DNA of 64,000 nucleotides, taken from positions 7,565 through 71,564 of the forward strand of contig JADFYH010000010.1 in the NCBI GenBank assembly GCA_015233135.1. Direction: 5' to 3'. The position numbers and the translations under genes are program-made. The DNA is from Deltaproteobacteria bacterium (GTDB lineage Bacteria; UBA10199; JADFYH01). Shown piece by piece: positions 1 through 64,000 of this stretch. Each line of letters begins with the position of its first letter. Within the stretch, counting starts at the first letter, position 1. Under the pieces are notes generated by a model, which worked only from the letters and a program-made list of their open reading frames with translations, did not search any database and was not told the origin of the DNA.

Positions 1-27
1 GAATGCAGGTTTGATGGATGGTACGCT

Positions 28-50
28 CCTCCCCTTAAGCTAAGGGGAGG
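28..50. repeat. GC-rich palindromic repeat, family A (cctcccctta-agc-taaggggagg)
   Basis: Perfect 10-bp stem with a 3-nt loop. Confidence 0.8.
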
Positions 51-102
51 TTGGGAGGGGTTATGTTTCAATTGGATGCCAATTGCCATAACTCCCCCTG
101 CC

Positions 103-121
103 CCCTCTTAGCTTAAGAGGG
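103..121. repeat. GC-rich palindromic repeat, family A (ccctctta-gct-taagaggg)
   Basis: Perfect 8-bp stem with a 3-nt loop. Confidence 0.75.
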
Positions 122-143
122 TGGAATTCTTTGGGGGACAAAA

Positions 144-1634
144 ATGTCAAATTTCTTTGAACAGCTGCGCGAATTTTTAACCTCTTTAACCCTGGTTCGA
201 AAAATTACTATCTTGGCTACCCTGATTGTTGCCATCTCGGCGATTAGTTACCTGGTGAGTTTGTCGGGAAAGGTGAGCTATGAACCCCTGTTTACTAACA
301 TGAATTCGGAAGACCTGGGTGCCATCGTCGCCCGTCTGGATAAACAGGGCACCGCTTATCAGGTGGATCAAACCCAGAGAACTGTCATGGTTCCTGGGGC
401 AGACGTTTTAAAAATCAGAATGAAAATGGCAGAAGAAGGCCTGCCGCGTTTTGGAGGAGTGGGTTTTGAGATTTTCGATAAGGCGGGTTTTGGAAAATCC
501 GATTTTGAACAACACATCAATTTTCAGCGGGCCCTTGAAGGAGAGCTGACGCGTACCATTTTAAGTTTGAGAGAAGTGGAAAAGGCCAGGGTGCATCTGG
601 TGCTTCCAGAGAAATCCATCTTTTCTCAAAGTCAGCAAGCGGCTTCTGCTTCGGTTATTTTGAAATTGGGAAGAAGTGGTGCCCTTCCAGAAAACACGGT
701 TCAATCCATTACTCATTTGGTGGCCAGCGCGGTTGAAGGCCTGGATTCCTCAAATGTGACTGTTGTCGATAGTGAAGGTCGCCTGCTTTCTTCTCCCGCA
801 GGAGATGCCAGCAGTGTCGCGGGAGGACAGGCCTACAATCAGAAAAATCAAATCGAAAAGAATTTGGAACATCGAATTGTCGATCTTCTCTCTCCTGTCG
901 TTGGAGTGGGTAAAGTCATGGCACGCGTTACAGCGGACATCGACTTTACTCGCTCTGAAACGACCGAGGAAACTGTGGATCCAAACCGAACCGCGGTGTT
1001 GCAGGAGTCAAAAACCAAAAATAAGAAGAGTGAAGCGGACAATGCCAATAGTGCAGCAGGGAGTGGAAATGCGAATGGTGCAAATTCTCAGGCCGATGAG
1101 AACGTAGAACAGACCAGTTACGAAGTGAGTAAAACGGTGAAGAAACTCATCACACCTATTGGGGCGATCAAGAGTCTTTCCGTGGCGATCCTGGTCGATG
1201 GAAATTATGTCGCCGATAAGGCAGGCAAGAAACAATACACGCCTCGTGCGGCTGAAGAATTGACCCGCATCGATGAACTGGTGAAGGGCGCCATCGGCTT
1301 TACTCAGGCACGCGGAGATCAGGTGAAAATTACCAATCTTGCCTTCCAGGCTGTAGATGCGCAACTCGATGCGAGCAGCGAAGCCTGGTACAAACAAAAG
1401 AATAGCAATGGCTTTATTATATCGGTGATTGCCAATGTGTTGATTGTAGTAGCGCTGCTGTTGGTCTTCTTGCTGGTGGTCCGGCCTTTAATTGCCAGCT
1501 GGAATGGGGCCTCTCAAAGGATTTTAGGGCCCCGGGCAAAAAGGGCCGCACTGCAATCGGGTTCTGATGTGAATCAACTGGTCCGTGTCAATCCTGTGGC
1601 TGCGACAGCGGCTATTCGGAAATGGTTAGAATAG
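144..1634 (+). CDS. fliF: flagellar M-ring protein FliF
   Basis: 496-aa ORF with ATG at 144 and a GGGGGA RBS. N- and C-terminal TM segments (ILATLIVAISAISYLV; FIISVIANVLIVVALLLVFLLVV) flank a large periplasmic FliF/YscJ-like region. It heads a fliF-G-H-I-J gene order. Confidence 0.9.
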   Translation: MSNFFEQLREFLTSLTLVRKITILATLIVAISAISYLVSLSGKVSYEPLFTNMNSEDLGAIVARLDKQGTAYQVDQTQRTVMVPGADVLKIRMKMAEEGLPRFGGVGFEIFDKAGFGKSDFEQHINFQRALEGELTRTILSLREVEKARVHLVLPEKSIFSQSQQAASASVILKLGRSGALPENTVQSITHLVASAVEGLDSSNVTVVDSEGRLLSSPAGDASSVAGGQAYNQKNQIEKNLEHRIVDLLSPVVGVGKVMARVTADIDFTRSETTEETVDPNRTAVLQESKTKNKKSEADNANSAAGSGNANGANSQADENVEQTSYEVSKTVKKLITPIGAIKSLSVAILVDGNYVADKAGKKQYTPRAAEELTRIDELVKGAIGFTQARGDQVKITNLAFQAVDAQLDASSEAWYKQKNSNGFIISVIANVLIVVALLLVFLLVVRPLIASWNGASQRILGPRAKRAALQSGSDVNQLVRVNPVAATAAIRKWLE

Positions 1635-1647
1635 GGATGGATATACT

Positions 1648-2712
1648 ATGGCAAATTTAGCGACAGCGACTCCGGCTCCCGCGAGTACTATTAAGAATCA
1701 CGAAAAGGCAGCCCTGCTGGTTTTGTCCATGGGTGAAGAGGCCGCGGGGAGTTTGATGAAGGAACTCTCCGATGAGGATATCCGAAAAATAGGCAATGCC
1801 TTGCTGGGAATTCAAAATGTTCCTTCCAATCTCATTCAACAAGTACTGGATGAATTCTCGGATGGTGTCGACTCCTCCGACGATGCCTCCGAGGTCCTCA
1901 ACATTGACGGCAAACATGCCCTGGAGAAAATGCTTCATCAAACCCTGCCTCCCGAGCGCAGTGGGAGTCTGTTAGGCGCCTTTTTTACTCCTGCATCGGA
2001 AGAAGAAAAAACGGGTTTAAAAAAGTTGATCAACGAATTTTCATTTGAGGCTCTTCTCGAGGCTGTGAAGGAGGAACATCCTCAAGTGATTGCCCTCATC
2101 ATGAATTATTCGAAGCGTTCGGTGGCAAAGAAGGTTTTGGCAGAGTTGGAGGGAAGCATTCAAATCGAGGTCTATATCCGAATGGCCCAGCTGGAGAAGA
2201 TTTCTTCGAAGGCTGTGGAGGATATCAAAGTTTTGCTCAGGGAGAAGAAGCCTCTTTCAGCCGAGGGGGAAAAAGAAAAAACGGAAGAGGAGATTAATTT
2301 AAGCGGATTGCAAGATACGATCCTCCTTCTCAAAACTTTAAAGGAGGAAAAATCCACTCAAATTCTGGAAGAGATTTCAAAAAAAGATGCTTACTTGGGT
2401 CTCGCGATTAATAAAAAAATGTTTACGCTGGAAGACCTGGAAAGGTCTGATGACGCGGGTATTCGGGAGTTGTTGAAGACGGTGAAAATGGATGACCTCA
2501 AAGTGGCTTTAAAAGATGCCCCAGAAGCCCTCAAAAATAAAATTTTTAGCAATATGTCTCAGAAGGCCTCAACGATCTTAAAGGAAGACATGGACGTTAT
2601 GCCTCCCCAAAAAGTGGAGGCCATTGAAAGCGCCCAGGAAACGGTTTTGAAAGAGGCCAAGGAACTCATCAAGCAGGAAAAAATGAGTCTAACCCCCATC
2701 AAGGAAGATTAG
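1648..2712 (+). CDS. fliG: flagellar motor switch protein FliG
   Basis: 354 aa with FliG-type middle and C-terminal regions (EEHPQVIALIMNY; IFSNMSQKASTILKEDMD). Lies immediately after fliF. Confidence 0.9.
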   Translation: MANLATATPAPASTIKNHEKAALLVLSMGEEAAGSLMKELSDEDIRKIGNALLGIQNVPSNLIQQVLDEFSDGVDSSDDASEVLNIDGKHALEKMLHQTLPPERSGSLLGAFFTPASEEEKTGLKKLINEFSFEALLEAVKEEHPQVIALIMNYSKRSVAKKVLAELEGSIQIEVYIRMAQLEKISSKAVEDIKVLLREKKPLSAEGEKEKTEEEINLSGLQDTILLLKTLKEEKSTQILEEISKKDAYLGLAINKKMFTLEDLERSDDAGIRELLKTVKMDDLKVALKDAPEALKNKIFSNMSQKASTILKEDMDVMPPQKVEAIESAQETVLKEAKELIKQEKMSLTPIKED

Positions 2713-2715
2713 GAT

Positions 2716-3372
2716 ATGGATTTCATTAATCAGGGATTGGAAGTTCCGAAAAAACCTTCTCTTTCAAGTCTGGGGGATTCCTATCAGGAGATTTCCCTGC
2801 AGGAGATGCTTTACCAACAGCAGAGCTTGAATTCTTCGGAACTTAAAGAGGGAGAGCGGAGACTCGTTTTTGGAAAAAAAGATCCACTGGAAAAAGAAAG
2901 GGAGTCTTTGGAGCAGGCAAAAAAACTTTTGGAGGAAGAAAAAAATCTGCTGCATGAGAAGCTTCAGTCCTTTGAAAAAATGCTTCAAGCACAAAAGGGG
3001 CAGATGGAAGAATGGAAACAGGAAGCGGTTCAGCATTTTTCGGAAGTAGTTTTTAAAATAGCAGAGGCGGTGCTGAGAGAAGAATTACAATTAAAGCCGG
3101 AACGCTTGAAAGACTTGATACTGAATCTGGTTCAAAAAACTCACGGAGAGAGTGAAAAAAAATTGCTGCTTCATCCGAACAATCTGCAGTGGATGAAGGA
3201 AAAATTCCCTGATTTTGTTTTGGAGCTCGAAAGCAAGTATCAGATCGTCGTGAAAGAAGAAGAGAGTGTGCAAGAGAATTCATTTATTTTTGAAACTTCT
3301 CTGCACCAATATCAGGAAAATCCCTTTCTGAATATAGAATGGCTCAAAAAGGAGCTCTACCACAACTCATGA
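2716..3372 (+). CDS. fliH: flagellar assembly protein FliH (export ATPase regulator)
   Basis: 218 aa with an E/K-rich coiled coil and a C-terminal FliH/YscL-like region. Lies between fliG and fliI, and its stop overlaps the fliI ATG (ATGA). Sequence similarity is weak, so the call rests mainly on position. Confidence 0.6.
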   Translation: MDFINQGLEVPKKPSLSSLGDSYQEISLQEMLYQQQSLNSSELKEGERRLVFGKKDPLEKERESLEQAKKLLEEEKNLLHEKLQSFEKMLQAQKGQMEEWKQEAVQHFSEVVFKIAEAVLREELQLKPERLKDLILNLVQKTHGESEKKLLLHPNNLQWMKEKFPDFVLELESKYQIVVKEEESVQENSFIFETSLHQYQENPFLNIEWLKKELYHNS

Positions 3373-4694
3373 TTCAAAGTCCTTTTGAACAATTAGAGGT
3401 GCGCCTGGCTCAAATGCCAGAAACTTTTGTGGCCGGCAAAGTCACACAAGTGCTGGGTTTGATTATCGAGGGTTCCCTAATGGATGTGCCGGTGGGCGCT
3501 GCCTGTGAAATTCAATCGCACGAGGGGAAATCGATTCTTGCAGAGGTGATTGGTCTCAAAGGGAATCATGCCGTGTTGATGCCGATTGGCTCTACGAGTG
3601 GAATTAAAATTGGGGATGCGATTGTCCCTTTAAATTCGGAAGCCACCGTGCAGGTTTCGGAGGAATTGTTGGGAAGGGTGCTGGATGGTTGCGGTTATCC
3701 GATGGATGGGAAAGGGCCTATTTTAAGTACGGTTTCCTTACCTCTTTACAAGGCGCCCTTTTCGCCGGTGAATCGTCAGATCGTGCACGAACCTTTGAGT
3801 TTGGGAATAAAGGCCATCGATGCCTTTTTGACCTGTGGTGTGGGAATGCGCATGATGGTGATGGCAGGCTCCGGTGTTGGAAAAAGTACCCTCATGGGGA
3901 TGATGGCACGGAGCGCACAGGCGGATGTCAATGTCATTGGACTCATTGGAGAACGCGGAAGAGAAGTGCGGGAATTTCTGGAAGAAAGTCTGGGAGAAGC
4001 CGGCCTCGCCCGTTCGGTGGTGGTAATTGCCACTTCAGATGCCCCTCCTCTTGTCCGAATGAGAGCGGCCTTTGTGGCCACAACCATCGCAGAGTTTTTT
4101 CGCGACAAAGGCAAAAAAGTTTTACTCATGATGGATTCTCTCACCCGTTTTGCAATGGCCTCTCGTGAAGTGGGCCTTGCCCTGGGTGAGCCTCCCACCG
4201 TGAAGGGTTATACCCCCTCGCTTTTTAGTACCTTACCCAAACTTTTGGAACGGGTGGGAACCACCCAGGGAAGAGGCAGCATTACCGGATTGTACACCAT
4301 CTTGACGGAGGCCGATGATATTCAGGATCCCGTGGCCGATTCCGTACGCTCGATTGTGGATGGGCATATTGTGCTTTCCCGAAAGCTTGCGACCCAGGGA
4401 TTTTATCCGCCCATCGATATCCTGCAAAGTCTCTCTCGTGTCATGACGCATGTGACCAGTGCGGAGCATCAAAAGCAAACGATTCAAATCCGACGCTACG
4501 TCGCCTTTTATGAAGAGATGGCCGATTACATCAAAATGGGAGTTTATAGTGCCGGTAAAAATGCAGAAATAGACAAGGCCATCCAAAAAAATGACCAGAT
4601 TCGAAATTTCCTGGAACAAAATGTATCCGAAGACGCACCTTATGAGAAGACCCTGCAGTGGTTAAAAGAACTGGCTTGGGAAGGTGCCGCATGA
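3369..4694 (+). CDS. fliI: flagellum-specific ATPase FliI
   Basis: Walker A GSGVGKST and Walker B KVLLMMDSLTR of the T3SS/F1-type ATPase family. I prefer ATG 3369 (ATGA overlap with the fliH stop) over the ORF-track start at 3339. Confidence 0.93.
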   Translation: MIQSPFEQLEVRLAQMPETFVAGKVTQVLGLIIEGSLMDVPVGAACEIQSHEGKSILAEVIGLKGNHAVLMPIGSTSGIKIGDAIVPLNSEATVQVSEELLGRVLDGCGYPMDGKGPILSTVSLPLYKAPFSPVNRQIVHEPLSLGIKAIDAFLTCGVGMRMMVMAGSGVGKSTLMGMMARSAQADVNVIGLIGERGREVREFLEESLGEAGLARSVVVIATSDAPPLVRMRAAFVATTIAEFFRDKGKKVLLMMDSLTRFAMASREVGLALGEPPTVKGYTPSLFSTLPKLLERVGTTQGRGSITGLYTILTEADDIQDPVADSVRSIVDGHIVLSRKLATQGFYPPIDILQSLSRVMTHVTSAEHQKQTIQIRRYVAFYEEMADYIKMGVYSAGKNAEIDKAIQKNDQIRNFLEQNVSEDAPYEKTLQWLKELAWEGAA

Positions 4695-5161
4695 AAAAAT
4701 TTAAATTCAGACTCGAGTCTCTTTTTCGCTATCGCAGCGAAATAGAAAAACAGGCTCAACTGGAGCTTGCCCAGTTGCGTGAGGTGGAAGCAGGAATGAA
4801 GACCCAAATTGAAGAGATTAAACAGAATCAAAAAACCTGGGCACGGCGGTATAACGAGTGTGGCACGAGTGTCGAAGAACAAAGATGGAGTTTATGGATT
4901 GAACCCTATCTGGTTTCCCTGGAGCAGACCCGGATGGCTACAGAAGAGGCCTTGTGCAGACATCAGGTAAAGGTTTTTAAATGTTTGAAAAAAACCGAAG
5001 ACGCCTATCGAGCCAAGCGACAAGTTGAAATTTTGAAGGAACGCGATCATCAAAAATATCTTCAGGAGATGAATCGTCTGGAACAAAAAGAGATCGGAGA
5101 GATCTCGACAATTCGTTTTATTCGACAACGGGACGAATGGAGGGAAAAAAATGCAGATTAA
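4691..5161 (+). CDS. fliJ: flagellar export chaperone FliJ
   Basis: 156-aa coiled-coil protein with a typical N-terminus (MKKFKFRLESLFRYR). ATG 4691 overlaps the fliI stop (ATGA). The ORF-track start at 4658 is an upstream extension. Confidence 0.65.
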   Translation: MKKFKFRLESLFRYRSEIEKQAQLELAQLREVEAGMKTQIEEIKQNQKTWARRYNECGTSVEEQRWSLWIEPYLVSLEQTRMATEEALCRHQVKVFKCLKKTEDAYRAKRQVEILKERDHQKYLQEMNRLEQKEIGEISTIRFIRQRDEWREKNAD

Positions 5162-5699
5162 AATCTTATTACTCTTAGGGCTTCTCTTGATACCCAAACC
5201 CGGTTTCGCAAGCCCCATCCCCGAATCGATGCCTTATCCCATTGATTTGAGTTTTCTTTTTGAGAACACACAAAACAATCCCGCTAAAACCTCTTTGGTG
5301 AATGACGGAGGTGCGGCCTTGATTGATTTGGATCGAGAGAAGGAAAGATTTTCCCGTGAGGTAAAAACCGGGCAAGATTTTACCAGCATCAGAAAAGAGT
5401 TGAGCGACAGGCTTTTGGAGTTGGGAAAAATGCGAGAAGAATTGTCAAAGGAAGTTAAAAAGAAAACAGATACCAACGACAGTTTGAGCCTTTTGGTAAA
5501 ACTTTATGAGACCATGAGCCCCGATAAAGTGGCATCACTTTTGAAACAAATGCCATTGAACGTCTCTTTGGAAATGATTCGTCGCATGAAGCCAAAAATT
5601 TCAAGTCAGGTGCTGGCGGCCATGGATGAACACTATGCCAGTGAAATTGGAAGACGTTTGCTTCAGTCCGCGAATGCAGCGAATCCGGCAAAGCCATAA
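5151..5699 (+). CDS. YlxF/MotE/FlbB-like flagellar protein (MgtE_N-like domain)
   Basis: 182 aa with a signal-like N-terminus, a coiled coil and a C-terminal MgtE_N-like segment (MSPDKVASLLKQMPLNVSLEMIRRM). It occupies the slot of B. subtilis ylxF between fliJ and fliK. Confidence 0.5.
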   Translation: MQIKILLLLGLLLIPKPGFASPIPESMPYPIDLSFLFENTQNNPAKTSLVNDGGAALIDLDREKERFSREVKTGQDFTSIRKELSDRLLELGKMREELSKEVKKKTDTNDSLSLLVKLYETMSPDKVASLLKQMPLNVSLEMIRRMKPKISSQVLAAMDEHYASEIGRRLLQSANAANPAKP

Positions 5700-5708
5700 A
5701 GGAGTAGT

Positions 5709-7271
5709 ATGAATAATTTAGATCAGATTTTGGGCTTGGGAAGCAGTAATCCTCCTCTTTCTAAATCGGAGAGTGTGCGGTCGACGGCGGAAGATCAACC
5801 CGATAGTTTTGAGGGTGTTTTGAATTCACAATGCGATGAACAAAAGAGCGTTGCCAAGACAAATGTTGCCAAGACGAATAATGAAGGCAAGAAAAGTGAT
5901 TCAGTGAACGCTTCGGCGAAAGACAAGAAACAAACAGAAGAGAGTGAGAGTGCTGTTTCCTCTTCTGCGCAGAAAGATACAAAAGCTCAAGGGAACAAGA
6001 CGCAAGAAAAAAAAGAAGAAGACAAAAGTGGAGATCAAAAGTCAGACAAGGTTGAAGCGGTTAACCCAAAAGAAGTTCAAAAAGCTGAAGCGCAAGGCGC
6101 GTCAGCTCTTCAGCCCGATCCAGGCTATTTGGCCCTTTTTGTACAAGAGCTGCTTCAATCTAAAACTCAAATGGCTCCTCTGGACACAAAAACTCCGGTT
6201 CTTCCTGGAGAAAAAACAGCCTCTGAAAAGACGGATGTTAAAACCCAGACCGGTCAGCCGACAGCTCAGATAGAAGCGGAAAAATTGGCGCCAACGCTTG
6301 CCCCAGTCCTGCCACTTCAGACCGCGGCAGATTTGTCAGCGCAGAAAATGAGTGCTCCAAGCCCTTTTTCTCAGGCACTAAAAGATTCGCAAAAAACAAA
6401 ATCAGCTGTCGAGGAAGAAGTTTTAGCAAAATTACAATTGCAGCTGGGCCAGGTGAAAGCGCCCGCTTTGGCTGCCTTGGAAAAAGCAAAAGAAGTTTCT
6501 TCCCACTTGTTGCAAGAAATCAAGCCACAGCAAAATCAAAAAGTGGCAGCGGCTGTTTTAGAAAAGAAAGCGGCTGCGCTGGCAGAACTGAGCCAGGTGA
6601 ATCCATTGGATAAGGCAAATCCGGCCCTGAAAGAGATGCTTGCGAAATTGGAAGATTCTACTTTATCCGAGGACAATTTTTCTGTCGATCTAAGCAAGGC
6701 CGCACAAAATTTAAATTTGGACGTCGATAAGATAACGCTCTCTCAATCTTTGGCCCAAACTCCTGCTAAAGAAACTTTGGCAGGGCCTGCTGCACTGGGT
6801 GGCCCTGTTGCCAGCGATGCCCTTGCAAAAAATCAGGCGCCCATTCTTTTTAAACCCGAAGACATAAGTTCCATCCACCGTCAGCTGGTAGACAGTTTTC
6901 AAGTAACTGTGAAAGCGAAAGAAGGTCGGGCTGAACTTCAACTGACCCCACCCGACTGGGGAAGAATCAATATTCAAATGAATGTGGAAAATAAGAACGA
7001 CTTGAAAGTTCACCTGATTGTAGAAAATCCAAATGTTCGCCAATTATTGGAACAAAATTCGGTCGAACTGAAACAGGCCATGGCTTCAAGTGGTCTGGGC
7101 TTTGCCAATATTAATGTAGGGGTAGGAAGTGAATCTTCTTCTACCTGGAAGAATAGAGAGGAAGGGTCTGTGTCAGACCCTTCCTTCAAAATTTTGAAAA
7201 AACAGGTTTCAGCACCCACGGCCTATCGCTGGATTAATTCTCAGGCGTCTGGGGTGGATCAAATCGTTTAA
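5709..7271 (+). CDS. fliK: flagellar hook-length control protein FliK
   Basis: 520 aa. A long low-complexity K/E/A/Q-rich ruler is followed by a C-terminal FliK domain (RAELQLTPPDWGRINIQMNVENKNDLKVHLIVENPNVRQLLEQN). Precedes flgD-flgE. Confidence 0.75.
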   Translation: MNNLDQILGLGSSNPPLSKSESVRSTAEDQPDSFEGVLNSQCDEQKSVAKTNVAKTNNEGKKSDSVNASAKDKKQTEESESAVSSSAQKDTKAQGNKTQEKKEEDKSGDQKSDKVEAVNPKEVQKAEAQGASALQPDPGYLALFVQELLQSKTQMAPLDTKTPVLPGEKTASEKTDVKTQTGQPTAQIEAEKLAPTLAPVLPLQTAADLSAQKMSAPSPFSQALKDSQKTKSAVEEEVLAKLQLQLGQVKAPALAALEKAKEVSSHLLQEIKPQQNQKVAAAVLEKKAAALAELSQVNPLDKANPALKEMLAKLEDSTLSEDNFSVDLSKAAQNLNLDVDKITLSQSLAQTPAKETLAGPAALGGPVASDALAKNQAPILFKPEDISSIHRQLVDSFQVTVKAKEGRAELQLTPPDWGRINIQMNVENKNDLKVHLIVENPNVRQLLEQNSVELKQAMASSGLGFANINVGVGSESSSTWKNREEGSVSDPSFKILKKQVSAPTAYRWINSQASGVDQIV

Positions 7272-7274
7272 AGG

Positions 7275-7348
7275 CAGTTACTAGTTATCAGTTGTGAGTT
7301 GGCAGCTAAAATACTGCTAACTGCTAACTGCTGACTGATAACTTAAAC
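7275..7348. repeat. two inverted arrays of five degenerate heptamers (NAGTTNN x5 / CTGMTRA x5)
   Basis: cagttac tagttat cagttgt gagttgg cagctaa ... ctgctaa ctgctaa ctgctga ctgataa cttaaac. The perfect 10-bp core agttatcagt (7283-7292) pairs with actgataact (7334-7343). Confidence 0.7.
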
Positions 7349-7351
7349 ATT

Positions 7352-8032
7352 ATGTCACAAGATATCTCTTCAATATTAGGAAGTACTTCAGGGGCAGCGA
7401 GCACCGCAGTTGCTGCTGCGGCTACCGACCGGACAAGCTTGAATAAGAATCAGTTTTTGAATCTGCTTCTGGCTCAACTCAAAAACCAGGATCCTCTTAA
7501 TCCCTCGGCAGACCCCAATCAGTTTACCCAACAAATGACCCAATTTGGTCAGCTGGAACAATTGTTCAATGTGAATGACACCCTCAAAACCATGGGAACG
7601 AATCAATCGAATATAGCCAGTTCCGATGCAGTCAACATGATTGGCAAAAGAATAGAGGCAAAGAGCAATCTAATCGAGGTGCAAAGCGGTGTCAGTAGTC
7701 AAATTGGAATTTCTCTTCCGCAGCCGGCGGCCTCGGTCAAGGTGGATGTAGTTGATACCTTGGGGAGAGTGGTGAGAACCGTCAATTACAGCAACCAAAG
7801 CGCGGGGTCTGCCTACTACGATTTCGACGGGAAAGACAGTACGGGTGCAGGTCTTTCGGGGGTGTATACCCTGCAAATCAGTGCTCAAAGTGCCAATGGA
7901 ACCACTATTCCAGCTCAAGGTATTCTGCAGAGTACAGTCGGTGGAGTAGATTACACTTCGGGGACTCCCATGCTTCGTGTGGGAAATAGAACTATCAATA
8001 TAGGAGATGTGCTTTCAATTAACCAAGCTTAG
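7352..8032 (+). CDS. flgD: flagellar hook capping/assembly protein FlgD
   Basis: Carries the signature NQFLNLLLAQLKNQDPLNP and an Ig-like C-terminal half. Confidence 0.9.
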   Translation: MSQDISSILGSTSGAASTAVAAAATDRTSLNKNQFLNLLLAQLKNQDPLNPSADPNQFTQQMTQFGQLEQLFNVNDTLKTMGTNQSNIASSDAVNMIGKRIEAKSNLIEVQSGVSSQIGISLPQPAASVKVDVVDTLGRVVRTVNYSNQSAGSAYYDFDGKDSTGAGLSGVYTLQISAQSANGTTIPAQGILQSTVGGVDYTSGTPMLRVGNRTINIGDVLSINQA

Positions 8033-8058
8033 AATTTAACACGCGATCAGTAATGGGT

Positions 8059-8097
8059 TCTGCGTGAATTCGCAGACACATCACACATCACGATGAG
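8059..8097 (+). repeat. 6-bp hairpin (tctgcg-tgaatt-cgcaga) followed by CACATCA heptamers
   Basis: Stem 8059-8064 pairs with 8071-8076. cacatca cacatca cgatgag runs from 8077 into the flgE RBS. Confidence 0.6.
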
Positions 8098-8109
8098 GAG
8101 GATTATTTT

Positions 8110-9381
8110 ATGAGTCTTTTTAATGGTCTTTTTGCCGGTGTAAACGGTATCAATGCCAATGGTGTCGCCATTTCTACCCTGGGTGACAATATTGCCAACG
8201 TCAACACAGTAGGATACAAATCGTCTCGTGCCAGCTTTGAGGACATCCTGGCAGGGAGTCAAGGGGGTTTAGGTTCCCGGGTTGCCGGTGTAAATCAGCA
8301 ATTCGGTCAGGGAGGATTTGAATCTACAAGCTCTACGACGGATCTGGCTATTGATGGGAGCGGATTTTTCGTGGTGAAGAATGCCACCGATGGTTCTACT
8401 TATTACAGCCGAGCCGGCCAGTTTAACGTCAACAGTGATGGTTATCTGGTGAATCCCAATGGGGAGCGTCTGCAGGGTTATCTGACGAATTCCAGCAATG
8501 CAATAACGGCGCAAGTGGGGGATATTCAAGTGGCAACCACCCCCGTTCCACCGAGCAAGACAGCCTCAGTGACTGTAGTTTCCAATTTAAGTTCCAATGA
8601 TGCCGCCGCTGCTACTTTTGATCCTTTGAACCCTACTGCGACTTCCAATTTTTCGACGGGGGTCACGGTGTACGATTCTTTGGGCAATTCGCGCCTGGTA
8701 TCGGTTTATTTCCGTAAGGCTTCCACCAATAATTGGGAATGGTATGCCTTGGCGGATGGAGGAGACCTGACATCGGGTACCCCAGGGGTCAATCAGATCG
8801 GAGAACATGGCACCCTGGTTTATGGGACCTCCGGGGCCTTGAGTACCACCACTTTTGTGACGGGTTCCAGTTCACAATTTAACTTTTTGGGGGCGACTCA
8901 AAACCAGGTTATCAATTTTAATTTTGGAAGCAGTACAAGTACAGGGGGGACTGGGCTCGATGGAGTGACACAGTTTGGATCTTCTTCTGTTTTAACTAAT
9001 CTGACCCAAGATGGTTATGCCTCAGGCTCTCTCAAGAGTATCGACATTACGAAGGATGGAACCATTACCGGAACCTTTACCAACGGGGCCTCTCACACCC
9101 TGGCGCAGGTTGCGACGGCTACCTTTGGGAATGAAGAAGGATTAAAAAGGGTGGGAAGCAATAACTTCCAGGCAACTTCTGATTCGGGTGCGGCCATTGT
9201 CAATGCCCCCGCGGCGGGAGGTAGAGGAGGCATCGTCTCTTCCAGTTTGGAGCAATCCAATGTGGATATTGCTTCCGAGTTGATCAAAATGGTTGTCTTT
9301 CAAAGAGGTTTTTCGGCAAACTCCAGAACCATCAGTGCCATCAATGAAATGTTAGGAGAATTGGTGCAGTTGGGTAGGTAA
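8110..9381 (+). CDS. flgE: flagellar hook protein FlgE
   Basis: Has the N-terminal rod/hook motif (LGDNIANVNTVGYK) and the C-terminal motif (LEQSNVDIASELIKMVVFQRGFSANSRTI). A GAGGAGG RBS lies upstream. Confidence 0.9.
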   Translation: MSLFNGLFAGVNGINANGVAISTLGDNIANVNTVGYKSSRASFEDILAGSQGGLGSRVAGVNQQFGQGGFESTSSTTDLAIDGSGFFVVKNATDGSTYYSRAGQFNVNSDGYLVNPNGERLQGYLTNSSNAITAQVGDIQVATTPVPPSKTASVTVVSNLSSNDAAAATFDPLNPTATSNFSTGVTVYDSLGNSRLVSVYFRKASTNNWEWYALADGGDLTSGTPGVNQIGEHGTLVYGTSGALSTTTFVTGSSSQFNFLGATQNQVINFNFGSSTSTGGTGLDGVTQFGSSSVLTNLTQDGYASGSLKSIDITKDGTITGTFTNGASHTLAQVATATFGNEEGLKRVGSNNFQATSDSGAAIVNAPAAGGRGGIVSSSLEQSNVDIASELIKMVVFQRGFSANSRTISAINEMLGELVQLGR

Positions 9382-9393
9382 GTGGGTAGGAAG

Positions 9394-9435
9394 GTAAGAG
9401 GTAAGAAGTCAGAAGTCAGAAGATAAAGGAAGAAT
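9394..9435 (+). repeat. purine-rich heptamer array (gtaagag gtaagaa gtcagaa gtcagaa gataaag gaagaat)
   Basis: Read directly from the sequence between the flgE stop and the fliL ATG. It is preceded by a tgggtagg duplication (9371-9378 and 9383-9390). Confidence 0.75.
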
Positions 9436-9440
9436 AGACT

Positions 9441-10040
9441 ATGAATAAAAAACTCATGATCATTATCATTGCTGCTGTCGTTGTTGTGTTGGGAGGTGGA
9501 GCCACTGCCTTTTTTCTCCTCTCTGGAAAGAAAGCTTCTGTAAATCAAAAGGACGTGAAGAAAGAGGCCAAGGTGGAGAAAAAAGAGGGTGAAGCCACCA
9601 AGGACGAGGGAAACAAAGACGACAAAAAAGAGGCTGCCAAGTCTGAAGACAAGAAAGAAGAATCCAAAGAGGCAAAGAACACGGCCCCTGAAGTGAACAA
9701 AGAAGAGCTTCCCAGTAAAGAAGAAAAAGGAGCAGAAGAAGAGTTTAGTTATCAAATGGATTCTATCGTTGCCAATATTTTTGACAAAAATTCTATCCAT
9801 TATTTGAAGTTGGGGGTTCAAGTCCGGGCCTCGAATCAGGAGGTAATAGACGAACTGAAATCGAAAAAGCCTCAACTCAAGGACAAGCTTCTTTTTATTT
9901 TGAGTGATGTCTCAATGCGTGAAGTATTAACGTCTGGAGGCAAAGCCTTGCTGCAAGAAGATATTCAGGATGCATTTAACCGGATGTTGAAAAAAGGCAA
10001 GGTCACCAAAGTTTATTATACTGAATTTACGGTGCAGTGA
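9441..10040 (+). CDS. fliL: flagellar basal body-associated protein FliL
   Basis: 199 aa with a single N-terminal TM (LMIIIIAAVVVVLGGGATAFFLL), a K/E-rich linker and a C-terminal FliL-like domain (YLKLGVQVRASN...VTKVYYTEFTVQ). Confidence 0.75.
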   Translation: MNKKLMIIIIAAVVVVLGGGATAFFLLSGKKASVNQKDVKKEAKVEKKEGEATKDEGNKDDKKEAAKSEDKKEESKEAKNTAPEVNKEELPSKEEKGAEEEFSYQMDSIVANIFDKNSIHYLKLGVQVRASNQEVIDELKSKKPQLKDKLLFILSDVSMREVLTSGGKALLQEDIQDAFNRMLKKGKVTKVYYTEFTVQ

Positions 10041-10051
10041 GGGGGGGAGAG

Positions 10052-10080
10052 GTGAGAAGTGAGGAGTAAGACGTGAGAAG
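10052..10080 (+). repeat. purine-rich heptamer array (gtgagaa gtgagga gtaagac gtgagaa)
   Basis: Starts 12 nt after the fliL stop, behind a G7 run (10041-10047). Confidence 0.75.
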
Positions 10081-10093
10081 AGTTTTCTTGCAG

Positions 10094-10149
10094 TTCCCTC
10101 TCCCGAAAATGTTCTCACATTTTCCTCATCCCCTGAAGGGAGAGGGGAA
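10094..10149. repeat. compound GC-rich hairpin, family B (ccctctccc ... gggagaggg) with nested gaaaatg/cattttc stem
   Basis: Outer arms 10096-10104 and 10138-10146. Inner 7-bp stem 10105-10111 pairs with 10118-10124. Confidence 0.6.
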
Positions 10150-10304
10150 TATACGATTAAGTTAAACCCTTTCCTCCTCTCAATAGGAAAAAATCTCTAA
10201 GTCCCACCGGAAAACTTTTCCTCTTTTAAAATTTTCTTAAACCCAGCCTTTTAAAAAAAACCTTATTTCAAGTACTTAACACCGTTAAACACTTATTACA
10301 AAAT

Positions 10305-10320
10305 TGGTACAGACCTTGCT
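10305..10320 (+). promoter_or_regulatory. sigma-54-like -24/-12 element TGGTAC-N5-TTGCT
   Basis: The GG (10306-10307) and GC (10318-10319) are 10 nt apart, as in the consensus TGGCAC-N5-TTGC. The element ends only 7 nt before the annotated fliM ATG, which is problematic. Confidence 0.3.
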
Positions 10321-10326
10321 TAACCA

Positions 10327-11280
10327 ATGGGTATGATTTCTCAATTGAAGGCACATCCTGAATACAGGGGTGAAAAACAGCAGCAGGTTCTTCATCTTTG
10401 GGAGGGAGAAGTAAAACCTCATAGGTTGGGGGAGTCGAGTGCCCGCTCTGCAAAAAAGGTAGAACAACTCCAGGAACTTCAAAGCAAAGTTGTTTCTGCG
10501 CTCCAAAAACATCTGGATTTGCTTTGGGGAAAAGACAAGGTTTTGCAAAGTTTTCCAGCTCAACAGCTTTCGTTCAAGGATTTTTTTTCGGGGCAAAAGG
10601 TAGAAGATCTATTGGTGGTCTCCTGGGGGACGGGGGCAGAGGCGCTTAGGGGCTATTTGGTGGTGGAGCGGAGTTTCTTTTATTTTCTTTATAGTTTCAT
10701 TTTTGGTGGAAATCGCTTCGTGAGCAAGAGCACTCCCCTTTCAAAGTTAGAGAAAAACTATTTTGGGCAATTTGTACAGGATCTTCTGGAGATTGCTACC
10801 AATGTTTGGAAGGGCCTGGGGGCATATTCTATTCAGCCGGACAAGTTTTTTGTTGAGGCAGAATCCATTTCAAAAATTTATTCACCCAATGATTTTATTC
10901 TCGTTCGTTTTGAGGTGGCCTCCGGCGAAAGTAAATATGGTTTTTCGATGCTCTATCCCATGGATCTACTCGCAGCATTTGATGAAAACAAAGTTCAAGA
11001 GGGAGGAGCGGCGCTGCAATTTCAGAGGGATGAGGAGTGGGAAGCCTCTGTCCTGCACGCAGTTTCGGTGACTGTAAGCGCCAAGGTTCATGCGGAGTTG
11101 GGAACAGTGCCACTTCTTTTGAGCGAAGCCCTTAGTTTGCAGGTGGGACAAGTGCTTCCCTTGAAGGTCAATGACAAAGGGCACCCTATTTATATCAACG
11201 GCAGTACTGCATTCTTGGGAAAAATGGGATCCATTGGAGAGAGCAGGGCAGTTCAAATTATAGAAAATCTTTCGACCTAA
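10327..11280 (+). CDS. fliM: flagellar motor switch protein FliM (atypical N-terminus)
   Basis: 317 aa. The middle domain has a GGXG-like FGGNRF, and the C-terminal domain is SpoA/FliN-like (VHAELGTVPLLLSEALSLQVGQVLPL). It is followed by fliN. The start is uncertain (no clear RBS; second ATG at 10333). Confidence 0.72.
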   Translation: MGMISQLKAHPEYRGEKQQQVLHLWEGEVKPHRLGESSARSAKKVEQLQELQSKVVSALQKHLDLLWGKDKVLQSFPAQQLSFKDFFSGQKVEDLLVVSWGTGAEALRGYLVVERSFFYFLYSFIFGGNRFVSKSTPLSKLEKNYFGQFVQDLLEIATNVWKGLGAYSIQPDKFFVEAESISKIYSPNDFILVRFEVASGESKYGFSMLYPMDLLAAFDENKVQEGGAALQFQRDEEWEASVLHAVSVTVSAKVHAELGTVPLLLSEALSLQVGQVLPLKVNDKGHPIYINGSTAFLGKMGSIGESRAVQIIENLST

Positions 11281-11300
11281 CTTTTTGAGGAAAATTAAAT

Positions 11301-11624
11301 ATGGAAACACAAGAAATCAAGGCACAAAGCCCGGTAGGAAAGTTTGAATCTCTCAGCAAGGAAGCTCTTTCCTTGGTGAAGGATGTCCCAGTCACCTTGC
11401 AGGTGTTGTTGGGGGAAAGCGTGATGAGTCTTGGAGATGTACTCAAATTTGGAAAGGGCTCGGTCATTCCCTTGAAACAAAAAGTGGGGCAACCTTTTAC
11501 TTTGCTTCTGCACTACAAGCCAATTGCGGAAGGGGAGGTTGTGGAAGCAGGAGAAAATTTGGGAATTAAAATTACCAATGTTTTACAAAATGCAGATTCG
11601 AAAGAAATGGGAGCAAGCAGTTAG
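11301..11624 (+). CDS. fliN: flagellar motor switch protein FliN
   Basis: 107-aa SpoA/FliN domain (VPVTLQVLLGESVMSLGDVLKFGKGSVIPL). Confidence 0.85.
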   Translation: METQEIKAQSPVGKFESLSKEALSLVKDVPVTLQVLLGESVMSLGDVLKFGKGSVIPLKQKVGQPFTLLLHYKPIAEGEVVEAGENLGIKITNVLQNADSKEMGASS

Positions 11625-11677
11625 AACTATTAAATAGTGTAAAGGTCTTTATTTTAAAAGAGAGGACAGAAAAATTT

Positions 11678-12475
11678 ATGAAAACAAAAATACTCACCCT
11701 TTTTCTCTTAGTCTTTTTTTCCTTCCATATGAGAGCTTATGCAGAAACCCTGAGTCCAAAACCAACTGAGGCTGCTCCCTTGAGTGCTCCTGCAGCGGAA
11801 AAGCCGGCGGTAGAAAAAACAGCCAGTGTTCAAGACCTGTTGGAAAAAATGAATCCGAATACTGGGAAAGGAGAGAAACCTATTCTCTCTCCCACCTTGC
11901 AAGCCGAAGATAATCTTTTAAACAACGAGGAAAAGCGAGGCGTGAATGTGCTTTCGCAGGCCAAAAATCAGGAAGGTCTTCCCTGGATGCGAACCGTTTT
12001 GGGGACTCTTTTTGTTTGCAGTTCGATTGTGGTTGTCTTTTTGTTCCTCAACGCAAAAGGAAAGGCCAACGGCGTTTTTCAAGCTTCCAAAAATCAACCC
12101 CTCAAGATCCTTCAAAAGTTGAATCTGGGCCTAAAAACAGAGGTGGTCTTGCTCGATTGGGAAGGCTCACGCCTGTTGCTTTCTGTTCAAGCCTCGCAGG
12201 TTCAGGTACTTCAATCTCTGCAGAATAAGGTGGAAGAGGAAGCTCGTCCGGTTATTTCCGCCCAGGAAAAACAAAACAAAGAATTTCAAATTTTGGAAGA
12301 ATTGCAACTTTCTAAAAATCAACTTCACTTTGAAGCGAAGGAAAAACTTTCAAACCGTGTTCGGGAAGTCGTTCAAAAACTTTCTCCTCTTCCCTCCATG
12401 TCTTCGATGGGATTTCGAAAGAGTGAAAGCCTTGTGGAAGAACAAGGCAAAAAAGCTTTGTCTGCAACCGCCTAA
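11678..12475 (+). CDS. fliO: FliO-like flagellar export protein (unusually long)
   Basis: Lies between fliN and fliP. An internal TM (TVLGTLFVCSSIVVVFLFL) is followed by a FliO-like segment (LKILQKLNLGLKTEVVLLDWEGSRLLLSV). At 265 aa it is about twice the usual length. Confidence 0.45.
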   Translation: MKTKILTLFLLVFFSFHMRAYAETLSPKPTEAAPLSAPAAEKPAVEKTASVQDLLEKMNPNTGKGEKPILSPTLQAEDNLLNNEEKRGVNVLSQAKNQEGLPWMRTVLGTLFVCSSIVVVFLFLNAKGKANGVFQASKNQPLKILQKLNLGLKTEVVLLDWEGSRLLLSVQASQVQVLQSLQNKVEEEARPVISAQEKQNKEFQILEELQLSKNQLHFEAKEKLSNRVREVVQKLSPLPSMSSMGFRKSESLVEEQGKKALSATA

Positions 12476-12489
12476 GGGAGAATAAGGAA

Positions 12490-13257
12490 ATGATTTTGTC
12501 TACAAGACAAAAATTTTGGGGAGCTCTGGGACTGCTTTTGCTGGGTTTCTGTTTCAACTCCTCTTCCCTTTTTGCGGCTTCGACACTTCCTCCAATCAAC
12601 TTTTCCTTATCCAATCCCGCGGGAGGAACGGATGTCGCAAGTGCGATGAAGATCTTTCTCTTCATGACCCTGCTTTCGATAGGTCCTGCTCTGCTGCTTA
12701 CCATGACTTCTTTTACGCGCATCATCATTGTTCTTTCTTTTTTGAGACAGGCAATTGGTGTTCAACAGTCACCTCCCAACCAAGTGTTGGTGGGCCTTTC
12801 CCTATTTCTTACCTTTTTTATCATGAATCCTGTGATTCAACGGGTTTATCAAGATTCTATTACTCCCTTCATGGAAGGGAAGATTGATCAGGAAACTGCT
12901 CTCAAGAAAGGGGCGGAACCTCTCAAGAAATTCATGTTTGCTCAAACTCGACGCAGCGATCTGGAGTTGCTGATTAATTTGTCAAAGACAGAGGTTCCAC
13001 AAAATCTGGAATCTCTTTCCATGGCGGTTTTAATTCCTTCTTTTGTGTTGAGTGAATTGAAAACCGCTTTTCAGATTGGATTTTTGATTTATCTCCCCTT
13101 CGTGCTCATCGATCTGGTTATTTCTATGGTGCTGTTGGTGATGGGGATGATGGTGCTTCCCCCCGTGGTTATTTCGATGCCCTTTAAACTGATGCTTTTC
13201 GTGTTGGTCGATGGATGGGATCTGATTGTTGGTTCTCTAATGAGGAGTTTTCGATGA
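12490..13257 (+). CDS. fliP: flagellar export apparatus protein FliP
   Basis: Signal peptide plus the conserved core FLFMTLLSIGPALLLTMTSFTRIIIVLSFLRQAIG and the C-terminal PFKLMLFVLVDGW. Confidence 0.95.
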   Translation: MILSTRQKFWGALGLLLLGFCFNSSSLFAASTLPPINFSLSNPAGGTDVASAMKIFLFMTLLSIGPALLLTMTSFTRIIIVLSFLRQAIGVQQSPPNQVLVGLSLFLTFFIMNPVIQRVYQDSITPFMEGKIDQETALKKGAEPLKKFMFAQTRRSDLELLINLSKTEVPQNLESLSMAVLIPSFVLSELKTAFQIGFLIYLPFVLIDLVISMVLLVMGMMVLPPVVISMPFKLMLFVLVDGWDLIVGSLMRSFR

Positions 13258-13523
13258 GCCCAGGACTGGTCATGAACATCGGGAGAGAAACCATTTATCT
13301 GGCGATGATGGTGCTCGCCCCTATTTTTGTCATGGGCTTTGCAGTGGGGATCACTGTGAGTTTTGCGCAGGCGATCTTGCAGGTACAGGATCCTGCGGTG
13401 GGCATGATTCCTAAGATGATCGCCATGGCGGTTTCCCTTTTAATTTTTGGAAGCTGGATGCTCACCCATTTGATGAATTATTTTAAGACTTATCTGGGAG
13501 ACTTTAGCAGTTTTATTCAATGA
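13254..13523 (+). CDS. fliQ: flagellar export apparatus protein FliQ
   Basis: 89 aa with two TM segments. ATG 13254 overlaps the fliP stop (ATGA). The ORF-track start at 13215 is an extension inside fliP. Confidence 0.9.
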   Translation: MSPGLVMNIGRETIYLAMMVLAPIFVMGFAVGITVSFAQAILQVQDPAVGMIPKMIAMAVSLLIFGSWMLTHLMNYFKTYLGDFSSFIQ

Positions 13524-13530
13524 GGCGACA

Positions 13531-14286
13531 GTGGTTAATGAACTTCTACAAGTTACTTTAGGGGCGTTTCGAATCGGGGCCTTCCTGGCTGCAATGCCCC
13601 TGTTTGCTTCAACCCCTATTCCGCCCCAGATTAAAGTTTTTATGAGCATGGCTCTTTCATTTCTGACCCTGTCTTTCCAGGGGCCTTTTCCGGAAGCCAT
13701 TCTGCACAACAACATATTGCTGGGTGTGGTTTTGGCCCGGGAAGTGGGCTTGGGTGCCTTCATTGGATTTGGAGTTCGGATTATATTTGTACTGGTTACT
13801 CTCACCCTAGAATTTGCCGGTCTTCAGATGGGATTTTCCATCGCCAACATCATCAATCCCCAGGGAAGCGATCAGGTTTCGATGTTGGCCGCCTTTGGCG
13901 TGAACCTGCTTTTACTTTTTCTACTGTCCGTAAATTTTCATCACAATCTGTTTTTTGTTCTGACCCAGAGCTTTCAAAAAATACCGATTGGTGTCCCTGA
14001 TTTTCAGATGGGACACATGATGGGGGGCCTATCCCAAACTCTAAACGATGTTTTTAAGGCCTCCTTTCAGCTGGCCTTTCCGGTAGTGTTTGCGATGTTT
14101 GCGGTACATCTGGTGTTGGCCATCATTGCAAAGGCGGCCCCCCAAATGAATTTGTTTTTTAACATTACTTTTGTGGTTAATATTGTCTGCGGCTTGTTGC
14201 TGGTTAACCTGAGCTGGCCTGGTATTTTTGCTCAATTTCAACACTTTTCCGACCGGATGATGAAAACGGGATATAACCTTTGGTAA
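13531..14286 (+). CDS. fliR: flagellar export apparatus protein FliR
   Basis: 251-aa polytopic membrane protein with a GTG start, lying between fliQ and flhB. Confidence 0.88.
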   Translation: MVNELLQVTLGAFRIGAFLAAMPLFASTPIPPQIKVFMSMALSFLTLSFQGPFPEAILHNNILLGVVLAREVGLGAFIGFGVRIIFVLVTLTLEFAGLQMGFSIANIINPQGSDQVSMLAAFGVNLLLLFLLSVNFHHNLFFVLTQSFQKIPIGVPDFQMGHMMGGLSQTLNDVFKASFQLAFPVVFAMFAVHLVLAIIAKAAPQMNLFFNITFVVNIVCGLLLVNLSWPGIFAQFQHFSDRMMKTGYNLW

Positions 14287-14292
14287 GAAACT

Positions 14293-15384
14293 ATGGCCGA
14301 TAACGATCAGGACAAAACTGAAGACCCCTCGGAAAAAAGGGTGAAAGAGTTTCGGGAAGAGGGAAGAATTCCACGTAGTGTGGAGCTGGGGACCCTGATG
14401 GGTTTGAGCGTTGCTTTTTCTATCCTCTACATCAAGGGCCAGTCTCTGATCTCGACTCTACTCAATGCAGTGCGGAGTGCGCTGCAATTCGATAGCCAAT
14501 TTGGCTGGATTACGATTATCGCTTGGTTGCAGCGCTATCTGCAGGATTCGGCCTCTTTTCTTGTCATTCTTTTTGCAAGCATTTTTGCGGTGGCCCTACT
14601 CACCTCCTTCGCACAAACCGGATTTCATTTTTCTGTAAAGACCCTGAAGCCCAGGTTTTCTATCCTGAATCCTGCCAATGGTTTCAAGCGTCTTTTTGCC
14701 TCTTCCAATGGCATGGTGCAGATCCTGAAGAATTTTTTGAAGCTGAGCGTGATTGGTTTGATTACCTATGGGGTGTTCCAGGATAGGTTTAGTGACATGG
14801 TCTATCTTTCCAAAATGGACATGATGGAAAGTTTGAGTTGGAGCGCTCAGGTTGTTTTAAGTCTGCTTCTCCGAATCGGTATTTTTCTAATAGTCCTTTC
14901 CGGTCTAGATTATATCTATCAGTGGTTCCAGACTTCCAAACAGATGAAGATGACCCGCCAAGAATTAAAAGATGAAGTGAAGGAACAACAAGTTTCTCCC
15001 CATGTGAAGGCCAAGGTCAAACAAGTCGCTCTGGAGAGGGCAAAGCGCCAGATCAAGAAAGAAGTTCCCTTGGCAGATGTGATTGTGACCAATCCTACCC
15101 ATTTTGCCATTGCTCTTCGCTACAAGCGGGGAGAAGACCCGGCACCCCGAGTGGTAGCAAAGGGGCAGGATCTTTTAGCAAAAACTATCCGTGAGCTGGC
15201 CGAGAAACACAATGTGCCTCTTTACGAGTATCCCGAACTCGCGCGTGCCCTCTACAAGAAAGTAAAAGTGGGAAAGATAGTCCCTGCAGAATTTTACCGA
15301 AGTGTGGCCCAGGTTCTGGCTTATATCTATCAGCTGTACCGAAAGCGTCATCTCATGAAAGGAGCTCACTGGTATGTTGGCTGA
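14293..15384 (+). CDS. flhB: flagellar export switch protein FlhB
   Basis: N-terminal DKTEDPSEKRVKEFREEG, four TM segments, and the NPTH autocleavage site (VIVTNPTHFAIALRY). Confidence 0.95.
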   Translation: MADNDQDKTEDPSEKRVKEFREEGRIPRSVELGTLMGLSVAFSILYIKGQSLISTLLNAVRSALQFDSQFGWITIIAWLQRYLQDSASFLVILFASIFAVALLTSFAQTGFHFSVKTLKPRFSILNPANGFKRLFASSNGMVQILKNFLKLSVIGLITYGVFQDRFSDMVYLSKMDMMESLSWSAQVVLSLLLRIGIFLIVLSGLDYIYQWFQTSKQMKMTRQELKDEVKEQQVSPHVKAKVKQVALERAKRQIKKEVPLADVIVTNPTHFAIALRYKRGEDPAPRVVAKGQDLLAKTIRELAEKHNVPLYEYPELARALYKKVKVGKIVPAEFYRSVAQVLAYIYQLYRKRHLMKGAHWYVG

Positions 15385-17464
15385 AAAGAATCCAGTTCGA
15401 AATATTCTTCGAGAAGGGGGAGACCTGTTCCTGGTGCTTGCCGTGATGGGTATCGTGCTACTCATGGTGCTTCCTATTCCTCCCTTTTTCATGGATATCT
15501 TTCTGGTTTTTTCAATTTCACTTTCTATTCTGATTTTCCTGGTGGCCTTGTACGCCTATAAGCCGCTGGATTTTTCTGTTTTTCCCACCCTGATTCTCTT
15601 TGCCACTTTATTGCGCCTCACTCTGAATATTGCCAGTACCCGCTTGATTTTACTCAATGGATCGAGTGGGGAAGGCGCTGCTGGTCGTGTCATTGAGGCC
15701 TTTGGCTACTTTGTAGCGGGCGGAAACATGGTGGTTGGAATGGTGGTCTTTATCATTTTGGTGGTGATCAACTTTGTGGTGATCACCAAAGGTGCGGGTC
15801 GTATTGCCGAAGTGGCTGCCCGTTTTACCTTGGATGCGATGCCCGGAAAACAGCTCGCCATCGATGCCGACTTGAATGCCGGATCCATCGACGACAAGGA
15901 AGCCAAGAGACGTCGTGAGGAGCTCGAAAAACAGACGGATTTCTACGGAGCCATGGACGGAGCTTCAAAGTTTGTTCGCGGAGATGCAGTGGCGACCATC
16001 GTGATCACCTTGGTCAATATCATTGGTGGTTTTGTGATTGGGATGGCTCAGCAAGGCTTGAATCTGTCGGATGCAGCACGGATCTACACCATCCTCAGTA
16101 TTGGAGATGGTCTCGTGGGACAGATTCCTGCCCTCATCATTTCTACGGCAGCAGGTATCATCGTTACAAAAGTGGCCTCTCAGACCCGGCTTTCTCAGCA
16201 AATAGGGGAGCAAACCCTTAGCCAGTGGCGCCCTATGGGAATGGCCGGAATGTTGCTCGGAGGCCTGGGTTTAATTCCCAGTTTACCCCATCTTCCCTTT
16301 TTACTGATGGCTTCCCTCCTGGGTTTTGCGGCTTTTAAAATCTGGAAGCAAAGTGATATTCAGGCCAAAAAAGAGGCCTTGGGCACTGAGGGGCTGAGTG
16401 GGGACCAGGAGGCCTTGCCTCAACCTGTAGATGCTATTCCCCCCCTCGACATGATGGAACTCGAGGTAGGTTACGATTTGGTTCCCATTGTCGATCAAAG
16501 GGTAGGAGGAGAATTTCCTCAACGTATTGTGGGAATCCGCAGACAGTTGGCTTCCGAGATGGGTGTGTTGCTCTCTCCCGTGCATATTCGGGATAATCTG
16601 AAATTAAGACCCGGGGAATACCGTATCTTCCTGAAGGGAGCTGTGATTGGCCAGGGAGAACTGATGATAGGCCATGTCCTGGCGCTGGATCCGGGAATGA
16701 TTACTCGTCCTGTAGAAGGAATTCCGACTAAAGACCCCACTTTTGGATTAAACGCACTTTGGATTCCAGAAAAGCAAAAAGAAGCGGCGGTAGTGGCGGG
16801 TTATACGGTGGTGGATCTTTCCAGTGTCATTGCTACTCACCTGGTTGAGCTGGTTCGTCACAATCTTCATGAACTTTTTGGATGGCAGGATCTGGCCAAA
16901 CTGATCGAACAAGTGAAGACGACGCATCCCCGACTGATTGCCGATTTATTCCCCGAGCTTCTTTCCTTTGGCGTGGTTTTGAAGGTGGTACAAAATTTGT
17001 TGCGAGAGCAAGTTTCCATTCGAGACATCACCACCATTTTAGAGGCCCTGGCCGAATATGCTCCCATGACCAAGGATCCGCTTGAGCTGACTGAACAAGT
17101 TCGGATGGCCCTGGGAAGAACCATTTCCCAACGACATGTGGCGAACGATCAGAGTTTATATGCGATTACCCTTTCCCGGGCGATTGAAGAGAAAATTATT
17201 CAATCTGTGGCTCAAAGTCGCTCAGGACCTCAGCTGGCTTTAGAACCCAATCTGGCGAAGAACATTGTGACCCAGATTAGCCAGGAGGCCAAAAAGAATT
17301 TAGCGAATAATCAACCGGCGGTAGTGCTCACTTCCCAACAAGTGCGCCCCCATCTCTATCGCCTCATTGAAAAATTTATACCGAACCTGGCTGTGCTCGC
17401 CCATGCTGAAGTGGCAGGGCACGCCAAGGTTAAACCGGTAGGGATGATTGGAGAAGCCGCATGA
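15374..17464 (+). CDS. flhA: flagellar export gate protein FlhA
   Basis: 696-aa FHIPEP family protein (FPTLILFATLLRLTLNIASTRLIL; AMPGKQLAIDADL) with a large cytoplasmic C-terminal domain. Confidence 0.95.
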   Translation: MLAEKNPVRNILREGGDLFLVLAVMGIVLLMVLPIPPFFMDIFLVFSISLSILIFLVALYAYKPLDFSVFPTLILFATLLRLTLNIASTRLILLNGSSGEGAAGRVIEAFGYFVAGGNMVVGMVVFIILVVINFVVITKGAGRIAEVAARFTLDAMPGKQLAIDADLNAGSIDDKEAKRRREELEKQTDFYGAMDGASKFVRGDAVATIVITLVNIIGGFVIGMAQQGLNLSDAARIYTILSIGDGLVGQIPALIISTAAGIIVTKVASQTRLSQQIGEQTLSQWRPMGMAGMLLGGLGLIPSLPHLPFLLMASLLGFAAFKIWKQSDIQAKKEALGTEGLSGDQEALPQPVDAIPPLDMMELEVGYDLVPIVDQRVGGEFPQRIVGIRRQLASEMGVLLSPVHIRDNLKLRPGEYRIFLKGAVIGQGELMIGHVLALDPGMITRPVEGIPTKDPTFGLNALWIPEKQKEAAVVAGYTVVDLSSVIATHLVELVRHNLHELFGWQDLAKLIEQVKTTHPRLIADLFPELLSFGVVLKVVQNLLREQVSIRDITTILEALAEYAPMTKDPLELTEQVRMALGRTISQRHVANDQSLYAITLSRAIEEKIIQSVAQSRSGPQLALEPNLAKNIVTQISQEAKKNLANNQPAVVLTSQQVRPHLYRLIEKFIPNLAVLAHAEVAGHAKVKPVGMIGEAA

Positions 17465-18831
17465 AAATCAAAACTTATCTTGTCCGCTCTTTGAGCGAAG
17501 CGGTTGAAAAAATCAAAAAGGAAATGGGTCCTGAAGCGGTGATTCTCTCTACCCGAAAAGTAGAGCCCAAGACTCATCCCCTGGCAGATCCTTCGATCAG
17601 TTTGGAAGTGACGGCGGCACTTTATCCTGTCGATACCCAGGATTTCTCTTTAAAGACTTCCAGTCCGAAAGAAACTTTTCAGGAAACAGTGCTCCAAGCG
17701 CCAAAAGTCAAACAGGGTTCAGTTGTTCCTGTCCCTGAACTGAGAAGTTCTCCTGAGCTGAGGGCGATCCCTGAGCTGTCTCCCATTCAGGCCTATTTCG
17801 CAAAGCAGAATCAGAGAAAAATAGAGGAAATGGAACGAGCCATTCTCAGTGTGTGTCGAACGCTGAACCAGCATGAACTGCAATCTTCCCTGATTCATGA
17901 ACTTTCGGAGAAACTTTTGAGCGAGTGCGAAGAATTTGATCTGGAAAAATGTGAGGAAATGTCAGCGCATCATTTGATGAAAAAAATGCCAAAACCCCTC
18001 CCCTTCAAAAGAGAAGGTTTGGAGTCTACTCAATTGGCTTTTGTAGGCCCTACGGGTTCCGGAAAAACAACCACCTTAACCAAGCTTGCTTTGAAATACA
18101 AACTAGAAGGCTGTTCCATTGCTATTGTTTCGATTGATTATGACATTCTCCATCGACAAGAGCCCTTGAGACGCTTTGCAGAAGAGAATGAAATTCCTTT
18201 TTACTTTGTGACTCATGAATCCGAACTGGTACAAAATCTGACTGAATTTGCAAATTATGAGGTTGTTCTTTTTGATACCGAGGGATGTTCTCCCTATGAC
18301 AATGAGAGAATGGCGCGTTTGGCCAAGACTTGTGAAAATTTGGGGTCTGTTCAAACCGCCCTGGTTTTGCCCACTCATCTGGGATTTGGAGATCTTTTCT
18401 CTATCATGAGGCGCTTTAGTATCACCCGTTTTGATCGATTAATCCTTACCAAATTGGATGAAACAGAAAATTTTGGAAATCTCTTTCATGCGCCTTACTA
18501 TAGCCAGGTGCCTCTGGCTTATTTTACCATGGGGCAACGAATTCCCGAGGATATTGAAGAAGCAACTTTGGAGCGGATCATGGATTGTTTTTTCAATTTT
18601 TCGGCGCGAGGTTCTCTGCTGCCGGAACTTCCCCTGGAAAAGAAGTTCGTCATAGAAAAAAAATCCGTTCCCGAAATGAGCCTGGTTCTGGAAAAGCCGC
18701 CAGTCCAAGAAAAGAAGTTGATAGTAGCAAAGAAGTTCTCTTCCGAAAAGAAGATGGTGAGAGAAAGGATGGCTGTATCTGTGAGGACGATGCCGGAGGG
18801 AGCAGGTGTGGAAGGTTTAACCTTTTTGTAA
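17461..18831 (+). CDS. flhF: flagellar biosynthesis GTPase FlhF (with C-terminal extension)
   Basis: N-terminus MKIKTYLVRSLSEAVEKIKKEMGPEAVIL. SRP-type G domain with FVGPTGSGKTTT, DTEG and TKLDET. The ATG overlaps the flhA stop. Confidence 0.85.
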   Translation: MKIKTYLVRSLSEAVEKIKKEMGPEAVILSTRKVEPKTHPLADPSISLEVTAALYPVDTQDFSLKTSSPKETFQETVLQAPKVKQGSVVPVPELRSSPELRAIPELSPIQAYFAKQNQRKIEEMERAILSVCRTLNQHELQSSLIHELSEKLLSECEEFDLEKCEEMSAHHLMKKMPKPLPFKREGLESTQLAFVGPTGSGKTTTLTKLALKYKLEGCSIAIVSIDYDILHRQEPLRRFAEENEIPFYFVTHESELVQNLTEFANYEVVLFDTEGCSPYDNERMARLAKTCENLGSVQTALVLPTHLGFGDLFSIMRRFSITRFDRLILTKLDETENFGNLFHAPYYSQVPLAYFTMGQRIPEDIEEATLERIMDCFFNFSARGSLLPELPLEKKFVIEKKSVPEMSLVLEKPPVQEKKLIVAKKFSSEKKMVRERMAVSVRTMPEGAGVEGLTFL

Positions 18832-18841
18832 GGAGTAGATT

Positions 18842-19627
18842 TTGAATTCGGTGCAGGCTCAACAATCTCAACAATATGGGCAACATTCTCCGGTCTCGGA
18901 TGCCCTCTCTTCTTTTGAACAAGAAAAGGTGGTTGAGTTTCTTAGGCTCGTGAAATGGATCGTGAACCGAATTCTCAATCGCCTGCCCAGACATATCAAC
19001 GGCGATGATCTTATTCATAGTGGAATTTTGGGTTTGATTGATGCCGTCAAGCGTTTCAGTTGGGGAAGGCCCCGCGAACCAGAAGAATTCAAGGCCTATG
19101 CGGAATGCCGCATTCGGGGTCAAATCATGGATGAGCTTCGACGCATGGATGCCCTTCCGCGCTCTGCACGTGAAAAGGTAAATAAATTTAAAAGAACCTT
19201 TGAAACCCTGTGCCAACAGCTCAAACGGGAGCCCACTGAATATGAGATTTGTGCTGAACTCAAAGTCGATTTGGAGACTTGCCATCAAATGAGGGCAGAG
19301 ATGGCCTTTGGCAAAGAGATTCCTTACGATTCTTGTCAAAATCCTCAGTCGATCGAAGAAATGTTGCTGCAGACTTTGGATGATGTAGCCATTCGTACGC
19401 CGGAATCGCAGTTGCACATTGAACAGGTCAAAAAACTGCTCGGTGAGGAGATTGCAAATTTGGAAGAAAAAGAACGGCAGGTGGTGAGCTTGTATTATCT
19501 GGAAGAAATGACGCTCAAGGAAATTGGAGTCATCTTGTCGATTACGGAATCCAGGGTTTCCCAAATTCACGCGGCAGCCCTGGCAAAATTATTGAAGAGG
19601 TTACGATTGAGTCTGGATTTGGATTGA
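18842..19627 (+). CDS. fliA: flagellar sigma factor FliA (sigma-28)
   Basis: Sigma-70 family with region 2 (YAECRIRGQIMDELRR) and a region 4.2 HTH (LKEIGVILSITESRVSQIHAAAL). TTG start 6 nt after an AGGAG RBS. Confidence 0.85.
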   Translation: MNSVQAQQSQQYGQHSPVSDALSSFEQEKVVEFLRLVKWIVNRILNRLPRHINGDDLIHSGILGLIDAVKRFSWGRPREPEEFKAYAECRIRGQIMDELRRMDALPRSAREKVNKFKRTFETLCQQLKREPTEYEICAELKVDLETCHQMRAEMAFGKEIPYDSCQNPQSIEEMLLQTLDDVAIRTPESQLHIEQVKKLLGEEIANLEEKERQVVSLYYLEEMTLKEIGVILSITESRVSQIHAAALAKLLKRLRLSLDLD

Positions 19628-19654
19628 AAATTCAAAATTATTTTTGGAGAAAAA

Positions 19655-21136
19655 ATGAATCTTGCAGTAAAAAAAACAGGCCCCACGCTGGCGCTTTGCA
19701 TGATCGTTAAAAACGAAGAGGCCTGGTTGCGTGCTTGTTTGCAAAGCGTTCAGGGCCTCGTCGACGAAATGGTCATTGTCGATACGGGCTCTAGCGATGC
19801 CACGGTAGAAATCGCGAAATCTTTTGGGGCGCGCATGATCTCTCACGTCTGGAAGAATGATTTTTCCGAGGCACGCAACGTTTCTTTAGCGCACGCGAGC
19901 AGCGACTGGATCCTCGTTCTCGACGCCGATGAAGCCATTTCTAGGCAAGATCATGATCCAATCCGACAACTCCTTCTGCATCCTCAGAAGCCTATCATTA
20001 CACTGATCCAGACCAGCTATTGCCTCGACTCGAACACCTGTGGTTGGAGGCCAAACCAGCTTCAAGTGCCGGAAGCAAAAGGCTATCCCGGTTATATGGA
20101 TTCTTCTCTGGCTCGACTTTTTCCGAGAGATCCTCAAATCCGTTTTCAGGGAGAAATCCACGAACATGCACGACATGAAAAACAGGAGTATCCTCAAATC
20201 AATGTTCCCCTGCGGATTCATCACTATGGAAAATATAATTCTCAGGAGGTCTTAAGGAAAAAAGATGAATTGTATTTGGGCATCACCGAGGAGAAATATA
20301 GAAAAGCCTCGGACAATGCCCATGTGTGTTATGAAATGGCCGCTCAGTATTGGCGTATGGGAGAGGTGGAAAAGGCCAAAGAAGTTCTTCAAAAGGCACT
20401 GAAGATTGACCCCAAATATGTGCGACTCTGGTTGGTCTGGGGTGGAATTCTGCATCAGGAAAAAAAATATGCTGAGGCGGCAAAGGCCTATGCCCAAGTG
20501 ATGGAATTGGAACCGAGTAATCCGACCCCTTATCTTTATTTGCCCACCATTCTGGTTGAGATGAAAAATTTTGTGTTGGCCCAAGAGATTTTGAATGAGG
20601 GCCGTCAAAAGATAGGCGATCATCCAGGTTTTTATTTGAACGAAGGAAGCGTAAAACAATCTTTAGGGAAACACAAAGAGGCGCTTTTGTCTTTTAGTAA
20701 GGCCCTGACCTTGAATCCGGATGAAAGTATTGCCTGGTTAAATCAGGGAGTCTCGGAGCTTTATCTGGGATTTTTTGCACAAGCTGAAAAAAGTTTTGAG
20801 AAGGCCGAACAATATTCTGGAACCCGTTTTGAGGCCAACAGACGTCTGGTACATCTTTATTTTAAAACAGCCCAATTGGAAAAGGCTGCCCTGGCATTAA
20901 AAAAAGCCAAGGAGGAGCAGTCTGAGCACCCTGAAATTTTAGTGAATGAAGTCGTGTTGCTCACGGAGCAGAAGCAATGGACTGGGCTTGTAGAAAAAAT
21001 AGAAGTACTGCAGGAACGGCCCGATCTGAGCCACGCACAGCAGCTCCTTCTTAAAAAATGTTCATCCTTAATTCCCTCTCCCCAATTTGTTGGAGAGACA
21101 ACATTACACTCGTTAGAAAGGAGTAATACTCTATGA
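19655..21136 (+). CDS. family-2 glycosyltransferase fused to C-terminal TPR repeats
   Basis: N-terminal GT-A fold motifs (LCMIVKNEE; VIVDTGSSD; LVLDADE, a DxD). The C-terminal roughly 270 aa consist of TPR-like repeats. Confidence 0.7.
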   Translation: MNLAVKKTGPTLALCMIVKNEEAWLRACLQSVQGLVDEMVIVDTGSSDATVEIAKSFGARMISHVWKNDFSEARNVSLAHASSDWILVLDADEAISRQDHDPIRQLLLHPQKPIITLIQTSYCLDSNTCGWRPNQLQVPEAKGYPGYMDSSLARLFPRDPQIRFQGEIHEHARHEKQEYPQINVPLRIHHYGKYNSQEVLRKKDELYLGITEEKYRKASDNAHVCYEMAAQYWRMGEVEKAKEVLQKALKIDPKYVRLWLVWGGILHQEKKYAEAAKAYAQVMELEPSNPTPYLYLPTILVEMKNFVLAQEILNEGRQKIGDHPGFYLNEGSVKQSLGKHKEALLSFSKALTLNPDESIAWLNQGVSELYLGFFAQAEKSFEKAEQYSGTRFEANRRLVHLYFKTAQLEKAALALKKAKEEQSEHPEILVNEVVLLTEQKQWTGLVEKIEVLQERPDLSHAQQLLLKKCSSLIPSPQFVGETTLHSLERSNTL

Positions 21137-22020
21137 TTTCTTCAAATTCCTTAGCGACAGGTGAGGTCTTAGGAAAAAGTTATGGTTTTCAAGTGAGGCC
21201 TGCTGTGAGTGCCCGTGATTCTATTCAAGATTTGGTGGCACAAGGTAAGATTGTCGGAGAATGGAATGAAAATTTCAAAATTTATGCCTTGCCCGAAATG
21301 CTGAAACAGAGGCCTCCCAAATGGATAAAAGAGGAGCCTTTTAAAGGGGTATTGCAGGTAGACGCCATTAAAAATATCTGGCAGGCCATGGATTATTTTG
21401 GCGAAGGAGAGCTGGATGTTTTGATTACTCCGGAGAATTCATTCCTCTTTCCCCAAGAGGGCAGAAGCCTCCTTGAGGGCATTCGGGGCATTCTGGAAAA
21501 CAGGAAGGATCCGACTACAGGGGCACCCACACTGGGAACAGATTTTAATTTCGAATCGGACGATCCCTTTTTAAATAATCTGCAGGGGAAATTATTGACC
21601 CTGAAAGGAAATATTTCGGAGGCAGGTAAGGCCTTTGGGAAGGCCCTTGCCTTGTTGCCCGAATACAGTGAGCCCTACGCAAATTTGGGAACCTTGCTCT
21701 GGCAACTGGGTCAGCAAAAGGAGGCCTTTGTTCTTTTTGTGGAGGCCCTGCTGCGCAATCCCTATAATGTTGCGGCACAGCTGAATTTTTTTGATGCCGG
21801 AAGGGAGACGGAAAATTTTGATGGGATGATTAAAGTAGTCGAAAAAATTCTGGAAATGGATCCAGAGTGTCTGGAATTTTATCCCATCCTGGCTTTTTCT
21901 TATCACCGTTCGGGGCAAGCGGGTAAGGCCATCGATATCCTCAACAATTTTTTGGCCAAGTACCCTCAGGAAGAAGAGGCCCGGCTTTTACTGGAACATA
22001 TCAAATCTCATTTGCAGTAA
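21133..22020 (+). CDS. TPR-repeat protein, unknown N-terminal domain
   Basis: 295 aa with TPR-like repeats in the C-terminal half (AGKAFGKALALLPEYSEPYANLGTLLWQLGQQKEA). ATGA overlap with the upstream GT2-TPR gene. Confidence 0.5.
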   Translation: MISSNSLATGEVLGKSYGFQVRPAVSARDSIQDLVAQGKIVGEWNENFKIYALPEMLKQRPPKWIKEEPFKGVLQVDAIKNIWQAMDYFGEGELDVLITPENSFLFPQEGRSLLEGIRGILENRKDPTTGAPTLGTDFNFESDDPFLNNLQGKLLTLKGNISEAGKAFGKALALLPEYSEPYANLGTLLWQLGQQKEAFVLFVEALLRNPYNVAAQLNFFDAGRETENFDGMIKVVEKILEMDPECLEFYPILAFSYHRSGQAGKAIDILNNFLAKYPQEEEARLLLEHIKSHLQ

Positions 22021-22037
22021 AAAGGTAGATCAAAAAA

Positions 22038-23963
22038 ATGAATTTCTTCGAAAAAAACTTTGCCGTCCTCGAAACCACCCATCCCAAACTGGCTCAAAAA
22101 GTAAGGGAAATGAAATATTCACCCGAGAACCTGGTTGAAGTTTCTCCAGGCGTTTTTGATTTCAAAGATGCCCAAGGAAAACTTCTTTATCAAGGGCAAC
22201 CCCTACTCAAAGCAGAAGAATATTTAAAAAAAGTGAATCTCACTTACCCAAAGTTTGTCGTCTTTTATGGTTTGGGTTTGGGTTATTCTTTCCAGGAATT
22301 TCAAAAACAATTTTCACAAAAATTTGAAATAGCAATTGTGGTTGAAAAATCTCTTACTCTTTTTCGTCATTCGCTTGAAGTAACCGATTGGACAGAGATT
22401 CTCACTTCGCAAAAATTGCTTTTGTTGGTGGATGAAGAACTCGAGGCGGTACAGGAAAAACTTAAATCTTGTTTTTCGGATGGAATTTTTTTGACCTTTG
22501 TTAAGGCAATGACCCCAATTCATGAGGAGGTATCCTTGGTTTGGGAGGGCAAGGGGAACTATTACGTTTCAGTAGCTCAGTGTATAAAAGAGCAAATTGA
22601 ATACGTTTCTGAATTCATGGTTGGAGATTGGGAAGACAATTACCATGGTTTCACGAATGTTGTGAATAATGTTTTTCATGCCTATCAGGTTCCTTCTTTT
22701 ACTTCCCTAGTGGAACGGTTTCAAAAAATTCCTGGCATTGTGGTATCCACAGGGCCTTCCTTGAATCATTCACTAGAATGGTTGAAAAAGGTACAGAACA
22801 AGGCCGTGATCGCTTGTGCCGATTCAGCTCTACGTATTTTACTCAAGCATGGGATTACGCCTCATATAGTTGCCTGCCTTGAAAGAACTCAATGTACCAT
22901 AAAATATTTCGAAGAATTTAATGATTTAAATCGAACTTTTTTACTAAGTGATTTGAGTATTTGGCCCGAGACTTATCAAAAGTATAGCGGGCCCAAGATT
23001 AATTATTTTCGCCCTGTAGGCCAGCAGCGTTGGTTCTTTCCAAAAGAAATAATGAGAAATGCAGGGACTTCAGTGGCGCACGAGATTTTTTTGGCTCTTT
23101 ATTACATGGGCTGTTCTCCTATTTTTTTGGTGGGTCAGGATTTAGCCTATGATCCTCACACTCATGCGGGTCATGCTCAAGGGATTTCCTCCTTTTTGGA
23201 GGATTATGACAAAAGTGAGTTGCAATACATTAAACATCATTATGTCTCCGCTGGGAAAAATGAGGTGTGGGTGGAAGGTAATAATGGAAAACCTATCTTG
23301 ACTAGCCCCTATTGGAATAATTTCAGGAATTTTTTTGAGAATATTTTCAAAAAAGAAGGCGTGGATTGCTACAATGTAATTCCTCAAGAATACGGGGCCC
23401 GCTTGAAGAATGCAAAATGGCTGGATCCTCGTCAGGCCTTGGAATTTTTCAGTGAAGAGAGGGATATCTTTGCCCTTCTGAAGGAGGGGCTAGACCAATC
23501 TTCTGTGGAAGAGAAAGAAGTCTTTTTGACGAAAATGAAAATGAAATTCCAGACTGCCTTGGGGTATTTAAGAAATTTTCAAGAGATTACTTTGGACGTT
23601 TTGGATAGTATTTCCATTTTTCAACATCATTTTGATTTGCAGCTTTTCGGATTTGAAACTTATCGCCCCCTTTTAACTAGATTAGAAAAGATGATTAATG
23701 AGTTGGAATACATTCCTGAAAATCTTGAAGATGATTTTTTTGGCAATTTTCTTTATCCACAAATTCAGGGGGAATTAATTCCTTTTTATCAAGGAATAGA
23801 AGCTGCACTCAAATTGCCAGAACAATCTACCTTTCGTATTCGGGAGCAAATTAAAATGCTGAGGTTTTGGTTGAAGACGGTGCATTATGCTTGTTCAAGG
23901 ATGGAAAATTTTATTCTTAAAAATTTAGCAGAAGAAAATCGGAAAATCCTAGGGACTCTATGA
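22038..23963 (+). CDS. maf: motility accessory factor (Maf/DUF115) putative flagellin glycosyltransferase, paralogue 1
   Basis: 641 aa with the Maf core motifs GIVVSTGPSLN, ACADSALRILLKHGITPH, FLVGQDLAY, EGNNGKPI and NVIPQEYGARL. Confidence 0.75.
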   Translation: MNFFEKNFAVLETTHPKLAQKVREMKYSPENLVEVSPGVFDFKDAQGKLLYQGQPLLKAEEYLKKVNLTYPKFVVFYGLGLGYSFQEFQKQFSQKFEIAIVVEKSLTLFRHSLEVTDWTEILTSQKLLLLVDEELEAVQEKLKSCFSDGIFLTFVKAMTPIHEEVSLVWEGKGNYYVSVAQCIKEQIEYVSEFMVGDWEDNYHGFTNVVNNVFHAYQVPSFTSLVERFQKIPGIVVSTGPSLNHSLEWLKKVQNKAVIACADSALRILLKHGITPHIVACLERTQCTIKYFEEFNDLNRTFLLSDLSIWPETYQKYSGPKINYFRPVGQQRWFFPKEIMRNAGTSVAHEIFLALYYMGCSPIFLVGQDLAYDPHTHAGHAQGISSFLEDYDKSELQYIKHHYVSAGKNEVWVEGNNGKPILTSPYWNNFRNFFENIFKKEGVDCYNVIPQEYGARLKNAKWLDPRQALEFFSEERDIFALLKEGLDQSSVEEKEVFLTKMKMKFQTALGYLRNFQEITLDVLDSISIFQHHFDLQLFGFETYRPLLTRLEKMINELEYIPENLEDDFFGNFLYPQIQGELIPFYQGIEAALKLPEQSTFRIREQIKMLRFWLKTVHYACSRMENFILKNLAEENRKILGTL

Positions 23964-25258
23964 CCCCTTATAAGATCGCCTTTTTTCATGTAGGCGCTGC
24001 CTGTCACGGTCGCAGCAAAAAAATAAAACCCCTGGGGGGGACTGAGTCTGCGATGATTGACATGGCAGAGGCGCTTGCTCAGCGTGGGCACGAAGTGCAT
24101 GTCTTTAGCCTGTTGGATGATGTAGGCCCTTACGAGGGAGTACAGTACCATTCTTTTGAAGCATTCGAATCTTTTTCTCTCAATAAAAACTGGGATGTTT
24201 TTATTGGAATCCGGCAGCTTCTTCCTCTGCTGGTTAAGCGTTGGGCAGCCTATCAAATTTATTTCACTCCAGACGCCTACGATCAGCCCTTTTTTAAACA
24301 GGCCTTACAAGTAGATTGCAGCTTGGATAGTCAAAATTGGAAAGTGGGGCTCTACTCTTTGAAGTTTGTCAGTCACTGGGTCGATAAAATTTATTGTGTA
24401 GGCCAGTGGCAGGCCCAGAGCTTGGCTCAGGCCTTTCAAGTTCCCCTTTCCAAATTTTTTGTGACGGGCAATGGCATTTGGCCTCAGCTTTTTAAACCCC
24501 TTCCCTTTTCTGAAAGAAAAAAAAGAATTGTTTATGCCTCTACCCCTTCTCGAGGTTTGGAATATTTGCTCGATTATTTTCCCACTCTTCGCAGGGAGAA
24601 TCCTGGGTTGGAATGTTGGGTGATGAGTGGAATGCAACTCTATGGACTCAGCGCAGAGCAAGATCAGCAGCAGTATGCAGGGGTTTATCAAAAAGCAAAA
24701 CAAGAAGGAGTCCATCTTTTGGGCCCTGTATCCAAATCGGAACTCTATTCAATTTTTTCTCAAAGTCTGGCGATGGCCTACCCGAATACCTTTGCAGAAA
24801 CCTTTTGTATTGCTGTGTTAGAGGCGCAAGCCGCAGGATTGCCAGTGGTGACCACTCGCCTGGCTGCCTTGGAGGAACGGATTGAAGAAGCGAAAGAAGG
24901 TTTTTTGATTTCAGGACATCCCTCTCAAGAAACTTACCAGGAAGATTTTATTTCAAAAATGAACCAGGTCCTTCAAAGTCCATCTTTGTGGAATCCTTTG
25001 AGTGCACAGGCTCTAGAAAAGAGCCGGCGGTTTTCTTATGAAATTTTAGCTCAGGCTTGGGAAAAAGATTTTGATCTTTTTTTTCAAGACCCAGAAAAAA
25101 ATAAAAGCCCCAGGCCAGATTTGTTTTTTCCCAAGCAAGAATTTCTGACAGTGAAGGGAGAGGATCAAAAAACAGCGCAGATTGAAATCTCTCCACAAAT
25201 CATTCAACAGGAACTTAACAAATATTTGAATGCCTTTAATTTTAAGAGTTTGATGTAA
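23960..25258 (+). CDS. family-4 (GT-B) glycosyltransferase
   Basis: 432 aa. N-terminal GGTES motif and a C-terminal EX7E-type region (ETFCIAVLEAQAAGLPVV). ATGA overlap with maf paralogue 1. Confidence 0.7.
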   Translation: MTPYKIAFFHVGAACHGRSKKIKPLGGTESAMIDMAEALAQRGHEVHVFSLLDDVGPYEGVQYHSFEAFESFSLNKNWDVFIGIRQLLPLLVKRWAAYQIYFTPDAYDQPFFKQALQVDCSLDSQNWKVGLYSLKFVSHWVDKIYCVGQWQAQSLAQAFQVPLSKFFVTGNGIWPQLFKPLPFSERKKRIVYASTPSRGLEYLLDYFPTLRRENPGLECWVMSGMQLYGLSAEQDQQQYAGVYQKAKQEGVHLLGPVSKSELYSIFSQSLAMAYPNTFAETFCIAVLEAQAAGLPVVTTRLAALEERIEEAKEGFLISGHPSQETYQEDFISKMNQVLQSPSLWNPLSAQALEKSRRFSYEILAQAWEKDFDLFFQDPEKNKSPRPDLFFPKQEFLTVKGEDQKTAQIEISPQIIQQELNKYLNAFNFKSLM

Positions 25259-25260
25259 CA

Positions 25261-25287
25261 TAGAGACAGGTTTTAAACCCGTCTCTA
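25261..25287 (+). terminator. possible intrinsic terminator after the GT4 gene
   Basis: tagagacagg-ttttaaa-cccgtctcta hairpin with one mismatch, starting 3 nt after the stop. The tail (cttgtcttgtcattt) is only moderately T-rich. Confidence 0.3.
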
Positions 25288-25303
25288 CTTGTCTTGTCAT
25301 TTA

Positions 25304-25373
25304 CATGGATTCGACTGGGCTCACCATGTCCCACTTGGTTCCAATTGGGACATGGTGAGGCCCTCGAACCATG
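25304..25373. other. long imperfect inverted repeat with a perfect 14-bp core stem
   Basis: ctcaccatgtccca (25320-25333) pairs with tgggacatggtgag (25346-25359) around a 12-nt loop. The outer arms catggattcga and tcgaaccatg extend it. Confidence 0.7.
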
Positions 25374-25414
25374 TAATGGATTTGTTAAATTTATTCCTGT
25401 GCTGAGTATAAATT

Positions 25415-27238
25415 ATGACCTTCATTCAAAACAATATTCAAAAATTTCTTGAGCGTTACCCCCAAGAAAAAGAGCTGGCTTCACTCTTGAGTTCCTTGCC
25501 ACCCAATCCACAAAAAGTTTTGAATCCGAGTGCTCATCTTTCTCTAGATGCTGAACTCAAGAAGAGTCGCATGCTTATTTTTCTAGGTTTAGGGGATGCA
25601 CTTTGTTTCAAGAGACTTTTTCCCATCCTCAAAGATCAAAATTTTATTTTTGTGATTTTTGAGCGATCGCTCGAGGTGCTTGCCAAACTTTGGAGTGAGG
25701 GAGATTGGACAGAATTTTTGGAACATCCCCGTACTTTCTGGTTTCTGGGAAAAAAAACTTCTTATACAAGAGAGTTCCAAGAGGCCTTTTCTAACATCTC
25801 GTTGGTGAATTCCATTGGGGCCTGCACCTTTGTAAAATTACCGGATGAGGCCTTGGAGTCCAATCTCTATGATCAGCTTTTGGATCTTTTTATTGAGGCA
25901 GGAAGTCAGCAAATTCAGAATGTAGCTGCCTTTCCGGAAGATGCCTATCGGGGGATGATGAATTATGTGCGCAATACTTCTAAAATTGCCAGCATTCCCC
26001 GTCTAGAAGAGTTTAAAGATTATTACCGAGGGATGTCTGGTATTGTCGTTTCAGCGGGGCCTTCCTTAAAGTTCTGTTTGCCCCTTCTCAAAAAACTTCA
26101 AAAACACGCCCTGGTGGTTTGTGTTGATGCTGTCTATAAGCTTCTGCTCTCACAAGGAATTATCCCTCATTTTGTGACTTCTATGGAACGAGCGGCCACC
26201 TGTGAGTTTTTTGAAGGTACTCCGCTCCAGTCTCAAAGTTGCTTAATTACGCTGCCTCTCCTTCAACCAGAAAGTCTGGAGGCCTTTCAAGGCCCCCAAG
26301 TGTTTTTACCTAGTGTAGGGAATGGGCACGAATTTTTTTACCCGGAACACAAGGGAAATGATATCGGTCGTTCCTCGGCCACCTTGGCCTATGCGGCGCT
26401 GGCCTTGCTGGGTTGTGATTCCATTTATTTGATGGGACAAGACCTGGCCTTTGATCGCTTTTCAGAGGCTTCCCACGTCTCTGGAGTTTGGAATTTGGTG
26501 AGAGAAGAGGGCGAATGTATTCATCAAAAGTTAAAGCAGGAAAAAATTGAGAATAATCCCAATTGGATAGAAGGAAACAATGGACAGCCTATTTTAAGCC
26601 GGGATTGTTGGAAGAGTTTCAAAGAAGATTTTGTACGTCTGGGTCAAAAGTATTCCTGCAAGACCTTTAATATTATTCCACGGGACTATGGGGCTAAAAT
26701 TCCGGGTGTTTCACAAATTGAGCCTGAAGAGGCCTTGTTGCATTTCGACCTTTCTCAAGATGCCTGGGCCAAAGATATTGTTCCCTTGCTTCAAATTCCC
26801 TTGGAACAAAAAAAGAAAAAGGAAGCAGAGACAACAGAGACGATGCAGAGGGCCATTTCTTTTTTTGATGAGACTTTTGTTCCCACGATTTTAGAAATGA
26901 ACCAGGCCCTTTCGCTTTATTATCAATACAACTTTCCTATGGTGAATGGTGAGGAATTAGAAAAGAAGTACGAATCTCTCTTTAATGAGTTGGAAAAAGC
27001 AGAAAATCTTCTGCTTAAAAAAGATTCTTTAGTGGTCAACGGTTTGATGCTTCCTTTCTTTCAATACCTCATGCCAGTCATGTGCATTGAAATCTCAAAA
27101 GTTCGTAATGAACCCATCCCTTATGTGGAAAAGGTTCAACAAATTGTAAACAAATTGTTTGGGCATTATAAAGATTTACTCTATTGGGGTATGAGAGTGA
27201 ATGATCTTCTCAAAAGAAGATTGAGTGGGAATATCTGA
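25415..27238 (+). CDS. maf: Maf/DUF115 family protein, divergent paralogue 2
   Basis: 607 aa with the core motifs GIVVSAGPSL, VCVDAVYKLLLSQGIIPH, YLMGQDLAFD, IEGNNGQPI and NIIPRDYGAKIPG. Confidence 0.7.
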   Translation: MTFIQNNIQKFLERYPQEKELASLLSSLPPNPQKVLNPSAHLSLDAELKKSRMLIFLGLGDALCFKRLFPILKDQNFIFVIFERSLEVLAKLWSEGDWTEFLEHPRTFWFLGKKTSYTREFQEAFSNISLVNSIGACTFVKLPDEALESNLYDQLLDLFIEAGSQQIQNVAAFPEDAYRGMMNYVRNTSKIASIPRLEEFKDYYRGMSGIVVSAGPSLKFCLPLLKKLQKHALVVCVDAVYKLLLSQGIIPHFVTSMERAATCEFFEGTPLQSQSCLITLPLLQPESLEAFQGPQVFLPSVGNGHEFFYPEHKGNDIGRSSATLAYAALALLGCDSIYLMGQDLAFDRFSEASHVSGVWNLVREEGECIHQKLKQEKIENNPNWIEGNNGQPILSRDCWKSFKEDFVRLGQKYSCKTFNIIPRDYGAKIPGVSQIEPEEALLHFDLSQDAWAKDIVPLLQIPLEQKKKKEAETTETMQRAISFFDETFVPTILEMNQALSLYYQYNFPMVNGEELEKKYESLFNELEKAENLLLKKDSLVVNGLMLPFFQYLMPVMCIEISKVRNEPIPYVEKVQQIVNKLFGHYKDLLYWGMRVNDLLKRRLSGNI

Positions 27239-27245
27239 ATCAAAT

Positions 27246-29165
27246 ATGAGCTACTTCGAAAAAAACTTTGCTGTCCTTGCAACCACTCATCCCAAACTAG
27301 CTCAAAAAATAAGTGGCATTAAATATTTGTCCAAGAACTTGGTCGAAATTTCTCCAGGCGTTTTTGATCTCAAAGATGAGCAAGGAAGGCTCTTTTATCA
27401 GGGGAAGCCTTTAATAAAGGCTGAAGAGTATTTAAAAAAAGTGAATCTCGCTTTTCCTGAGTTTGTTGTTTTTTATGGTTTGGGTCTGGGTTATTCTTTC
27501 CAGAAATTCTGTAAACAATGCACACAATTTAAAATAGCTTTTGTGGTAGAAAAATCTCTGGATCTTTTTCGCTATTCTCTGGAAGTGACCGATTGGACAG
27601 AGATTCTCGCTTCGAAAAAATTAGTTTTGTTAGTGGACGCAGAACTTGAGGAGTTGAAGAACAGTATTCTGACTATTCTTGGGGATGGAAGTTTTCTTGT
27701 CTTTGTCAAGGCAATGACCACGATTCATGAGGAGGTCTCTTTGGTCTGGGGCAACAAGGGGGATTATTACGTTTCTGTGGCCCAGTGTATGAAGGAGCAA
27801 ATTGAATACGTTTCTCGATTCTTCATTGGAGAGGGGGAGGACAATTTTCAAGGTTTTATGAATGTTGTGAATAATGTTTTTCATGCCTACCAGGTTCCTT
27901 CTTTTACTGCTTTGCTGGAACGTTTTCAGAAGTTTCCAGGAATTGTGGTGTCTACAGGGCCTTCGTTGAATTATTCGCTGGAATGGCTGAAAAAGGTACA
28001 GAATAAGGCTGTGATTGCCTGCGCCGATTCAGCCCTGCGCATTTTACTCAAACACGGGATTACCCCGCATCTGGTGGGTTCTCTTGAACGAATCTATTGC
28101 ACCAGAAAATATTTCGAAGAATTTAACGATTTAAGTCAAACTTTTTTACTTAGCGATTTGAGTGTCTGGCCTGAAACCTATCAAAAGTATAGCGGGCCCA
28201 AAATTAATTTTTTCCGTACCGTAGGCCAGCAGCGTTGGTTTTTTCCAAAAGAAATATTAAGGAATGCAGGCAATTCGGTGGCACACGAACTTTTTTTGGC
28301 TCTTTATTATATGGGTTGCTCTCCCATTTTTCTAGTGGGGCAGGATTTAGCTTATGATCCTCATAACCATGCAGGTCATGCCCAGGGGGCTTCCTCTTTT
28401 CTGGAGGACTATGACAAACAAGAGCTGGAAGGAATCCAATTTCATTATGTCTCTACTGGAAAGAAAGAGGTGTGGGTGGAGGGGAATAGTGGAAAACCTA
28501 TTCTGAGCAGTCCCACTTGGAATGGTTTTAGGCTTTTTTTTGAAACCCTTCTCAAAAAAGAGGGGGTGGATTGCTACAATGTGATTCCCCAGGAATATGG
28601 GGCTCGCTTGAAGAATGCAAAATGGCTGGATCCTCATCAGGCCTTGGAATTTTTCAGTGAAGAGAGGGATGTCTTTGCTATTCTGAAAGAGAGTCTTGAA
28701 CAATCTCCTGTGGAAGAGAAAGAAGTATTTCTTGAAAAGATAAAAATGAGATTTCAAGTTGCCCTGGGGTATCTAAAAAATTCTCAGGAAATCACTTTGG
28801 ATATTTTGGATAGTATTTCTATTTTCCAGCATCGTTTTGATTTGCAACTTTTTGGTTTGGAAACTTATCGCCCACTTTTACTTCGATTGGAGCAGACGAT
28901 CAATGAGTTGGAAAAGGTCCCGGAGAGTTTCGAAGATGATTTTTTTGGCAACTTTCTTCTTCCACAAATTCAGGGCGAATTAATTCCCTTTTATCAAGGG
29001 ATAGAAGCTGCGCTGAAACTGCCGGAGCAGTCGATATTTCGTATTCGGGAGCAAATCAAAATGCTGAGAACTTGGCTGAAGACGGTGCATTATGCCTGTG
29101 CAAGGATGGAGAATTTTATTCTTAAAAATTTGTCGGAAGAAAATCAGACGCTCTTGGAAAATTGA
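27246..29165 (+). CDS. maf: Maf/DUF115 family protein, paralogue 3 (tandem copy)
   Basis: ATG 27246 (MSYFEKNFAVL) aligns with the N-termini of paralogues 1 and 4. The ORF-track GTG at 27225 lies inside the tail of the upstream gene. The core motifs match paralogue 1. Confidence 0.75.
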   Translation: MSYFEKNFAVLATTHPKLAQKISGIKYLSKNLVEISPGVFDLKDEQGRLFYQGKPLIKAEEYLKKVNLAFPEFVVFYGLGLGYSFQKFCKQCTQFKIAFVVEKSLDLFRYSLEVTDWTEILASKKLVLLVDAELEELKNSILTILGDGSFLVFVKAMTTIHEEVSLVWGNKGDYYVSVAQCMKEQIEYVSRFFIGEGEDNFQGFMNVVNNVFHAYQVPSFTALLERFQKFPGIVVSTGPSLNYSLEWLKKVQNKAVIACADSALRILLKHGITPHLVGSLERIYCTRKYFEEFNDLSQTFLLSDLSVWPETYQKYSGPKINFFRTVGQQRWFFPKEILRNAGNSVAHELFLALYYMGCSPIFLVGQDLAYDPHNHAGHAQGASSFLEDYDKQELEGIQFHYVSTGKKEVWVEGNSGKPILSSPTWNGFRLFFETLLKKEGVDCYNVIPQEYGARLKNAKWLDPHQALEFFSEERDVFAILKESLEQSPVEEKEVFLEKIKMRFQVALGYLKNSQEITLDILDSISIFQHRFDLQLFGLETYRPLLLRLEQTINELEKVPESFEDDFFGNFLLPQIQGELIPFYQGIEAALKLPEQSIFRIREQIKMLRTWLKTVHYACARMENFILKNLSEENQTLLEN

Positions 29166-29170
29166 TATGG

Positions 29171-29240
29171 CCCTTTATTGGAGTGTGAGAGAAGAGTGAT
29201 CTTCTCAAAAGGAGATTGAGTGAGAAGATCTGAGCTAAAT
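29171..29240 (+). pseudogene. relic of the 3' end of a maf2-type gene (duplication scar)
   Basis: gccctttattggagtgtgagag...gatcttctcaaaaggagattgagtgagaagatctga parallels 27176-27238 (..LYWGMRVNDLLKRRLSGNI*). The frame is broken. Confidence 0.7.
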
Positions 29241-31169
29241 ATGAACTATTTCGAAAAAAACTTTGCTGTCCTTGAAACCACTCATCCCAAACTAGCCCAA
29301 AAAATAAGGGAAATAAAATACGTTCCCGAGCAATTGGTTGAAGTTTCTCCAGGCATTTTTGACCTCAAAGATGCCCAAGGGAAACTTCTTTATCAAGGGC
29401 AGCCCCTGCTAAAAGCAGAAGAGTATTTAAAAAAGACAAATCTTATTTCTCCGAAGTTTGTGGTTTTTTATGGTCTGGGTCTGGGGTATTCTTTCCAGCA
29501 ATTCTGCAAAAAATTCTCACAGAAATTTGAAGCAGCGATTGTGCTGGAACGGTCTCTTACTCTCTTTCGCTATTCGCTGGAACTAACTGATTGGACAGAG
29601 ATCCTTACTTCTCAAAAATTGCTTTTGTTGGTGGATGAGGAACTTGAAGCGCTGCAGGAAAAGCTTCAAGCCTTTTTTGCAGATGGAAATATGCTTGTCT
29701 TTATCAAGGACATGCCCCTGATTTATGAGGAGGTCTCTTTGGTCTGGGACAAGAAGGAAGATTATTATGTCTCTGTGGCCCAGTGTATGAAGGAACAAAT
29801 TGAACAGGTTTCTGAATTCATGGTTGGAGATTGGGAAGACAATTATCAAGGTTTTATGAATGTTGTAAATAATGTCTTTCATGCCCACCAGGTTCCTTCT
29901 TTCACTTGTTTACTGGAACGTTTCCGGGACTTTCCAGGTATTGTGGTGTCGACAGGGCCCTCGTTGAATCATTCGCTGGAATGGTTGAAAAAGGTACAGA
30001 ACAAGGCTGTGATTGCCTGTGCAGATTCAGCCCTGCGCATCTTACTCCAGCATGGGATTACCCCACATCTAGTTGGTTGTTTAGAGCGAATCAGTTGTAC
30101 CAGAAAATATTTCGAAGAATTTAACGATTTAAGGCGAACTTTTTTACTTAGCGATTTGAGCGTCTGGCCCGAAACCTATCAAAAGTATAGCGGGCCCAAA
30201 ATTAATTTTTTTCGTCCCTTAGGTCAACAGGGCTGGTTTTTCCCCAAAGAAATCTTAAGAAACGCAGGTAGTTCGGTGGCGCATGAACTTTTTTTTGTTC
30301 TTTGTTATATGGGTTGTTCTTCCGTTTTTCTTGTGGGTCAGGATTTGGCCTACGATCCTTACACTCACGCAGGTCACGCTCAAGGGGCTTCCTCCTTCCA
30401 GGAGGACTGTGACAAAAAAGAGCTGCAACACATTCAACAGCATTATGTTTCCGCTGGAAGCAAAGAGGTATGGGTGGAAGGTAATAATGAAAAACTCATT
30501 TTAAGTAGCCCAATTTGGAATAGTTTCAGGTTTTTTTTTGAAAGTATTCTCAAAAAAGAGGGGGTGGGGATCCATTGTTACAATGTAATTCCGAAGGAAT
30601 ACGGAGCTCGTTTAAAAAATGCAAAGTGGCTGGATCCTGATCAGGCCTTGGAATTTTTTAGTGAAGAAAGAGATGTATTTGCTCTTCTGAAAGAGAGTAT
30701 CGAACAATCTCCTGTAGAAGAGAAAGAAGTGTTTTTGGAAAAAATGAAAATGAAATTCCGGACAGCCCTGGGGTATCTAAGAAATTTTCAGGAAATCACT
30801 TTGGATATTTTGGATAGCATTTCTATTTTCCAGCATCGTTTTGATTTGCAACTTTTTGGTCTGGAAACTTATCGCCCACTTTTGCTTCGATTGGAGCAGA
30901 CGATCAATGAGTTGGAAAATATTCCTGAAAATCTCGAGGATAATTTCTTTGGCAATTTTCTTTTTCCACAAATTCAGGGCGAACTAATTCCCTTTTATCA
31001 AGGGATAGAAGCTGCGTTAAAACTGCCAGAACAGTCGACATTTCGTATTCGGGAACAAATCAAAATGCTGAGAACTTGGCTGAAGACGGTGCATTATGCC
31101 TGTGCAAGGATGGAGAATTTTATTCTTAAAAATTTGTCGGAAGAAAATCAGACACTTTTTGAAAGTTGA
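29241..31169 (+). CDS. maf: Maf/DUF115 family protein, paralogue 4 (tandem copy)
   Basis: ATG 29241 (MNYFEKNFAVL). The ORF-track GTG at 29220 lies in a relic of a maf 3' end. The C-terminal ~170 aa are nearly identical to paralogue 3. Confidence 0.75.
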   Translation: MNYFEKNFAVLETTHPKLAQKIREIKYVPEQLVEVSPGIFDLKDAQGKLLYQGQPLLKAEEYLKKTNLISPKFVVFYGLGLGYSFQQFCKKFSQKFEAAIVLERSLTLFRYSLELTDWTEILTSQKLLLLVDEELEALQEKLQAFFADGNMLVFIKDMPLIYEEVSLVWDKKEDYYVSVAQCMKEQIEQVSEFMVGDWEDNYQGFMNVVNNVFHAHQVPSFTCLLERFRDFPGIVVSTGPSLNHSLEWLKKVQNKAVIACADSALRILLQHGITPHLVGCLERISCTRKYFEEFNDLRRTFLLSDLSVWPETYQKYSGPKINFFRPLGQQGWFFPKEILRNAGSSVAHELFFVLCYMGCSSVFLVGQDLAYDPYTHAGHAQGASSFQEDCDKKELQHIQQHYVSAGSKEVWVEGNNEKLILSSPIWNSFRFFFESILKKEGVGIHCYNVIPKEYGARLKNAKWLDPDQALEFFSEERDVFALLKESIEQSPVEEKEVFLEKMKMKFRTALGYLRNFQEITLDILDSISIFQHRFDLQLFGLETYRPLLLRLEQTINELENIPENLEDNFFGNFLFPQIQGELIPFYQGIEAALKLPEQSTFRIREQIKMLRTWLKTVHYACARMENFILKNLSEENQTLFES

Positions 31170-31191
31170 GTAGGTTACGAAAGAAGTCTAA

Positions 31192-31899
31192 TCAGGCGAC
31201 CATTTTCCTTCCCAACATAAACGCTTCGGCTGCACAAAATCCGGCCATAGCTCCCCGATATTTTGCCAAGGCCTCGATGGCTTCATAAGATCGTAAATGA
31301 GGCCAGGCCCTCATCTCCAGGTGGTAGGCTTCCAGTGCTTTCATTTTTAACTCAAGAGTAGAAGTGATATCTTCAAACCATTGGGCCAAAAAAGCAGTTT
31401 GGGTGCTTTGAATTTGGTAGTCTGTACTAGAAGGGGTTTCAAAAAATAATATTTGTTGAATGGATGATCCGGGCAAGGCACGAGCCGCAGTGATGGCAGC
31501 TTGATGAGTAATTTGGTGGTCGATGTTGATATCATAGCCATGGTGGGTCCACAGAATATTAGGTTTTATTTTTTTTATGATAGGTTCAATTTTTTGAATA
31601 ATTTTTAATAGAGGAATTTTATCAAGTTGGTTGTCTGGAAAGTTTAAAAAAATGGGAATCTCTGTCCCCAAAATTTTAGCTGCATTTTTGGCTGCTTCTT
31701 TTAAATTTTTCAATTCGGGATTTTTTTTTGAGTTTCTATTTAACCCCTTGGTTAAGCCTCTGGAGGTTGCTCCCTCAGCTAAAATGACAGGATAAACTTC
31801 AGCTCCCTGCCGTGAATATTTTGCAATCGTTCCCCCACAACCGAGTATTTCGTCATCGGGATGGGAGGCAATAATAAGTATTATTTCTTTTTGGGTCAT
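31192..31899 (-). CDS. PIG-L/LmbE family N-acetyl-sugar deacetylase
   Basis: Carries the ASHPDDEILGCGGT zinc-binding motif and downstream HHGYDINIDH. Confidence 0.75.
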   Translation of the reverse strand: MTQKEIILIIASHPDDEILGCGGTIAKYSRQGAEVYPVILAEGATSRGLTKGLNRNSKKNPELKNLKEAAKNAAKILGTEIPIFLNFPDNQLDKIPLLKIIQKIEPIIKKIKPNILWTHHGYDINIDHQITHQAAITAARALPGSSIQQILFFETPSSTDYQIQSTQTAFLAQWFEDITSTLELKMKALEAYHLEMRAWPHLRSYEAIEALAKYRGAMAGFCAAEAFMLGRKMVA

Positions 31900-31913
31900 G
31901 AATCACCATTTCA

Positions 31914-32579
31914 TTAAATTTTTGTCGCAACCAAATCCCAAGTGGCAAGAGTGAAGGATTGATCGGGGATGAGTTGTTTTTTTATTTTGTGAGCCAAGTA
32001 TTCAATGTGAAAAATTTTAAACAAATCTTTTAGGTGTTGTACATCAGAAAAGTGTACGCGCCCCAATTTGGCAAACTGACCTTTTGTGAAGTGGCTTCGT
32101 GTATAAATATCTTCCTCTGGAAGCCCTTTGGGATATTCACTGTGTTCGGTTGAAAACCAATCTACCCCGATAAACTTCCCGTTAACATCGAGCAAGTCGT
32201 ATAATCTTTTTATGGTAGATAAAATTGCTGCAGTGGCGTTGTGAGTCAGAGCCCCTCTGTCAATAATGAGTTGAAACGGCCCCTCGAAAGGAAGCGGTTG
32301 AGTAAAATCTCCTGCTAAAATTTTCCCCTTGAGTTGGGGGTATTGCAGCTTTAATTTTTCTACTATGTGTGAACTCCCCTCAATTGCATAATAATCGGCT
32401 TCAAGATGCATGAATAATGGAATATTTGCCCCGGCCCCACAACCTATTTCCAAAACTCTAAAACTCTTTTTCAGAGACGAAGCATTGCGCATTACTAGGG
32501 ATACCAAATCGGACCAAGGGAAAATACTGAGGTGTGTGTTTTCTTGATAGCGTTCATTCCATTCATTTGAAAAAGTCAT
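31914..32579 (-). CDS. class I SAM-dependent methyltransferase
   Basis: Motif I VLEIGCGAGAN. 221 aa. Confidence 0.7.
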   Translation of the reverse strand: MTFSNEWNERYQENTHLSIFPWSDLVSLVMRNASSLKKSFRVLEIGCGAGANIPLFMHLEADYYAIEGSSHIVEKLKLQYPQLKGKILAGDFTQPLPFEGPFQLIIDRGALTHNATAAILSTIKRLYDLLDVNGKFIGVDWFSTEHSEYPKGLPEEDIYTRSHFTKGQFAKLGRVHFSDVQHLKDLFKIFHIEYLAHKIKKQLIPDQSFTLATWDLVATKI

Positions 32580-32588
32580 ATTTGTTCC

Positions 32589-33266
32589 TTAATTTAAAGA
32601 TGAAAATTCAGTGTTTGAAACATTCATCCAGGCATCTAAAATACTCAAGCAAGGTATAAAATTACCGTAGAGTTGAGGGTATTTCGTAGGTAAAAAATTT
32701 TGATATTCCACTTGGATCCCTTGCTCTTTAAATTTTTTTTCTTCCAGATAATTCTTACCCAAAGCCCCCGATAAGTAATGCGTGGCTGAAAAATGTTGGC
32801 AAAGATTCAGAATCAGATCCGATTTATCTCCCGAAATCGAAATATTGCTGCTTCGCACTAAGTGAGACTGAATTTGAAGCTCTTGAAGCCAAAAAAGCAA
32901 GTGTTCAAAACATAAATCCGAAAGGAAATCGAAGTTCCTTTGATACAGCTGTTGCAGTTTTGGATAGTTTGCTTCAAAAAAAGGAGCTTTGCGATAGTTT
33001 TGCTGAATAGTTTTTAAATGTTTATCTTTCCAAGCTTGAGTGGAATCAATACGGGTTTCGCTCAGATTAGATTGGGTATGGCCTTTCACAAGTACAGGAA
33101 TCGTTAGCCACAAGGCCCCTTGAGGAGTTTTGATTTTGTTGCGATTGATGAAACTGTTTTTTTCAAATTGGACGGTATCTAAAAAAACAAAGACATCACT
33201 ACGCTTAATTTTTTCCAGATAGCCCAGCCAAGGCAGATAAGCAGGTTGGTGCACCGAGATCCTCAT
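32589..33266 (-). CDS. WbqC-like family protein
   Basis: The N-terminus MRISVHQPAYLPWLGYLEKI is typical of WbqC-like proteins found in glycan clusters. ATGA overlap with the aminotransferase gene. Confidence 0.6.
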   Translation of the reverse strand: MRISVHQPAYLPWLGYLEKIKRSDVFVFLDTVQFEKNSFINRNKIKTPQGALWLTIPVLVKGHTQSNLSETRIDSTQAWKDKHLKTIQQNYRKAPFFEANYPKLQQLYQRNFDFLSDLCFEHLLFWLQELQIQSHLVRSSNISISGDKSDLILNLCQHFSATHYLSGALGKNYLEEKKFKEQGIQVEYQNFLPTKYPQLYGNFIPCLSILDAWMNVSNTEFSSLN

Positions 33267-34288
33267 GATTGGAGTGCTCCTAAAATTTGCTCAAGCTCCC
33301 GATCAGATAAAGAGGGGTAGAGCGGTAAAGAAAGAGTATTTTGGCACAGCTCATTTGCGTTTGGAAATAAGTGTGCAGGGCCTAGCAATTCTTGTTGTTC
33401 AATAGGAATAATGGTTTTTATTCCGAGTGAAAATAGTTTTTCTTTCCATTGTATTGCATCCTTTGTTTTCCAGACAGCGCGGTATCTTACCGAACTTTGT
33501 CCAGACTGAGGGAGTTCTTTCCCAATTAAATCGAGTCCTAAGCTTGAATATTTCTGAAAGATTTCTTCCCTTTTTTTAAGAAAATCTGGGAGTCTTTCGA
33601 GTTGAGCTCTTCCTATGGCGGCCTGCAATTCAGTCATCTGGAAATTAAAGCGATCTTGATTGTCATTTTTATTGTCAAAATAAATGTAATCTCGAAGGGT
33701 GTTGATGTACTTTTTATTCTTGGAAACAATCATCCCTCCCTGGCCACCACTGGTCATCAGTTTGGTGGCGTAGAAAGAAAAAATTCCAATTTCGCCGATG
33801 CTGCCTAATGCCTTGTCCTGTAGAGATGCTCCCAATGCCTGAGCACAATCTTCGATGATAAGTTTGGAGCTCACTTTCTGAAAGTCACAGGGGATCCCAT
33901 ATAAATGAGGGATAATTACAATTTCAGCAGCCGATTTTTCAGCTTGCTCCAAGTCAATATGAGGGGAGCTGGGAGCGGTATCGAGTATTACAGCTTCAGC
34001 ATTAGCGAGACGCACAGCCTGTTTTAGAGAAGAACAAACATAAGTGGGAAAAGAAACTTTTTTACCTTTTGCCTCTAGAACCAAGAGAGCTAGATAAAGA
34101 GCTGCGGATCCGCTGGAAACAGCTAGGGCGTGTCCTTCTGGGAGCTTTAAAAATTCACAAAATTCTTTTTCAAATAGAGGAATTTCTTCTCCACCGCAAA
34201 GCAGCTGACTTTCTAAAACTCTTCGAGAGGTCTCTATTTCGATTTTTCCAAGAGTCGGTCGATTGTGTGGGATAATTGTTTTATTCAT
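33263..34288 (-). CDS. DegT/DnrJ/EryC1/StrS-family sugar aminotransferase (PseC/LegC-like)
   Basis: SGSAALYLAL motif and the PLP-lysine region FSFYATKLMTSGGQGGMIV. 341 aa. Confidence 0.75.
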   Translation of the reverse strand: MNKTIIPHNRPTLGKIEIETSRRVLESQLLCGGEEIPLFEKEFCEFLKLPEGHALAVSSGSAALYLALLVLEAKGKKVSFPTYVCSSLKQAVRLANAEAVILDTAPSSPHIDLEQAEKSAAEIVIIPHLYGIPCDFQKVSSKLIIEDCAQALGASLQDKALGSIGEIGIFSFYATKLMTSGGQGGMIVSKNKKYINTLRDYIYFDNKNDNQDRFNFQMTELQAAIGRAQLERLPDFLKKREEIFQKYSSLGLDLIGKELPQSGQSSVRYRAVWKTKDAIQWKEKLFSLGIKTIIPIEQQELLGPAHLFPNANELCQNTLSLPLYPSLSDRELEQILGALQS

Positions 34289-34722
34289 TTTTTCTTGTAA
34301 TAAGCAGGATAAACTTTTGCAGGATTGCCTATCACCAGAGAATAGGGAGGAATGGTTTCCTGTCTGACCACCGTTCCTGCTGCAATGACGCTATGATGGC
34401 CAATTTTGGCCCCCCCTAAAATTGCACAGTGGCTACCCACGAAAACATTTTTTCCTAACTCAATTTTTTTTCTCAAAATTTTATTCTTTTTCCCGATACA
34501 TAAAAGGTGTGAATCTGCAGCATTGATTGTGACAAAAGAGGCGATATCGCAATAATTGCCTATTTTCACTTGAGTTCCCTTTGCATTCACCTCTGAAAAT
34601 GCCCCAATGTACACCCCTTTTCCAACCTTCGGTGTTCCTTTGATTAATACCAAGGGATGAAAAGGGTTGGGCAGAAAATCAATCATCTTTGCAAATAAAT
34701 TTTTAAAGAGATTCAGTTCCAT
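34285..34722 (-). CDS. hexapeptide-repeat (LbH) acetyltransferase
   Basis: 145 aa with a left-handed beta-helix repeat pattern (IGNYCDIASFVTINAADSH...VFVGSHCAILGGAKIGHHSVIAAGTVV). Confidence 0.7.
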   Translation of the reverse strand: MELNLFKNLFAKMIDFLPNPFHPLVLIKGTPKVGKGVYIGAFSEVNAKGTQVKIGNYCDIASFVTINAADSHLLCIGKKNKILRKKIELGKNVFVGSHCAILGGAKIGHHSVIAAGTVVRQETIPPYSLVIGNPAKVYPAYYKKK

Positions 34723-35770
34723 TTTTGAAATCAGACTCCTGTATCAAGGCGTTTTTTTCAATGTTTCGAGCTGCCTTTTTACCAATTACTTTTTCATAAA
34801 GCCCAGGAGGTAAGCCAGTTCCAGGCCTTTTGAGGCCTATATTCTCTAGGCTGAATAATTCATCTTTCAAAATTTTTCGTAACGAAACAATAGATCGGCG
34901 TGCAATTTTTTTCATTTCTTTTTCAGCAGCACTAGGTTCTAAATTTTCTGTTCCTAACAGGAGGTAGGCTTTGCGTATCGAGAGAACCCATTCTTTTAAT
35001 CCTTCCGGATTTTCTGAAAACCAATGGTCAGGGCCTTCAAGCTGCTGATTTAAGGTGAAATGTTTTTCAAAGACACAGGTGTTATAAGCAGTGGCTATCG
35101 AAGCAGCAAGGGGGCCTTGGGTGTGATCCGAAAAGCCTAGTAAAACGGAGGGATATAATTTGCGAAGTGGCACCAGTTTTTTTAAATTTACCGATGCAGG
35201 AGGCGTAGGATATTCGGAGGTACACAAAAGTAAAATGAGAGGATAGTTTTCGAAGAGATTTAAGCTCTGATGAATTTCTTCTTCATCGGCCATACCGCAA
35301 GATAAAATAATCGGAAGCTTGGTCTTTTTATACTCCTTCAAAAGCGGCAAATTATTAAAATCATCCGATCCTACCTTGATGGCAGGAATCCCTACTTCTA
35401 ACAACAATTCCAGATCTGAAATGTTTTGTGGGGTGGATAAAAATAAAATTCCGACTTCATCGCATTTCTTTTTGATTTTGAACCACTCTTCTCGAGAAAA
35501 CTCATACCTCTTGAACATCTCAATCATTGATTCTGTAATTTGTTTTCCCTGACTTTTATAAGTGAAAGTTTGGGTGTGGTTGGCCACAAATTCTTCTGCT
35601 TTGAAGGTCTGAAATTTTACTGCATCTACCCCCGATTCTTTGGCAACTTCTATCATTTTGAATGCCGTGTTCAGTTCGCCATTATGGTTAATTCCCGCTT
35701 CTGCAATTAGAAAGGGCTTTTCTCCAATTTCAACTCCTGCGAGATTAATTGTTTTAATAGGGGTGTTCAT
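34703..35770 (-). CDS. NeuB-family nonulosonic acid synthase (second copy, NeuB/LegI-like)
   Basis: FLIAEAGINHNG and AVKFQTF motifs with a C-terminal SAF domain. ATG 35770 sits behind a GGAGAG RBS. The ORF-track start at 35785 is a TTG overlapping pseI. Confidence 0.75.
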   Translation of the reverse strand: MNTPIKTINLAGVEIGEKPFLIAEAGINHNGELNTAFKMIEVAKESGVDAVKFQTFKAEEFVANHTQTFTYKSQGKQITESMIEMFKRYEFSREEWFKIKKKCDEVGILFLSTPQNISDLELLLEVGIPAIKVGSDDFNNLPLLKEYKKTKLPIILSCGMADEEEIHQSLNLFENYPLILLLCTSEYPTPPASVNLKKLVPLRKLYPSVLLGFSDHTQGPLAASIATAYNTCVFEKHFTLNQQLEGPDHWFSENPEGLKEWVLSIRKAYLLLGTENLEPSAAEKEMKKIARRSIVSLRKILKDELFSLENIGLKRPGTGLPPGLYEKVIGKKAARNIEKNALIQESDFKNGTESL

Positions 35771-35774
35771 TTTC

Positions 35775-36824
35775 TTACTCTCCAACCCACTCCCATTTCA
35801 TCGCCATTCCCTTCTTTAAATCTTGCTTCACTTTTTTACCCAATAATTCCTCATAATATTTAGGAGCCAAACCCAAGCCAGGTCGAATGGCTCGAAGATT
35901 TTTGGGGGTGAGTATTTCACCTGCTTTCATATTTTCACTAATGTAGAGTGAACGACGGAATTGAAGTGATTTTTTTTCTTGTTCAGAGGGGCCCAATTTT
36001 GTTTTTCCTAAGGCCGGAACAATTTTTTTAGATTCTTCCCTCAACATTTTCAACTCTTGTGGTTCTAGAGAGAAAGCAGAATCGACTCCTCCATCGCTAC
36101 GACTCAAGGTGAAATGTCGTTCAATGACTCGTGCACCCAGAGCAATAGAGGCCAGTGAAACTCCAATGCCCATTGTGTGATCTGAGAGCCCTACTTCACA
36201 TTGAAATCTTTGTTTAAGTAAATCGATAGCCAACAAATTGCTTTCTTCAGGAGGAGCAGGATAAGAACTTGTACACTTGAGCAAAATCAAATCCCTACAA
36301 CCCGCAGATCGGGCTGCGTCTACGGCTTCAGAAATTTCTTCCAGCGTTGCCAAGCCGGTTGAGATAATGAGTGGTTTTTTTGTCGCGGCCACTTTTTTGA
36401 TGAGAGGCAGGTGGATATTTTCAAAGCTGGCAATTTTGTAACAAGGCACATTCAACTTTTCGAGAAAATCTACCGCTGTTTCATCAAAGGGAGTACTGAA
36501 TCCAATCATACCCAATTCAGCACAGCGTTTAAATAGGGGTTCGTGCCATTCCCAAGGCGTGTGGGCCTCGTGATAGAGGTCATAGAGTGTTCTGTTTTTC
36601 CAAAGGCTATTTTTATCTTGAATAACAAATTCATTTTCGGACAGATTCAAAGTCATGGTATCCGCTGTGTAGGTTTGAAGCTTCAAAGCCTGTGCACCTG
36701 CTTGAGCGGCGGCTTCCACGATTTGAAGGGCACGAGCTAAAGATCCATTATGATTCCCGGACATCTCGGCGATGACAAAAGGATCTTCGTTTTCACCAAT
36801 GGAATATTTTCCAATTTGAATCAT
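35775..36824 (-). CDS. pseI: pseudaminic acid synthase PseI
   Basis: FVIAEMSGNHNGSL and ALKLQTYTADT motifs with a C-terminal SAF domain. ATG 36824 overlaps the pseG/H stop (ATGA). The ORF-track start at 36839 is a TTG. Confidence 0.8.
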   Translation of the reverse strand: MIQIGKYSIGENEDPFVIAEMSGNHNGSLARALQIVEAAAQAGAQALKLQTYTADTMTLNLSENEFVIQDKNSLWKNRTLYDLYHEAHTPWEWHEPLFKRCAELGMIGFSTPFDETAVDFLEKLNVPCYKIASFENIHLPLIKKVAATKKPLIISTGLATLEEISEAVDAARSAGCRDLILLKCTSSYPAPPEESNLLAIDLLKQRFQCEVGLSDHTMGIGVSLASIALGARVIERHFTLSRSDGGVDSAFSLEPQELKMLREESKKIVPALGKTKLGPSEQEKKSLQFRRSLYISENMKAGEILTPKNLRAIRPGLGLAPKYYEELLGKKVKQDLKKGMAMKWEWVGE

Positions 36825-38353
36825 AGGGGTTTTACCCAAATTTTGTTTTTTAATCGATATCCCGCTTTTGCAAAGGCCCTTTGCGAAACGATATTCTTCT
36901 CCTGGATTTCTGCCTTTAAAAATTTGGTCTTAGGATGATTTTTCTTCAACCAAGCTGCAGCATGGATGAGAATTTGTGTTCCGTAGCCCTGGCCTTTATT
37001 TCCGGGAACCAAATAGATGGAAGTGAGCGCTTCCTCACCCGAACCTGAATAATCATAACGCAATACCCCGACACTTTTGGCTTCTCTTTCTGCAATGAGG
37101 ATTTTTCGATGAGTATTCGACAAACTCTTTTCAAACCAGACTTTATGTGCTTTCCAGGAAATTTTTTTGGAATTGTATGAAGATTGGCGTGTCTCCGGAT
37201 GATTTCTCCATTCAAAAATATTTTGGCAATCTTCAAAAGTAGCAGGGCGCAGGGTTATTTTTTTTTCGGAGTGAAGGTTAAGAAGAAATGTAGCAACACG
37301 CGGAGCTCCCTTTGCATCCACGAGTTCCAAACTTTTTTTGGATAAACTTTGTACTTGCTCGGGATGAGCCAATAAAGATTCAATTTTTTCTCTTATTGTT
37401 TCTTCTGTGATTTCTTCTTTTTTGCCCAAATAAATCAAACGGCCTTCCTCTGCCATCGATTGCAGCAGAGCCTCCTGGTTATTGGAGATGCTCCAGGCTA
37501 GAGTGGGCACTCCCAGCGCTGCACGTTCCCAGGTGCTGACACCCCCTGCGCCTATCGCCAAATCGCTGAGCTTCAGAATTTGAGAAACCCTTTCTACCTC
37601 ACGATACAATTTGATTTGCGAATAGGGGGTGCAGAATTCAGACAAGATTTTCTGATGGGGATTTGCAGCGCCTAAAATGACCTGCAACTCCAAGGGTGCG
37701 GAAACCTTCAGGCAGGCCTTAATCGCTTTTAAACTTTCGTTGCTGGTATCCACCCCGCCAAAAAAAATACACAGCTTGGAAATTTTGCCTTCTCGAATTT
37801 TAAGATCTTTTCTCGCTGCACTAAATTCTTCACGAAGCAAGGCATAAGAGGGGCCCAGTAATAATTTACAGGTAGGAGGAGTGAGTGAGGGATATTTTTG
37901 ATGAAGTGCAGGCTGAAGATTTTGATCGAGAAGGAGGTCGCAAAGATGAGCACGATTGGCAAGATCATCGATGACGACAATGCTTTGAAAATGAGGAGCA
38001 AGCCTTTTCTCCCAGTTTTGATCCAGACCATAATGGTCAACAATCAGCGTTTCTCCAGCCTCCGCAAGCAAATCCATTGTTTCCTTCGCATCTACTTCTT
38101 GCGGCACTTCCAACCAGGCTTCATATTCATTTTTTGGATGGCTAATTCTTTGGGGATGTTTCTCTGGACTGGGAAGATCCAGACAAACAAAGCCTTGCTT
38201 GCAAATGAAGGCATTCAAATTGCCTGGATGTAAACGACAGATAAAGCAAACCTCGGCCCCCTTTTCTTTCAGTTCTTGCGCCAGGGTCAGGCAGCGCATC
38301 ACATGACCGGAGCCAATTTTGCGGGAAGCATCTGTACGAATAACAAATTTCAT
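36821..38353 (-). CDS. pseG: bifunctional PseG (UDP-2,4-diacetamido-2,4,6-trideoxy-beta-L-altropyranose hydrolase) / PseH (GNAT N-acetyltransferase) fusion
   Basis: N-terminus MKFVIRTDASRKIGSGHVMRCLTLAQEL (PseG-type GT-B). C-terminal ~145 aa are a GNAT (FEWRNHPETR...GNKGQGYGTQIL). The two domains join at an A9 tract. Confidence 0.75.
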   Translation of the reverse strand: MKFVIRTDASRKIGSGHVMRCLTLAQELKEKGAEVCFICRLHPGNLNAFICKQGFVCLDLPSPEKHPQRISHPKNEYEAWLEVPQEVDAKETMDLLAEAGETLIVDHYGLDQNWEKRLAPHFQSIVVIDDLANRAHLCDLLLDQNLQPALHQKYPSLTPPTCKLLLGPSYALLREEFSAARKDLKIREGKISKLCIFFGGVDTSNESLKAIKACLKVSAPLELQVILGAANPHQKILSEFCTPYSQIKLYREVERVSQILKLSDLAIGAGGVSTWERAALGVPTLAWSISNNQEALLQSMAEEGRLIYLGKKEEITEETIREKIESLLAHPEQVQSLSKKSLELVDAKGAPRVATFLLNLHSEKKITLRPATFEDCQNIFEWRNHPETRQSSYNSKKISWKAHKVWFEKSLSNTHRKILIAEREAKSVGVLRYDYSGSGEEALTSIYLVPGNKGQGYGTQILIHAAAWLKKNHPKTKFLKAEIQEKNIVSQRAFAKAGYRLKNKIWVKPL

Positions 38354-39127
38354 TTATCCCCTCACCGCTGAATTTCTTACAGCGATTCCCTGCCCCGCCA
38401 AATATTTCTTGGCTTCGGCCGGGGTTTGTTCCGTATAGTGAAAAACGGCCGCCGCCGCTACAGCAGTAGCCTTGCCCTGGGTTAAAGCTTCCAACATGTG
38501 TTGATAATTTCCTGCCCCGCCGGAAGCGATCACCGGAATTTTTACAGCCGCAGAGACTTTGCGAATCAATTCCAGATCATAACCTTGCATGCCTCCATCG
38601 CGTTCTATGGAAGTGAGTAAAATTTCTCCTGCCCCCCAGGCTTCCACTTCTTTTGCCCAAGCCAGTACTTCTTTTCCCGTTTCTTTTGACGCAGAATGGG
38701 AGTAGCAGTGATAATTTCCATCTGTTTCTTTTTTGGCATCAATGCTCACCACAATACACTGAGAGCCAAATCGCCTGGCGGCTTCCTGAATTAATTTTGG
38801 GTTTTCGTAAGCCGCAGAATTGATGCAAACTTTGTCGGCCCCCGCGAGCAAAAGTTTGCGGATATGATCCAGGGTTTGAATTCCGCCCCCCACGCAAAAA
38901 GGGACAAAACATTCGGAGGAAAACTCTTCGATGGCTTGATAATCGGGTTCCCGGTTTTCTTTGTAAGCAGAAATATCCACTAGAATAAGTTCATCCACAT
39001 CCCGGGTATTGTACACTTTAATTGCAGGTGTTACAGTTCCCACACGGCGCCAACTATCAAAACCTATGCCTTTGACGAGGCCGACGTCTTTCCAGAGTAG
39101 GGTGGGAATGATTCGAGTTTTTAGCAT
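38354..39127 (-). CDS. hisF: HisF-like imidazole glycerol phosphate synthase cyclase subunit paralogue (WbuZ-type)
   Basis: (beta/alpha)8 HisF motifs RIIPTLL, CVGGGI and ASGGAG. Sits in a glycan operon rather than a his operon. Confidence 0.75.
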   Translation of the reverse strand: MLKTRIIPTLLWKDVGLVKGIGFDSWRRVGTVTPAIKVYNTRDVDELILVDISAYKENREPDYQAIEEFSSECFVPFCVGGGIQTLDHIRKLLLAGADKVCINSAAYENPKLIQEAARRFGSQCIVVSIDAKKETDGNYHCYSHSASKETGKEVLAWAKEVEAWGAGEILLTSIERDGGMQGYDLELIRKVSAAVKIPVIASGGAGNYQHMLEALTQGKATAVAAAAVFHYTEQTPAEAKKYLAGQGIAVRNSAVRG

Positions 39128-39744
39128 AATGCTAGAAAATTTCTTAGCAATTGAAATCCTGCCTTAGAACTCTTTTCGGGATGAAACTGTACCCCCAGTA
39201 CATTTTCATGTCCGACACAAGAGACAAACTCACCGCAATAGGGTGTCTTTGCTAAAACGTGGGCAGAATTTTCAGGAATAAAATGATAACTGTGCACAAA
39301 ATAAAAATCAGAATGATTGGGAATTTTTTCAAAAAGTGGATGAGCAACCGCTTGCTGCATTTCATTCCAACCCACGTGAGGAATTCGCTCAGTTGCTCGC
39401 GGAAGCAGCCGTTTTACTTCTCCGGGAATCAGATTCAAACCGGAACATTCTTCTCCTTCAAAACCTTTGGAGGCCATCATCTGCATGCCCAAACAAATCC
39501 CCAGCATGGGAACTTTGTAATCGCGCACGGCGGAATCAATGGCTTCCAGCCATCCTCGCTCACGCAAATTTTTCATTCCGTCCCCAAAAGCCCCCACCCC
39601 GGGTAGAATGATTTTGGGAGCCGTCTTTAATTCACGAGGATCTTCGAGGGTTGTCACTTCCGCCTCGCACTCCTCCAGCGATCTGCGGAGTGATCCGAGA
39701 TTTCCCATACCGTAATCAATAAGCGTGACCTTGCGGATAGACAT
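39121..39744 (-). CDS. hisH: HisH-like glutamine amidotransferase subunit paralogue (WbuY-type)
   Basis: Class I GATase with GVGAFG, PMLGICLGMQMM (nucleophile Cys) and GVQFHPEKS. Confidence 0.8.
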   Translation of the reverse strand: MSIRKVTLIDYGMGNLGSLRRSLEECEAEVTTLEDPRELKTAPKIILPGVGAFGDGMKNLRERGWLEAIDSAVRDYKVPMLGICLGMQMMASKGFEGEECSGLNLIPGEVKRLLPRATERIPHVGWNEMQQAVAHPLFEKIPNHSDFYFVHSYHFIPENSAHVLAKTPYCGEFVSCVGHENVLGVQFHPEKSSKAGFQLLRNFLALC

Positions 39745-39746
39745 TC

Positions 39747-40898
39747 TTAAATATTATCCTCATTAATTTTTTGGAGGTTTCCCTTTTTATCCTTCACCAA
39801 ATTTCCCTTCGCGTCCGTCACAAAAAGTTTTTTGTTGGTAAAGCGATCACAGATCTTGATGAATTCTTCGATACTGATTTCTAAAGGCTCTAATATTTTT
39901 TCAATCGGTTTACCCAAATAAGTCCAAGGGAATTTCCCATCCAGTTTACGAATCATCTCCATCCCATCTTCGCGGGTGAGTCGACCGCGGCGGATATGCA
40001 GCGAAACCAGATCGGAGGCACGTCCAAAGGCAAATTTGAGGTATTTGAAATAATCGTGGATCCCCATCTGATGGTTGTCCATGTTTTCGTAATTGACCGC
40101 AGAACCTTCGATGACTGTAGGAGAGGTCTGCAATCCAAAGGCTTGTGAATAGAGGACGTTGCTGTACCCATCCCAGGGGATGAAATAACCCAAGAAAAGC
40201 CCAGTGACCCCCACGGATTGCAGCTCTTCATCGCTCGGATAAGTATAAGGGATGAGATCTTTTGCCTGAATACCCTCCAGGCCAATCATGTCGGAAACCC
40301 GCAGGCCCAGCAAGCCTCCAAATTCCTCTAACCAGCGGCGATTGAGCACATTGTTTTCGGCGGCTGTCGCAGGTCCTCCATATTCATTTTGAGAGTTCTC
40401 ACCCCAAATCAATAAAGGGATTTTAAGCTGAACCGCCAGGCGTACGGGGCTGGTAAAAATGGCCACATGTTCAGGCCAGGAAATATCCCCTACTTGAGTA
40501 AGGCCGATACGATTGAGCTTGCGACGCGTGACAGGGTTCGCACTCAACTCCAGATAATCAAAGCCCTGTTGTTTCAGGTTTTCAATATTTTTTCGACCCA
40601 AGTCTGATAGATCACAGGTGGTTGAAGTTATGATGAGAGGATTCATCCCCAATTGCTTTATTTTTAAGGCTTGGTAGCTACTATCTTTCCCTCCACTGCC
40701 CGGAACAATACAGTCCCAGTTGCTTCCCTTTTTGTTACGATAACGCTCCAAAACTTGATGGAGCTCCTTTTTACGGGAATCCCAATCTACAACCTGGCGT
40801 TTCTCATAGTTTCGGCAGGCATTACAAATCCCCTGATCATCGATAAACAAATCGGGCTTGGTGTTAGGCATGACGCAGCGCTTGCAGTATTGAATCAT
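39747..40898 (-). CDS. pseA: N-acetyl sugar amidotransferase (PseA/WbuX/WbpG family, PP-loop)
   Basis: N-terminal Cys cluster (CKRCVMPNTKP...CNAC) and PP-loop SGGKDSS. Lies immediately upstream of the hisH/hisF paralogues. Confidence 0.65.
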   Translation of the reverse strand: MIQYCKRCVMPNTKPDLFIDDQGICNACRNYEKRQVVDWDSRKKELHQVLERYRNKKGSNWDCIVPGSGGKDSSYQALKIKQLGMNPLIITSTTCDLSDLGRKNIENLKQQGFDYLELSANPVTRRKLNRIGLTQVGDISWPEHVAIFTSPVRLAVQLKIPLLIWGENSQNEYGGPATAAENNVLNRRWLEEFGGLLGLRVSDMIGLEGIQAKDLIPYTYPSDEELQSVGVTGLFLGYFIPWDGYSNVLYSQAFGLQTSPTVIEGSAVNYENMDNHQMGIHDYFKYLKFAFGRASDLVSLHIRRGRLTREDGMEMIRKLDGKFPWTYLGKPIEKILEPLEISIEEFIKICDRFTNKKLFVTDAKGNLVKDKKGNLQKINEDNI

Positions 40899-40899
40899 G

Positions 40900-40963
40900 A
40901 TTGCTTCTCCATTTATTCTGTTTGCTTTAGTGAATTGTCACCCGAAGTTTCTGGAGAAGCAAT
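40900..40963 (-). promoter_or_regulatory. 12-bp inverted repeat sequestering the pseA-like RBS (translational coupling element)
   Basis: attgcttctcca (40900-40911) pairs with tggagaagcaat (40952-40963). The arms abut the maf5 stop and the pseA ATG, and the 3' arm in the mRNA contains GGAGAAG. Confidence 0.5.
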
Positions 40964-42853
40964 TCAAAATTTATTCACCAAATCCAAAACCACCGAGGCC
41001 CAAAAGGCCTCCTCTTTTGCCATCTGAAAAAGGATCTCTATTTTTCGGGCAATTTCATTGAAGTTGCCTTCTGTATCTTCTGTGCTTGAGAAGTATTGAA
41101 TCTGGCCTTGGATAAGCGTTCCCTGAATGATGGGATGAAAGAAATTCTGATAGGCGTCCAGATCTTCTGCGTAGTTTTTATCCTCGGTATAGCGCGAGGA
41201 GAATTCGTCTGCTTCTTTTAAAAATTGGGCATATTTTATTTTGCCTTCTTCCCAATTTTGCGCGGCTACCCAGGCTGAAAATTGTAGGGCCCTGCATTTC
41301 ATGGCGAAGGCTTGATTGTCGCCAATCAGGCGTTGGAGCGCCCGTTTGAGTGTATACATTTTTTGTTGAATCACTTTTCTTTTGATCTCCTGTTCGGCTG
41401 TCGAAGGAAGGGTCAATTTTTCTTTCAGCAGGGAGAGAGTCTCCAGTTTTTCAGGAGAGAGCTGTTGCAGCCAAGCCTCCGGGTCTATTCTTGGGCAGCC
41501 AGGAATTTTGGCCCCGTATTCGGGAGGAATGACATTGAATACCTTTCCTGCGTAAGCAGGAACCAGTTGTTCTGAGAAAGTTTTGAGAAAGGTAAACCAG
41601 AACAGGTTGCTACGAACAGGCTTTCCGTTATTTCCTTCTATCTCTAAAACTTTATTCCCTTCTTTTCTTAAATTCGCCATTACGGTTTGGGATTCCTTCC
41701 AAACCCCCGGGGCATGGCTTTCCAGGTTTTTGTCGTAACACAAATCCTGACCTACCAAGAAAATGCGACCACAACCCAAAAGTTCCAAAATCTTAAAGGC
41801 CGCATTAGCCGAAGAATGCCCCAGGCCCAATATGGGTTTCTCCAGGGGCAGCCAGCGACTTTGAAGAGAGGTCCCCAAAATATAACTGTTTAGACCCTTG
41901 TTTCCCGAAAAACATTTGGGATGGACATGGGGCGGCCCCACAAAGACATGGGGTGGCTTTTCAGAGAGATTGCAAAAAAAATCTCCCTGGGTTTCATCGC
42001 GTTCAATATTCAGCCATAAATGGGGATGAATACCGTGTTCAATCAACAGGGGAAGGGCCGAAGGGCAAGCAACCACAACGGCGTATTGCTGGGCTTCCTT
42101 GAGGTAGCTTAGACTTTTGGCCAGCGAGGGTCCTGAAGAAATGAGGATACCATCTTTCCCTTTAAATTGATCTTGGGCTTGAGCCAGGGCCGGCATCGCC
42201 AAGACCTCTTTTAAATTTTTCAAAACGTGCACCGTGCCGCGATAGGCATCGTAAGGATCTGCAAAAACACGATTAAAATGATGGGCGGTGGCCTTGGCAA
42301 AGCTTTCTTTGGCCTGGCTATAAAAATCACCATTCCAATGCAGGCTGGGAGAAAATTCTACAAACTCCACTGCATTTGCAAAGCGCAGCCAGGGTCCTTC
42401 CTCAAAGAAACGATTAAAAAATTGTTCGAGTTGAACAACATCATTGCCCAAAAACCAATGCACTTGAGGCACTTCAAACATGGGGGTGAAATCATTCACT
42501 TCCAGGGCTTTTTTAAAGAGATGGGGCATAGCTTCAATCACTAAAATGACCTGATTGAGAGGATGAGATTTTTTGGCGTATTCCAGCAGATGATGGCCCA
42601 GTCCTACCCCAAAAAAGATTAAGATCCGTGGATTTTTTAGGCTTAATGTTTGGGCAAATTCTTTTGAATATTGCTCCGCATTGGGGGAAGGATAATAGGG
42701 CTGCTCGGATCCATCCGCAAAATGGCAGATTAATTCTCTGGTACTTGGCCTAAATTTTAAGGCGGGGATTTCATTTAAATTGGAAACTAGTTCAGCAAGC
42801 TGAGGATGTTTGGTTTTGAGGCAGTTTAAGTTTTTTTGATAGAGGGAGCTCAT
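40964..42853 (-). CDS. maf: Maf/DUF115 family protein, divergent paralogue 5
   Basis: 629 aa with the core motifs GILISSGPSL, VVACPSALPLLIEHGIHPH, FLVGQDLCYD, IEGNNGKPV and NVIPPEYGAKIPG. Confidence 0.7.
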   Translation of the reverse strand: MSSLYQKNLNCLKTKHPQLAELVSNLNEIPALKFRPSTRELICHFADGSEQPYYPSPNAEQYSKEFAQTLSLKNPRILIFFGVGLGHHLLEYAKKSHPLNQVILVIEAMPHLFKKALEVNDFTPMFEVPQVHWFLGNDVVQLEQFFNRFFEEGPWLRFANAVEFVEFSPSLHWNGDFYSQAKESFAKATAHHFNRVFADPYDAYRGTVHVLKNLKEVLAMPALAQAQDQFKGKDGILISSGPSLAKSLSYLKEAQQYAVVVACPSALPLLIEHGIHPHLWLNIERDETQGDFFCNLSEKPPHVFVGPPHVHPKCFSGNKGLNSYILGTSLQSRWLPLEKPILGLGHSSANAAFKILELLGCGRIFLVGQDLCYDKNLESHAPGVWKESQTVMANLRKEGNKVLEIEGNNGKPVRSNLFWFTFLKTFSEQLVPAYAGKVFNVIPPEYGAKIPGCPRIDPEAWLQQLSPEKLETLSLLKEKLTLPSTAEQEIKRKVIQQKMYTLKRALQRLIGDNQAFAMKCRALQFSAWVAAQNWEEGKIKYAQFLKEADEFSSRYTEDKNYAEDLDAYQNFFHPIIQGTLIQGQIQYFSSTEDTEGNFNEIARKIEILFQMAKEEAFWASVVLDLVNKF

Positions 42854-42905
42854 AATGGCATATTAAGCTAGGAAAATAAAAAAGTTTCCTTTAAAATCTC
42901 TCGTC

Positions 42906-43466
42906 ATGGCGACCAACCAAAATCTTCCTTTTAAACCTGTTGCTTTTCAAAAGGCAAAACTTGCGTACCTGTCATTCTCTGATGCAGATTCGCAAAATAC
43001 AAACATTACTTTACAAAAAAAGCCTGTTTTTTTTGAAAATTTTAACAAGATCAATTGCTCGGTCTGTGGAACCATTCATATTTTGGGTTTTGAAAAATCA
43101 AAACAAGTACTACCCGCTTCCATTCATTGTGCGCTTTGTCAGAGCTTGATTCCTATTGAAGCCTTTCGCGAACGAAAAACGAGACGCTCTTCTTTAGAAA
43201 AAAAGGTCCGCTTTCAGCAGGAAAAGAGGGGTATCTGTATAGCGAATGTCGTGGATTTTTCTCCTGCGGGCTTACGTTTATCTTCTCGCAAGCGGATTTC
43301 TCCCGATGGAAAAATTAAGGTTTACTGCGAAGATTTTAATGCATTAGGAGAAGCGGTGTGGATGCGCAAATTGGGGACTTTTATGGTCCCCACCTATGAA
43401 ATAGGAATTAAATTTGAAGAATTCCTCCCTCTGACTCGAGACGTGCTGCTGGGTCAGAGTGTTTGA
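42906..43466 (+). CDS. zinc-ribbon + PilZ domain protein (putative c-di-GMP receptor)
   Basis: CSVC...x22...CALC zinc ribbon. PilZ motifs RxxxR (RKTRRSS) and D/NxSxxG (DFSPAGL). Confidence 0.6.
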   Translation: MATNQNLPFKPVAFQKAKLAYLSFSDADSQNTNITLQKKPVFFENFNKINCSVCGTIHILGFEKSKQVLPASIHCALCQSLIPIEAFRERKTRRSSLEKKVRFQQEKRGICIANVVDFSPAGLRLSSRKRISPDGKIKVYCEDFNALGEAVWMRKLGTFMVPTYEIGIKFEEFLPLTRDVLLGQSV

Positions 43467-45607
43467 TACCGTTCAATAAAATGCTGTGCCATTCCCATTT
43501 TCTTTATCCAGGTTTCCGAGGCATAATTTTGCCTCTCAATAAAGCGTACCCGGAGTTGATGGAGGAGGGTCTCCAGTTTTGCCACAGGGTTGTCTTCTTT
43601 GTTGACCCCAGAAAAATTGTTTTTGCTAGCCTCCGCAAAATGAATGAGCGCCTCACCAAATTGTTGTCCTTCTTCACAAAGTGAAGCTGTTTTTCTTAAA
43701 ACACTCGCCATTAAATTCCCTTTGGGCATGGCTTCCAGAAGTTGATTTTTTCCCGGGCCTGGGTTCTTGTTTTCCAAATATTTTTTTACTTCCTGGGTCA
43801 AAAAGACTTCTGCTTCCTTTAAACTGGCCTTGGCCTCTGGGATATTTTCTTTAATTTTTTTTAAGAAATTCTTCAAAGCAATCTGATAATCTTCAAAAGC
43901 AGAAAGTCCTTCCTGGTTCAATTGAGTAAGACTCTCCCTCAGTTTTTTCGATTCCTGGGATTCCGCAAGAGTGAGAAAGTCTTTTCGGGAGTAACGCTTG
44001 TCGGGATGAATCCAGTCCATGAGAAAATAAAATTCGAAATATTCTGGGGCGGGAATTTTTTTTCCGCTAAATCCTTCGGTTAAAAAAACTGGCGCATTCA
44101 AAGAGAAGGCAAGTGCTCCCAGCAAGAGACTATTGGGTTCTTTTTCCAAAGGATTAAGCTGGTAATGATTAATCAAAAATGAATTTTTAGTCGTGGATTC
44201 TTTTTCTTGTTCAGAATCCATTTCCCCCAAAAAAGATTGAGTCAATAAAGCAAAGATACTGAAGTCTGATCTCTCCTTGCGGCGACTATTTTTTACTTCC
44301 AACTTCAGAGGATTTAATCCCGGCGGGAATTGACGAAGTACTAAAAAAGAACCCTGAAGAGCTATCTGATTCGCAGAAGTTTGTATATTCCATTGTGCAG
44401 GAGGAATGAGCCCATCCTCCGTACTCAGGGCCTGGAGAGGGATTTTTTCATCTTGAGTACTGCTACTTTCAATAAATCCCTCCTGTAAAACTCTCACTTT
44501 GGAGTTGCCCGGAATGCTGTTTTGAACCCTGTTCTGAGTGATGTTTGGGGGGGTATTTCGCGGGATTATTTCAGGTAACTCGGGTTTTAATTTTTGAATG
44601 AAGGTTTCTAGCTTTTGCAGGAATATATCTTTTTCCAAAAGATTACCTTTAAGCTCATTCACCAAATTTAAAAATGCTTTACTCTGAACAAACTGTGTCA
44701 GCTGGGGGTTAGCGTTTTCTTCCTTTTGGGCTTCAATTAAAACCAGTGCAATTTTGACTGGGTTTTCATGCTCGGCCGCAAGGATGTATTCTTCCAACTT
44801 GAAGCCTGCCTTTAGAAAAACAGATAGGGCAAATAGTTCTTCGGTGCTGTGTTGTTGCTGTTCCTGTTTGGATAAAAGGACAAAGTCTAAAAAGTTTTCA
44901 AGAGAAAGAGGTGCTGTTTTTAGATTGTTGAACACCGGATCTTTTTGCAAAAGCTCTGCCAGGTATTTTATTTGTCGCAAGTCTTGAACGAACTCCTGCT
45001 TGATTCCCAGGCCTTCAGGAGGACTCTTGTTTAGCAATTGGTTTTGAACTTGCTCGTAGATTTTTTGTAATATTTGTAAAGCCTTTGGGTAAATCTTTAT
45101 TTTTTCCTGCTCGGGAACTTGTTGCAAAAAATCGATGCTCGGAAGGAGTAAGTCGGGATGCTGTTGATTGATTTTAAGCAGTAAAGAGGCGCTTTCTTTT
45201 TGAAAGGCTTGAGGCAAGATCTTTTCCAGCATTTGTAGAATATTTTGAAGGGGATCACTTTTCGTCAGTAAGCTGGAATAAAATTCTGGGATAAACAGAG
45301 GGCTAAGATTCGATGTTTGAGCATTGCTTTGAATCCCCGTTTGAGGAGTAACCTGGGGGCTAAGTTGTAAACTAGGCTGTGAGCTAGGCTGGGCATTGTT
45401 CTGGATATTATCCTGAACATTTGCCTGCAGATTTTCTTGAACATTGGGGAGAGGAGCTAGTCCTGGAGTATTCAAAATGGGGGCTATATCCTGAAGTAAG
45501 ACCTCGGTTGTCAGGACATTACGCAAGGTTCGTGGATCACGAATTTGCAGGATCTCCTTGTAGTTTAAACCCCGCGACGCCCCGGCGGAATTGAAGTAGA
45601 TTGTCAT
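43454..45607 (-). CDS. hypothetical protein, 717 aa, no recognisable domain
   Basis: Long uninterrupted ORF. The N-terminal region is Q/N/P-rich with short repeats (NLQANVQDNIQNNAQ). Its 3' end overlaps the PilZ gene by 13 nt (convergent). Confidence 0.6.
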   Translation of the reverse strand: MTIYFNSAGASRGLNYKEILQIRDPRTLRNVLTTEVLLQDIAPILNTPGLAPLPNVQENLQANVQDNIQNNAQPSSQPSLQLSPQVTPQTGIQSNAQTSNLSPLFIPEFYSSLLTKSDPLQNILQMLEKILPQAFQKESASLLLKINQQHPDLLLPSIDFLQQVPEQEKIKIYPKALQILQKIYEQVQNQLLNKSPPEGLGIKQEFVQDLRQIKYLAELLQKDPVFNNLKTAPLSLENFLDFVLLSKQEQQQHSTEELFALSVFLKAGFKLEEYILAAEHENPVKIALVLIEAQKEENANPQLTQFVQSKAFLNLVNELKGNLLEKDIFLQKLETFIQKLKPELPEIIPRNTPPNITQNRVQNSIPGNSKVRVLQEGFIESSSTQDEKIPLQALSTEDGLIPPAQWNIQTSANQIALQGSFLVLRQFPPGLNPLKLEVKNSRRKERSDFSIFALLTQSFLGEMDSEQEKESTTKNSFLINHYQLNPLEKEPNSLLLGALAFSLNAPVFLTEGFSGKKIPAPEYFEFYFLMDWIHPDKRYSRKDFLTLAESQESKKLRESLTQLNQEGLSAFEDYQIALKNFLKKIKENIPEAKASLKEAEVFLTQEVKKYLENKNPGPGKNQLLEAMPKGNLMASVLRKTASLCEEGQQFGEALIHFAEASKNNFSGVNKEDNPVAKLETLLHQLRVRFIERQNYASETWIKKMGMAQHFIERYQTL

Positions 45608-45608
45608 A

Positions 45609-45694
45609 AAAAGTTTACCCCGCAGATCTTTTGGGCTTGGTGAGATGGGGGGGGCTATCCGTCTCTACGGAGGGATTCCTTGGGGTAAACTTTT
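45609..45694 (-). promoter_or_regulatory. structured leader of the 717-aa gene: 13-bp inverted repeat around a C8/G8 tract
   Basis: aaaagtttacccc (45609-45621) pairs with ggggtaaactttt (45682-94). A G8 run lies at 45647-45654. The 3' arm in the mRNA ends 1 nt before the ATG. Confidence 0.45.
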
Positions 45695-45852
45695 GAGGGG
45701 ATAGGGTGGTAAAACACTAGGGGCAAAAATTGATATTGAGTAGGACTCAAGGCCTTGAAGAAGAAGCGCACAAAGCTCTTGAATCCAAACTGTCGAATAA
45801 GACTAAGGGGATGCAGAAGGATATGTTTTGTATTGATAGTTCCTAAGACCAT
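45655..45852 (-). CDS. possible 65-aa leader/upstream ORF of the 717-aa gene
   Basis: ATG 45852 lies 5 nt after AAGGAAGGAAG. The ORF covers the 5' arm of the 13-bp inverted repeat and stops just before a C8 tract. No homology recognised. Confidence 0.25.
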   Translation of the reverse strand: MVLGTINTKHILLHPLSLIRQFGFKSFVRFFFKALSPTQYQFLPLVFYHPIPSKVYPKESLRRDG

Positions 45853-45944
45853 AAATTCTTCCTTCCTTAAATTTCTTCACTCACTGGGAAGGAACGGCAT
45901 ATTTTTGTAAATCTGCAGGTTTTATTTTGAGCAAAGTGGGGAGC

Positions 45945-46595
45945 TTATATTTTTTTCTTTAATTCAGAAATCGTTGCAGAATAATTTGCCGTTTCAAAAA
46001 TACCACTTCCCACCACAAATACATCGACTCCTGCTTTGGAAATTTCCGCAATATTTTGAGTTTTAATTCCTCCATCCATTTCGATGAGAAAATTAAGTTT
46101 TTTTTCTTCACGCCACGCCTTCAACTTTTTTGCTTTTTCCAAGGCCGAAGGAATAAAACTTTGACCGCCAAAACCAGGGTTGACGCTCATGAGCAGTACC
46201 ATGTCCAAATCGGCCAAGACATATTCCAGGCAGGAAAGAGGCGTGTGTGGATTGAGCACGGCTGCGGCTTTGGCGCCCAATTTTTTAATCTGACCAAGGG
46301 TCCGGTGCAAATGCGGGCAGGCCTCCACCTGCACAGAAATCAGGTCCGCCCCTGCCTTCACAAAAGATTCCAAATAACAATCGGCATTTTGAATCATCAG
46401 ATGTACATCAAAAGGTTTGGTGGAAATCTTCTTGAGTTTTTCCAGAACCGGCGGCCCAAAAGTGATATTGGGGACAAAGTGGCCGTCCATGATATCCATG
46501 TGCAACCAGTCTGCGCCAGCGGACTCGACGGCTTGTATTTCATCTTTCAATCGCGAGAAATCGGCTGACAAGATAGAGGCTGCAATGAGTTTCAT
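45945..46595 (-). CDS. rpe: ribulose-phosphate 3-epimerase
   Basis: MKLIAASILSADFSRL...HMDIMDGHFVPNITFGP. ATG 46595 overlaps the fmt stop (ATGA). The ORF-track start at 46622 is an extension. Confidence 0.92.
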   Translation of the reverse strand: MKLIAASILSADFSRLKDEIQAVESAGADWLHMDIMDGHFVPNITFGPPVLEKLKKISTKPFDVHLMIQNADCYLESFVKAGADLISVQVEACPHLHRTLGQIKKLGAKAAAVLNPHTPLSCLEYVLADLDMVLLMSVNPGFGGQSFIPSALEKAKKLKAWREEKKLNFLIEMDGGIKTQNIAEISKAGVDVFVVGSGIFETANYSATISELKKKI

Positions 46596-47560
46596 GAGAA
46601 GACCTTTCCTGCTGAAATCCACGATTGATAACCGTCAAAAAAATCTTGTGCAGACATTCTTTTTTTGGATTCGGGCTGCACACTCGTTAAAAGAATTGAT
46701 CCACTTCCGCAAGCGACTTCTAGTCCTTGGGCTGAAACCTTGAGAATTTTTCCTACTTCTCCCCCTCTTAGAGTAAGAGGGGGCTGGGGGGCGTTAGAAA
46801 AATTAATAGATTCATAAATTTTGATTTTCTTCCCTTCAAACGCTGTAAAAGCCACCGGCCAGGGATTCATCGCCCGAATGTGATTGTGGATTTCCTGGGC
46901 ACTTTTAGTCCAATCAATTTTCCCTTCTTCTTTGGCAATAAGCGGTGCAAAGCTTGCCTGGGATTCGTCTTGCTCTCTGACTTGGAGCTTTCCTGTTGCA
47001 ATGCCATCCAGGCTCTGAAGCAAAAGCAAGGCCCCTTTTTGAGCCAGCCTTTGCTGAAGTTCACCTGTCGTTTCATTCGCAGCGATCTCCACTTTTTCTT
47101 GCAGGTAGATGGGGCCCGCGTCCAGTTTTTCGACTACCTGCATGACGGTAACCCCTGTTTCGGTTTCGCCATTTCGGATGGCCGAAAGTACGCAGGAGGC
47201 CCCCCGATATTTGGGGAGAAGGGAAAAATGTACATTGAGACAGGCCAGTTTTGGAAGGCGAATCAATGCCTCGGAAAGGATGCGCCCATAGGCGACTACA
47301 ATCATAAAATCAGGATTCAGTTTTTTTATCTCATCCACAAATTCCGGGCTTTTGGGCCTTTCAGGCTGAAAAATCAGAAGGCCCTTTTCCTGGGCATAAA
47401 CCTTGACTGGTGGTGGAGTGAGCTTCTGCCCCCGTCCGGCAGGCTTGTCGGGTTGGGTGACGACACCCACAATGGGGAAACCCGCTTGCAGCAAGGCATT
47501 AAGGTGTGTGACGGCGAGTTCGGGAGAACCCATGAAAAGCAAGGAAGGTTTAGCAGCCAT
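46592..47560 (-). CDS. fmt: methionyl-tRNA formyltransferase
   Basis: LLFMGSPELAV...VVTQPDKPAGRGQKL and HFSLLPKYRGA motifs. Contains an in-frame palindromic repeat at 46761-46783. Confidence 0.92.
   Translation of the reverse strand: MAAKPSLLFMGSPELAVTHLNALLQAGFPIVGVVTQPDKPAGRGQKLTPPPVKVYAQEKGLLIFQPERPKSPEFVDEIKKLNPDFMIVVAYGRILSEALIRLPKLACLNVHFSLLPKYRGASCVLSAIRNGETETGVTVMQVVEKLDAGPIYLQEKVEIAANETTGELQQRLAQKGALLLLQSLDGIATGKLQVREQDESQASFAPLIAKEEGKIDWTKSAQEIHNHIRAMNPWPVAFTAFEGKKIKIYESINFSNAPQPPLTLRGGEVGKILKVSAQGLEVACGSGSILLTSVQPESKKRMSAQDFFDGYQSWISAGKVFS
46761..46783. repeat. GC-rich palindromic repeat, family A, in frame inside fmt
   Basis: ccccctctta-gag-taagaggggg, a perfect 10-bp stem. It encodes PPLTLRGG. 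Confidence 0.8.
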
Positions 47561-48106
47561 CTAGCGAACCACCGTTTTTTTAGCCTCAGTTTCCAAGGCC
47601 TCTTTCGCCATTTTTTTCAGTTTCTGCTTATACAAATCCTGTTTCAATCGACTCAGTTTATCAAAAATCAGAATGCCATTCATGTGATCCATTTCGTGCT
47701 GAATGCACACGCTCATCAAATCTTCTGCAAAAAAATGTTGGGGTTTTCCGAAACGATCTAGTGCTTTTACTTCCACTTTTTTAAAACGTACAGTAGGTAC
47801 CACGAGTTCAGGGCAAGACAGGCAGCCTTCTTCCCATTCGATTTCTCCTTCGGAAGAAATAAGCTCGGGATTTACGATTACCTTCGGCTGACGAACAATG
47901 ACTTCGCCTTCTTGAATGCCGACATCCATCACCAGAAAGCGCTGGAATATTCCCACCTGAATGGCGGCGAGTCCTACGCCAGGCGCGGCATACATGGTTT
48001 CAAACATGTCGTCGATCTGCCTTTGGAAGATGCTGCCAAAATCAAGAACAGGAAGACATCTCTCACGGAGTTTTTTGTCGGGATATTTGAGGATGGGGAG
48101 TAGCAT
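47561..48106 (-). CDS. def: peptide deformylase
   Basis: Motifs GVGLAAIQ, EGCLSCP and HEMDH. Confidence 0.95.
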   Translation of the reverse strand: MLLPILKYPDKKLRERCLPVLDFGSIFQRQIDDMFETMYAAPGVGLAAIQVGIFQRFLVMDVGIQEGEVIVRQPKVIVNPELISSEGEIEWEEGCLSCPELVVPTVRFKKVEVKALDRFGKPQHFFAEDLMSVCIQHEMDHMNGILIFDKLSRLKQDLYKQKLKKMAKEALETEAKKTVVR

Positions 48107-48121
48107 AACTTAAGAGTTTTT

Positions 48122-48295
48122 TTAGGGAGAGATTTTTTTGTTTTTATTTGAAGATATTTTATGAGAAGCGATGACTTTAATAAGTTTTCCACGATGTTTA
48201 ATAAAAATAATTTTCCCTCTTATTACTTCATCTAAATATTTATAAATATTTGTTCGAAATTGAGAAACACTAATGATTTTTAATGTGGTATCCAT
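48122..48295 (-). CDS. Phd/YefM-like antitoxin-type small protein (orphan)
   Basis: 57 aa from ATG 48295. The N-terminal pattern KIISVSQFRTNIYKYLDEVIRGKIIFIKHRGKLIKVI resembles the Phd/YefM fold. No toxin ORF lies adjacent. Confidence 0.45.
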   Translation of the reverse strand: MDTTLKIISVSQFRTNIYKYLDEVIRGKIIFIKHRGKLIKVIASHKISSNKNKKISP

Positions 48296-48334
48296 TTGAG
48301 ATTTCAAACTAAAGGGCTAGTAATTACTTGTCAA
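48296..48334 (-). promoter_or_regulatory. sigma-70-type promoter with embedded 10-bp palindrome for the Phd-like gene
   Basis: TTGACA (48334-48329), N17, TAGTTT (48311-48306). The palindrome AGTAATTACT (48319-48328) lies in the spacer. The ATG is about 10 nt after the -10 element. Confidence 0.4.
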
Positions 48335-48347
48335 CACTACGTATGCT

Positions 48348-50414
48348 TCATCCCATCACATGCAAAGGGTCTACATCTAAAATCAGGCGTACACCTGCCT
48401 CTAAAATTTCTTTTTTAAAAAAGCCCTGCTGATTCAAAAATTCATTCTGAAAACTTGGCGCCCCACAATTCTTGATTAAAATCTGCCAGCGGTACTGGTT
48501 TTTAAGTCGTTCCAATAAACAGGGGGCCGGGCCTAGAATGCTCCAGTTCCAATGTTGACTTTCTTTTTGTTGGTTCAGATAGGCCGCAAAACGTGTAGCA
48601 CTTTGTTCCACCTTTTTCTGCACATTGCCCTGAAAACGCAAAACCAATAATCGTGAAAAAGGAGGATAAGACAACTCCTTTCGCTGTTCCAATTCCTGCG
48701 CGTAAAATTCCTGGGTCTGATGTTTTGCCGCATATTGCAGGCTGTAATGCTCGCTTTCAAAACATTGGAGCAGAACTTTTCCGGCTTTAGTTCCACGACC
48801 CGCCCGACCTGAAACCTGGCTGAGTGTTTGAAAAGTGATCTCGGAGGCCCTGAAATCGGGATGATGCAGGCTGGCGTCGGCGAGTAGAATTCCCACCAAA
48901 GTTACCTGAGGGTAGTCGTGGCCTTTGGCAATCATCTGGGTGCCCACCAGAATATCAATTTTCCCTTCGGCCAGATCCTTTAATATTTTTTCCAAACTTC
49001 CTTTTTTGCTCGTGCTGTCTCTATCCATGCGGCTGATTTTTGCCTCGGGAAATAATTTGTTCAGTTCCTCTTCTATTTTTTCTGTTCCACTGCCCATAGG
49101 CAGCCAAGACAGGCCTTTGCATTGGGGACAATGATCGGGCGCTGCCTGAATAAAATCGCAGTAATGACAAATGAGTTTTTTTCGTTTTTGATGAAAGGTG
49201 AGTGTGATGTCACAGTTGGGACAACGCGGGCTGTAGGCACAATCCTGGCAAAGCAGGAAATGGGCGAAGCCGCGACGATTCAAAAAAATGAGACTTTGTT
49301 CTTTATGCTTTAATCGCTCTGCAATGGCTTTTAAAAGCTGGGGGGAGAGCAGTTTGTTTTTACTGTACTTATTTTTTTCTTTGGCTTTGTCGGGATGAAA
49401 AAATTTCAGCGTCACTTCGGGCGAATTCGAGGCTTTCAAATCCACAAACTCCAGCTCTGGCAACTTCGCCTCCCCAAAGCGTTCCAAGAGTTCATGATAA
49501 ATATATTTTTTGCTATTGGCCTTATAATAGGTTTCCACCGAGGGCGTTGCAGATCCCAAAATCACGCAAATATTCTCAAACTTAGCCCGTACAATGGCCA
49601 GATCTCTCGCATGGTAGCGCACACGTTCTTCCTGCTTGTAAGAACTGTCCTGTTCTTCATCCACCACAATCAGACCTAAGTTGGGGAAAGGCACAAACAA
49701 AGAGGAACGAGTTCCCAACAGCACCGAGAATTGCCTGTCTTTGGCCCTTTGCCAGATTTCCAAACGCTGCCTGTTGCTTAAATTCGAATGATAGGCCTGA
49801 ACTTCATCGCCAAATATTTTTTGAAATCTTTCCAATAATTGAGGAGTCAGTCCAATTTCTGGAACCAGACAAAGCGCCTGCCTGCCTTGCTCCAAGGTTT
49901 GGCGGATCAGTTCCAGATAAATCTCCGTCTTGCCCGAGCCGGTAACCCCGTGGAGGAGGTGCGTTTGAAAGCCTGGATATTTTTGTATTTCCTCTACAAT
50001 CTTTTGTTGATTGCTAGAAAGCTGAAGTGCGTTTCTCCTTCTCCCTTGACGGGAGAGGGTGATCTTTTCCTTCCTCTTCCCCTCCCTCGGCACCTTAGCC
50101 AATTCCCCAGGCATTGCCGTTTTAAACATTTCTCCCAAAGGACAAAGATAATACTCCGCTGCCCAGTGAAGAAATTGCACTTGTTTTGCCGTAAAGTAAG
50201 GTTCTTCGTCCAAAATACCTTCGATATTTTTCACTTCGAATGTTTGAGGAAGTTTGGAGCTTTCTTCGCCCAAATAAATTCCCACAATTTTTCTTTTTCC
50301 CAAGGGGATCAGAAGCCGCTGTCCAATTTTTAACGAAGCCAAGAGTGCATCCGGAATTTGATAAGTGAGCGTCGAATTGATGGGGGCTAAGGGTGCGATG
50401 TTGGCGAATGGCAT
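48348..50414 (-). CDS. priA: primosomal replication-restart helicase PriA
   Basis: GVTGSGKTEIY, VVDEEQDSSYKQ, Cys-rich zinc insertions (CPNC, CHYC, CPQC) and SGRAGRG. ATG 50414 (MPFANIAPL) is preferred over the TTG at 50507. Confidence 0.9.
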   Translation of the reverse strand: MPFANIAPLAPINSTLTYQIPDALLASLKIGQRLLIPLGKRKIVGIYLGEESSKLPQTFEVKNIEGILDEEPYFTAKQVQFLHWAAEYYLCPLGEMFKTAMPGELAKVPREGKRKEKITLSRQGRRRNALQLSSNQQKIVEEIQKYPGFQTHLLHGVTGSGKTEIYLELIRQTLEQGRQALCLVPEIGLTPQLLERFQKIFGDEVQAYHSNLSNRQRLEIWQRAKDRQFSVLLGTRSSLFVPFPNLGLIVVDEEQDSSYKQEERVRYHARDLAIVRAKFENICVILGSATPSVETYYKANSKKYIYHELLERFGEAKLPELEFVDLKASNSPEVTLKFFHPDKAKEKNKYSKNKLLSPQLLKAIAERLKHKEQSLIFLNRRGFAHFLLCQDCAYSPRCPNCDITLTFHQKRKKLICHYCDFIQAAPDHCPQCKGLSWLPMGSGTEKIEEELNKLFPEAKISRMDRDSTSKKGSLEKILKDLAEGKIDILVGTQMIAKGHDYPQVTLVGILLADASLHHPDFRASEITFQTLSQVSGRAGRGTKAGKVLLQCFESEHYSLQYAAKHQTQEFYAQELEQRKELSYPPFSRLLVLRFQGNVQKKVEQSATRFAAYLNQQKESQHWNWSILGPAPCLLERLKNQYRWQILIKNCGAPSFQNEFLNQQGFFKKEILEAGVRLILDVDPLHVMG
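50037..50059. repeat. GC-rich palindromic repeat, family B, in frame inside priA
   Basis: ccttctccc-ttgac-gggagaggg, a 9-bp stem including one G-T pair. It encodes TLSRQGRR. Confidence 0.7.
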
Positions 50415-50576
50415 GGGGAGTCTGAGCTTTTTCGCACTTTTATATGGGGCTGTCGAGGGGAAATTCTTGTGGCTTGGCTCTGCGGGTGAATTGACACACC
50501 AAGACAAGGTCTGCGGATCTGGTGAAAAAAAATAAAATGGGATTAGTGAAAAGAGAGCAATATATTTTCCGAATTT

Positions 50577-51242
50577 TTATTCCCCTGAAATCCTGAAGTC
50601 CCCATAATCACATCCCGAGGCGCTATGCATGGCATTGCCGTCTGTCATAATTCCCACTGCACTCGGATTTTTAGAAGGATTTTTCCCAAAGTGTTTTTTA
50701 AATTCTTCCAACACATTCACTGATACTTCCTGCCATTGGTTCAGTTTTGCGGCACCGCTGCTTTTGACGATAACGAAGAATTCTTTGGGATCTTTTTCCC
50801 AGACATTGCCCACCGCTAAAGTGCTGCTCCATACGTATTTCAAGGCCACTCCACTGGTTTTGCCGAAGGGGACATAAACGCCGCAGGCGCTATCGTTGGT
50901 GGCTCGGCTGTTTTCTGCAGCGCCTTTAGGAAGGGTTGTGGCGCGCCATCTCCATTTTAAAACAGGGTATTTTTGCAAATCCCAGGGAAAATCTTTGTAG
51001 ATGGGAAGGGAGATGTCTTTGTTATCGAAGGCGGAGATAAATCTTTTTCCGTCTTCTTCCTTCATTTTATAAACCTGTTTTACCTTGCCCCCCTGAAAAG
51101 GGTAGGTACTCCACCAGAGAGGAAAATCGCCTACCTTTGTTTTTGAAAAATCATCGATACCCATCTCGTTTGCAGCCACTGTTGTGATGCCCAGGGTGAA
51201 GGAAAACAGGGTGAGGACAATCAGGCCTTTCCATCTCTTCAT
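50577..51242 (-). CDS. DUF3047 domain-containing secreted protein
   Basis: Signal peptide and a DUF3047-like core (LKWRWRATTLPKGAAE...DSACGVYV). ATGA overlap with galU. Confidence 0.6.
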   Translation of the reverse strand: MKRWKGLIVLTLFSFTLGITTVAANEMGIDDFSKTKVGDFPLWWSTYPFQGGKVKQVYKMKEEDGKRFISAFDNKDISLPIYKDFPWDLQKYPVLKWRWRATTLPKGAAENSRATNDSACGVYVPFGKTSGVALKYVWSSTLAVGNVWEKDPKEFFVIVKSSGAAKLNQWQEVSVNVLEEFKKHFGKNPSKNPSAVGIMTDGNAMHSASGCDYGDFRISGE

Positions 51243-52114
51243 AACGATCTCCCCAAGTTTTGTACAAAGTTTTTCAGCTCTTCTCGAAACTCTTCCCGCT
51301 TTAAACCAAAGGCCAGGTTGGCTTTTAAGAAGCCCAGCTTATCTCCCGTATCGTAGCGGGTGCCAGAAATTTCTTGTCCGTAAATTTTTTCTTTTTTAAG
51401 CAAAAGATTGAGCGCATCAGTGAGTTGAATTTCTCCGTTAATGCCGGGTGTTACTCTTCGAAGGCACTTAAAAATTTTTGGGTTGAGGACATAGCGTCCT
51501 ACAATACTTAAATTGGAAGGGGCTTCTTCTGCATTAGGCTTTTCGATGAGATTGGTTATTTCAAAACAACGATCGGTTACGGGAAGGGCCGCCACAATGC
51601 CATAGAGGTTCACTCTTTCTTTTTCAACCTGTTGCAAACCGATGATACTGCTTTTGTATTTTGCGTAAGCGTCTATCAGTTCTTTGCTGGAGGGATTTTC
51701 AGCATCCAGCACTTCATCGGGTAGACAGACCAAAAAAGGCTCGTCTCCTACCACATCTTCGGCACACAAAATGGCGTGTCCCAAGCCCAAGGGCCTGGAT
51801 TGCCACACCGTAAAAAAATTGGCCAGCTCGGCCGGTTTTTTGATTTGATTCAGTAGATCGAATTTTTCCCGTTTCTCTAAAATATTTTCCAGCTCCGGGG
51901 CGTAATCGAAATAATCCATGATGCTTTGCTTGCCGCGACCCGTGACCAGAATGATTTCTTCAATACCGGAGGCGACCGCTTCTTCTACGATATATTGGAC
52001 GGAAGGCTTATCTACGATGGGCAGCAATTCTTTGGGAATTACTTTGGTGGCAGGCAGAAAGCGAGTGCCTAAACCTGCAACGGGGATGACGGCTTTTTTG
52101 ATTTTTGTGTTCAT
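51239..52114 (-). CDS. galU: UTP--glucose-1-phosphate uridylyltransferase
   Basis: KAVIPVAGLGTRFLPATKVIPKELLPIVDKP signature. Confidence 0.92.
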   Translation of the reverse strand: MNTKIKKAVIPVAGLGTRFLPATKVIPKELLPIVDKPSVQYIVEEAVASGIEEIILVTGRGKQSIMDYFDYAPELENILEKREKFDLLNQIKKPAELANFFTVWQSRPLGLGHAILCAEDVVGDEPFLVCLPDEVLDAENPSSKELIDAYAKYKSSIIGLQQVEKERVNLYGIVAALPVTDRCFEITNLIEKPNAEEAPSNLSIVGRYVLNPKIFKCLRRVTPGINGEIQLTDALNLLLKKEKIYGQEISGTRYDTGDKLGFLKANLAFGLKREEFREELKNFVQNLGRSL

Positions 52115-52129
52115 GATTGAAATTCAATT

Positions 52130-52163
52130 AAAAAAATACGGCCAGAACAAAAATATCCTGGCC
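52130..52163 (-). terminator. possible intrinsic terminator of the beta-propeller lipoprotein gene
   Basis: On the minus strand, ggccag-N12-ctggcc is followed by gtattttttt (T7). The stem is only 6 bp. Confidence 0.35.
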
Positions 52164-52205
52164 ATATTTTCAAGGAGGGGTCAATAAATTGCTTTTGTAT
52201 TTGCT

Positions 52206-54200
52206 TTAGTCGTTTACGGTGTTTCCACTACTGATCGAAAGATGCTGGCTGTCTTGGATGTTGCCTGCACTATCCTGAAATCCAATCACAAGTTGATCGC
52301 CCATCAAACCTAAGACTTGGTCTTCTAAAAATATTGGACGCGTATTTCCATACCAATCGATGCAGGAAGTCGTACAAGTGTTTTCATTATTCAAAGAACT
52401 CTGCACAGAAAAAACTCCTGCCGTTTGAATTTTTTCATCTACAATATTAAAGAAACTCAGTTGGGCCGCGCTGTTGCCTTGCCAAAAGACAGTCGTAGGA
52501 TAAGGCCCTTCAGCGCTTTTATGGGTGGCAATTGCAAAGCTTCTGAAATTTTTATCCTCATGATAAAAATAGGCATGAGATCTGGATTCCGCCTCGTTAA
52601 CTCCACTTAAATCATAACTGCTGCTCACTTGAGGGTTAGGTGTATCCAGCTGAACTAAACTCAAAATAAAATTATTGTTTCGAGTTTCAGTATTTGCTCC
52701 TATCACCATTAGGTCTTTCCCTGCCAATTCTATTCTTGAAATGGACTGCGAAGCTAAATCGAGGTTTGTTATAACACCTGTTTCTCGCTGTACAAGTTTA
52801 AGAGAATTATTAAGGTTATAAGCCAGGTAATTCTCCTGAAAACGGACTAAATTGGCTGTGCGGCCGGGCAGACATTGATAATGGTTGCTAGAGACTTCTT
52901 GGGCGCTAGTTTGAAAGTCGCTTAGATTAAATTGGACCCATAAATTCCCATGATTTCCATCGTCACTTGAACAGGGAGAAGACTGTTCTTGTTCGCTCGC
53001 AAAAACAGAGAGAGTATTATTTTTTTCGCTAAAGGCGAATTGGCTTAAAGGAGTTCCGCGTGTTTTTACAACGCCGCTTCCGTTGGAATTTAAATCCAAG
53101 GCATATAAATAAGCTTCGTCCCGAGAAACAGGATAACGATAAGTGAGATTCGGAGTAGGCATTTCGGGAACCACTCCCCCTAGATTGCTGGAGCTAGGAA
53201 CTTCTCGAATTTCTTCACTGTTCACCCAAAGATAGGCGCGATTTTCGCTGACATAATATTGATGCTGATATTCCCCAATAACCGCCCGACCTTTGCAACT
53301 TAAATTGGGAGCTGCCTCCAAATCACAAACAACGATGCTGTGCAGATAAGGGTAAAGCGTGTCTTGCAAGGGCTTATAAATATCGGCGGAAGAAAGCAAA
53401 GTGCCTACAGTTTCACTGTTCCCGTTTCCTATATAGCGATAATATTTCGGATACTGAGGTTCTCCACTGGTGCTCATGATATTTTGGTAATAGTAGGACA
53501 TGTAGAAAACGAGTTTGTTCCCCACCTGACGGCCGCTGTAATTTTGCCGAGAATAATAGTCAGAAGATTTCAAGAAGAAGGTATTTTGTCTTGTAAAGGC
53601 CCCGTCATTTTCGATGCGGAAGAAATTGATTTCTGTAAACCCCCCATCGCTCGAGTAATCACTGGTGAGGGAGTAACGGTAGCCAATTACGATGGCCAAA
53701 TTGTCTTTCATCAACAGCTCATCGTACCATACGCTGTCACTGAGCCCATCCGCCTTTACCGCGCTTTCTCCGGTTTTGTGCAGCTGATGGTTGCTGGCAA
53801 TTTGAGCAGTGTAAAGTTTTCCTTGATGCAGGGTGATAATAAAATCTCGATAATTTTTGACGATATCGCCTTCATCTACTCCAGATTCTTGATTGTTAGT
53901 GATGTTGCTGTTTTCTCCACTGGAAGTTGGACTCACACTTCCTTGTGCTGGAGCCATGGCAGAGTCTGTGCCAGGATTAGGCGGTTGGGAAGGAGTGGGC
54001 GGATTCAAATGGCGAATCCGATCCGTACTGCTCAAGAGATAGGATTTCAATTCTTCTTCCCCGCGAAAAGAAGTGAGTTGTGTTTCTAAAACTGTTCCTG
54101 GCTGGAGCGCAGTAGATTGGGATTGGCTAGGTTCTGGAGAAGAACCTCCGCAGGCATTCAAAGTAAAAATGAGACTGCACAGCACATAGATTTTTTTCAT
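52206..54200 (-). CDS. beta-propeller domain lipoprotein (PF09826-like)
   Basis: Lipobox LNAC and NNQESGVDEGDIVKNYRDFIITL, which is typical of the secreted beta-propeller family. Confidence 0.65.
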   Translation of the reverse strand: MKKIYVLCSLIFTLNACGGSSPEPSQSQSTALQPGTVLETQLTSFRGEEELKSYLLSSTDRIRHLNPPTPSQPPNPGTDSAMAPAQGSVSPTSSGENSNITNNQESGVDEGDIVKNYRDFIITLHQGKLYTAQIASNHQLHKTGESAVKADGLSDSVWYDELLMKDNLAIVIGYRYSLTSDYSSDGGFTEINFFRIENDGAFTRQNTFFLKSSDYYSRQNYSGRQVGNKLVFYMSYYYQNIMSTSGEPQYPKYYRYIGNGNSETVGTLLSSADIYKPLQDTLYPYLHSIVVCDLEAAPNLSCKGRAVIGEYQHQYYVSENRAYLWVNSEEIREVPSSSNLGGVVPEMPTPNLTYRYPVSRDEAYLYALDLNSNGSGVVKTRGTPLSQFAFSEKNNTLSVFASEQEQSSPCSSDDGNHGNLWVQFNLSDFQTSAQEVSSNHYQCLPGRTANLVRFQENYLAYNLNNSLKLVQRETGVITNLDLASQSISRIELAGKDLMVIGANTETRNNNFILSLVQLDTPNPQVSSSYDLSGVNEAESRSHAYFYHEDKNFRSFAIATHKSAEGPYPTTVFWQGNSAAQLSFFNIVDEKIQTAGVFSVQSSLNNENTCTTSCIDWYGNTRPIFLEDQVLGLMGDQLVIGFQDSAGNIQDSQHLSISSGNTVND

Positions 54201-54264
54201 AAGTTTTTCCTCGTTATAATTTCTGATTTAAATTTTCTCAGGGCGCGTGTTCCCCGGGAAAAAA

Positions 54265-54630
54265 TTATTCTTCTAAGGTCTCTTTTATATTTTCTTCCAC
54301 TTCTTCTAGCTCTTGTTTTACCTCTTCTTCCTGGGTTGCTTTATCTTCCTCCAGCGTTAAAGTTTTGTTGGGAGTTGTCGGTGTGATTTGTTGTATGGGA
54401 TGAGGAAGTATTTTTTTTACTGGAGGATTTTCTGGTACTGCAGCAGGTTCAGGTATTGAAACACCAGGAGATTGGGGATTTGCAGTGTCGCCGGAAGGTG
54501 CTGCACTGGGTGCTGGGACAGGATTTCCCACTTCGGTGCCGCCTGATCCACAGGAGGAGAGGAGGGTGAGGAATACGAAAAACACAAATAGTAAAACACC
54601 CCTTCTCCCTTGATGGGAGATAGAGTACAC
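54265..54630 (-). CDS. small proline-rich/acidic lipoprotein
   Basis: Signal peptide with lipobox (RRGVLLFVFFVFLTLLSSC). I favour GTG 54630 behind GGGAGAGGG. The ORF-track start at 54741 adds 37 aa encoded by repeat DNA and overlaps the upstream gene. Confidence 0.5.
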   Translation of the reverse strand: MYSISHQGRRGVLLFVFFVFLTLLSSCGSGGTEVGNPVPAPSAAPSGDTANPQSPGVSIPEPAAVPENPPVKKILPHPIQQITPTTPNKTLTLEEDKATQEEEVKQELEEVEENIKETLEE

Positions 54631-54677
54631 CGAAGAATCACCCTCTCCCTGCCCTCTCCCATCGATGGAGAGGGTGG
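54604..54677. repeat. cluster of family B GC-rich palindromes
   Basis: tctccc-ttgat-gggaga (54604-54620). ccctctcc-N7-ggagaggg (54652-54674), with an alternative 10-bp arm caccctctcc (54639-54648). Confidence 0.75.
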
Positions 54678-54707
54678 AAAATAAAAATCGCGTAACAAGG
54701 TGTTTTA

Positions 54708-55553
54708 CTAATTTTTCTCTTTGTTCTGGTGCCATACACACTCCGTTAAATTAAAAAGTTGAAAATTCAGTTGATACACCGTGCTGGCGGCTTGCTCGTC
54801 TTGCACGAGCGACAAAATCTCTTTTCGAAAATCCTGAAGGCGTTTTTTGACTTCTAAAAATTTTTCTTCGGAAAGGGCCAAGGTGAGAGAAGAGATGTCT
54901 CGTTCTTCCGCTGAAGTTTTCTGAAGAGCTTCCTTGGCTTTTTCAATCATGCCTTGATGAAAGCGAAAGGCAGCCAGACTGGCGACTTCGTTGCCGGTCG
55001 AAATTGCCCTTTGCTTGGCCCGGAGCTTGCCTTCGGCATTGCGCTCTAACAGACCCAGTGTTTCCAGAAGAGCCAAACTCTTTTTGATATCGCTGATTTT
55101 GATTTCTTTTCCGAGTTTTTCCTGAATCCAAAAAGGGTCTTCCTTAAAATCCTTCAATTCCACCATCTCGCGCAAGGCCACGTGGTGCCAGGCTTCGAGG
55201 TATTCCATCTGCGCGTGATCCAAATGTTGAAGGGGTAAATCCTGTCGGGTTTGCCTGAGTTTTTGGTAGGCCTCTTCTTTGCTTTGAAAATCCTTGGCCT
55301 GGTTGAAATTCACCAAGGCCTTAAAAAAAGCGCATTCCTTTTCATTCAAATCAAAGGCCTTGCAAACCTTGCACAGACTGTCTTCGGTGAGGTTGCGTTT
55401 TCCATCCATCACTAGTTTTAAAAAATTGGGGGAAGTAAAACCCGCTTTAGTAGAAAGAGCACGGTGCGTGACGTTGCGTTTGTGCTTTTTTAAATACGCA
55501 AAGCGCTCTTTCAAAAACTCCCGATAATCCAGATATTGAAAAACCTTCTTCAT
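54708..55553 (-). CDS. TIGR02147-family protein (putative HTH regulator)
   Basis: The N-terminus MKKVFQYLDYREFLKERFAYLKKHKRNVTHRALSTKAGFTSPNFLKLVMDGKRNLT matches my recollection of the TIGR02147 family. Confidence 0.6.
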   Translation of the reverse strand: MKKVFQYLDYREFLKERFAYLKKHKRNVTHRALSTKAGFTSPNFLKLVMDGKRNLTEDSLCKVCKAFDLNEKECAFFKALVNFNQAKDFQSKEEAYQKLRQTRQDLPLQHLDHAQMEYLEAWHHVALREMVELKDFKEDPFWIQEKLGKEIKISDIKKSLALLETLGLLERNAEGKLRAKQRAISTGNEVASLAAFRFHQGMIEKAKEALQKTSAEERDISSLTLALSEEKFLEVKKRLQDFRKEILSLVQDEQAASTVYQLNFQLFNLTECVWHQNKEKN

Positions 55554-55722
55554 AGGTCTGGCCTATAGACCTATTTTTGGGATGAATTCAATACGCATTT
55601 ATTATCAATTATTAATTATTTGAATACAAAAGCAGTATAAATACTAATAATTTAAATATGTTGAATTTATTAATATTTGAATAAATTATTTTTTAGAATA
55701 CAAATTGCTGCTGTATTGACCT

Positions 55723-56922
55723 CTATGGCAAGGCCTGTAAAAAACGATTGGCCGAACAAAGATAAAGACCCTTTTCTCCTGTTTCTAACAGATAGGAGTT
55801 TGCGTCGTAAAAAACCTGGAAGGCGTAGGGCGTAGCTAAAATTTTGTGAAAATAAGGGAGCGAGGAATCGAGTTGTTTCTCCGCAAATTTAGCTTCGACC
55901 AGCAGGAAGGGTTTTTGATTTTTTGTGATTAAAAAATCACATTCTTTTTTCTCTTTGTTACGAACATAATGGAGTTGAAAAATTCCATATCCCATATCGG
56001 TCCAGTACTGACAGGCCTTCAGAAGATGGGTGGCTATCAGATTTTCGAATTTTGAACCTTCATTTTCTAAAGAAGACCAATCGTAAAAATAAATTTTTTT
56101 CTGTTGTTTTAAAGATCGGGCGATTTTTTTGAAATAGGGTGAAATCGAAAAGAGGAGAAAGAGCTTTTCCAAAGTGCTTATCCAGTTTTGAACACTGCGG
56201 ATGTTTACATCCAAATCTTCACGAAGTGAATTCAGAGAAAGCGGACTTCCGATTCTTTCGGGTAACAAAAGAAGCATTTGTTCAATGAGTCCAATCTCCC
56301 GGATGTGAGACAAGTCTCTTAAATCCTCCCGTAAAATGAGACGCCGATAATCGTTTTGCCATCTGCCCAAATAAAGATCTTCTGCCTTAAACAAGGGGTC
56401 GGGAAAGCCACCAAAATGCCACAATTGTTCCAGCTCATTTTTGTATTTAGCCTTGGAGATATCCAGTATTTTTTGGATGCAGTTTTGAGGTGCAAGATCC
56501 TGCTTATAAGACCCGGCAAGTTCTCCTAAAGAAAAAGGAGCGAGGTGAAATTGATTGTATCTACCCAGGAGTGAATCGCCTCCACGCTGATAGATATCCA
56601 ATCTGCCGCTGCCAGTAACTAATATTTCCACATTATTTCTATTGAGGTCATAAAAACCTTTTAAAAATCTTTTCCATCGCGGATATTTGTGAATTTCATC
56701 CAAAACAATGCGTGATAAAATTTTGGGCTCTTTCCAGAATGTGTCTGGATTTTTAAGTATGTTTTTTTGTTGAGTGGCATTGTCCCAGTTAAAATAGCCT
56801 TCCTGCTCCGGGTTTAAAAAAGATTGCGCCAAAGTCGTTTTGCCAACTTGCCTGGGCCCAGTAATGAAAGCCATTTTGTGGTTGTTTAGTGTTTCTTGAA
56901 GGATTTTTTTAAGGTAGCGCAT
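55723..56922 (-). CDS. AAA-family ATPase with DUF4143-like C-terminus
   Basis: Walker A GPRQVGKTT. ATG 56922 (MRYLKKIL) is preferred over the TTG at 56958. Confidence 0.7.
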   Translation of the reverse strand: MRYLKKILQETLNNHKMAFITGPRQVGKTTLAQSFLNPEQEGYFNWDNATQQKNILKNPDTFWKEPKILSRIVLDEIHKYPRWKRFLKGFYDLNRNNVEILVTGSGRLDIYQRGGDSLLGRYNQFHLAPFSLGELAGSYKQDLAPQNCIQKILDISKAKYKNELEQLWHFGGFPDPLFKAEDLYLGRWQNDYRRLILREDLRDLSHIREIGLIEQMLLLLPERIGSPLSLNSLREDLDVNIRSVQNWISTLEKLFLLFSISPYFKKIARSLKQQKKIYFYDWSSLENEGSKFENLIATHLLKACQYWTDMGYGIFQLHYVRNKEKKECDFLITKNQKPFLLVEAKFAEKQLDSSLPYFHKILATPYAFQVFYDANSYLLETGEKGLYLCSANRFLQALP

Positions 56923-57098
56923 TGCTGTAAATTTTGTATAACTATACAAATAAGTCAAAACTTATTTGTATGTGTGTGCAAAATAGTCATTCAAGTATAG
57001 CTTTCAAACCTCCGTAGCTGCATTCTCGCGCGGAGCGTGGAAACGAGAAAGAGAATGATATTTGACACCCAATTCCAGCTATGATCTCTTAAAAAGCT

Positions 57099-59912
57099 AT
57101 GACCGAATCCACAGCAAAACCCGACTACAAAAACACCCTCAATCTCCCAAAAACCGACTTTCCCATGAAGGCCGATCTTCCCAACAAAGAGCCGGAGCGT
57201 CTCAAGTTTTGGGCAAATCAAGGCACTTATCGCAAACTGATTTCCAACAACATTTCAAAACCCAAATACGTGTTGCATGATGGTCCTCCTTACGCGAATG
57301 GGCATATCCATTTCGGACATATTCTCAACAAGACGCTCAAAGATTTCATCGTCAAATACAAAAACATGTCGGGCTCTCTCACCGAGTTTATTCCGGGTTG
57401 GGATTGCCACGGCCTGCCGATCGAGTTGCAGGTGGACAAAGATCTGGGGGCCAAAAAACGTGAGATGTCGGTGGTACAGATTCGGGAGGCCTGTCGCGAG
57501 TATGCCAACAAATATGTGGATATTCAGCGCGAAGAGTTTAAGCGTCTGGGGATTTTTGCGCGCTGGGAAACGCCCTATCTCACCATGAATTATGCCTATG
57601 AGGCCGCCACGCTGCGGGAGTTGGGCAAGCTGGTAAAAAATGGCCTGGTGTATCGCGGTCGTAAACCGGTGCACTGGTGCATGAGTTGTAATACAGCCCT
57701 GGCAGAGGCTGAGGTGGAATACGAAGACCATCAGTCTCCTTCGGTGCATGTCAAATTCCCTTTGCTTTCCTTGTGGGAAGGAGCGGGTGAAGCACTGAAG
57801 ACCAAAAAAGTCTCTGTACTCATTTGGACCACCACTCCCTGGACTTTAGCCGCCAATGTGGCGGTGGCCTTGCACAAGGGCTTTGCCTATGTGGCCTTGG
57901 AAGTTGCGGAGAACGAAGTGTTGATTGTCGCGGAGGGGTTACTGGATTCGGTCCGAAAGCAGCTGGGTCTGGAAAGCGCGAGGGTATTGGATCGCATCAA
58001 TTCCAAAAAATTGGAAGGCCTGGATTGTCAGCATCCTTTTTTAGCTCGCAAATCCAAGGTGGTGCTTTCCGATCACGTCACACTGGAAGCCGGCACAGGC
58101 TGCGTGCACATTGCGCCGGGGCATGGACAAGAAGATTATGAAGTGGGTTTGAAATATCAACTGCCGGTCTTGAATCCCGTTGACTCGCGTGGGGCCTATA
58201 CCAGCGAGGTAGGTATTGAAGCCTGGGTAGGAAAAAAAGTATTTGATGCCAACACCCTGGTGGTGAATTTGCTGCAAGAAAACCAGATGCTGCTGAAGAC
58301 TGAGGAAATCACGCATTCCTATCCGCATTGCTGGCGTTGTAAAAAACCCGTCATCTTTCGTTCGACCGAACAATGGTTTGTTTCGATGAAAGAAGGCGAT
58401 CTGCGTCATCGTGCACTGGATGCCATTCGCCGCACGGCCTGGATTCCCCCTTGGGGCCGCGATCGCATTTACGGCATGGTGGAAAATCGACCCGATTGGT
58501 GTATCTCTCGTCAACGCAGCTGGGGGGTCCCCATTGTGGCCTTTCTTTGCAAAAAATGCCGTCAGGCCCTCATCCGCCAGGAACTTATCGAAAAAGTGGC
58601 TGCGCTTTTTGAGCAAGAGGGCGCGGATGCCTGGTTTAAGCGTTCTGCAGAAGAGCTGCTTCCTCAAGGCACAAAATGTAGTGCCTGCGCTCACAGCGAA
58701 TTTGAAAAAGAAGATGATATTTTAGACGTGTGGTTTGATTCCGGCGTGTCTTTTGCGGTGGTTTTGGAGCAAGAGACAAATTTGGCCTTCCCTGCAAACC
58801 TTTATTTGGAAGGATCAGACCAGCATCGCGGTTGGTTTCATTCCTCACTTTTGGCGGCGATGGGAACTCGCAATCAAGCCCCTTATCAATCCGTATTTAC
58901 CCATGGTTTTGTAGTGGATGGACAAGGAAAAAAATATTCCAAATCGGCCAAAAATTATACGCCTCCGGAAAATCTCATCAAAAAAATGGGTGCCGAAATT
59001 CTACGCCTGTGGGTGGCGGCCGAAGACTATCGTGGCGATATTCGGGTGTCGGACGAAATTATTTCGCGGCTTACCGAAACCTACCGAAAAATTCGCAACA
59101 CCCTGCGCTATCTTTTGGGAAACCTGTACGATTTTAACCCCGCGAAGGATGCCGTCCCTTATGAAAGACTGCAGGAGCTGGACCACTGGGCCCTGGACGC
59201 CTACGCGCGTCTGACTAAAAAACTAAAAGCGGCTTATGAAAGTTTTGAGTTTCATCAAATTTATCATGCCCTCAATCAATTTTGTACGGTGGAGCTTTCG
59301 TCGTTCTATCTGGATATTCTGAAAGACAGACTCTACACCTATGGCCCGCAAGGCCCTGAAAGACGGGCAGCACAGACGGTGCTCTTTCAATTGGTAAAAG
59401 GGATTTCTCTGTGGATGGCGCCTCTGCTGTCTTTTACGGCGGAGGAAACCTGGACCTACATTGCAGCTTTTGAAGGCAAAACAGAAAGTGTTTTTTGGAT
59501 GCCGCTGGAAGAAGCCCCTGCAGCCTGGATCCAGGAAGAGCTGTCCCTCAAATATACAAAAATCCGTGCGATCCGCGAAGAGGCCTTAAAGGCCCTGGAG
59601 CTGGCAAGAAAAGACAAAGTGATTGGTTCTTCGCTGGAAGCCCAGGTGCGTCTGAGTGCCGAAGGCGAGACCTTGAAATTACTCAAGGCCTACGAAAAAC
59701 AATGGGCCACGCTGCTGATTGTTTCTCAGGCCCTGGTGGTCTACGAGATAGAAAATCCTAACCATCAAAATGAAAATTTGGGTGAGCTGCAGATTCAGGT
59801 TGTTCTTGCTGAAGGGAAAAAATGTGAGCGTTGCTGGACCTATTCGACGACAGTGGGAAAACAAGCGGCAAGGCCAGAGGTGTGTGATCGCTGTTTTAAG
59901 GCGTTGATGTGA
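57099..59912 (+). CDS. ileS: isoleucine--tRNA ligase
   Basis: HIGH motif (HFGHILNK), KMSKS motif (KYSKSAKN) and C-terminal zinc-binding CERCW...CDRC. Confidence 0.97.
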   Translation: MTESTAKPDYKNTLNLPKTDFPMKADLPNKEPERLKFWANQGTYRKLISNNISKPKYVLHDGPPYANGHIHFGHILNKTLKDFIVKYKNMSGSLTEFIPGWDCHGLPIELQVDKDLGAKKREMSVVQIREACREYANKYVDIQREEFKRLGIFARWETPYLTMNYAYEAATLRELGKLVKNGLVYRGRKPVHWCMSCNTALAEAEVEYEDHQSPSVHVKFPLLSLWEGAGEALKTKKVSVLIWTTTPWTLAANVAVALHKGFAYVALEVAENEVLIVAEGLLDSVRKQLGLESARVLDRINSKKLEGLDCQHPFLARKSKVVLSDHVTLEAGTGCVHIAPGHGQEDYEVGLKYQLPVLNPVDSRGAYTSEVGIEAWVGKKVFDANTLVVNLLQENQMLLKTEEITHSYPHCWRCKKPVIFRSTEQWFVSMKEGDLRHRALDAIRRTAWIPPWGRDRIYGMVENRPDWCISRQRSWGVPIVAFLCKKCRQALIRQELIEKVAALFEQEGADAWFKRSAEELLPQGTKCSACAHSEFEKEDDILDVWFDSGVSFAVVLEQETNLAFPANLYLEGSDQHRGWFHSSLLAAMGTRNQAPYQSVFTHGFVVDGQGKKYSKSAKNYTPPENLIKKMGAEILRLWVAAEDYRGDIRVSDEIISRLTETYRKIRNTLRYLLGNLYDFNPAKDAVPYERLQELDHWALDAYARLTKKLKAAYESFEFHQIYHALNQFCTVELSSFYLDILKDRLYTYGPQGPERRAAQTVLFQLVKGISLWMAPLLSFTAEETWTYIAAFEGKTESVFWMPLEEAPAAWIQEELSLKYTKIRAIREEALKALELARKDKVIGSSLEAQVRLSAEGETLKLLKAYEKQWATLLIVSQALVVYEIENPNHQNENLGELQIQVVLAEGKKCERCWTYSTTVGKQAARPEVCDRCFKALM

Positions 59913-60445
59913 CAATCATGTCTTCCAAATACAAAATCCTATTTATCATTCTCCTCCTTGGCGTTTTCGCCGACCAACTCAGCAAACACTATGTGGTCCA
60001 ACATCTTGCGTTGTCTGATTCTTTTTCAATAATCCCCGGCTATTTTGATATTGTGCATTATCGCAATACGGGCGCCGCCTTTGGGATGTTTGCCCAGTGG
60101 GCTTCTCCTCTGCGGGAAGTTTTCTTTTACGGAGTTTTTAGCGTGGCCTTTATTTTCTTAGGTTACAGTTTTTATAGCACCCCTCTTTCCGATCGCTTTT
60201 CACTCGTCTCGCTTTCCCTTATTTTTTCGGGGGCCCTGGGAAATATAGTCGATCGACTTTTTCGCGGAAGCGTCGTGGACTTTTTGTTGTTTCACTGGCA
60301 GGATAAAATAATCCGAGTTGCAGGCCATACAGTAGATTTGGTTTGGCCCGCTTTTAATGTGGCGGATTCATGTATTACGGTGGGAGTGATTTTACTTTTA
60401 CTTTCTAATTTGAGACGAACTTCTCCAAAAGAAACTGATAACTGA
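59909..60445 (+). CDS. lspA: lipoprotein signal peptidase II
   Basis: NTGAAFG, VVDFL and FNVADS motifs. The GTG start overlaps the ileS stop, and an in-frame ATG lies at 59918. Confidence 0.9.
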   Translation: MTIMSSKYKILFIILLLGVFADQLSKHYVVQHLALSDSFSIIPGYFDIVHYRNTGAAFGMFAQWASPLREVFFYGVFSVAFIFLGYSFYSTPLSDRFSLVSLSLIFSGALGNIVDRLFRGSVVDFLLFHWQDKIIRVAGHTVDLVWPAFNVADSCITVGVILLLLSNLRRTSPKETDN

Positions 60446-60464
60446 TTACTAAGGAACTGATCTC

Positions 60465-61352
60465 ATGTTTCCCTTCCTCTATAAAAACGGCACCTTTGTC
60501 ATTCAAACTTTCAGCGTCATGCTGATGGTGGCTTCTTTGGCAGCTACTTTTTTTGCTTACTGGTATGCCCCCAAAAAGGGGCTTTCACAAATTGTGATCT
60601 TAGACCTGGGAATTATTGGAACCCTCAGTGCCATTGTGGGAATGCGGCTTTTTCATGTTTTTGTGGAGAATCCTTCTTTTCGTATCAATAATACGGGGCC
60701 CGTTACCAATTACATGGAGGATTTTAAGAATTTTTTTATCATTTTAAAATCCGTGATTTTTTCGCATGCGCACTTTAGCGATTTGTCCATCCCGATGATC
60801 TTTCAGATCTGGCGTGGGGGCTTTGTTTCTTATGGGGCCATTATCGCTCTTGTGATAGCCGATTACACTTATTTGACTGTCAAAAAATTACCCACTTGGA
60901 AGTACGGGGATCTGCTGTGTTTGGTGGCTCCTCTCATCAACTTTTTTGTTCGAATAGGTTGTTTGGGCGCGGGTTGTTGTTATGGAAAACAAACTCATTT
61001 TTTTCTTCATCTTGTTTTTACCAATCGCTCTAGTGAGGCCGGGCAGAAATTTTATGGGATTCCCCTTCACCCCACTCAAATTTACGATCTGTTGCTCAAT
61101 GGGGTTGTCCTATTTTTGGTTTTGTTGTGGATCGATAGGCGCAAGAAGTTTGATGGACAAGTTGTAGCTTGCTTTTTCATGATCTACGCTATTCAGCGGG
61201 CTTTTATAGAATTTTTTAGAGGAGATGTAGATCGCGGTGTTTATTTCCACGGCCTAATTTCTACCGCGCAAATTATGGGAATAGCGGCCTTCGTTTTCGG
61301 ATTACTCTTGTATATTTTTCTCTCTAAAAAAAACAAACCTTCTCTTTCATGA
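60465..61352 (+). CDS. lgt: prolipoprotein diacylglyceryl transferase
   Basis: GGFVSYGAII, RIGCLGAGCCYG and HPTQIYD motifs. Confidence 0.9.
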   Translation: MFPFLYKNGTFVIQTFSVMLMVASLAATFFAYWYAPKKGLSQIVILDLGIIGTLSAIVGMRLFHVFVENPSFRINNTGPVTNYMEDFKNFFIILKSVIFSHAHFSDLSIPMIFQIWRGGFVSYGAIIALVIADYTYLTVKKLPTWKYGDLLCLVAPLINFFVRIGCLGAGCCYGKQTHFFLHLVFTNRSSEAGQKFYGIPLHPTQIYDLLLNGVVLFLVLLWIDRRKKFDGQVVACFFMIYAIQRAFIEFFRGDVDRGVYFHGLISTAQIMGIAAFVFGLLLYIFLSKKNKPSLS

Positions 61353-62044
61353 TTAAAGAAAATTCAAAAAAGGATTTTCTTCAGGTGATGATTTTTTGGC
61401 TGTTCGTTTGCCTGGCCATCCACCTGTGGGTTCGTTTATCGTTTCTTCCGTTTTTTAAGAATTTATCCCCCTTAGTTACAGTTTCTCTTCTTCTTTATTT
61501 ACCAGGCCTTGTTTTTAAAGGGGTGCCTGATTTTTATTCTTTTTTTGAGAAAGATAAAAAGACGATTTTGTATTCTCTCAAAATTCTTTTAGTTTTTTCA
61601 TTAATTGTTTTTCCCGTTTTTTTTGCGGCAAATCATTTTTTTCAGGCGTTTTTTTTTAGGGCCCATTATCATCCCACGCCCTTTTTTGGCTTAGCGGAAG
61701 GTCGCCTCTACCTCATTTTTCTCAATCATTTATTGTTGGTGGCCTTGCCCGAGGAGTATTTTTTCAGGGCCTTTCTTTGGGATAAGCTGCAGTGCTGCTT
61801 TACGCCTTCTTCAACCCCCATTTCTTTTTTGGGGGTACCTCTCACAGGCCTTTTCTTCTTCAATGCCTTTTTGTTTGCCTTTTCTCATAGCCTCATTGTG
61901 TTGCAATGGTGGCATTTTGCCATCTTTTTTCCGGGACTAGCCTTTGTCTGGCTACGCTTGAAAACCCACGGATTACTGGCTCCTGTGCTCTTTCATGCCT
62001 TGTGCAATGTGGCGAATTATTGGATTTCTATGCATTATCGATGA
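61349..62044 (+). CDS. CPBP family intramembrane glutamic endopeptidase
   Basis: EEYFFRAF, FAFSH and HALCN motifs in a polytopic membrane protein. Confidence 0.75.
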   Translation: MIKENSKKDFLQVMIFWLFVCLAIHLWVRLSFLPFFKNLSPLVTVSLLLYLPGLVFKGVPDFYSFFEKDKKTILYSLKILLVFSLIVFPVFFAANHFFQAFFFRAHYHPTPFFGLAEGRLYLIFLNHLLLVALPEEYFFRAFLWDKLQCCFTPSSTPISFLGVPLTGLFFFNAFLFAFSHSLIVLQWWHFAIFFPGLAFVWLRLKTHGLLAPVLFHALCNVANYWISMHYR

Positions 62045-62076
62045 AGGCCCCTTTAAAAGGCAAATTCTGGGTGAAC

Positions 62077-63528
62077 TCAAGGCAGCTCACTCTCCCCCAT
62101 CAACATCTCATCCATCGCCCGAGCGCATTTGCGTCCTTCCGCTATCGCCCACACGATGAGGGAGGCGCCACGTTTGGCGTCGCCGGCGACGAAGCATTTG
62201 TCGATTGAGGTTTTGTAGTTTTTGTCACCCACAATATTTCCGCGACCATCCAGTTTTACACCCAGTTGTTTAATGAGGGCATTTTGTTCCGGGCCGGTGA
62301 AACCCATGGCCAAAAAGAGAAGGTCGGCTTCCAGTTCGAATTCGGAGCCTGGAATTTCCTTGAATTGGGCCGGTTGGCCTTTGGCGTTGGGGGTCCATTC
62401 CAATTTGATGGCCTGCAATTTTTTGAGCACTCCGTCCTGCCCGGAAAGAGATTGGGTCATCACGGCAAAATCGCGGATGTCTCTTCCAAAGAGTTTGGCC
62501 GCTTCCGCATGGGCAGAAGGGCTTCGGTAAATGATGGGCCAGGTGGGCCAGGGGTTGTGCAGAGCGCGGTCTTGCGGGGGGGGAGGCAGAAGTTCCAGTT
62601 GTAAGACAGAAGCAGCGCCCTGACGAGTGGCCGTTCCTAGGCAGTCGGCACCGGTGTCTCCACCGCCCAGGATAAGAACTTTTTTGCCTTTGGCATTAAT
62701 GAAATTTTCGACTTTATCGCCGGCATTCAATTGATTTTGTTGGGTGAGATATTCCATGGCCAGATGCACGCCCTTTAAATTGCGTCCGGGGACATTTAAA
62801 TCGCGCGCCTGGCTAGCACCCACACAGAGGGCCACGGCATCAAAATCTTTTTTCAATTGATCGACCGTCAAGTCTTTGCCGATTTCGATATTTGTTTTAA
62901 ACAGCACCCCTTCGGCCTTCATTTGATCAAGCCGTAGATCGATGCGGTTTTTCTGCATCTTAAAATCGGGAATCCCGTAGCGAAGTAAACCTCCAAGACG
63001 GTCTGCACGCTCAAATACTGTGACTTCATGACCGGCCCGTCTCAATTGCTGGGCGCAGGCAAGACCGGCAGGGCCTGAGCCAATGACGGCCACTTTTTTT
63101 CCCGTCAATATTTTGGGAAGTTCGGGTTTTACCCAGCCTTCTTTGAAGGCGTGCTCGATGATGTTGAATTCGATGGTTTTGATGGCCACCGCTTTTTCGT
63201 TGATGCCCAAGACGCAAGACCCTTCGCAAGGGGCGGGACAAAGGAGACCGGTGAATTCGGGAAAGTTGTTGGTCTCGTGCAGACGGCTGATGGCCTCTTT
63301 CCAAGAGTTTTTGTAAACGAGGTCATTCCAATCCGGGATTAAATTCCCCAAAGGACAGCCCTGATGACAGAAAGGAATGCCGCAATCCATGCAGCGCGCG
63401 GCCTGTTGATTCAAACGATCTGCCGGGAATTCTTCGTAAATTTCTTTAAAATCTTTGAGTCGAAGCTCAATGGGACGCTCCGGATAAGCCTCCCGCTTGT
63501 ATTCCATAAAACCCGTAATCTTAGCCAT
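62077..63528 (-). CDS. gltD: glutamate synthase small (NADPH) subunit
   Basis: Fe-S Cys clusters (CMDCGIPFC; CPAPCEGSC) and the FAD/NAD site [14 protein letters not shown]. Confidence 0.93.
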
Positions 63529-64000
63529 AAAGCGCTGCCTCCAAGCTCAAGTTCTTCTCTTTCATTTTCAGTTTCACAGCGGTCATCACTTTTTTGTAAT
63601 CTTTGGGATTCACCTTCACAAAATTCTTAAGCTCGGCCGAAAAATTTTGTAATATTTTTTGGGCAGGAATACTGCCCGTATATTTTTGATGTTTCTCGAT
63701 TAACTTTTTCAGGAGGGCGATGTCTTCGGGGTCTTCTACAGCCTCCAAATCGACCATGTCTTTGTTGCACTTGGATTTAAAATTTTCCTGCTCGTCATAG
63801 ACGAAGGCCAGTCCTCCGCTCATCCCGGCAGCGAAATTTCTTCCGCTATTTCCCAACACCACCACCACGCCTCCGGTCATGTATTCACAGGCATGGTCCC
63901 CCACTCCTTCTACCACCGTATGGGCCCCCGAATTTCTTACGCAGAAACGTTCGCCCGCAATGCCTCTAAAATAGGCCTCTCCCTGGGTGGCGCCGTAAAG
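63521..64000 (-). CDS. gltB: glutamate synthase large subunit, C-terminal end (partial, runs off window)
   Basis: GXGXG beta-helix region ([30 protein letters not shown]). The reading frame stays open to position 64000. Confidence 0.85.

Follow-up and report, generated by a model that had tools for sequence, protein, structure and literature searches.

What can account for three adjacent copies of one gene whose proteins pair differently from one domain to the next? The question is raised by a flagellin glycosylation island in an uncultured bacterium with relatives among MAGs labelled 'Deltaproteobacteria' or 'Myxococcota', which was analysed within a 64,000-nt stretch of DNA (the window). 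A first-pass annotation had placed five Maf genes here, and all five are intact ORFs at the positions assigned to them, with matches to PF01973 (MptE-like/Maf_flag10; the MAF_flag10/DUF115 catalytic domain) at E values from 1.5e-31 to 5.8e-43. PF20157, the Maf N-terminal domain, is found in A, C, D and E and is absent from B. The five are predicted to be flagellin nonulosonic-acid transferases of the Maf type and fall into three ancient subfamilies (A-, B- and E-type), which have a mutual identity of approximately 24% and are separated by both a neighbour-joining tree and the identity matrix.

MafA (copy A, A-type; 22038-23963, forward strand; 641 aa; PF01973 at E=5.8e-43, PF20157) is the conserved first copy, preceded by fliA, a GT2-TPR gene and a TPR gene, and two relatives (loci L001 and L002) have a Maf at the equivalent position. 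Its AlphaFold2 model (pLDDT 89.5) has three domains, and its best Foldseek match is 5MU5, the Maf of Magnetospirillum magneticum (E=3.6e-21 over the full length; phmmer E=6e-9). A GT4-family glycosyltransferase gene (23960-25258, forward strand; Pfam Glycos_transf_1 and Glyco_transf_4), the start of which overlaps the MafA stop codon, comes next and is also kept beside the A-type Maf in L001 and L002. It is followed by MafB (B-type; 25415-27238, forward strand; 607 aa; PF01973 at E=1.5e-31, no PF20157 match), which is approximately 24% identical to A, C and D and has a 50% identical orthologue at the equivalent position in L001. Two extra, lineage-specific A-type copies then lie on the forward strand, each with PF01973 and PF20157: MafC (copy C; 27246-29165; 639 aa) and MafD (copy D; 29241-31169; 642 aa), the latter carrying a 2-aa insertion. 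MafE (E-type; 40964-42853, reverse strand; 629 aa; PF01973 and PF20157) sits at the far end of a nonulosonic-acid biosynthesis operon and clusters with Mafs of L002 and of a third relative, L003, in the neighbour-joining tree.

The surroundings are those of a flagellar glycosylation locus. Upstream of the Mafs lies the flagellar operon from fliF to fliA, and downstream are pseudaminic-acid (Pse) genes, a second NeuB-like synthase and acetamidino genes. The donor-sugar genes (31192-40898, reverse strand), as judged by NCBIfam and Pfam matches, encode a PIG-L-like deacetylase, a methyltransferase-like protein, WbqC, a PseC-like aminotransferase, an acetyltransferase, a NeuB-like synthase, PseI, a PseG-PseH fusion, WbuZ/HisF, HisH and the WbuX amidotransferase. 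The GC content of the island is 0.38-0.41, below that of the flanking flagellar genes, and no flagellin gene is present within the 64,000-nt window.

Copies A, C and D share 80-83% protein identity, and 75-79% DNA identity when flanks are included. They had been described as near-copies of approximately 640 aa with a three-way peptide mosaic, and this pattern is real and non-random: every peptide quoted in support of it is found in the three proteins. Amino-acid informative sites favour A=D in codons 1-160 (A=D 28, A=C 12, C=D 8), A=C in codons 321-400 (A=D 3, A=C 10, C=D 5) and C=D in codons 481-640 (A=D 10, A=C 3, C=D 16), and the three site types are clustered along the gene beyond chance (runs test p<1e-4; binned chi-square p=2e-4). 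The mosaic had been attributed to repeated segmental exchange, a reading that holds for C and D in the C-terminal region and weakly for A and C, but not for A and D, nor for any three-way swap. The three genes are old tandem copies with limited C-D exchange and copy-specific protein change, a history that is ordinary for this family.

The origin of the copies can be read from the 75-nt spacer between C and D (29166-29240, forward strand), a duplication scar that contains a frameshifted relic of the final 20 MafB codons. An alignment of 60 nt to 27179-27238 has 8 mismatches and one indel (shuffle p<5e-4), and the 13 nt ahead of the relic resemble the junction between the MafA stop and the GT4 start (TATGGCCCTTTAT versus TATGACCCCTTAT, 11 of 13 positions, p~0.017). 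Because the spacer is a remnant of the MafB 3' end, the copies arose in place by tandem duplication of a unit that took in the tail of MafB. The ancestral order of A-type Maf, GT4 and B-type Maf persists in relatives, L001 and L002 being the syntenic loci, and in this lineage the evidence shows an A-type gene copied twice in place, downstream of MafB. The closest outside homologue among 5.8 billion proteins is 53-55% identical, and neither that set nor the representative genomes of GTDB yielded a closer relative.

Exchange between C and D is supported by silent sites in the C-terminal helical domain, where a block of MafC (28728-29159, forward strand) appears to have been homogenised with its counterpart in MafD (30732-31163, forward strand). 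Silent informative sites in this domain are distributed as C=D 32, A=C 8 and A=D 9, compared with 59, 55 and 39 respectively elsewhere in the gene, a C=D enrichment with an odds ratio of 3.0 (p=0.0016). The distribution across gene quarters is likewise uneven (chi-square 21.1, p=0.0018), with quarter boundaries that were picked only after 80-codon bins had been inspected, and an 8-bin synonymous test gives p=0.19. For the C-D pair itself there is silent-site heterogeneity (p=0.033), a run of 29 consecutive unchanged degenerate codons (p=0.019) and a GENECONV-like fragment of 13 concordant sites (p<2e-4). Synonymous difference per degenerate codon between C and D is 0.12-0.19 in the C-terminal block and 0.29-0.43 in most other blocks (range 0.17-0.43). 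The last 170 or so residues of C and D had been called almost identical even as DNA; this is true of two sub-tracts on the forward strand, one of 129 nt that is near-identical (C 28785-28913, D 30789-30917) and one of 98 nt that matches exactly (C 29052-29149, D 31056-31153), but over the whole domain identity is only 90% for protein and 91% for DNA. All of the silent-site tests compare just three close sequences at a pS of approximately 0.5, which is near saturation, and their power and resolution are low for these reasons.

A second, much shorter exchange is weakly suggested between A and C, in a single candidate tract of approximately 105 nt picked out by silent sites and an identity window (A 23367-23471, C 28572-28676, forward strand). 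DNA identity there reaches 94% in a 100-nt window, 21 degenerate codons in a row are unchanged (alignment codons 458-481, p=0.037), and silent sites in codons 456-478 number 8 for A=C, none for A=D and 1 for C=D. The agreement of A and C in the catalytic core, which had been presented as one segment of the mosaic, divides in two: the peptide VDCYNVIPQEYG is located in and beside this tract, whereas the agreement near GQDLAYD is mostly D-derived (6 of 8 lineage-specific changes).

The N-terminal agreement of A and D, on the other hand, is not a trace of exchange as had been thought, since the pair has neither silent-site heterogeneity (p=0.45) nor an unusual identical run (p=0.56). Over codons 1-160 the silent sites are spread across the three pairings (A=C 16, A=D 12, C=D 14). 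When lineage-specific changes are polarised with P0004, the nearest available outgroup at approximately 55% identity, 19 of the 23 N-terminal changes are C-derived, 1 belongs to A and 3 to D. Branch dN in the same codons is 0.121 for C, 0.049 for A and 0.066 for D, the dS of C is not elevated, and branch omega is 0.47 for C and 0.14-0.16 for A and D. A and D agree in this domain because copy C gained additional amino-acid replacements there; as its omega of 0.47 is below 1, the acceleration is not assignable to positive over relaxed selection. Replacements specific to MafD cluster around the GQDLAYD and EGNNG motifs and include A353V, P361S, I362V, L387Q, Y390C, G417E and P419L. Copy-specific divergence is evident: in C it falls in the Rossmann-like domain at the N terminus, and in D it surrounds the catalytic motifs. 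There is a general caution in this for the study of such families, namely that a three-way protein mosaic can reflect lineage-specific replacement and not recombination, and that distinguishing them requires silent sites as well as an outgroup.

A rival possibility is that no exchange took place, and that the copies have the simple order (A,(C,D)) with rate differences between domains and lineages that mimic a mosaic. The all-site signal is indeed mostly nonsynonymous, in that a 3SEQ-like test gives p<=2e-4 with all sites and p>0.12 for every triplet on synonymous-only sites, and the C- and D-derived changes account for the N-terminal and core patterns. We nevertheless regard this explanation as unlikely: the silent sites are themselves heterogeneous (p=0.0018, 0.0016 and 0.033 in the tests above), an exact match of 98 nt lies within genes that are approximately 79% identical, and the A-branch dS is halved in two of the four quarters, from 0.77-0.80 in codons 161-320 and 481-642 to 0.35-0.38 in the remaining two. 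In addition the spacer relic, at 13% divergence, fits the young C-D blocks and is significantly too young for the adjacent N-terminal block (p<=0.002). The same relic bears on a somewhat less probable alternative, in which the divergent blocks were imported by homologous recombination, with alleles from other strains or species, or a paralogue since lost, as the donors. Codons 321-480 leave all three copies about equally distant (summed dS 0.83-1.07), a pattern that resident donors would not easily yield given a C/D duplication as young as the relic suggests, and the lower GC of the island would suit an outside source. The young tracts, however, join resident copies (C-D and A-C), and the databases searched contain no candidate external donor above 55% identity.

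More doubtful still is a live cassette, in which C-D and A-C conversion together with unequal crossing-over would yield chimeric Mafs and copy-number variants within the population, so that flagellar glycan patterns would vary in the absence of phase-variable tracts. This comes close to the recombination-driven generator of diversity that had been proposed for the locus. In its favour, the copies lie next to each other as direct repeats, one C-D tract or more (98 nt) has zero divergence, and there are precedents in Campylobacter jejuni, where maf1 equals maf4 and the 15 genes Cj1319-1333 went missing from a laboratory isolate (PMC13130089; PMC6700657). Against this, silent divergence is high overall (dS 0.53-0.91), all three copies are under purifying selection (omega 0.11-0.19, with 0.1-0.3 as the broader range), the young tracts are few and short, and the A-D pair carries no exchange signal. 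Furthermore, the five maf genes contain no G/C homopolymer of at least 7 bases, and an independent tandem Maf pair in L003 has no low-divergence tracts. The only homopolymer nearby is a G7 at 24034-24040, within the GT4 gene. The 98-nt undiverged tract and the deletion scar show that such recombination events have occurred, while nothing indicates a high frequency; because the copies are old, constrained and devoid of homopolymeric tracts, there is no sign of an active diversity generator. An artefact of metagenome assembly, by repeat collapse or expansion or by strain mixing, is very improbable, even though the source is an uncultured organism and its contig was found just once. The copies differ at approximately 450-500 positions, each is an intact ORF with an omega well under 1, exact repeats extend to no more than 98 nt, and the C-D junction holds a specific, diverged MafB relic in place of a clean repeat join; a tail swap at an identical stretch could not produce the observed pattern of similarity.

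The history that we favour, and hold to be reasonably probable, is one of tandem duplication of the A-type gene, followed by gene conversion centred on C and D and by copy-specific divergence, under long purifying selection and with probable subfunctionalisation. The A-type gene was duplicated twice in place and the three copies were then long retained by purifying selection. As silent sites show for C and D, non-reciprocal exchange, chiefly between these adjacent copies, homogenised the C-terminal helical domain, the spacer upstream and probably codons 150-320 as well; one or more of the tracts is very recent, and there was probably one additional short A-C tract. Amino-acid divergence specific to C and to D joined conversion in making the protein-level mosaic. 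Each Maf probably moves a CMP-activated sugar of the pseudaminic or legionaminic type onto flagellin Ser/Thr in the cytoplasm. Subfunctionalisation of the A-type copies, by donor sugar or by acceptor site, is probable, with C and D sharing one C-terminal domain.

A family of this kind has been described in C. jejuni, where maf (motility accessory factor, Cj1318) is paralogous (Karlyshev et al., 2002, as cited in PMC13130089). [quoted passage not shown] In both organisms several Maf paralogues, some of them homogenised, lie beside Pse/Leg biosynthesis genes in a flagellar glycosylation locus. However, C. jejuni maf genes are phase-variable through homopolymeric G tracts, which the Mafs here lack, and compared with its identical pair the close copies here are 80% and not 100% identical, directly tandem and from an unrelated uncultured lineage; identity to Campylobacter Mafs is approximately 28%. 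The biology is not new, since Campylobacter already offers examples both of multi-copy Maf families and of recombination within them.

[quoted passage not shown] As here, the paralogues flank Pse genes in a flagellar cluster, and a similar division of labour may apply to the present copies. That pair is only 21% similar and of unlike architectures (a TPR domain versus dependence on the GlfM adaptor), whereas the three A-type copies here are built alike and are 80% identical. In this island TPR and GT2-TPR proteins are encoded by genes of their own, upstream of the Mafs. The Mafs here also resemble 5MU5, from M. magneticum AMB-1, in having a Rossmann-like N domain, a sialyltransferase-like Maf_flag10 core and a C-terminal helical bundle, although identity is just approximately 15% and AMB-1 has a single Maf copy. 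In the Maf three-domain structure the C-terminal bundle weakly resembles FliS and flagellin, and the roles of the N- and C-terminal domains have been called unclear (PMC11339370).

The triplet is a natural domain-swap series: C and D have a C-terminal helical domain in common, C is divergent in its N-terminal domain, and D has changed residues in the catalytic motifs. Comparison of A, C and D could help to map which Maf domain governs donor or acceptor specificity. Gene conversion is known between tandem bacterial paralogues, for example Campylobacter flaA and flaB. Like these, the Mafs described here are adjacent direct-repeat paralogues with short near-identical tracts in otherwise diverged genes; compared with flaA and flaB, homogenisation here is partial and mostly old, and the bulk of the gene has been free to diverge.

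A flagellar operon on the plus strand (fliF, fliG, fliH, fliI, fliK, flgD, flgE, fliL, a FliM/N-like gene, fliO, fliR, flhB, flhA, flhF and fliA) is followed on its 3′ side by a GT2-TPR gene (19655) and a TPR gene (21133), and then, on the same strand, by MafA (22038–23963), a GT4 glycosyltransferase gene (23960–25258), MafB (25415–27238), MafC (27246–29165) and MafD (29241–31169). A convergent minus-strand operon (31192–42853) encodes sugar-biosynthesis proteins, namely a PIG-L-type deacetylase, a methyltransferase-like protein, WbqC, a PseC-like aminotransferase, an acetyltransferase, a NeuB-like synthase beside PseI, a PseG-PseH fusion and the acetamidino trio WbuZ/HisF, HisH and WbuX, and then MafE (40964–42853). 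The adjoining nonulosonate synthase genes (34703–36839) encode a clear PseI and a NeuB-like protein whose score falls short of the NeuB cutoff; their side-by-side position suggests that the island makes two different nonulosonic acids. GC content is 0.38–0.41 over the Maf and sugar-biosynthesis island (about 22000–36000) against 0.45–0.49 in the neighbouring flagellar genes, as would fit an island that is variable or has been exchanged horizontally. Two ORFs adjoin MafE, one of 186 aa (42906–43466, plus strand) and one of 717 aa (43454–45607, minus strand); neither has a Pfam or NCBIfam match. Between 21 and 32 kb, promoter and terminator predictions were as numerous as in shuffled sequence and Rfam matches were at chance level. 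The GT2-TPR fusion and separate TPR protein directly 5′ of MafA (19655–22020) are both kept in two loci of relatives, L001 and L002, and the best NCBIfam match of the former, under the family cutoff, is the SunS-family S-glycosyltransferases. FlmG and Shewanella Maf-1 bind flagellin through their TPR domains, and by analogy these two proteins could be acceptor-recognition partners.

All five Mafs match PF01973, and four of them also match PF20157. The AlphaFold2 model of MafA (pLDDT 89.5) comprises a Rossmann-like N domain (residues about 1–165), linker helices (166–224), a Maf_flag10 core (225–475) and a C-terminal helical bundle (476–641); its best structural match is the Maf of Magnetospirillum magneticum AMB-1 (5MU5; E=3.6e-21), which is matched in sequence too. 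At the 'CADSAL' motif MafE has Pro (residue about 264) where all other aligned Mafs have Asp or Glu; the idea that MafE is thereby catalytically dead was dropped, since 5MU5 has Gly at this position. A neighbour-joining tree and identity matrix resolve three ancient Maf subfamilies with about 24% mutual identity: an A-type, comprising MafA, MafC, MafD and the first Maf of L001, L002 and a third locus, L003; a B-type, comprising MafB and the second Maf of L001 (50% identical); and the E-type. The MAGs that carry the related loci bear the label 'Deltaproteobacteria bacterium' or 'Myxococcota bacterium'. L001 has the order fliA, GT2-TPR, TPR, A-type Maf, GT4, B-type Maf, and L002 has two Mafs followed by GT4. 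Tandem arrays and independent duplications of Maf genes are common and recurrent in the lineage: L003 (9902–17563) has four Mafs in tandem, one pair 64% and another 44% identical, and L014 (8400–21457) has four Maf genes inside about 13 kb, both loci showing independent duplications of their own. Searched against 5.8 billion proteins, MafA, MafC and MafD had their closest outside homologue in P0004, 53–55% identical to them, with the following ones at 41% and 39%; GTDB genomes scanned with a single protein yielded no closer relatives. At the site 3′ of MafB, filled here by MafC and MafD, the gene found in the nearest relative differs at its N-terminus. The three A-type copies (80–83% identical) form a triplication confined to the lineage of this organism.

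The 75-nt spacer between MafC and MafD (29166–29240) retains a trace of how these copies were made, which amends the first-pass annotation of this region. It aligns with the last 20 codons of MafB (27179–27238) with eight mismatches and one 1-nt indel (shuffle p<5e-4). Because a MafB tail precedes both MafC and MafD, the copies must have arisen in place, from a duplicated unit that took in the 3′ end of MafB. Directly 3′ of the MafC stop, 13 nt (29166–29178, TATGGCCCTTTAT) agree at 11 positions with the junction of the MafA stop and GT4 start (23957–23969, TATGACCCCTTAT; p about 0.017), and 5,208 nt separate the MafA and MafC starts. Together these suggest, as a lead rather than a result, that the original unit was Maf-GT4-MafB, about 5.2 kb long, and that a second GT4-MafB pair was deleted later. 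The 156-nt spacer between GT4 and MafB (25259–25414) forms a pair of strong hairpins that include a long, near-perfect inverted repeat (about 25300–25378), with an RNA minimum free energy of −71.7 kcal/mol (z=−8.2 against shuffles). It has no Rfam match, its motif is not repeated elsewhere in the window and a search for Maf relics within it found none. As GT4 and the MafB-type gene abut without a spacer in L001, it has the appearance of an insertion peculiar to this lineage, or else of an element acting in regulation or as a terminator.

The first-pass annotation had described a three-way mosaic, in which MafA and MafD agree in the N-terminal domain, MafA and MafC in the core, and MafC and MafD at the C-terminus. 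The gene coordinates, lengths and peptides that it quoted are all correct and the mosaic is real; amino-acid informative sites follow the pattern described. Over the three genes, informative sites number 128 for A=C, 134 for A=D and 189 for C=D, and the types are clustered along the gene (runs p<1e-4; binned chi-square p=2e-4). Protein identity in the N domain, core and C-terminal bundle is 72%, 86% and 81% for MafA-MafC, 81%, 82% and 85% for MafA-MafD, and 69%, 85% and 90% for MafC-MafD, the last pair having DNA identities of 78%, 84% and 91%. Silent sites and an outgroup, however, separate this mosaic into two phenomena, exchange and lineage-specific protein divergence, so that the repeated segmental exchange originally proposed stands for MafC and MafD, perhaps also for one short tract between MafA and MafC, and gives way to divergence for the MafA-MafD agreement and the core.

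Homogenisation of MafC and MafD is seen at silent sites, which bear out the protein pattern. In the C-terminal domain, silent informative sites divide into 32 C=D, 8 A=C and 9 A=D, as against 59, 55 and 39 elsewhere (odds ratio 3.0, p=0.0016), and a table of gene quarter by site type is likewise heterogeneous (chi-square 21.1, p=0.0018). Between MafC and MafD, synonymous differences affect a fraction of 0.12–0.19 of degenerate codons in this domain and 0.29–0.43 in most other blocks (full range 0.17–0.43; heterogeneity p=0.033). The pair shares a run of 29 unchanged degenerate codons (p=0.019) and an exact match of 98 nt (29052–29149 in MafC, 31056–31153 in MafD), the longest being 34 nt for MafA-MafC and 38 nt for MafA-MafD. 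Along the MafA branch, dS is 0.77–0.80 in codons 161–320 and 481–642, and 0.35–0.38 in codons 1–160 and 321–480. The MafB relic in the spacer is 13% diverged, a level that fits the young MafC-MafD blocks and makes it younger than the N-terminal block beside it would allow (p<=0.002). These observations support several conversion tracts between MafC and MafD, of differing ages. A tract shared by MafA (23367–23471) and MafC (28572–28676), 94% identical with 21 unchanged degenerate codons (p=0.037), hints that these two may also have exchanged one short segment. A 3SEQ-like test was significant on all sites, with MafD as child of MafA and MafC (p<=2e-4), and not on synonymous sites only, and an eight-bin synonymous chi-square gave p=0.19; the argument for exchange accordingly depends on C-terminal enrichment, on the identical runs and on how old the relic is. 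The independent 64%-identical tandem pair of L003 showed no conversion tracts, and its silent sites are saturated.

The N-terminal agreement of MafA and MafD has no counterpart at silent sites: codons 1–160 split into 16 A=C, 12 A=D and 14 C=D, and for this pair silent-site heterogeneity (p=0.45) and the longest identical run (p=0.56) are unexceptional. When the N-terminal sites are polarised with P0004, the derived state falls in MafC at 19, MafA at 1 and MafD at 3, and none is shared-derived by MafA and MafD; a stricter polarisation with at least two outgroups points in the same direction (10, 4 and 5), although with too few sites to be significant. In this domain dN is 0.121 on the MafC branch (95% interval 0.085–0.162), 0.049 on MafA and 0.066 on MafD, and omega is 0.47 for MafC against 0.14–0.16 for the other two. 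Import of the MafC domain from a divergent donor was rejected, as dS on this branch is not raised and at 0.255 is the lowest of the three. The agreement of MafA and MafD reflects changes derived in MafC, a lineage-specific divergence and not exchange. Similarly, the 'catalytic core' agreement of MafA and MafC around GQDLAYD is mostly the product of replacements derived in MafD (A353V, P361S, I362V, L387Q, Y390C, G417E in the EGNNG motif, and P419L, plus a 2-aa insertion). The 3SEQ-like outcome is in line with this division between exchange and protein divergence.

It had also been proposed that the family could be a recombination-driven generator of specificity. Pairwise dS and dN are 0.80 and 0.111 for MafA-MafC, 0.91 and 0.097 for MafA-MafD, and 0.53 and 0.101 for MafC-MafD, that is, a dN of about 0.10, and omega is 0.11–0.19. 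The copies are old duplicates, each retained under purifying selection, and G/C homopolymers of seven or more bases, sought as marks of phase variation, are absent from all five maf genes. Nothing gives any sign of high-frequency switching or diversity generation.

In functional terms, each Maf would transfer nonulosonic acid from its CMP form onto flagellin Ser/Thr ahead of export. The locus would supply two or more nonulosonic acids, given that PseI has a second, NeuB-like synthase as its neighbour, and acetamidino or methylated derivatives as well; the five Mafs may share out the work by donor sugar, acceptor site, or both. Such a division of labour has been demonstrated in Shewanella, between Maf-1 and Maf-2 (bioRxiv 10.1101/2023.12.03.569772), and has been discussed with regard to the Mafs of Campylobacter jejuni (PMC13130089). 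MafC and MafD would retain a common C-terminal bundle and differ in the N domain (MafC) and near the active site (MafD). The Maf bundle, which bears a weak resemblance to FliS and flagellin, has been suggested as a contact for flagellin, although its role is unclear (PMC11339370).

A search of the available literature found no paper on gene conversion among maf genes, the nearest cases coming from C. jejuni. Strain NCTC 11168 has seven maf paralogues, of which maf1 and maf4 are identical (PMC13130089), and a laboratory isolate has lost 15 genes (Cj1319–1333) of the flagellar glycosylation locus, in a region described as recombination-prone (PMC6700657). The present array resembles that system in showing paralogue expansion and homogenisation of the same kind, but its copies belong to a distant uncultured lineage and are without phase-variable tracts.

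Follow-up and report, generated by a model that had tools for sequence, protein, structure and literature searches.

Pseudaminic acid (Pse) is synthesized in C. jejuni and H. pylori by the canonical pathway of PseB, PseC, PseH, PseG, PseI and PseF. Acyl groups on amino sugars are also edited in other systems. In mycothiol and bacillithiol biosynthesis (MshB, MshC and MshD; BshB and BshC), a PIG-L-family enzyme deacetylates a GlcNAc-derived sugar and the amine is then re-acylated; in mycothiol, a GNAT acetylates the newly added amino acid. The WbqC family takes its name from a gene of the E. coli O121 cluster. E. coli O121 itself carries amide-linked N-acetylglycine (PMC7685785), and in the Wbp/Vim systems of Porphyromonas gingivalis and Tannerella forsythia the deacetylase VimE together with VimA swaps the C2 N-acetyl for serine/glycine (PMC7468200). 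Among nonulosonic acids (NulO), C. botulinum makes Leg5GluNMe7Ac, in which N5 bears a methylated non-acetyl aminoacyl group according to work cited in PMC13317340. Mass spectrometry of Ca. Kuenenia stuttgartiensis revealed a CMP-nonulosonic acid that has a free amine and is formylated, and a deacetylase is encoded in the cluster (10.64898/2026.04.20.719630).

In the window (the whole stretch of 64,000 nucleotides that was analysed), a minus-strand operon continues 3' of canonical pseI into six genes at 31192-35770, all of which were confirmed as open reading frames. Listed in the direction of transcription, the region encodes:

40964..42853, minus strand: maf5, Maf-type flagellin glycosyltransferase (PF01973, 115.8 bits; Maf_flag10_N and PseD-domain models also match)
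38354..40898, minus strand: WbuX-type N-acetyl sugar amidotransferase with HisH-/HisF-like subunits, the first operon genes (TIGR03573, 331.8 bits; cut-off 203.2)
36821..38353, minus strand: PseG (UDP-sugar hydrolase; TIGR03590, 288.9 bits, cut-off 153.55, residues 1-298) fused to a PseH-like GNAT (TIGR03585, 63.7 bits, below the cut-off of 93.1, residues 369-503)
35775..36839, ATG at 36824, minus strand: canonical PseI, pseudaminic acid synthase (TIGR03586, 496.1 bits; cut-off 340.25)
34703..35770, minus strand: NeuB2, second NeuB-family synthase, TIM barrel with SAF/AFP domain (PF03102, 240.9 bits; SAF, 33.8 bits)
34285..34722, minus strand: LbH, left-handed beta-helix N-acyltransferase of 145 aa, in a variable slot after NeuB2 (Hexapep, 56 bits)
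33263..34288, minus strand: DegT2, short DegT-family PLP aminotransferase of 341 aa (PF01041, 191.6 bits)
32589..33266, minus strand: WbqC-family protein (PF08889, 255.2 bits)
31914..32579, minus strand: MT, class I SAM-dependent methyltransferase (Methyltransf_25/11/12/23/31)
31192..31899, minus strand: PIG-L/LmbE-family de-N-acetylase (PF02585, 96.4 bits)

A first-pass annotation had placed a second NeuB-family synthase with a SAF domain directly downstream of pseI, followed by the other five genes, and both the coordinates and the domain matches bear this out. NeuB2 begins with ATG (an alternative TTG lies at 35785) and contains the motif FLIAEAGINHNG. The PLP lysine is kept in DegT2 (FSFYATK), the SAM motif VLEIGCGAG in MT and the metal motif HPDDE in PIG-L; since family-invariant residues are retained in all six proteins, none of them looks decayed. 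From wbuX to PIG-L the junction gaps range from -20 to +14 nt (pseI/NeuB2 +4, NeuB2/LbH -20, LbH/DegT -4, DegT/WbqC -4, WbqC/MT +9 and MT/PIG-L +14), and promoter-like or terminator-like matches in the region did not exceed their frequency in shuffled sequence, so that the earlier wording "translationally coupled" appears fair for this packing. The PseG-PseH fusion is the sole PseG within the window, where no pseB, pseC or pseF was found, and WbuX/HisH/HisF are predicted to form an acetamidino group. Upstream of the operon, maf5 sits at a distance of 65 nt, while four more Maf paralogues converge from 22038-31169. Further genes of the island code for a GT2-TPR protein and a GT4 enzyme.

The two synthases are of different lineages. 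Window PseI matches C. jejuni PseI (PDB 8h2c) with 308 bits and groups with it in the tree with support of 1.0. NeuB2 shares 32% identity with window PseI and remains below the cut-offs of both the NeuB/LegI model TIGR03569 (340.4 bits against 399.65) and the PseI model TIGR03586 (242.6 bits against 340.25). It falls in a monophyletic clade of 83 tips (support 0.89), apart from the C. jejuni and window PseI clade and from N. meningitidis NeuB. The clade motifs E[AV]GINHNG and GPDHWFSE are both found in window NeuB2. In the active-site region, clade-specific features are the replacement of N. meningitidis NeuB Glu134 by Asp (GSDDF) and a motif reading GPDHW; GINH is common to NeuB2 and NeuB/SpsE-type enzymes, whereas PseI has SxNH. 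Members of the clade were found in at least 583 species genomes, which span many bacterial phyla as well as Thaumarchaeota. A PseI duplicate was considered as the identity of NeuB2 and was ruled out by the low identity, the sub-cut-off scores and the separate clade. In the automatic naming of JGI, many clade members are called "N,N'-diacetyllegionaminate synthase".

Across genomes, the usual order is PseB-PseC-PseF-PseG-NeuB2-acyltransferase-(DegT2)-WbqC-(TylF)-MT-PIG-L. Of 60 NeuB2-clade loci, 57 (95%) contain WbqC and 58 (97%) contain PIG-L; this linkage spans unrelated phyla, mostly in one overlapping operon with PseG and PseF, and it suits a synthase co-adapted to the product of WbqC and PIG-L. 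MT homologues, counted at a strict threshold, were found in 65% of related loci. NeuB2 is the lone synthase, with a complete PseB/PseC/PseG operon upstream, in about 80% of related loci. In Chromobacterium (L028), for instance, these partners exceed their equivalog cut-offs (PseB 551 against 408, PseC 523 against 423, PseG 264 against 154). Therefore the six genes, which had been described as a tailoring cassette and do occur together in many phyla, are better seen as the tail of a conserved Pse-type pathway than as an addition to one. The acetyltransferase named earlier is an LbH protein here, but its slot is variable, being filled among 81 related loci by LbH (58), a formyltransferase (6) or a PseH-like GNAT (4), and in most of them this is the sole acyltransferase.

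Two kinds of loci bear on the stage at which these enzymes act. Canonical PseI adjoins NeuB2 rarely, namely in the window, one Pseudoalteromonas and one Lentisphaera. The Pseudoalteromonas locus (L054), which is the best analogue, has a complete type-2 set, next to which a PseGH fusion, PseI, Maf and WbuX/HisH/HisF lie as a separate group. Three consecutive functions, acyltransferase, hydrolase and synthase, are thus duplicated, and this implies that two different UDP-hexoses occur as intermediates. In addition, three loci (L088-L090) hold an MT, a fusion of a PglF-like UDP-GlcNAc dehydratase with a DegT aminotransferase, PIG-L, a further MT and a GNAT-WbqC fusion within a Wzm/Wzt polysaccharide locus without any NeuB, so the tailoring set can act on UDP-2-acetamido-4-amino-4,6-dideoxyhexose. 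For the deacetylation and re-acylation proposed earlier, gene context suggests that they would take place on the UDP-hexose, before condensation, rather than once the nine-carbon sugar is complete.

The canonical Pse pathway is resembled in several respects: related loci have PseB, PseC and PseG at equivalog level, a PseF-like cytidylyltransferase and the classical order with a NeuB-family synthase after PseG, and the window has a true PseI and a PseG-PseH fusion. Unlike that pathway, the module has a synthase of another clade, below the PseI cut-off, usually replaces PseH by an LbH, formyltransferase or GNAT encoded after the synthase, and has a near-obligatory WbqC, PIG-L and MT without counterpart. 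Bacillus subtilis Sps also pairs a NeuB-family synthase (SpsE, PDB 1vli) with a PseG-like hydrolase instead of a NeuC-type epimerase. The EAGINH and DH motifs are common to SpsE and NeuB2, but in the tree SpsE groups loosely with the PseI clade and not with NeuB2. In the account of Dubois et al. 2020, the sps operon reportedly has neither WbqC nor PIG-L and its product is said to be legionaminic acid.

With mycothiol and bacillithiol the likeness is one of logic, not of membership, and no thiol product is implied. The window PIG-L weakly matches the BshB1, BshB2, MshB and Mca models and GNAT-fused forms of WbqC occur elsewhere; nevertheless, the module substrate would be a nucleotide-linked 6-deoxy-diamino hexose and not GlcNAc-inositol or GlcNAc-malate, and no relationship of WbqC to MshC or BshC could be detected beyond a sub-threshold HUP-fold likeness. 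The AF2 model of WbqC (pLDDT 92.8) gave no PDB fold match at E<=0.001, the best Foldseek hit being TagD, of HUP-type fold, at E 0.014, and a profile search against the PDB returned nothing below E=0.9, in agreement with the earlier remark that the family lacks assigned biochemistry. By analogy, WbqC might act as a "ligase". The Wbp/Vim swap is documented for an original C2 N-acetyl on a nucleotide-sugar-derived residue, yet it uses a CE4 esterase and a FemAB/GNAT-like transferase, where the module has PIG-L and WbqC, and its sugar, a 2,3-diamino uronic acid, is no precursor of a nonulosonic acid. In Campylobacter ptm (PtmG amidotransferase, PtmH methyltransferase) and C. botulinum, N5/N7 acyls of flagellin NulO are likewise edited and methylated by operon-embedded genes, but these are Leg pathways, for which no PIG-L or WbqC is reported in the literature found. 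The Kuenenia cluster resembles the module in containing a deacetylase and yielding a sugar minus one N-acetyl. It differs in being Leg-like (legB/legC/legG), with a formyltransferase; one Kuenenia MAG has a NeuB2-clade gene with LbH and WbqC (L085) but no PIG-L within 18 kb, and the two cannot be equated.

We propose, at an even chance, that the six genes form the distal half of a type-2 Pse-type pathway in which NeuB2 is the dedicated synthase and an N-acetyl is exchanged, its hallmark being a NeuB2-clade synthase almost always accompanied by PIG-L and WbqC. As this half is joined directly behind pseG/H-pseI, one operon would serve two branches. Both would be fed by UDP-4-amino-4,6-dideoxy-L-AltNAc from PseB and PseC encoded outside the window. 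In branch 1, the PseH domain, the PseG domain, PseI and WbuX/HisH/HisF would act in turn, with Pse5Ac7Ac and an acetamidino form as predicted products. In branch 2, LbH would N4-acylate the UDP-hexose, PIG-L would strip the GlcNAc-derived N2-acetyl, WbqC would re-substitute the freed amine and MT would finish the group; after removal of UDP, NeuB2, as a synthase adapted to the altered hexose, would condense it with PEP to yield a Pse-type sugar whose N5 substituent is not acetyl. Activation of both sugars would fall to a PseF whose gene lies elsewhere. Precedents for exchanging a C2/N5 acetyl exist in Wbp/Vim, E. coli O121, Kuenenia and C. botulinum. Several points count against this scheme, besides the Accumulibacter result given below: branch 2 would have to share the only PseG, which is fused to PseH and expected to be di-N-acetyl-specific; WbqC has no significant neighbour in structure or sequence; DegT2 has no obvious keto substrate; and the slot acyltransferase, the lone one in most related loci, cannot both acylate N4 and cap the new N2 group.

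It is rather unlikely that NeuB2 is redundant, making the same Pse5Ac7Ac as PseI and arriving with a mobile tailoring block, so that PIG-L, WbqC, MT, LbH and DegT2 would edit free or CMP-activated Pse, or the sugar after transfer, with a single backbone and a single hexose intermediate. The genuine Pse enzymes beside NeuB2 and the one PseG of the window agree with this, and the SugarBase preprint places N-modifications, including the Kuenenia deacetylation, at the CMP-sugar level (10.64898/2026.04.20.719630). In the same preprint, an enrichment of Accumulibacter showed mainly CMP-NulOAc2, identified as Pse5Ac7Ac and co-eluting with a Pse standard (10.64898/2026.04.20.719630); Ca. Accumulibacter species carry PseB-PseC-PseF-PseG-NeuB2-GNAT-WbqC-MT-PIG-L. 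If that module makes Pse5Ac7Ac, WbqC, MT and PIG-L would be silent there or leave the mass of the CMP-sugar unchanged, but Accumulibacter genomes have several synthases and the observation is not decisive. Against redundancy, a distinct clade tied so closely to WbqC and PIG-L would be needless if tailoring followed condensation, the PIG-L/MT/GNAT-WbqC set also stands in a NeuB-free locus, and L054 has adjacent but separate sets of PseG, acyltransferase and synthase.

It is improbable that the second product is a same-mass isomer of Pse, for instance its 7-epimer or the 4-epimer (fusaminic-acid type). Such an isomer could arise if DegT2 and LbH acted on the PseB keto-sugar with opposite C4 stereochemistry, or if NeuB2 attacked the other aldehyde face. 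LbH and DegT2 are fused in four related loci, which implies that they handle the same nitrogen one after the other; the window offers two synthases and two choices of aminotransferase/acyltransferase, NeuB2 has the GINH of NeuB/SpsE-type enzymes in place of SxNH, and an isobaric product is compatible with the "NulOAc2" signal. DegT2, however, is an optional member (present in 62% of related loci, absent in 38%, and found in every one with a TylF-type O-methyltransferase), PseC occurs in 87% regardless of it, the near-universal WbqC and PIG-L would be left without a role, and the sugar from Accumulibacter eluted together with the Pse standard.

Very improbable is a transferred 2,4-diamino-2,4,6-trideoxyhexose, made by PIG-L, MT, LbH, DegT2 and WbqC and attached, for example, by the GT2 and GT4 enzymes of the island, with NeuB2 functionally unrelated; the NeuB-free polysaccharide loci and the glycosyltransferases would fit, but the NeuB2-WbqC/PIG-L linkage in unrelated phyla would stay unexplained. 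The Leg/Neu-like second sugar offered by the first-pass annotation, with NeuB2, LbH and DegT2 as LegI, LegH and LegC equivalents, is the hardest to credit, for despite the higher NeuB/LegI than PseI score of NeuB2 and the JGI labels, NeuB2 misses the TIGR03569 cut-off, DegT2 matches neither LegC (117 bits against 420) nor PseC (133 against 423.5), LbH lacks an N-terminal domain and scores 52.5 bits against 160.8 on the NeuD/PglB/VioB model, related-locus partners are PseB (inverting dehydratase), PseC and PseG above cut-off with LegB reaching just 72, and a NeuC/LegG-type 2-epimerase (PF02350) is absent from the five Pfam-annotated loci.

A literature search found no published description of the module or experiments on its members, in line with the earlier statement that the cassette fits no described pathway. 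Together with the separate NeuB2 lineage and the co-travel of the five genes, this makes a second or derivative nonulosonic acid the natural reading. The cell thus probably produces a second nine-carbon sugar with a different decoration, and under the two-branch scheme its six Maf paralogues would put both sugars on flagellin.

The cassette at 31192-35770 forms the tail end of a conserved pathway and exemplifies a widespread, uncharacterised variant of the pseudaminic-acid (Pse) pathway. Between 42853 and 31192 the minus strand reads in order maf5, genes for a WbuX-type amidotransferase and its HisH-like and HisF-like subunits, a PseG-PseH fusion, pseI and the six cassette genes. The first-pass annotation had correctly observed these six genes behind a canonical pseI, and Pfam and NCBIfam bear out every domain it had named for the cassette.

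The PseI gene and the six cassette genes of the window
PseI: minus strand, upstream of NeuB2; TIGR03586, 496.1 bits (cut-off 340.25)
NeuB2, second NeuB-family synthase: 34703-35770, minus strand; NeuB and SAF domains (Pfam)
LbH acyltransferase: minus strand, 145 aa; Hexapep
DegT2 aminotransferase: minus strand, 341 aa; PF01041, 191.6 bits
WbqC: minus strand; PF08889, 255.2 bits (gathering score 21.3), 215/218 profile positions covered
Methyltransferase (MT): minus strand; class I SAM-dependent
PIG-L deacetylase: minus strand; PF02585, 96.4 bits (gathering score 28.2)

From wbuX to the PIG-L gene, neighbouring genes overlap by at most 20 nt or stand at most 14 nt apart, and WbqC and PIG-L lie 1.4 kb and 2.8 kb downstream of NeuB2 in the same tight operon. 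For internal promoters or terminators dividing the cassette, consensus matches stayed at the chance level of shuffled sequence. The plus-strand Maf block and the minus-strand sugar operon converge at 31169-31192 with 22 nt between stop codons, where a consensus scan detected no terminator-like hairpin. Elsewhere the window contains genes for flagellar export and the hook, fliA, genes for four further Maf paralogues, a GT2-TPR protein and a GT4, and housekeeping genes; the housekeeping block is flanked by two large minus-strand ORFs, 43454-45607 (717 aa) and 52206-54200 (664 aa), with no NCBIfam match at E <= 1e-5. No homologues of pseB, pseC or pseF were found within the 64 kb. FlhA is closest to records of MAGs labelled Myxococcota or Deltaproteobacteria (62-69% identity; Bdellovibrionota about 52-54%), and by this similarity the host would belong to an uncultured lineage.

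Protein searches with NeuB2 gave thousands of matches, with 58-65% identity among the 120 matches listed, and the named ones among those listed include Paenibacillus, Cohnella, Pseudolabrys and Thaumarchaeota. When each species was represented by a single genome, relatives turned up in at least 583 species, for instance in Fibrobacteria, Nitrospirota, Burkholderiales, Ca. Accumulibacter, Pseudoalteromonas, Aeromonas sobria, Pseudomonas, Chromobacterium, Chlorobium, Pelagibacteraceae, Lachnospiraceae and Nitrosopumilales. The NeuB2-clade, or type-2, module was defined operationally by two clade motifs in the synthase, E[AV]GINHNG and GPDHWFSE, together with WbqC and PIG-L genes in one operon, and the window contains all of these. 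The window proteins and a few proteins of the loci served as phmmer queries to map 80 related loci, among which the order PseB-PseC-PseF-PseG-NeuB2-acyltransferase-(DegT2)-WbqC-(TylF)-MT-PIG-L recurs. The six-gene set described in the first-pass annotation does recur in many genomes, usually as the tail of a Pse-type operon.

Genes accompanying NeuB2, from 62 loci with enough upstream and 60 loci with enough downstream sequence
PseB: 82% of 62 loci
PseC: 87% of 62 loci
PseG: 87% of 62 loci
LbH: 78% of 60 loci
DegT2: 62% of 60 loci
WbqC: 95% of 60 loci
TylF-type O-methyltransferase: 22% of 60 loci
Methyltransferase: 65% of 60 loci
PIG-L: 97% of 60 loci

Pse-type partners and the usual composition of these operons indicate that the module is of Pse type rather than Leg/Neu type. 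For instance, the partners in Chromobacterium haemolyticum (locus L028) exceed the NCBIfam equivalog cut-offs for PseB (551 > 408), PseC (523 > 423) and PseG (264 > 154), with the LegB model reaching 72 only. NeuB2 is normally the sole synthase of the type-2 module; in L077, a locus that probably belongs to the closest relative with data and reads PseB-PseC-NeuB2-LbH-DegT2-WbqC-TylF-MT-PseG-PseF-PIG-L, canonical PseI was not found nearby. The TylF-type O-methyltransferase is restricted to loci with DegT2 (13/37 with and 0/23 without it, among the 60 loci). WbqC homologues fall into two score classes against the window protein, about 250-300 and about 160-200 bits, and TylF accompanies the lower class. 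In addition, the front half of several type-2 operons contains an aldo/keto reductase and a class III aminotransferase (Aminotran_3), the latter in many cases as a fusion with a PseF-like cytidylyltransferase (L004/L008, L017, L024, L030, L031, L044, L054 and L064). Aeromonas 'group I' flagellar islands have been described with deacetylase, methyltransferase, class III aminotransferase and aldo/keto reductase genes, without assigned functions (PMC7874193).

Immediately behind NeuB2 lies a variable N-acyltransferase slot, occupied by LbH in 58/81 loci (in four of them fused to DegT2), by a formyltransferase in 6/81 and by a PseH-like GNAT in 4/81, the last including three Accumulibacter species. 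The LbH-DegT2 fusions indicate that an amine made by DegT2 is then acylated. Since the slot enzyme is the sole acyltransferase in most loci, its target may be either N4 or a new N2 substituent. DegT2 itself fits poorly into a scheme in which the UDP-hexose is edited at N2 before condensation by NeuB2, as no clear keto substrate is apparent there. Its closest solved relatives are PDB 7B0D/7B0M, for which a literature search found no paper.

Removal of N-acetyl groups from GlcNAc-derived sugars is established for PIG-L, MshB and BshB. The cassette PIG-L carries the metal-binding motif SHPDDE at residues 12-17, and it reaches 62 bits on the BshB/MshB equivalogs (cut-offs 183-195), below membership. 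Given this type of chemistry, the N2-acetyl group, later N5 of the nine-carbon sugar, is the likely target. A Wzm/Wzt polysaccharide locus without a NeuB gene (L088:3194-9140, also L089 and L090) bears on the stage at which it acts. L088 encodes in order a methyltransferase, an 845-aa PglF-like 4,6-dehydratase/DegT aminotransferase fusion, PIG-L, a methyltransferase and a GNAT-WbqC fusion, and looks like a hexose-level version of the tailoring set. Such a locus implies that PIG-L, MT, acyltransferase and WbqC can act on a UDP-2-acetamido-4-amino-4,6-dideoxyhexose and, together with the tight linkage of NeuB2, WbqC and PIG-L, it speaks for editing ahead of condensation and for a NeuB2 adapted to the edited hexose.

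The strongest rival to such early editing is tailoring of the free or CMP-activated sugar after its synthesis, which is backed by the SugarBase preprint (10.64898/2026.04.20.719630); its authors assign N-modifications, among them that of a Kuenenia sugar with a free amine, to the stage of the CMP-sugar. Accumulibacter also supplies counter-evidence. An Accumulibacter enrichment is reported in the same preprint to contain mainly CMP-NulOAc2, identified as Pse5Ac7Ac, and Accumulibacter species carry the module with the PseH-like GNAT in the acyltransferase slot. If this module makes Pse5Ac7Ac, the WbqC/MT/PIG-L trio leaves the CMP-sugar unaltered there. Nevertheless, Accumulibacter genomes encode several synthases, so that the link between Pse5Ac7Ac and the module is unproven. 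The Kuenenia mass-spectrometry result could not be assigned to the module, as the locus found in a Kuenenia MAG differs from the cluster shown in the SugarBase preprint, which is Leg-like. The NeuB2-clade gene of this MAG is 64% identical to a clade member of A. sobria used as query. In its locus (L085, Ca. Kuenenia, SOES01000060.1), a B12-binding radical SAM enzyme (10661-11965) lies between LbH and WbqC in the usual place of DegT2, and no PIG-L was found on the 18-kb contig. Aeromonas matches to the same query were confined to A. sobria and A. allosaccharophila (97-71% identity), followed by other taxa at <=69%. A link of the clade to the well-studied flm/neuB Pse synthases of Aeromonas was looked for in this way, and no experimental tie was found.

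The WbqC family, named after a gene of the E. coli O121 cluster, comprises 12,421 clusters at 50% identity (E <= 0.001). The AlphaFold model of the window protein is confident (pLDDT 92.8), and a Foldseek search of the PDB gave no neighbour at E <= 0.001. The top match was weak (TagD, E 0.014, TM 0.30/0.52), and other weak matches were likewise to HUP-type proteins, namely universal stress proteins, GlnRS and TyrRS. The HUP, or class-I-synthetase-like, fold is also that of MshC/BshC-type ATP-dependent amine ligases, whose role is the one proposed for WbqC. A phmmer search of the PDB returned nothing meaningful, a 43-sequence profile against the PDB was empty, and a relaxed Pfam search (E <= 10) revealed no second family. 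Fusions of WbqC to an N-terminal GNAT acetyltransferase occur in three independent cluster representatives (P0240, P0248 and P0307; loci L086-L090), one of them from a NeuB-less Wzm/Wzt locus. Tandem WbqC-WbqC proteins of about 490 aa also exist (P0208 and P0262). By analogy only, the GNAT fusions, the amide-linked N-acetylglycine of the E. coli O121 O antigen (PMC7685785) and the MshB-MshC-MshD logic of mycothiol biosynthesis suggest that WbqC may couple the amine, once freed, to a new acyl or aminoacyl substituent. A C2 acetyl-to-amino-acid swap is experimentally supported in the Wbp/Vim pathway, by unrelated enzymes (PMC7468200).

A speculative and rather doubtful extension is that WbqC would be a new nucleotide-dependent amide ligase which, with PIG-L, a capping acyltransferase and MT, swaps N-acetyl for, for example, an aminoacyl or N-methyl/N-acetyl-aminoacyl group, NeuB2 then yielding, as dedicated synthase, a large and hitherto unrecognised N5-modified class of Pse in bacteria and ammonia-oxidising archaea. 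The acetyl group exchanged would be the GlcNAc-derived one of UDP-2-acetamido-4-amino-4,6-dideoxyhexoses, and the WbqC set would form a non-homologous parallel to MshB-MshC-MshD. The literature search found no paper tying WbqC, PIG-L or LmbE to nonulosonic acids.

A Leg/Neu-like second sugar, one of the options given in the first-pass annotation, fares less well than late tailoring. NeuB2 belongs to the NeuB superfamily (PF03102, 240.9 bits; SAF PF08666, 33.8 bits) and falls short of membership in both the NeuB/LegI equivalog TIGR03569 (340.4 bits, cut-off 399.65) and the PseI equivalog TIGR03586 (242.6 bits, cut-off 340.25). LbH scores 52.5 on the NeuD/PglB-type TIGR03570 (cut-off 160.8) and is only 145 aa long; DegT2 scores 117.4 on the LegC-type TIGR04181 (cut-off 420) and 133 bits on the PseC equivalog (cut-off 423.5), with the PLP-binding lysine kept (FSFYATK). 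No PF02350 epimerase was present in five Pfam-annotated related loci. A LegI/LegH/LegC assignment was rejected on these missed cut-offs and on the Pse-type partners PseB, PseC and PseG of related loci, of which the window itself has PseG/H only.

The three top characterised relatives with solved structures are about equidistant from NeuB2 (N. meningitidis NeuB 180, B. subtilis SpsE 172 and C. jejuni PseI 167 bits). In a maximum-likelihood tree of 105 sequences, with PDB reference sequences taken from search alignments, the NeuB2 sequences form a monophyletic group (83 tips, support 0.89). It stands apart from the PseI clade (support 1.0), which holds C. jejuni PseI (8h2c) and the PseI of the window, L054 and L067; N. 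meningitidis NeuB (NmNeuB) also falls outside. A recent pseI duplication was rejected as the origin of NeuB2, which is only 32% identical to the window PseI; the tight PseI duplicate that would have refuted the first-pass annotation gives way, on tree and identity, to a separate lineage. H216, H237 and R315 of NeuB2 do not vary across the aligned clade and correspond to NmNeuB H215/H236/R314, the metal-binding histidines and the AFP-domain arginine. The position of NmNeuB Glu134 is a clade-specific Asp (GSDDF). The sister group contains further uncharacterised NeuB paralogues, including a 'NeuB3' set. At least eight type-2 operons, that of the Kuenenia MAG among them, have NeuB3 (about 356 aa), a third NeuB-family paralogue scoring under both the PseI and NeuB cut-offs, between PseC and PseF, so that a two-synthase operon recurs even without canonical PseI.

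NeuB3 genes in type-2 operons
L005:7104-8174
L028:7218-8288
L085:6377-7447
also L039, L040, L051, L057 and L026

The special feature of the window is that the type-2 variant shares one operon with a canonical synthase. Canonical PseI adjoins the module in 1/51 loci with both flanks (Pseudoalteromonas, L054) and, besides, on a single short contig from Lentisphaera (L067); a non-canonical additional NeuB paralogue is present in ten other loci. L054, on a complete chromosome of Pseudoalteromonas sp. (OZ240679.1, 3464126-3485136), is the best analogue of the window and comes from a cultivable genus. Its type-2 set, PseB-PseC-AKR-PseF-class III aminotransferase-PseG-NeuB2-LbH-DegT2-WbqC-PIG-L, lies beside a PseGH fusion, PseI, Maf, HisF, HisH and WbuX, the gene content of the upstream half of the window operon. 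That L054 keeps separate acyltransferase, UDP-hydrolase and synthase genes for each set speaks for the processing of two distinct UDP-hexose intermediates. The window, unlike L054, has one PseG only and no early pathway genes nearby. Most probably the six Maf transferases are supplied with two Pse-type sugars that differ in N-acylation.

Nonulosonic acids on flagella, S-layers and capsules affect motility, phage recognition and immune recognition, and many natural ones carry non-acetyl N5 groups such as hydroxybutyryl, acetimidoyl and N-methyl-glutamyl. In the literature searched, no enzymes were identified that remove the GlcNAc-derived N5-acetyl and install such groups. The module, which combines its own synthase clade with a deacetylase and an orphan enzyme family numbering thousands of members, is a candidate answer, and it occurs in hundreds of species, including ammonia-oxidising archaea. 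Its presence in the cultured genera Pseudoalteromonas, Chromobacterium, Aeromonas, Noviherbaspirillum and Paenibacillus makes the question directly testable. What makes the cassette interesting is the chemistry of WbqC and DegT2, and the window, in which a single operon beside six Maf transferases encodes both the canonical and the adjacent type-2 synthase, is a useful natural experiment.
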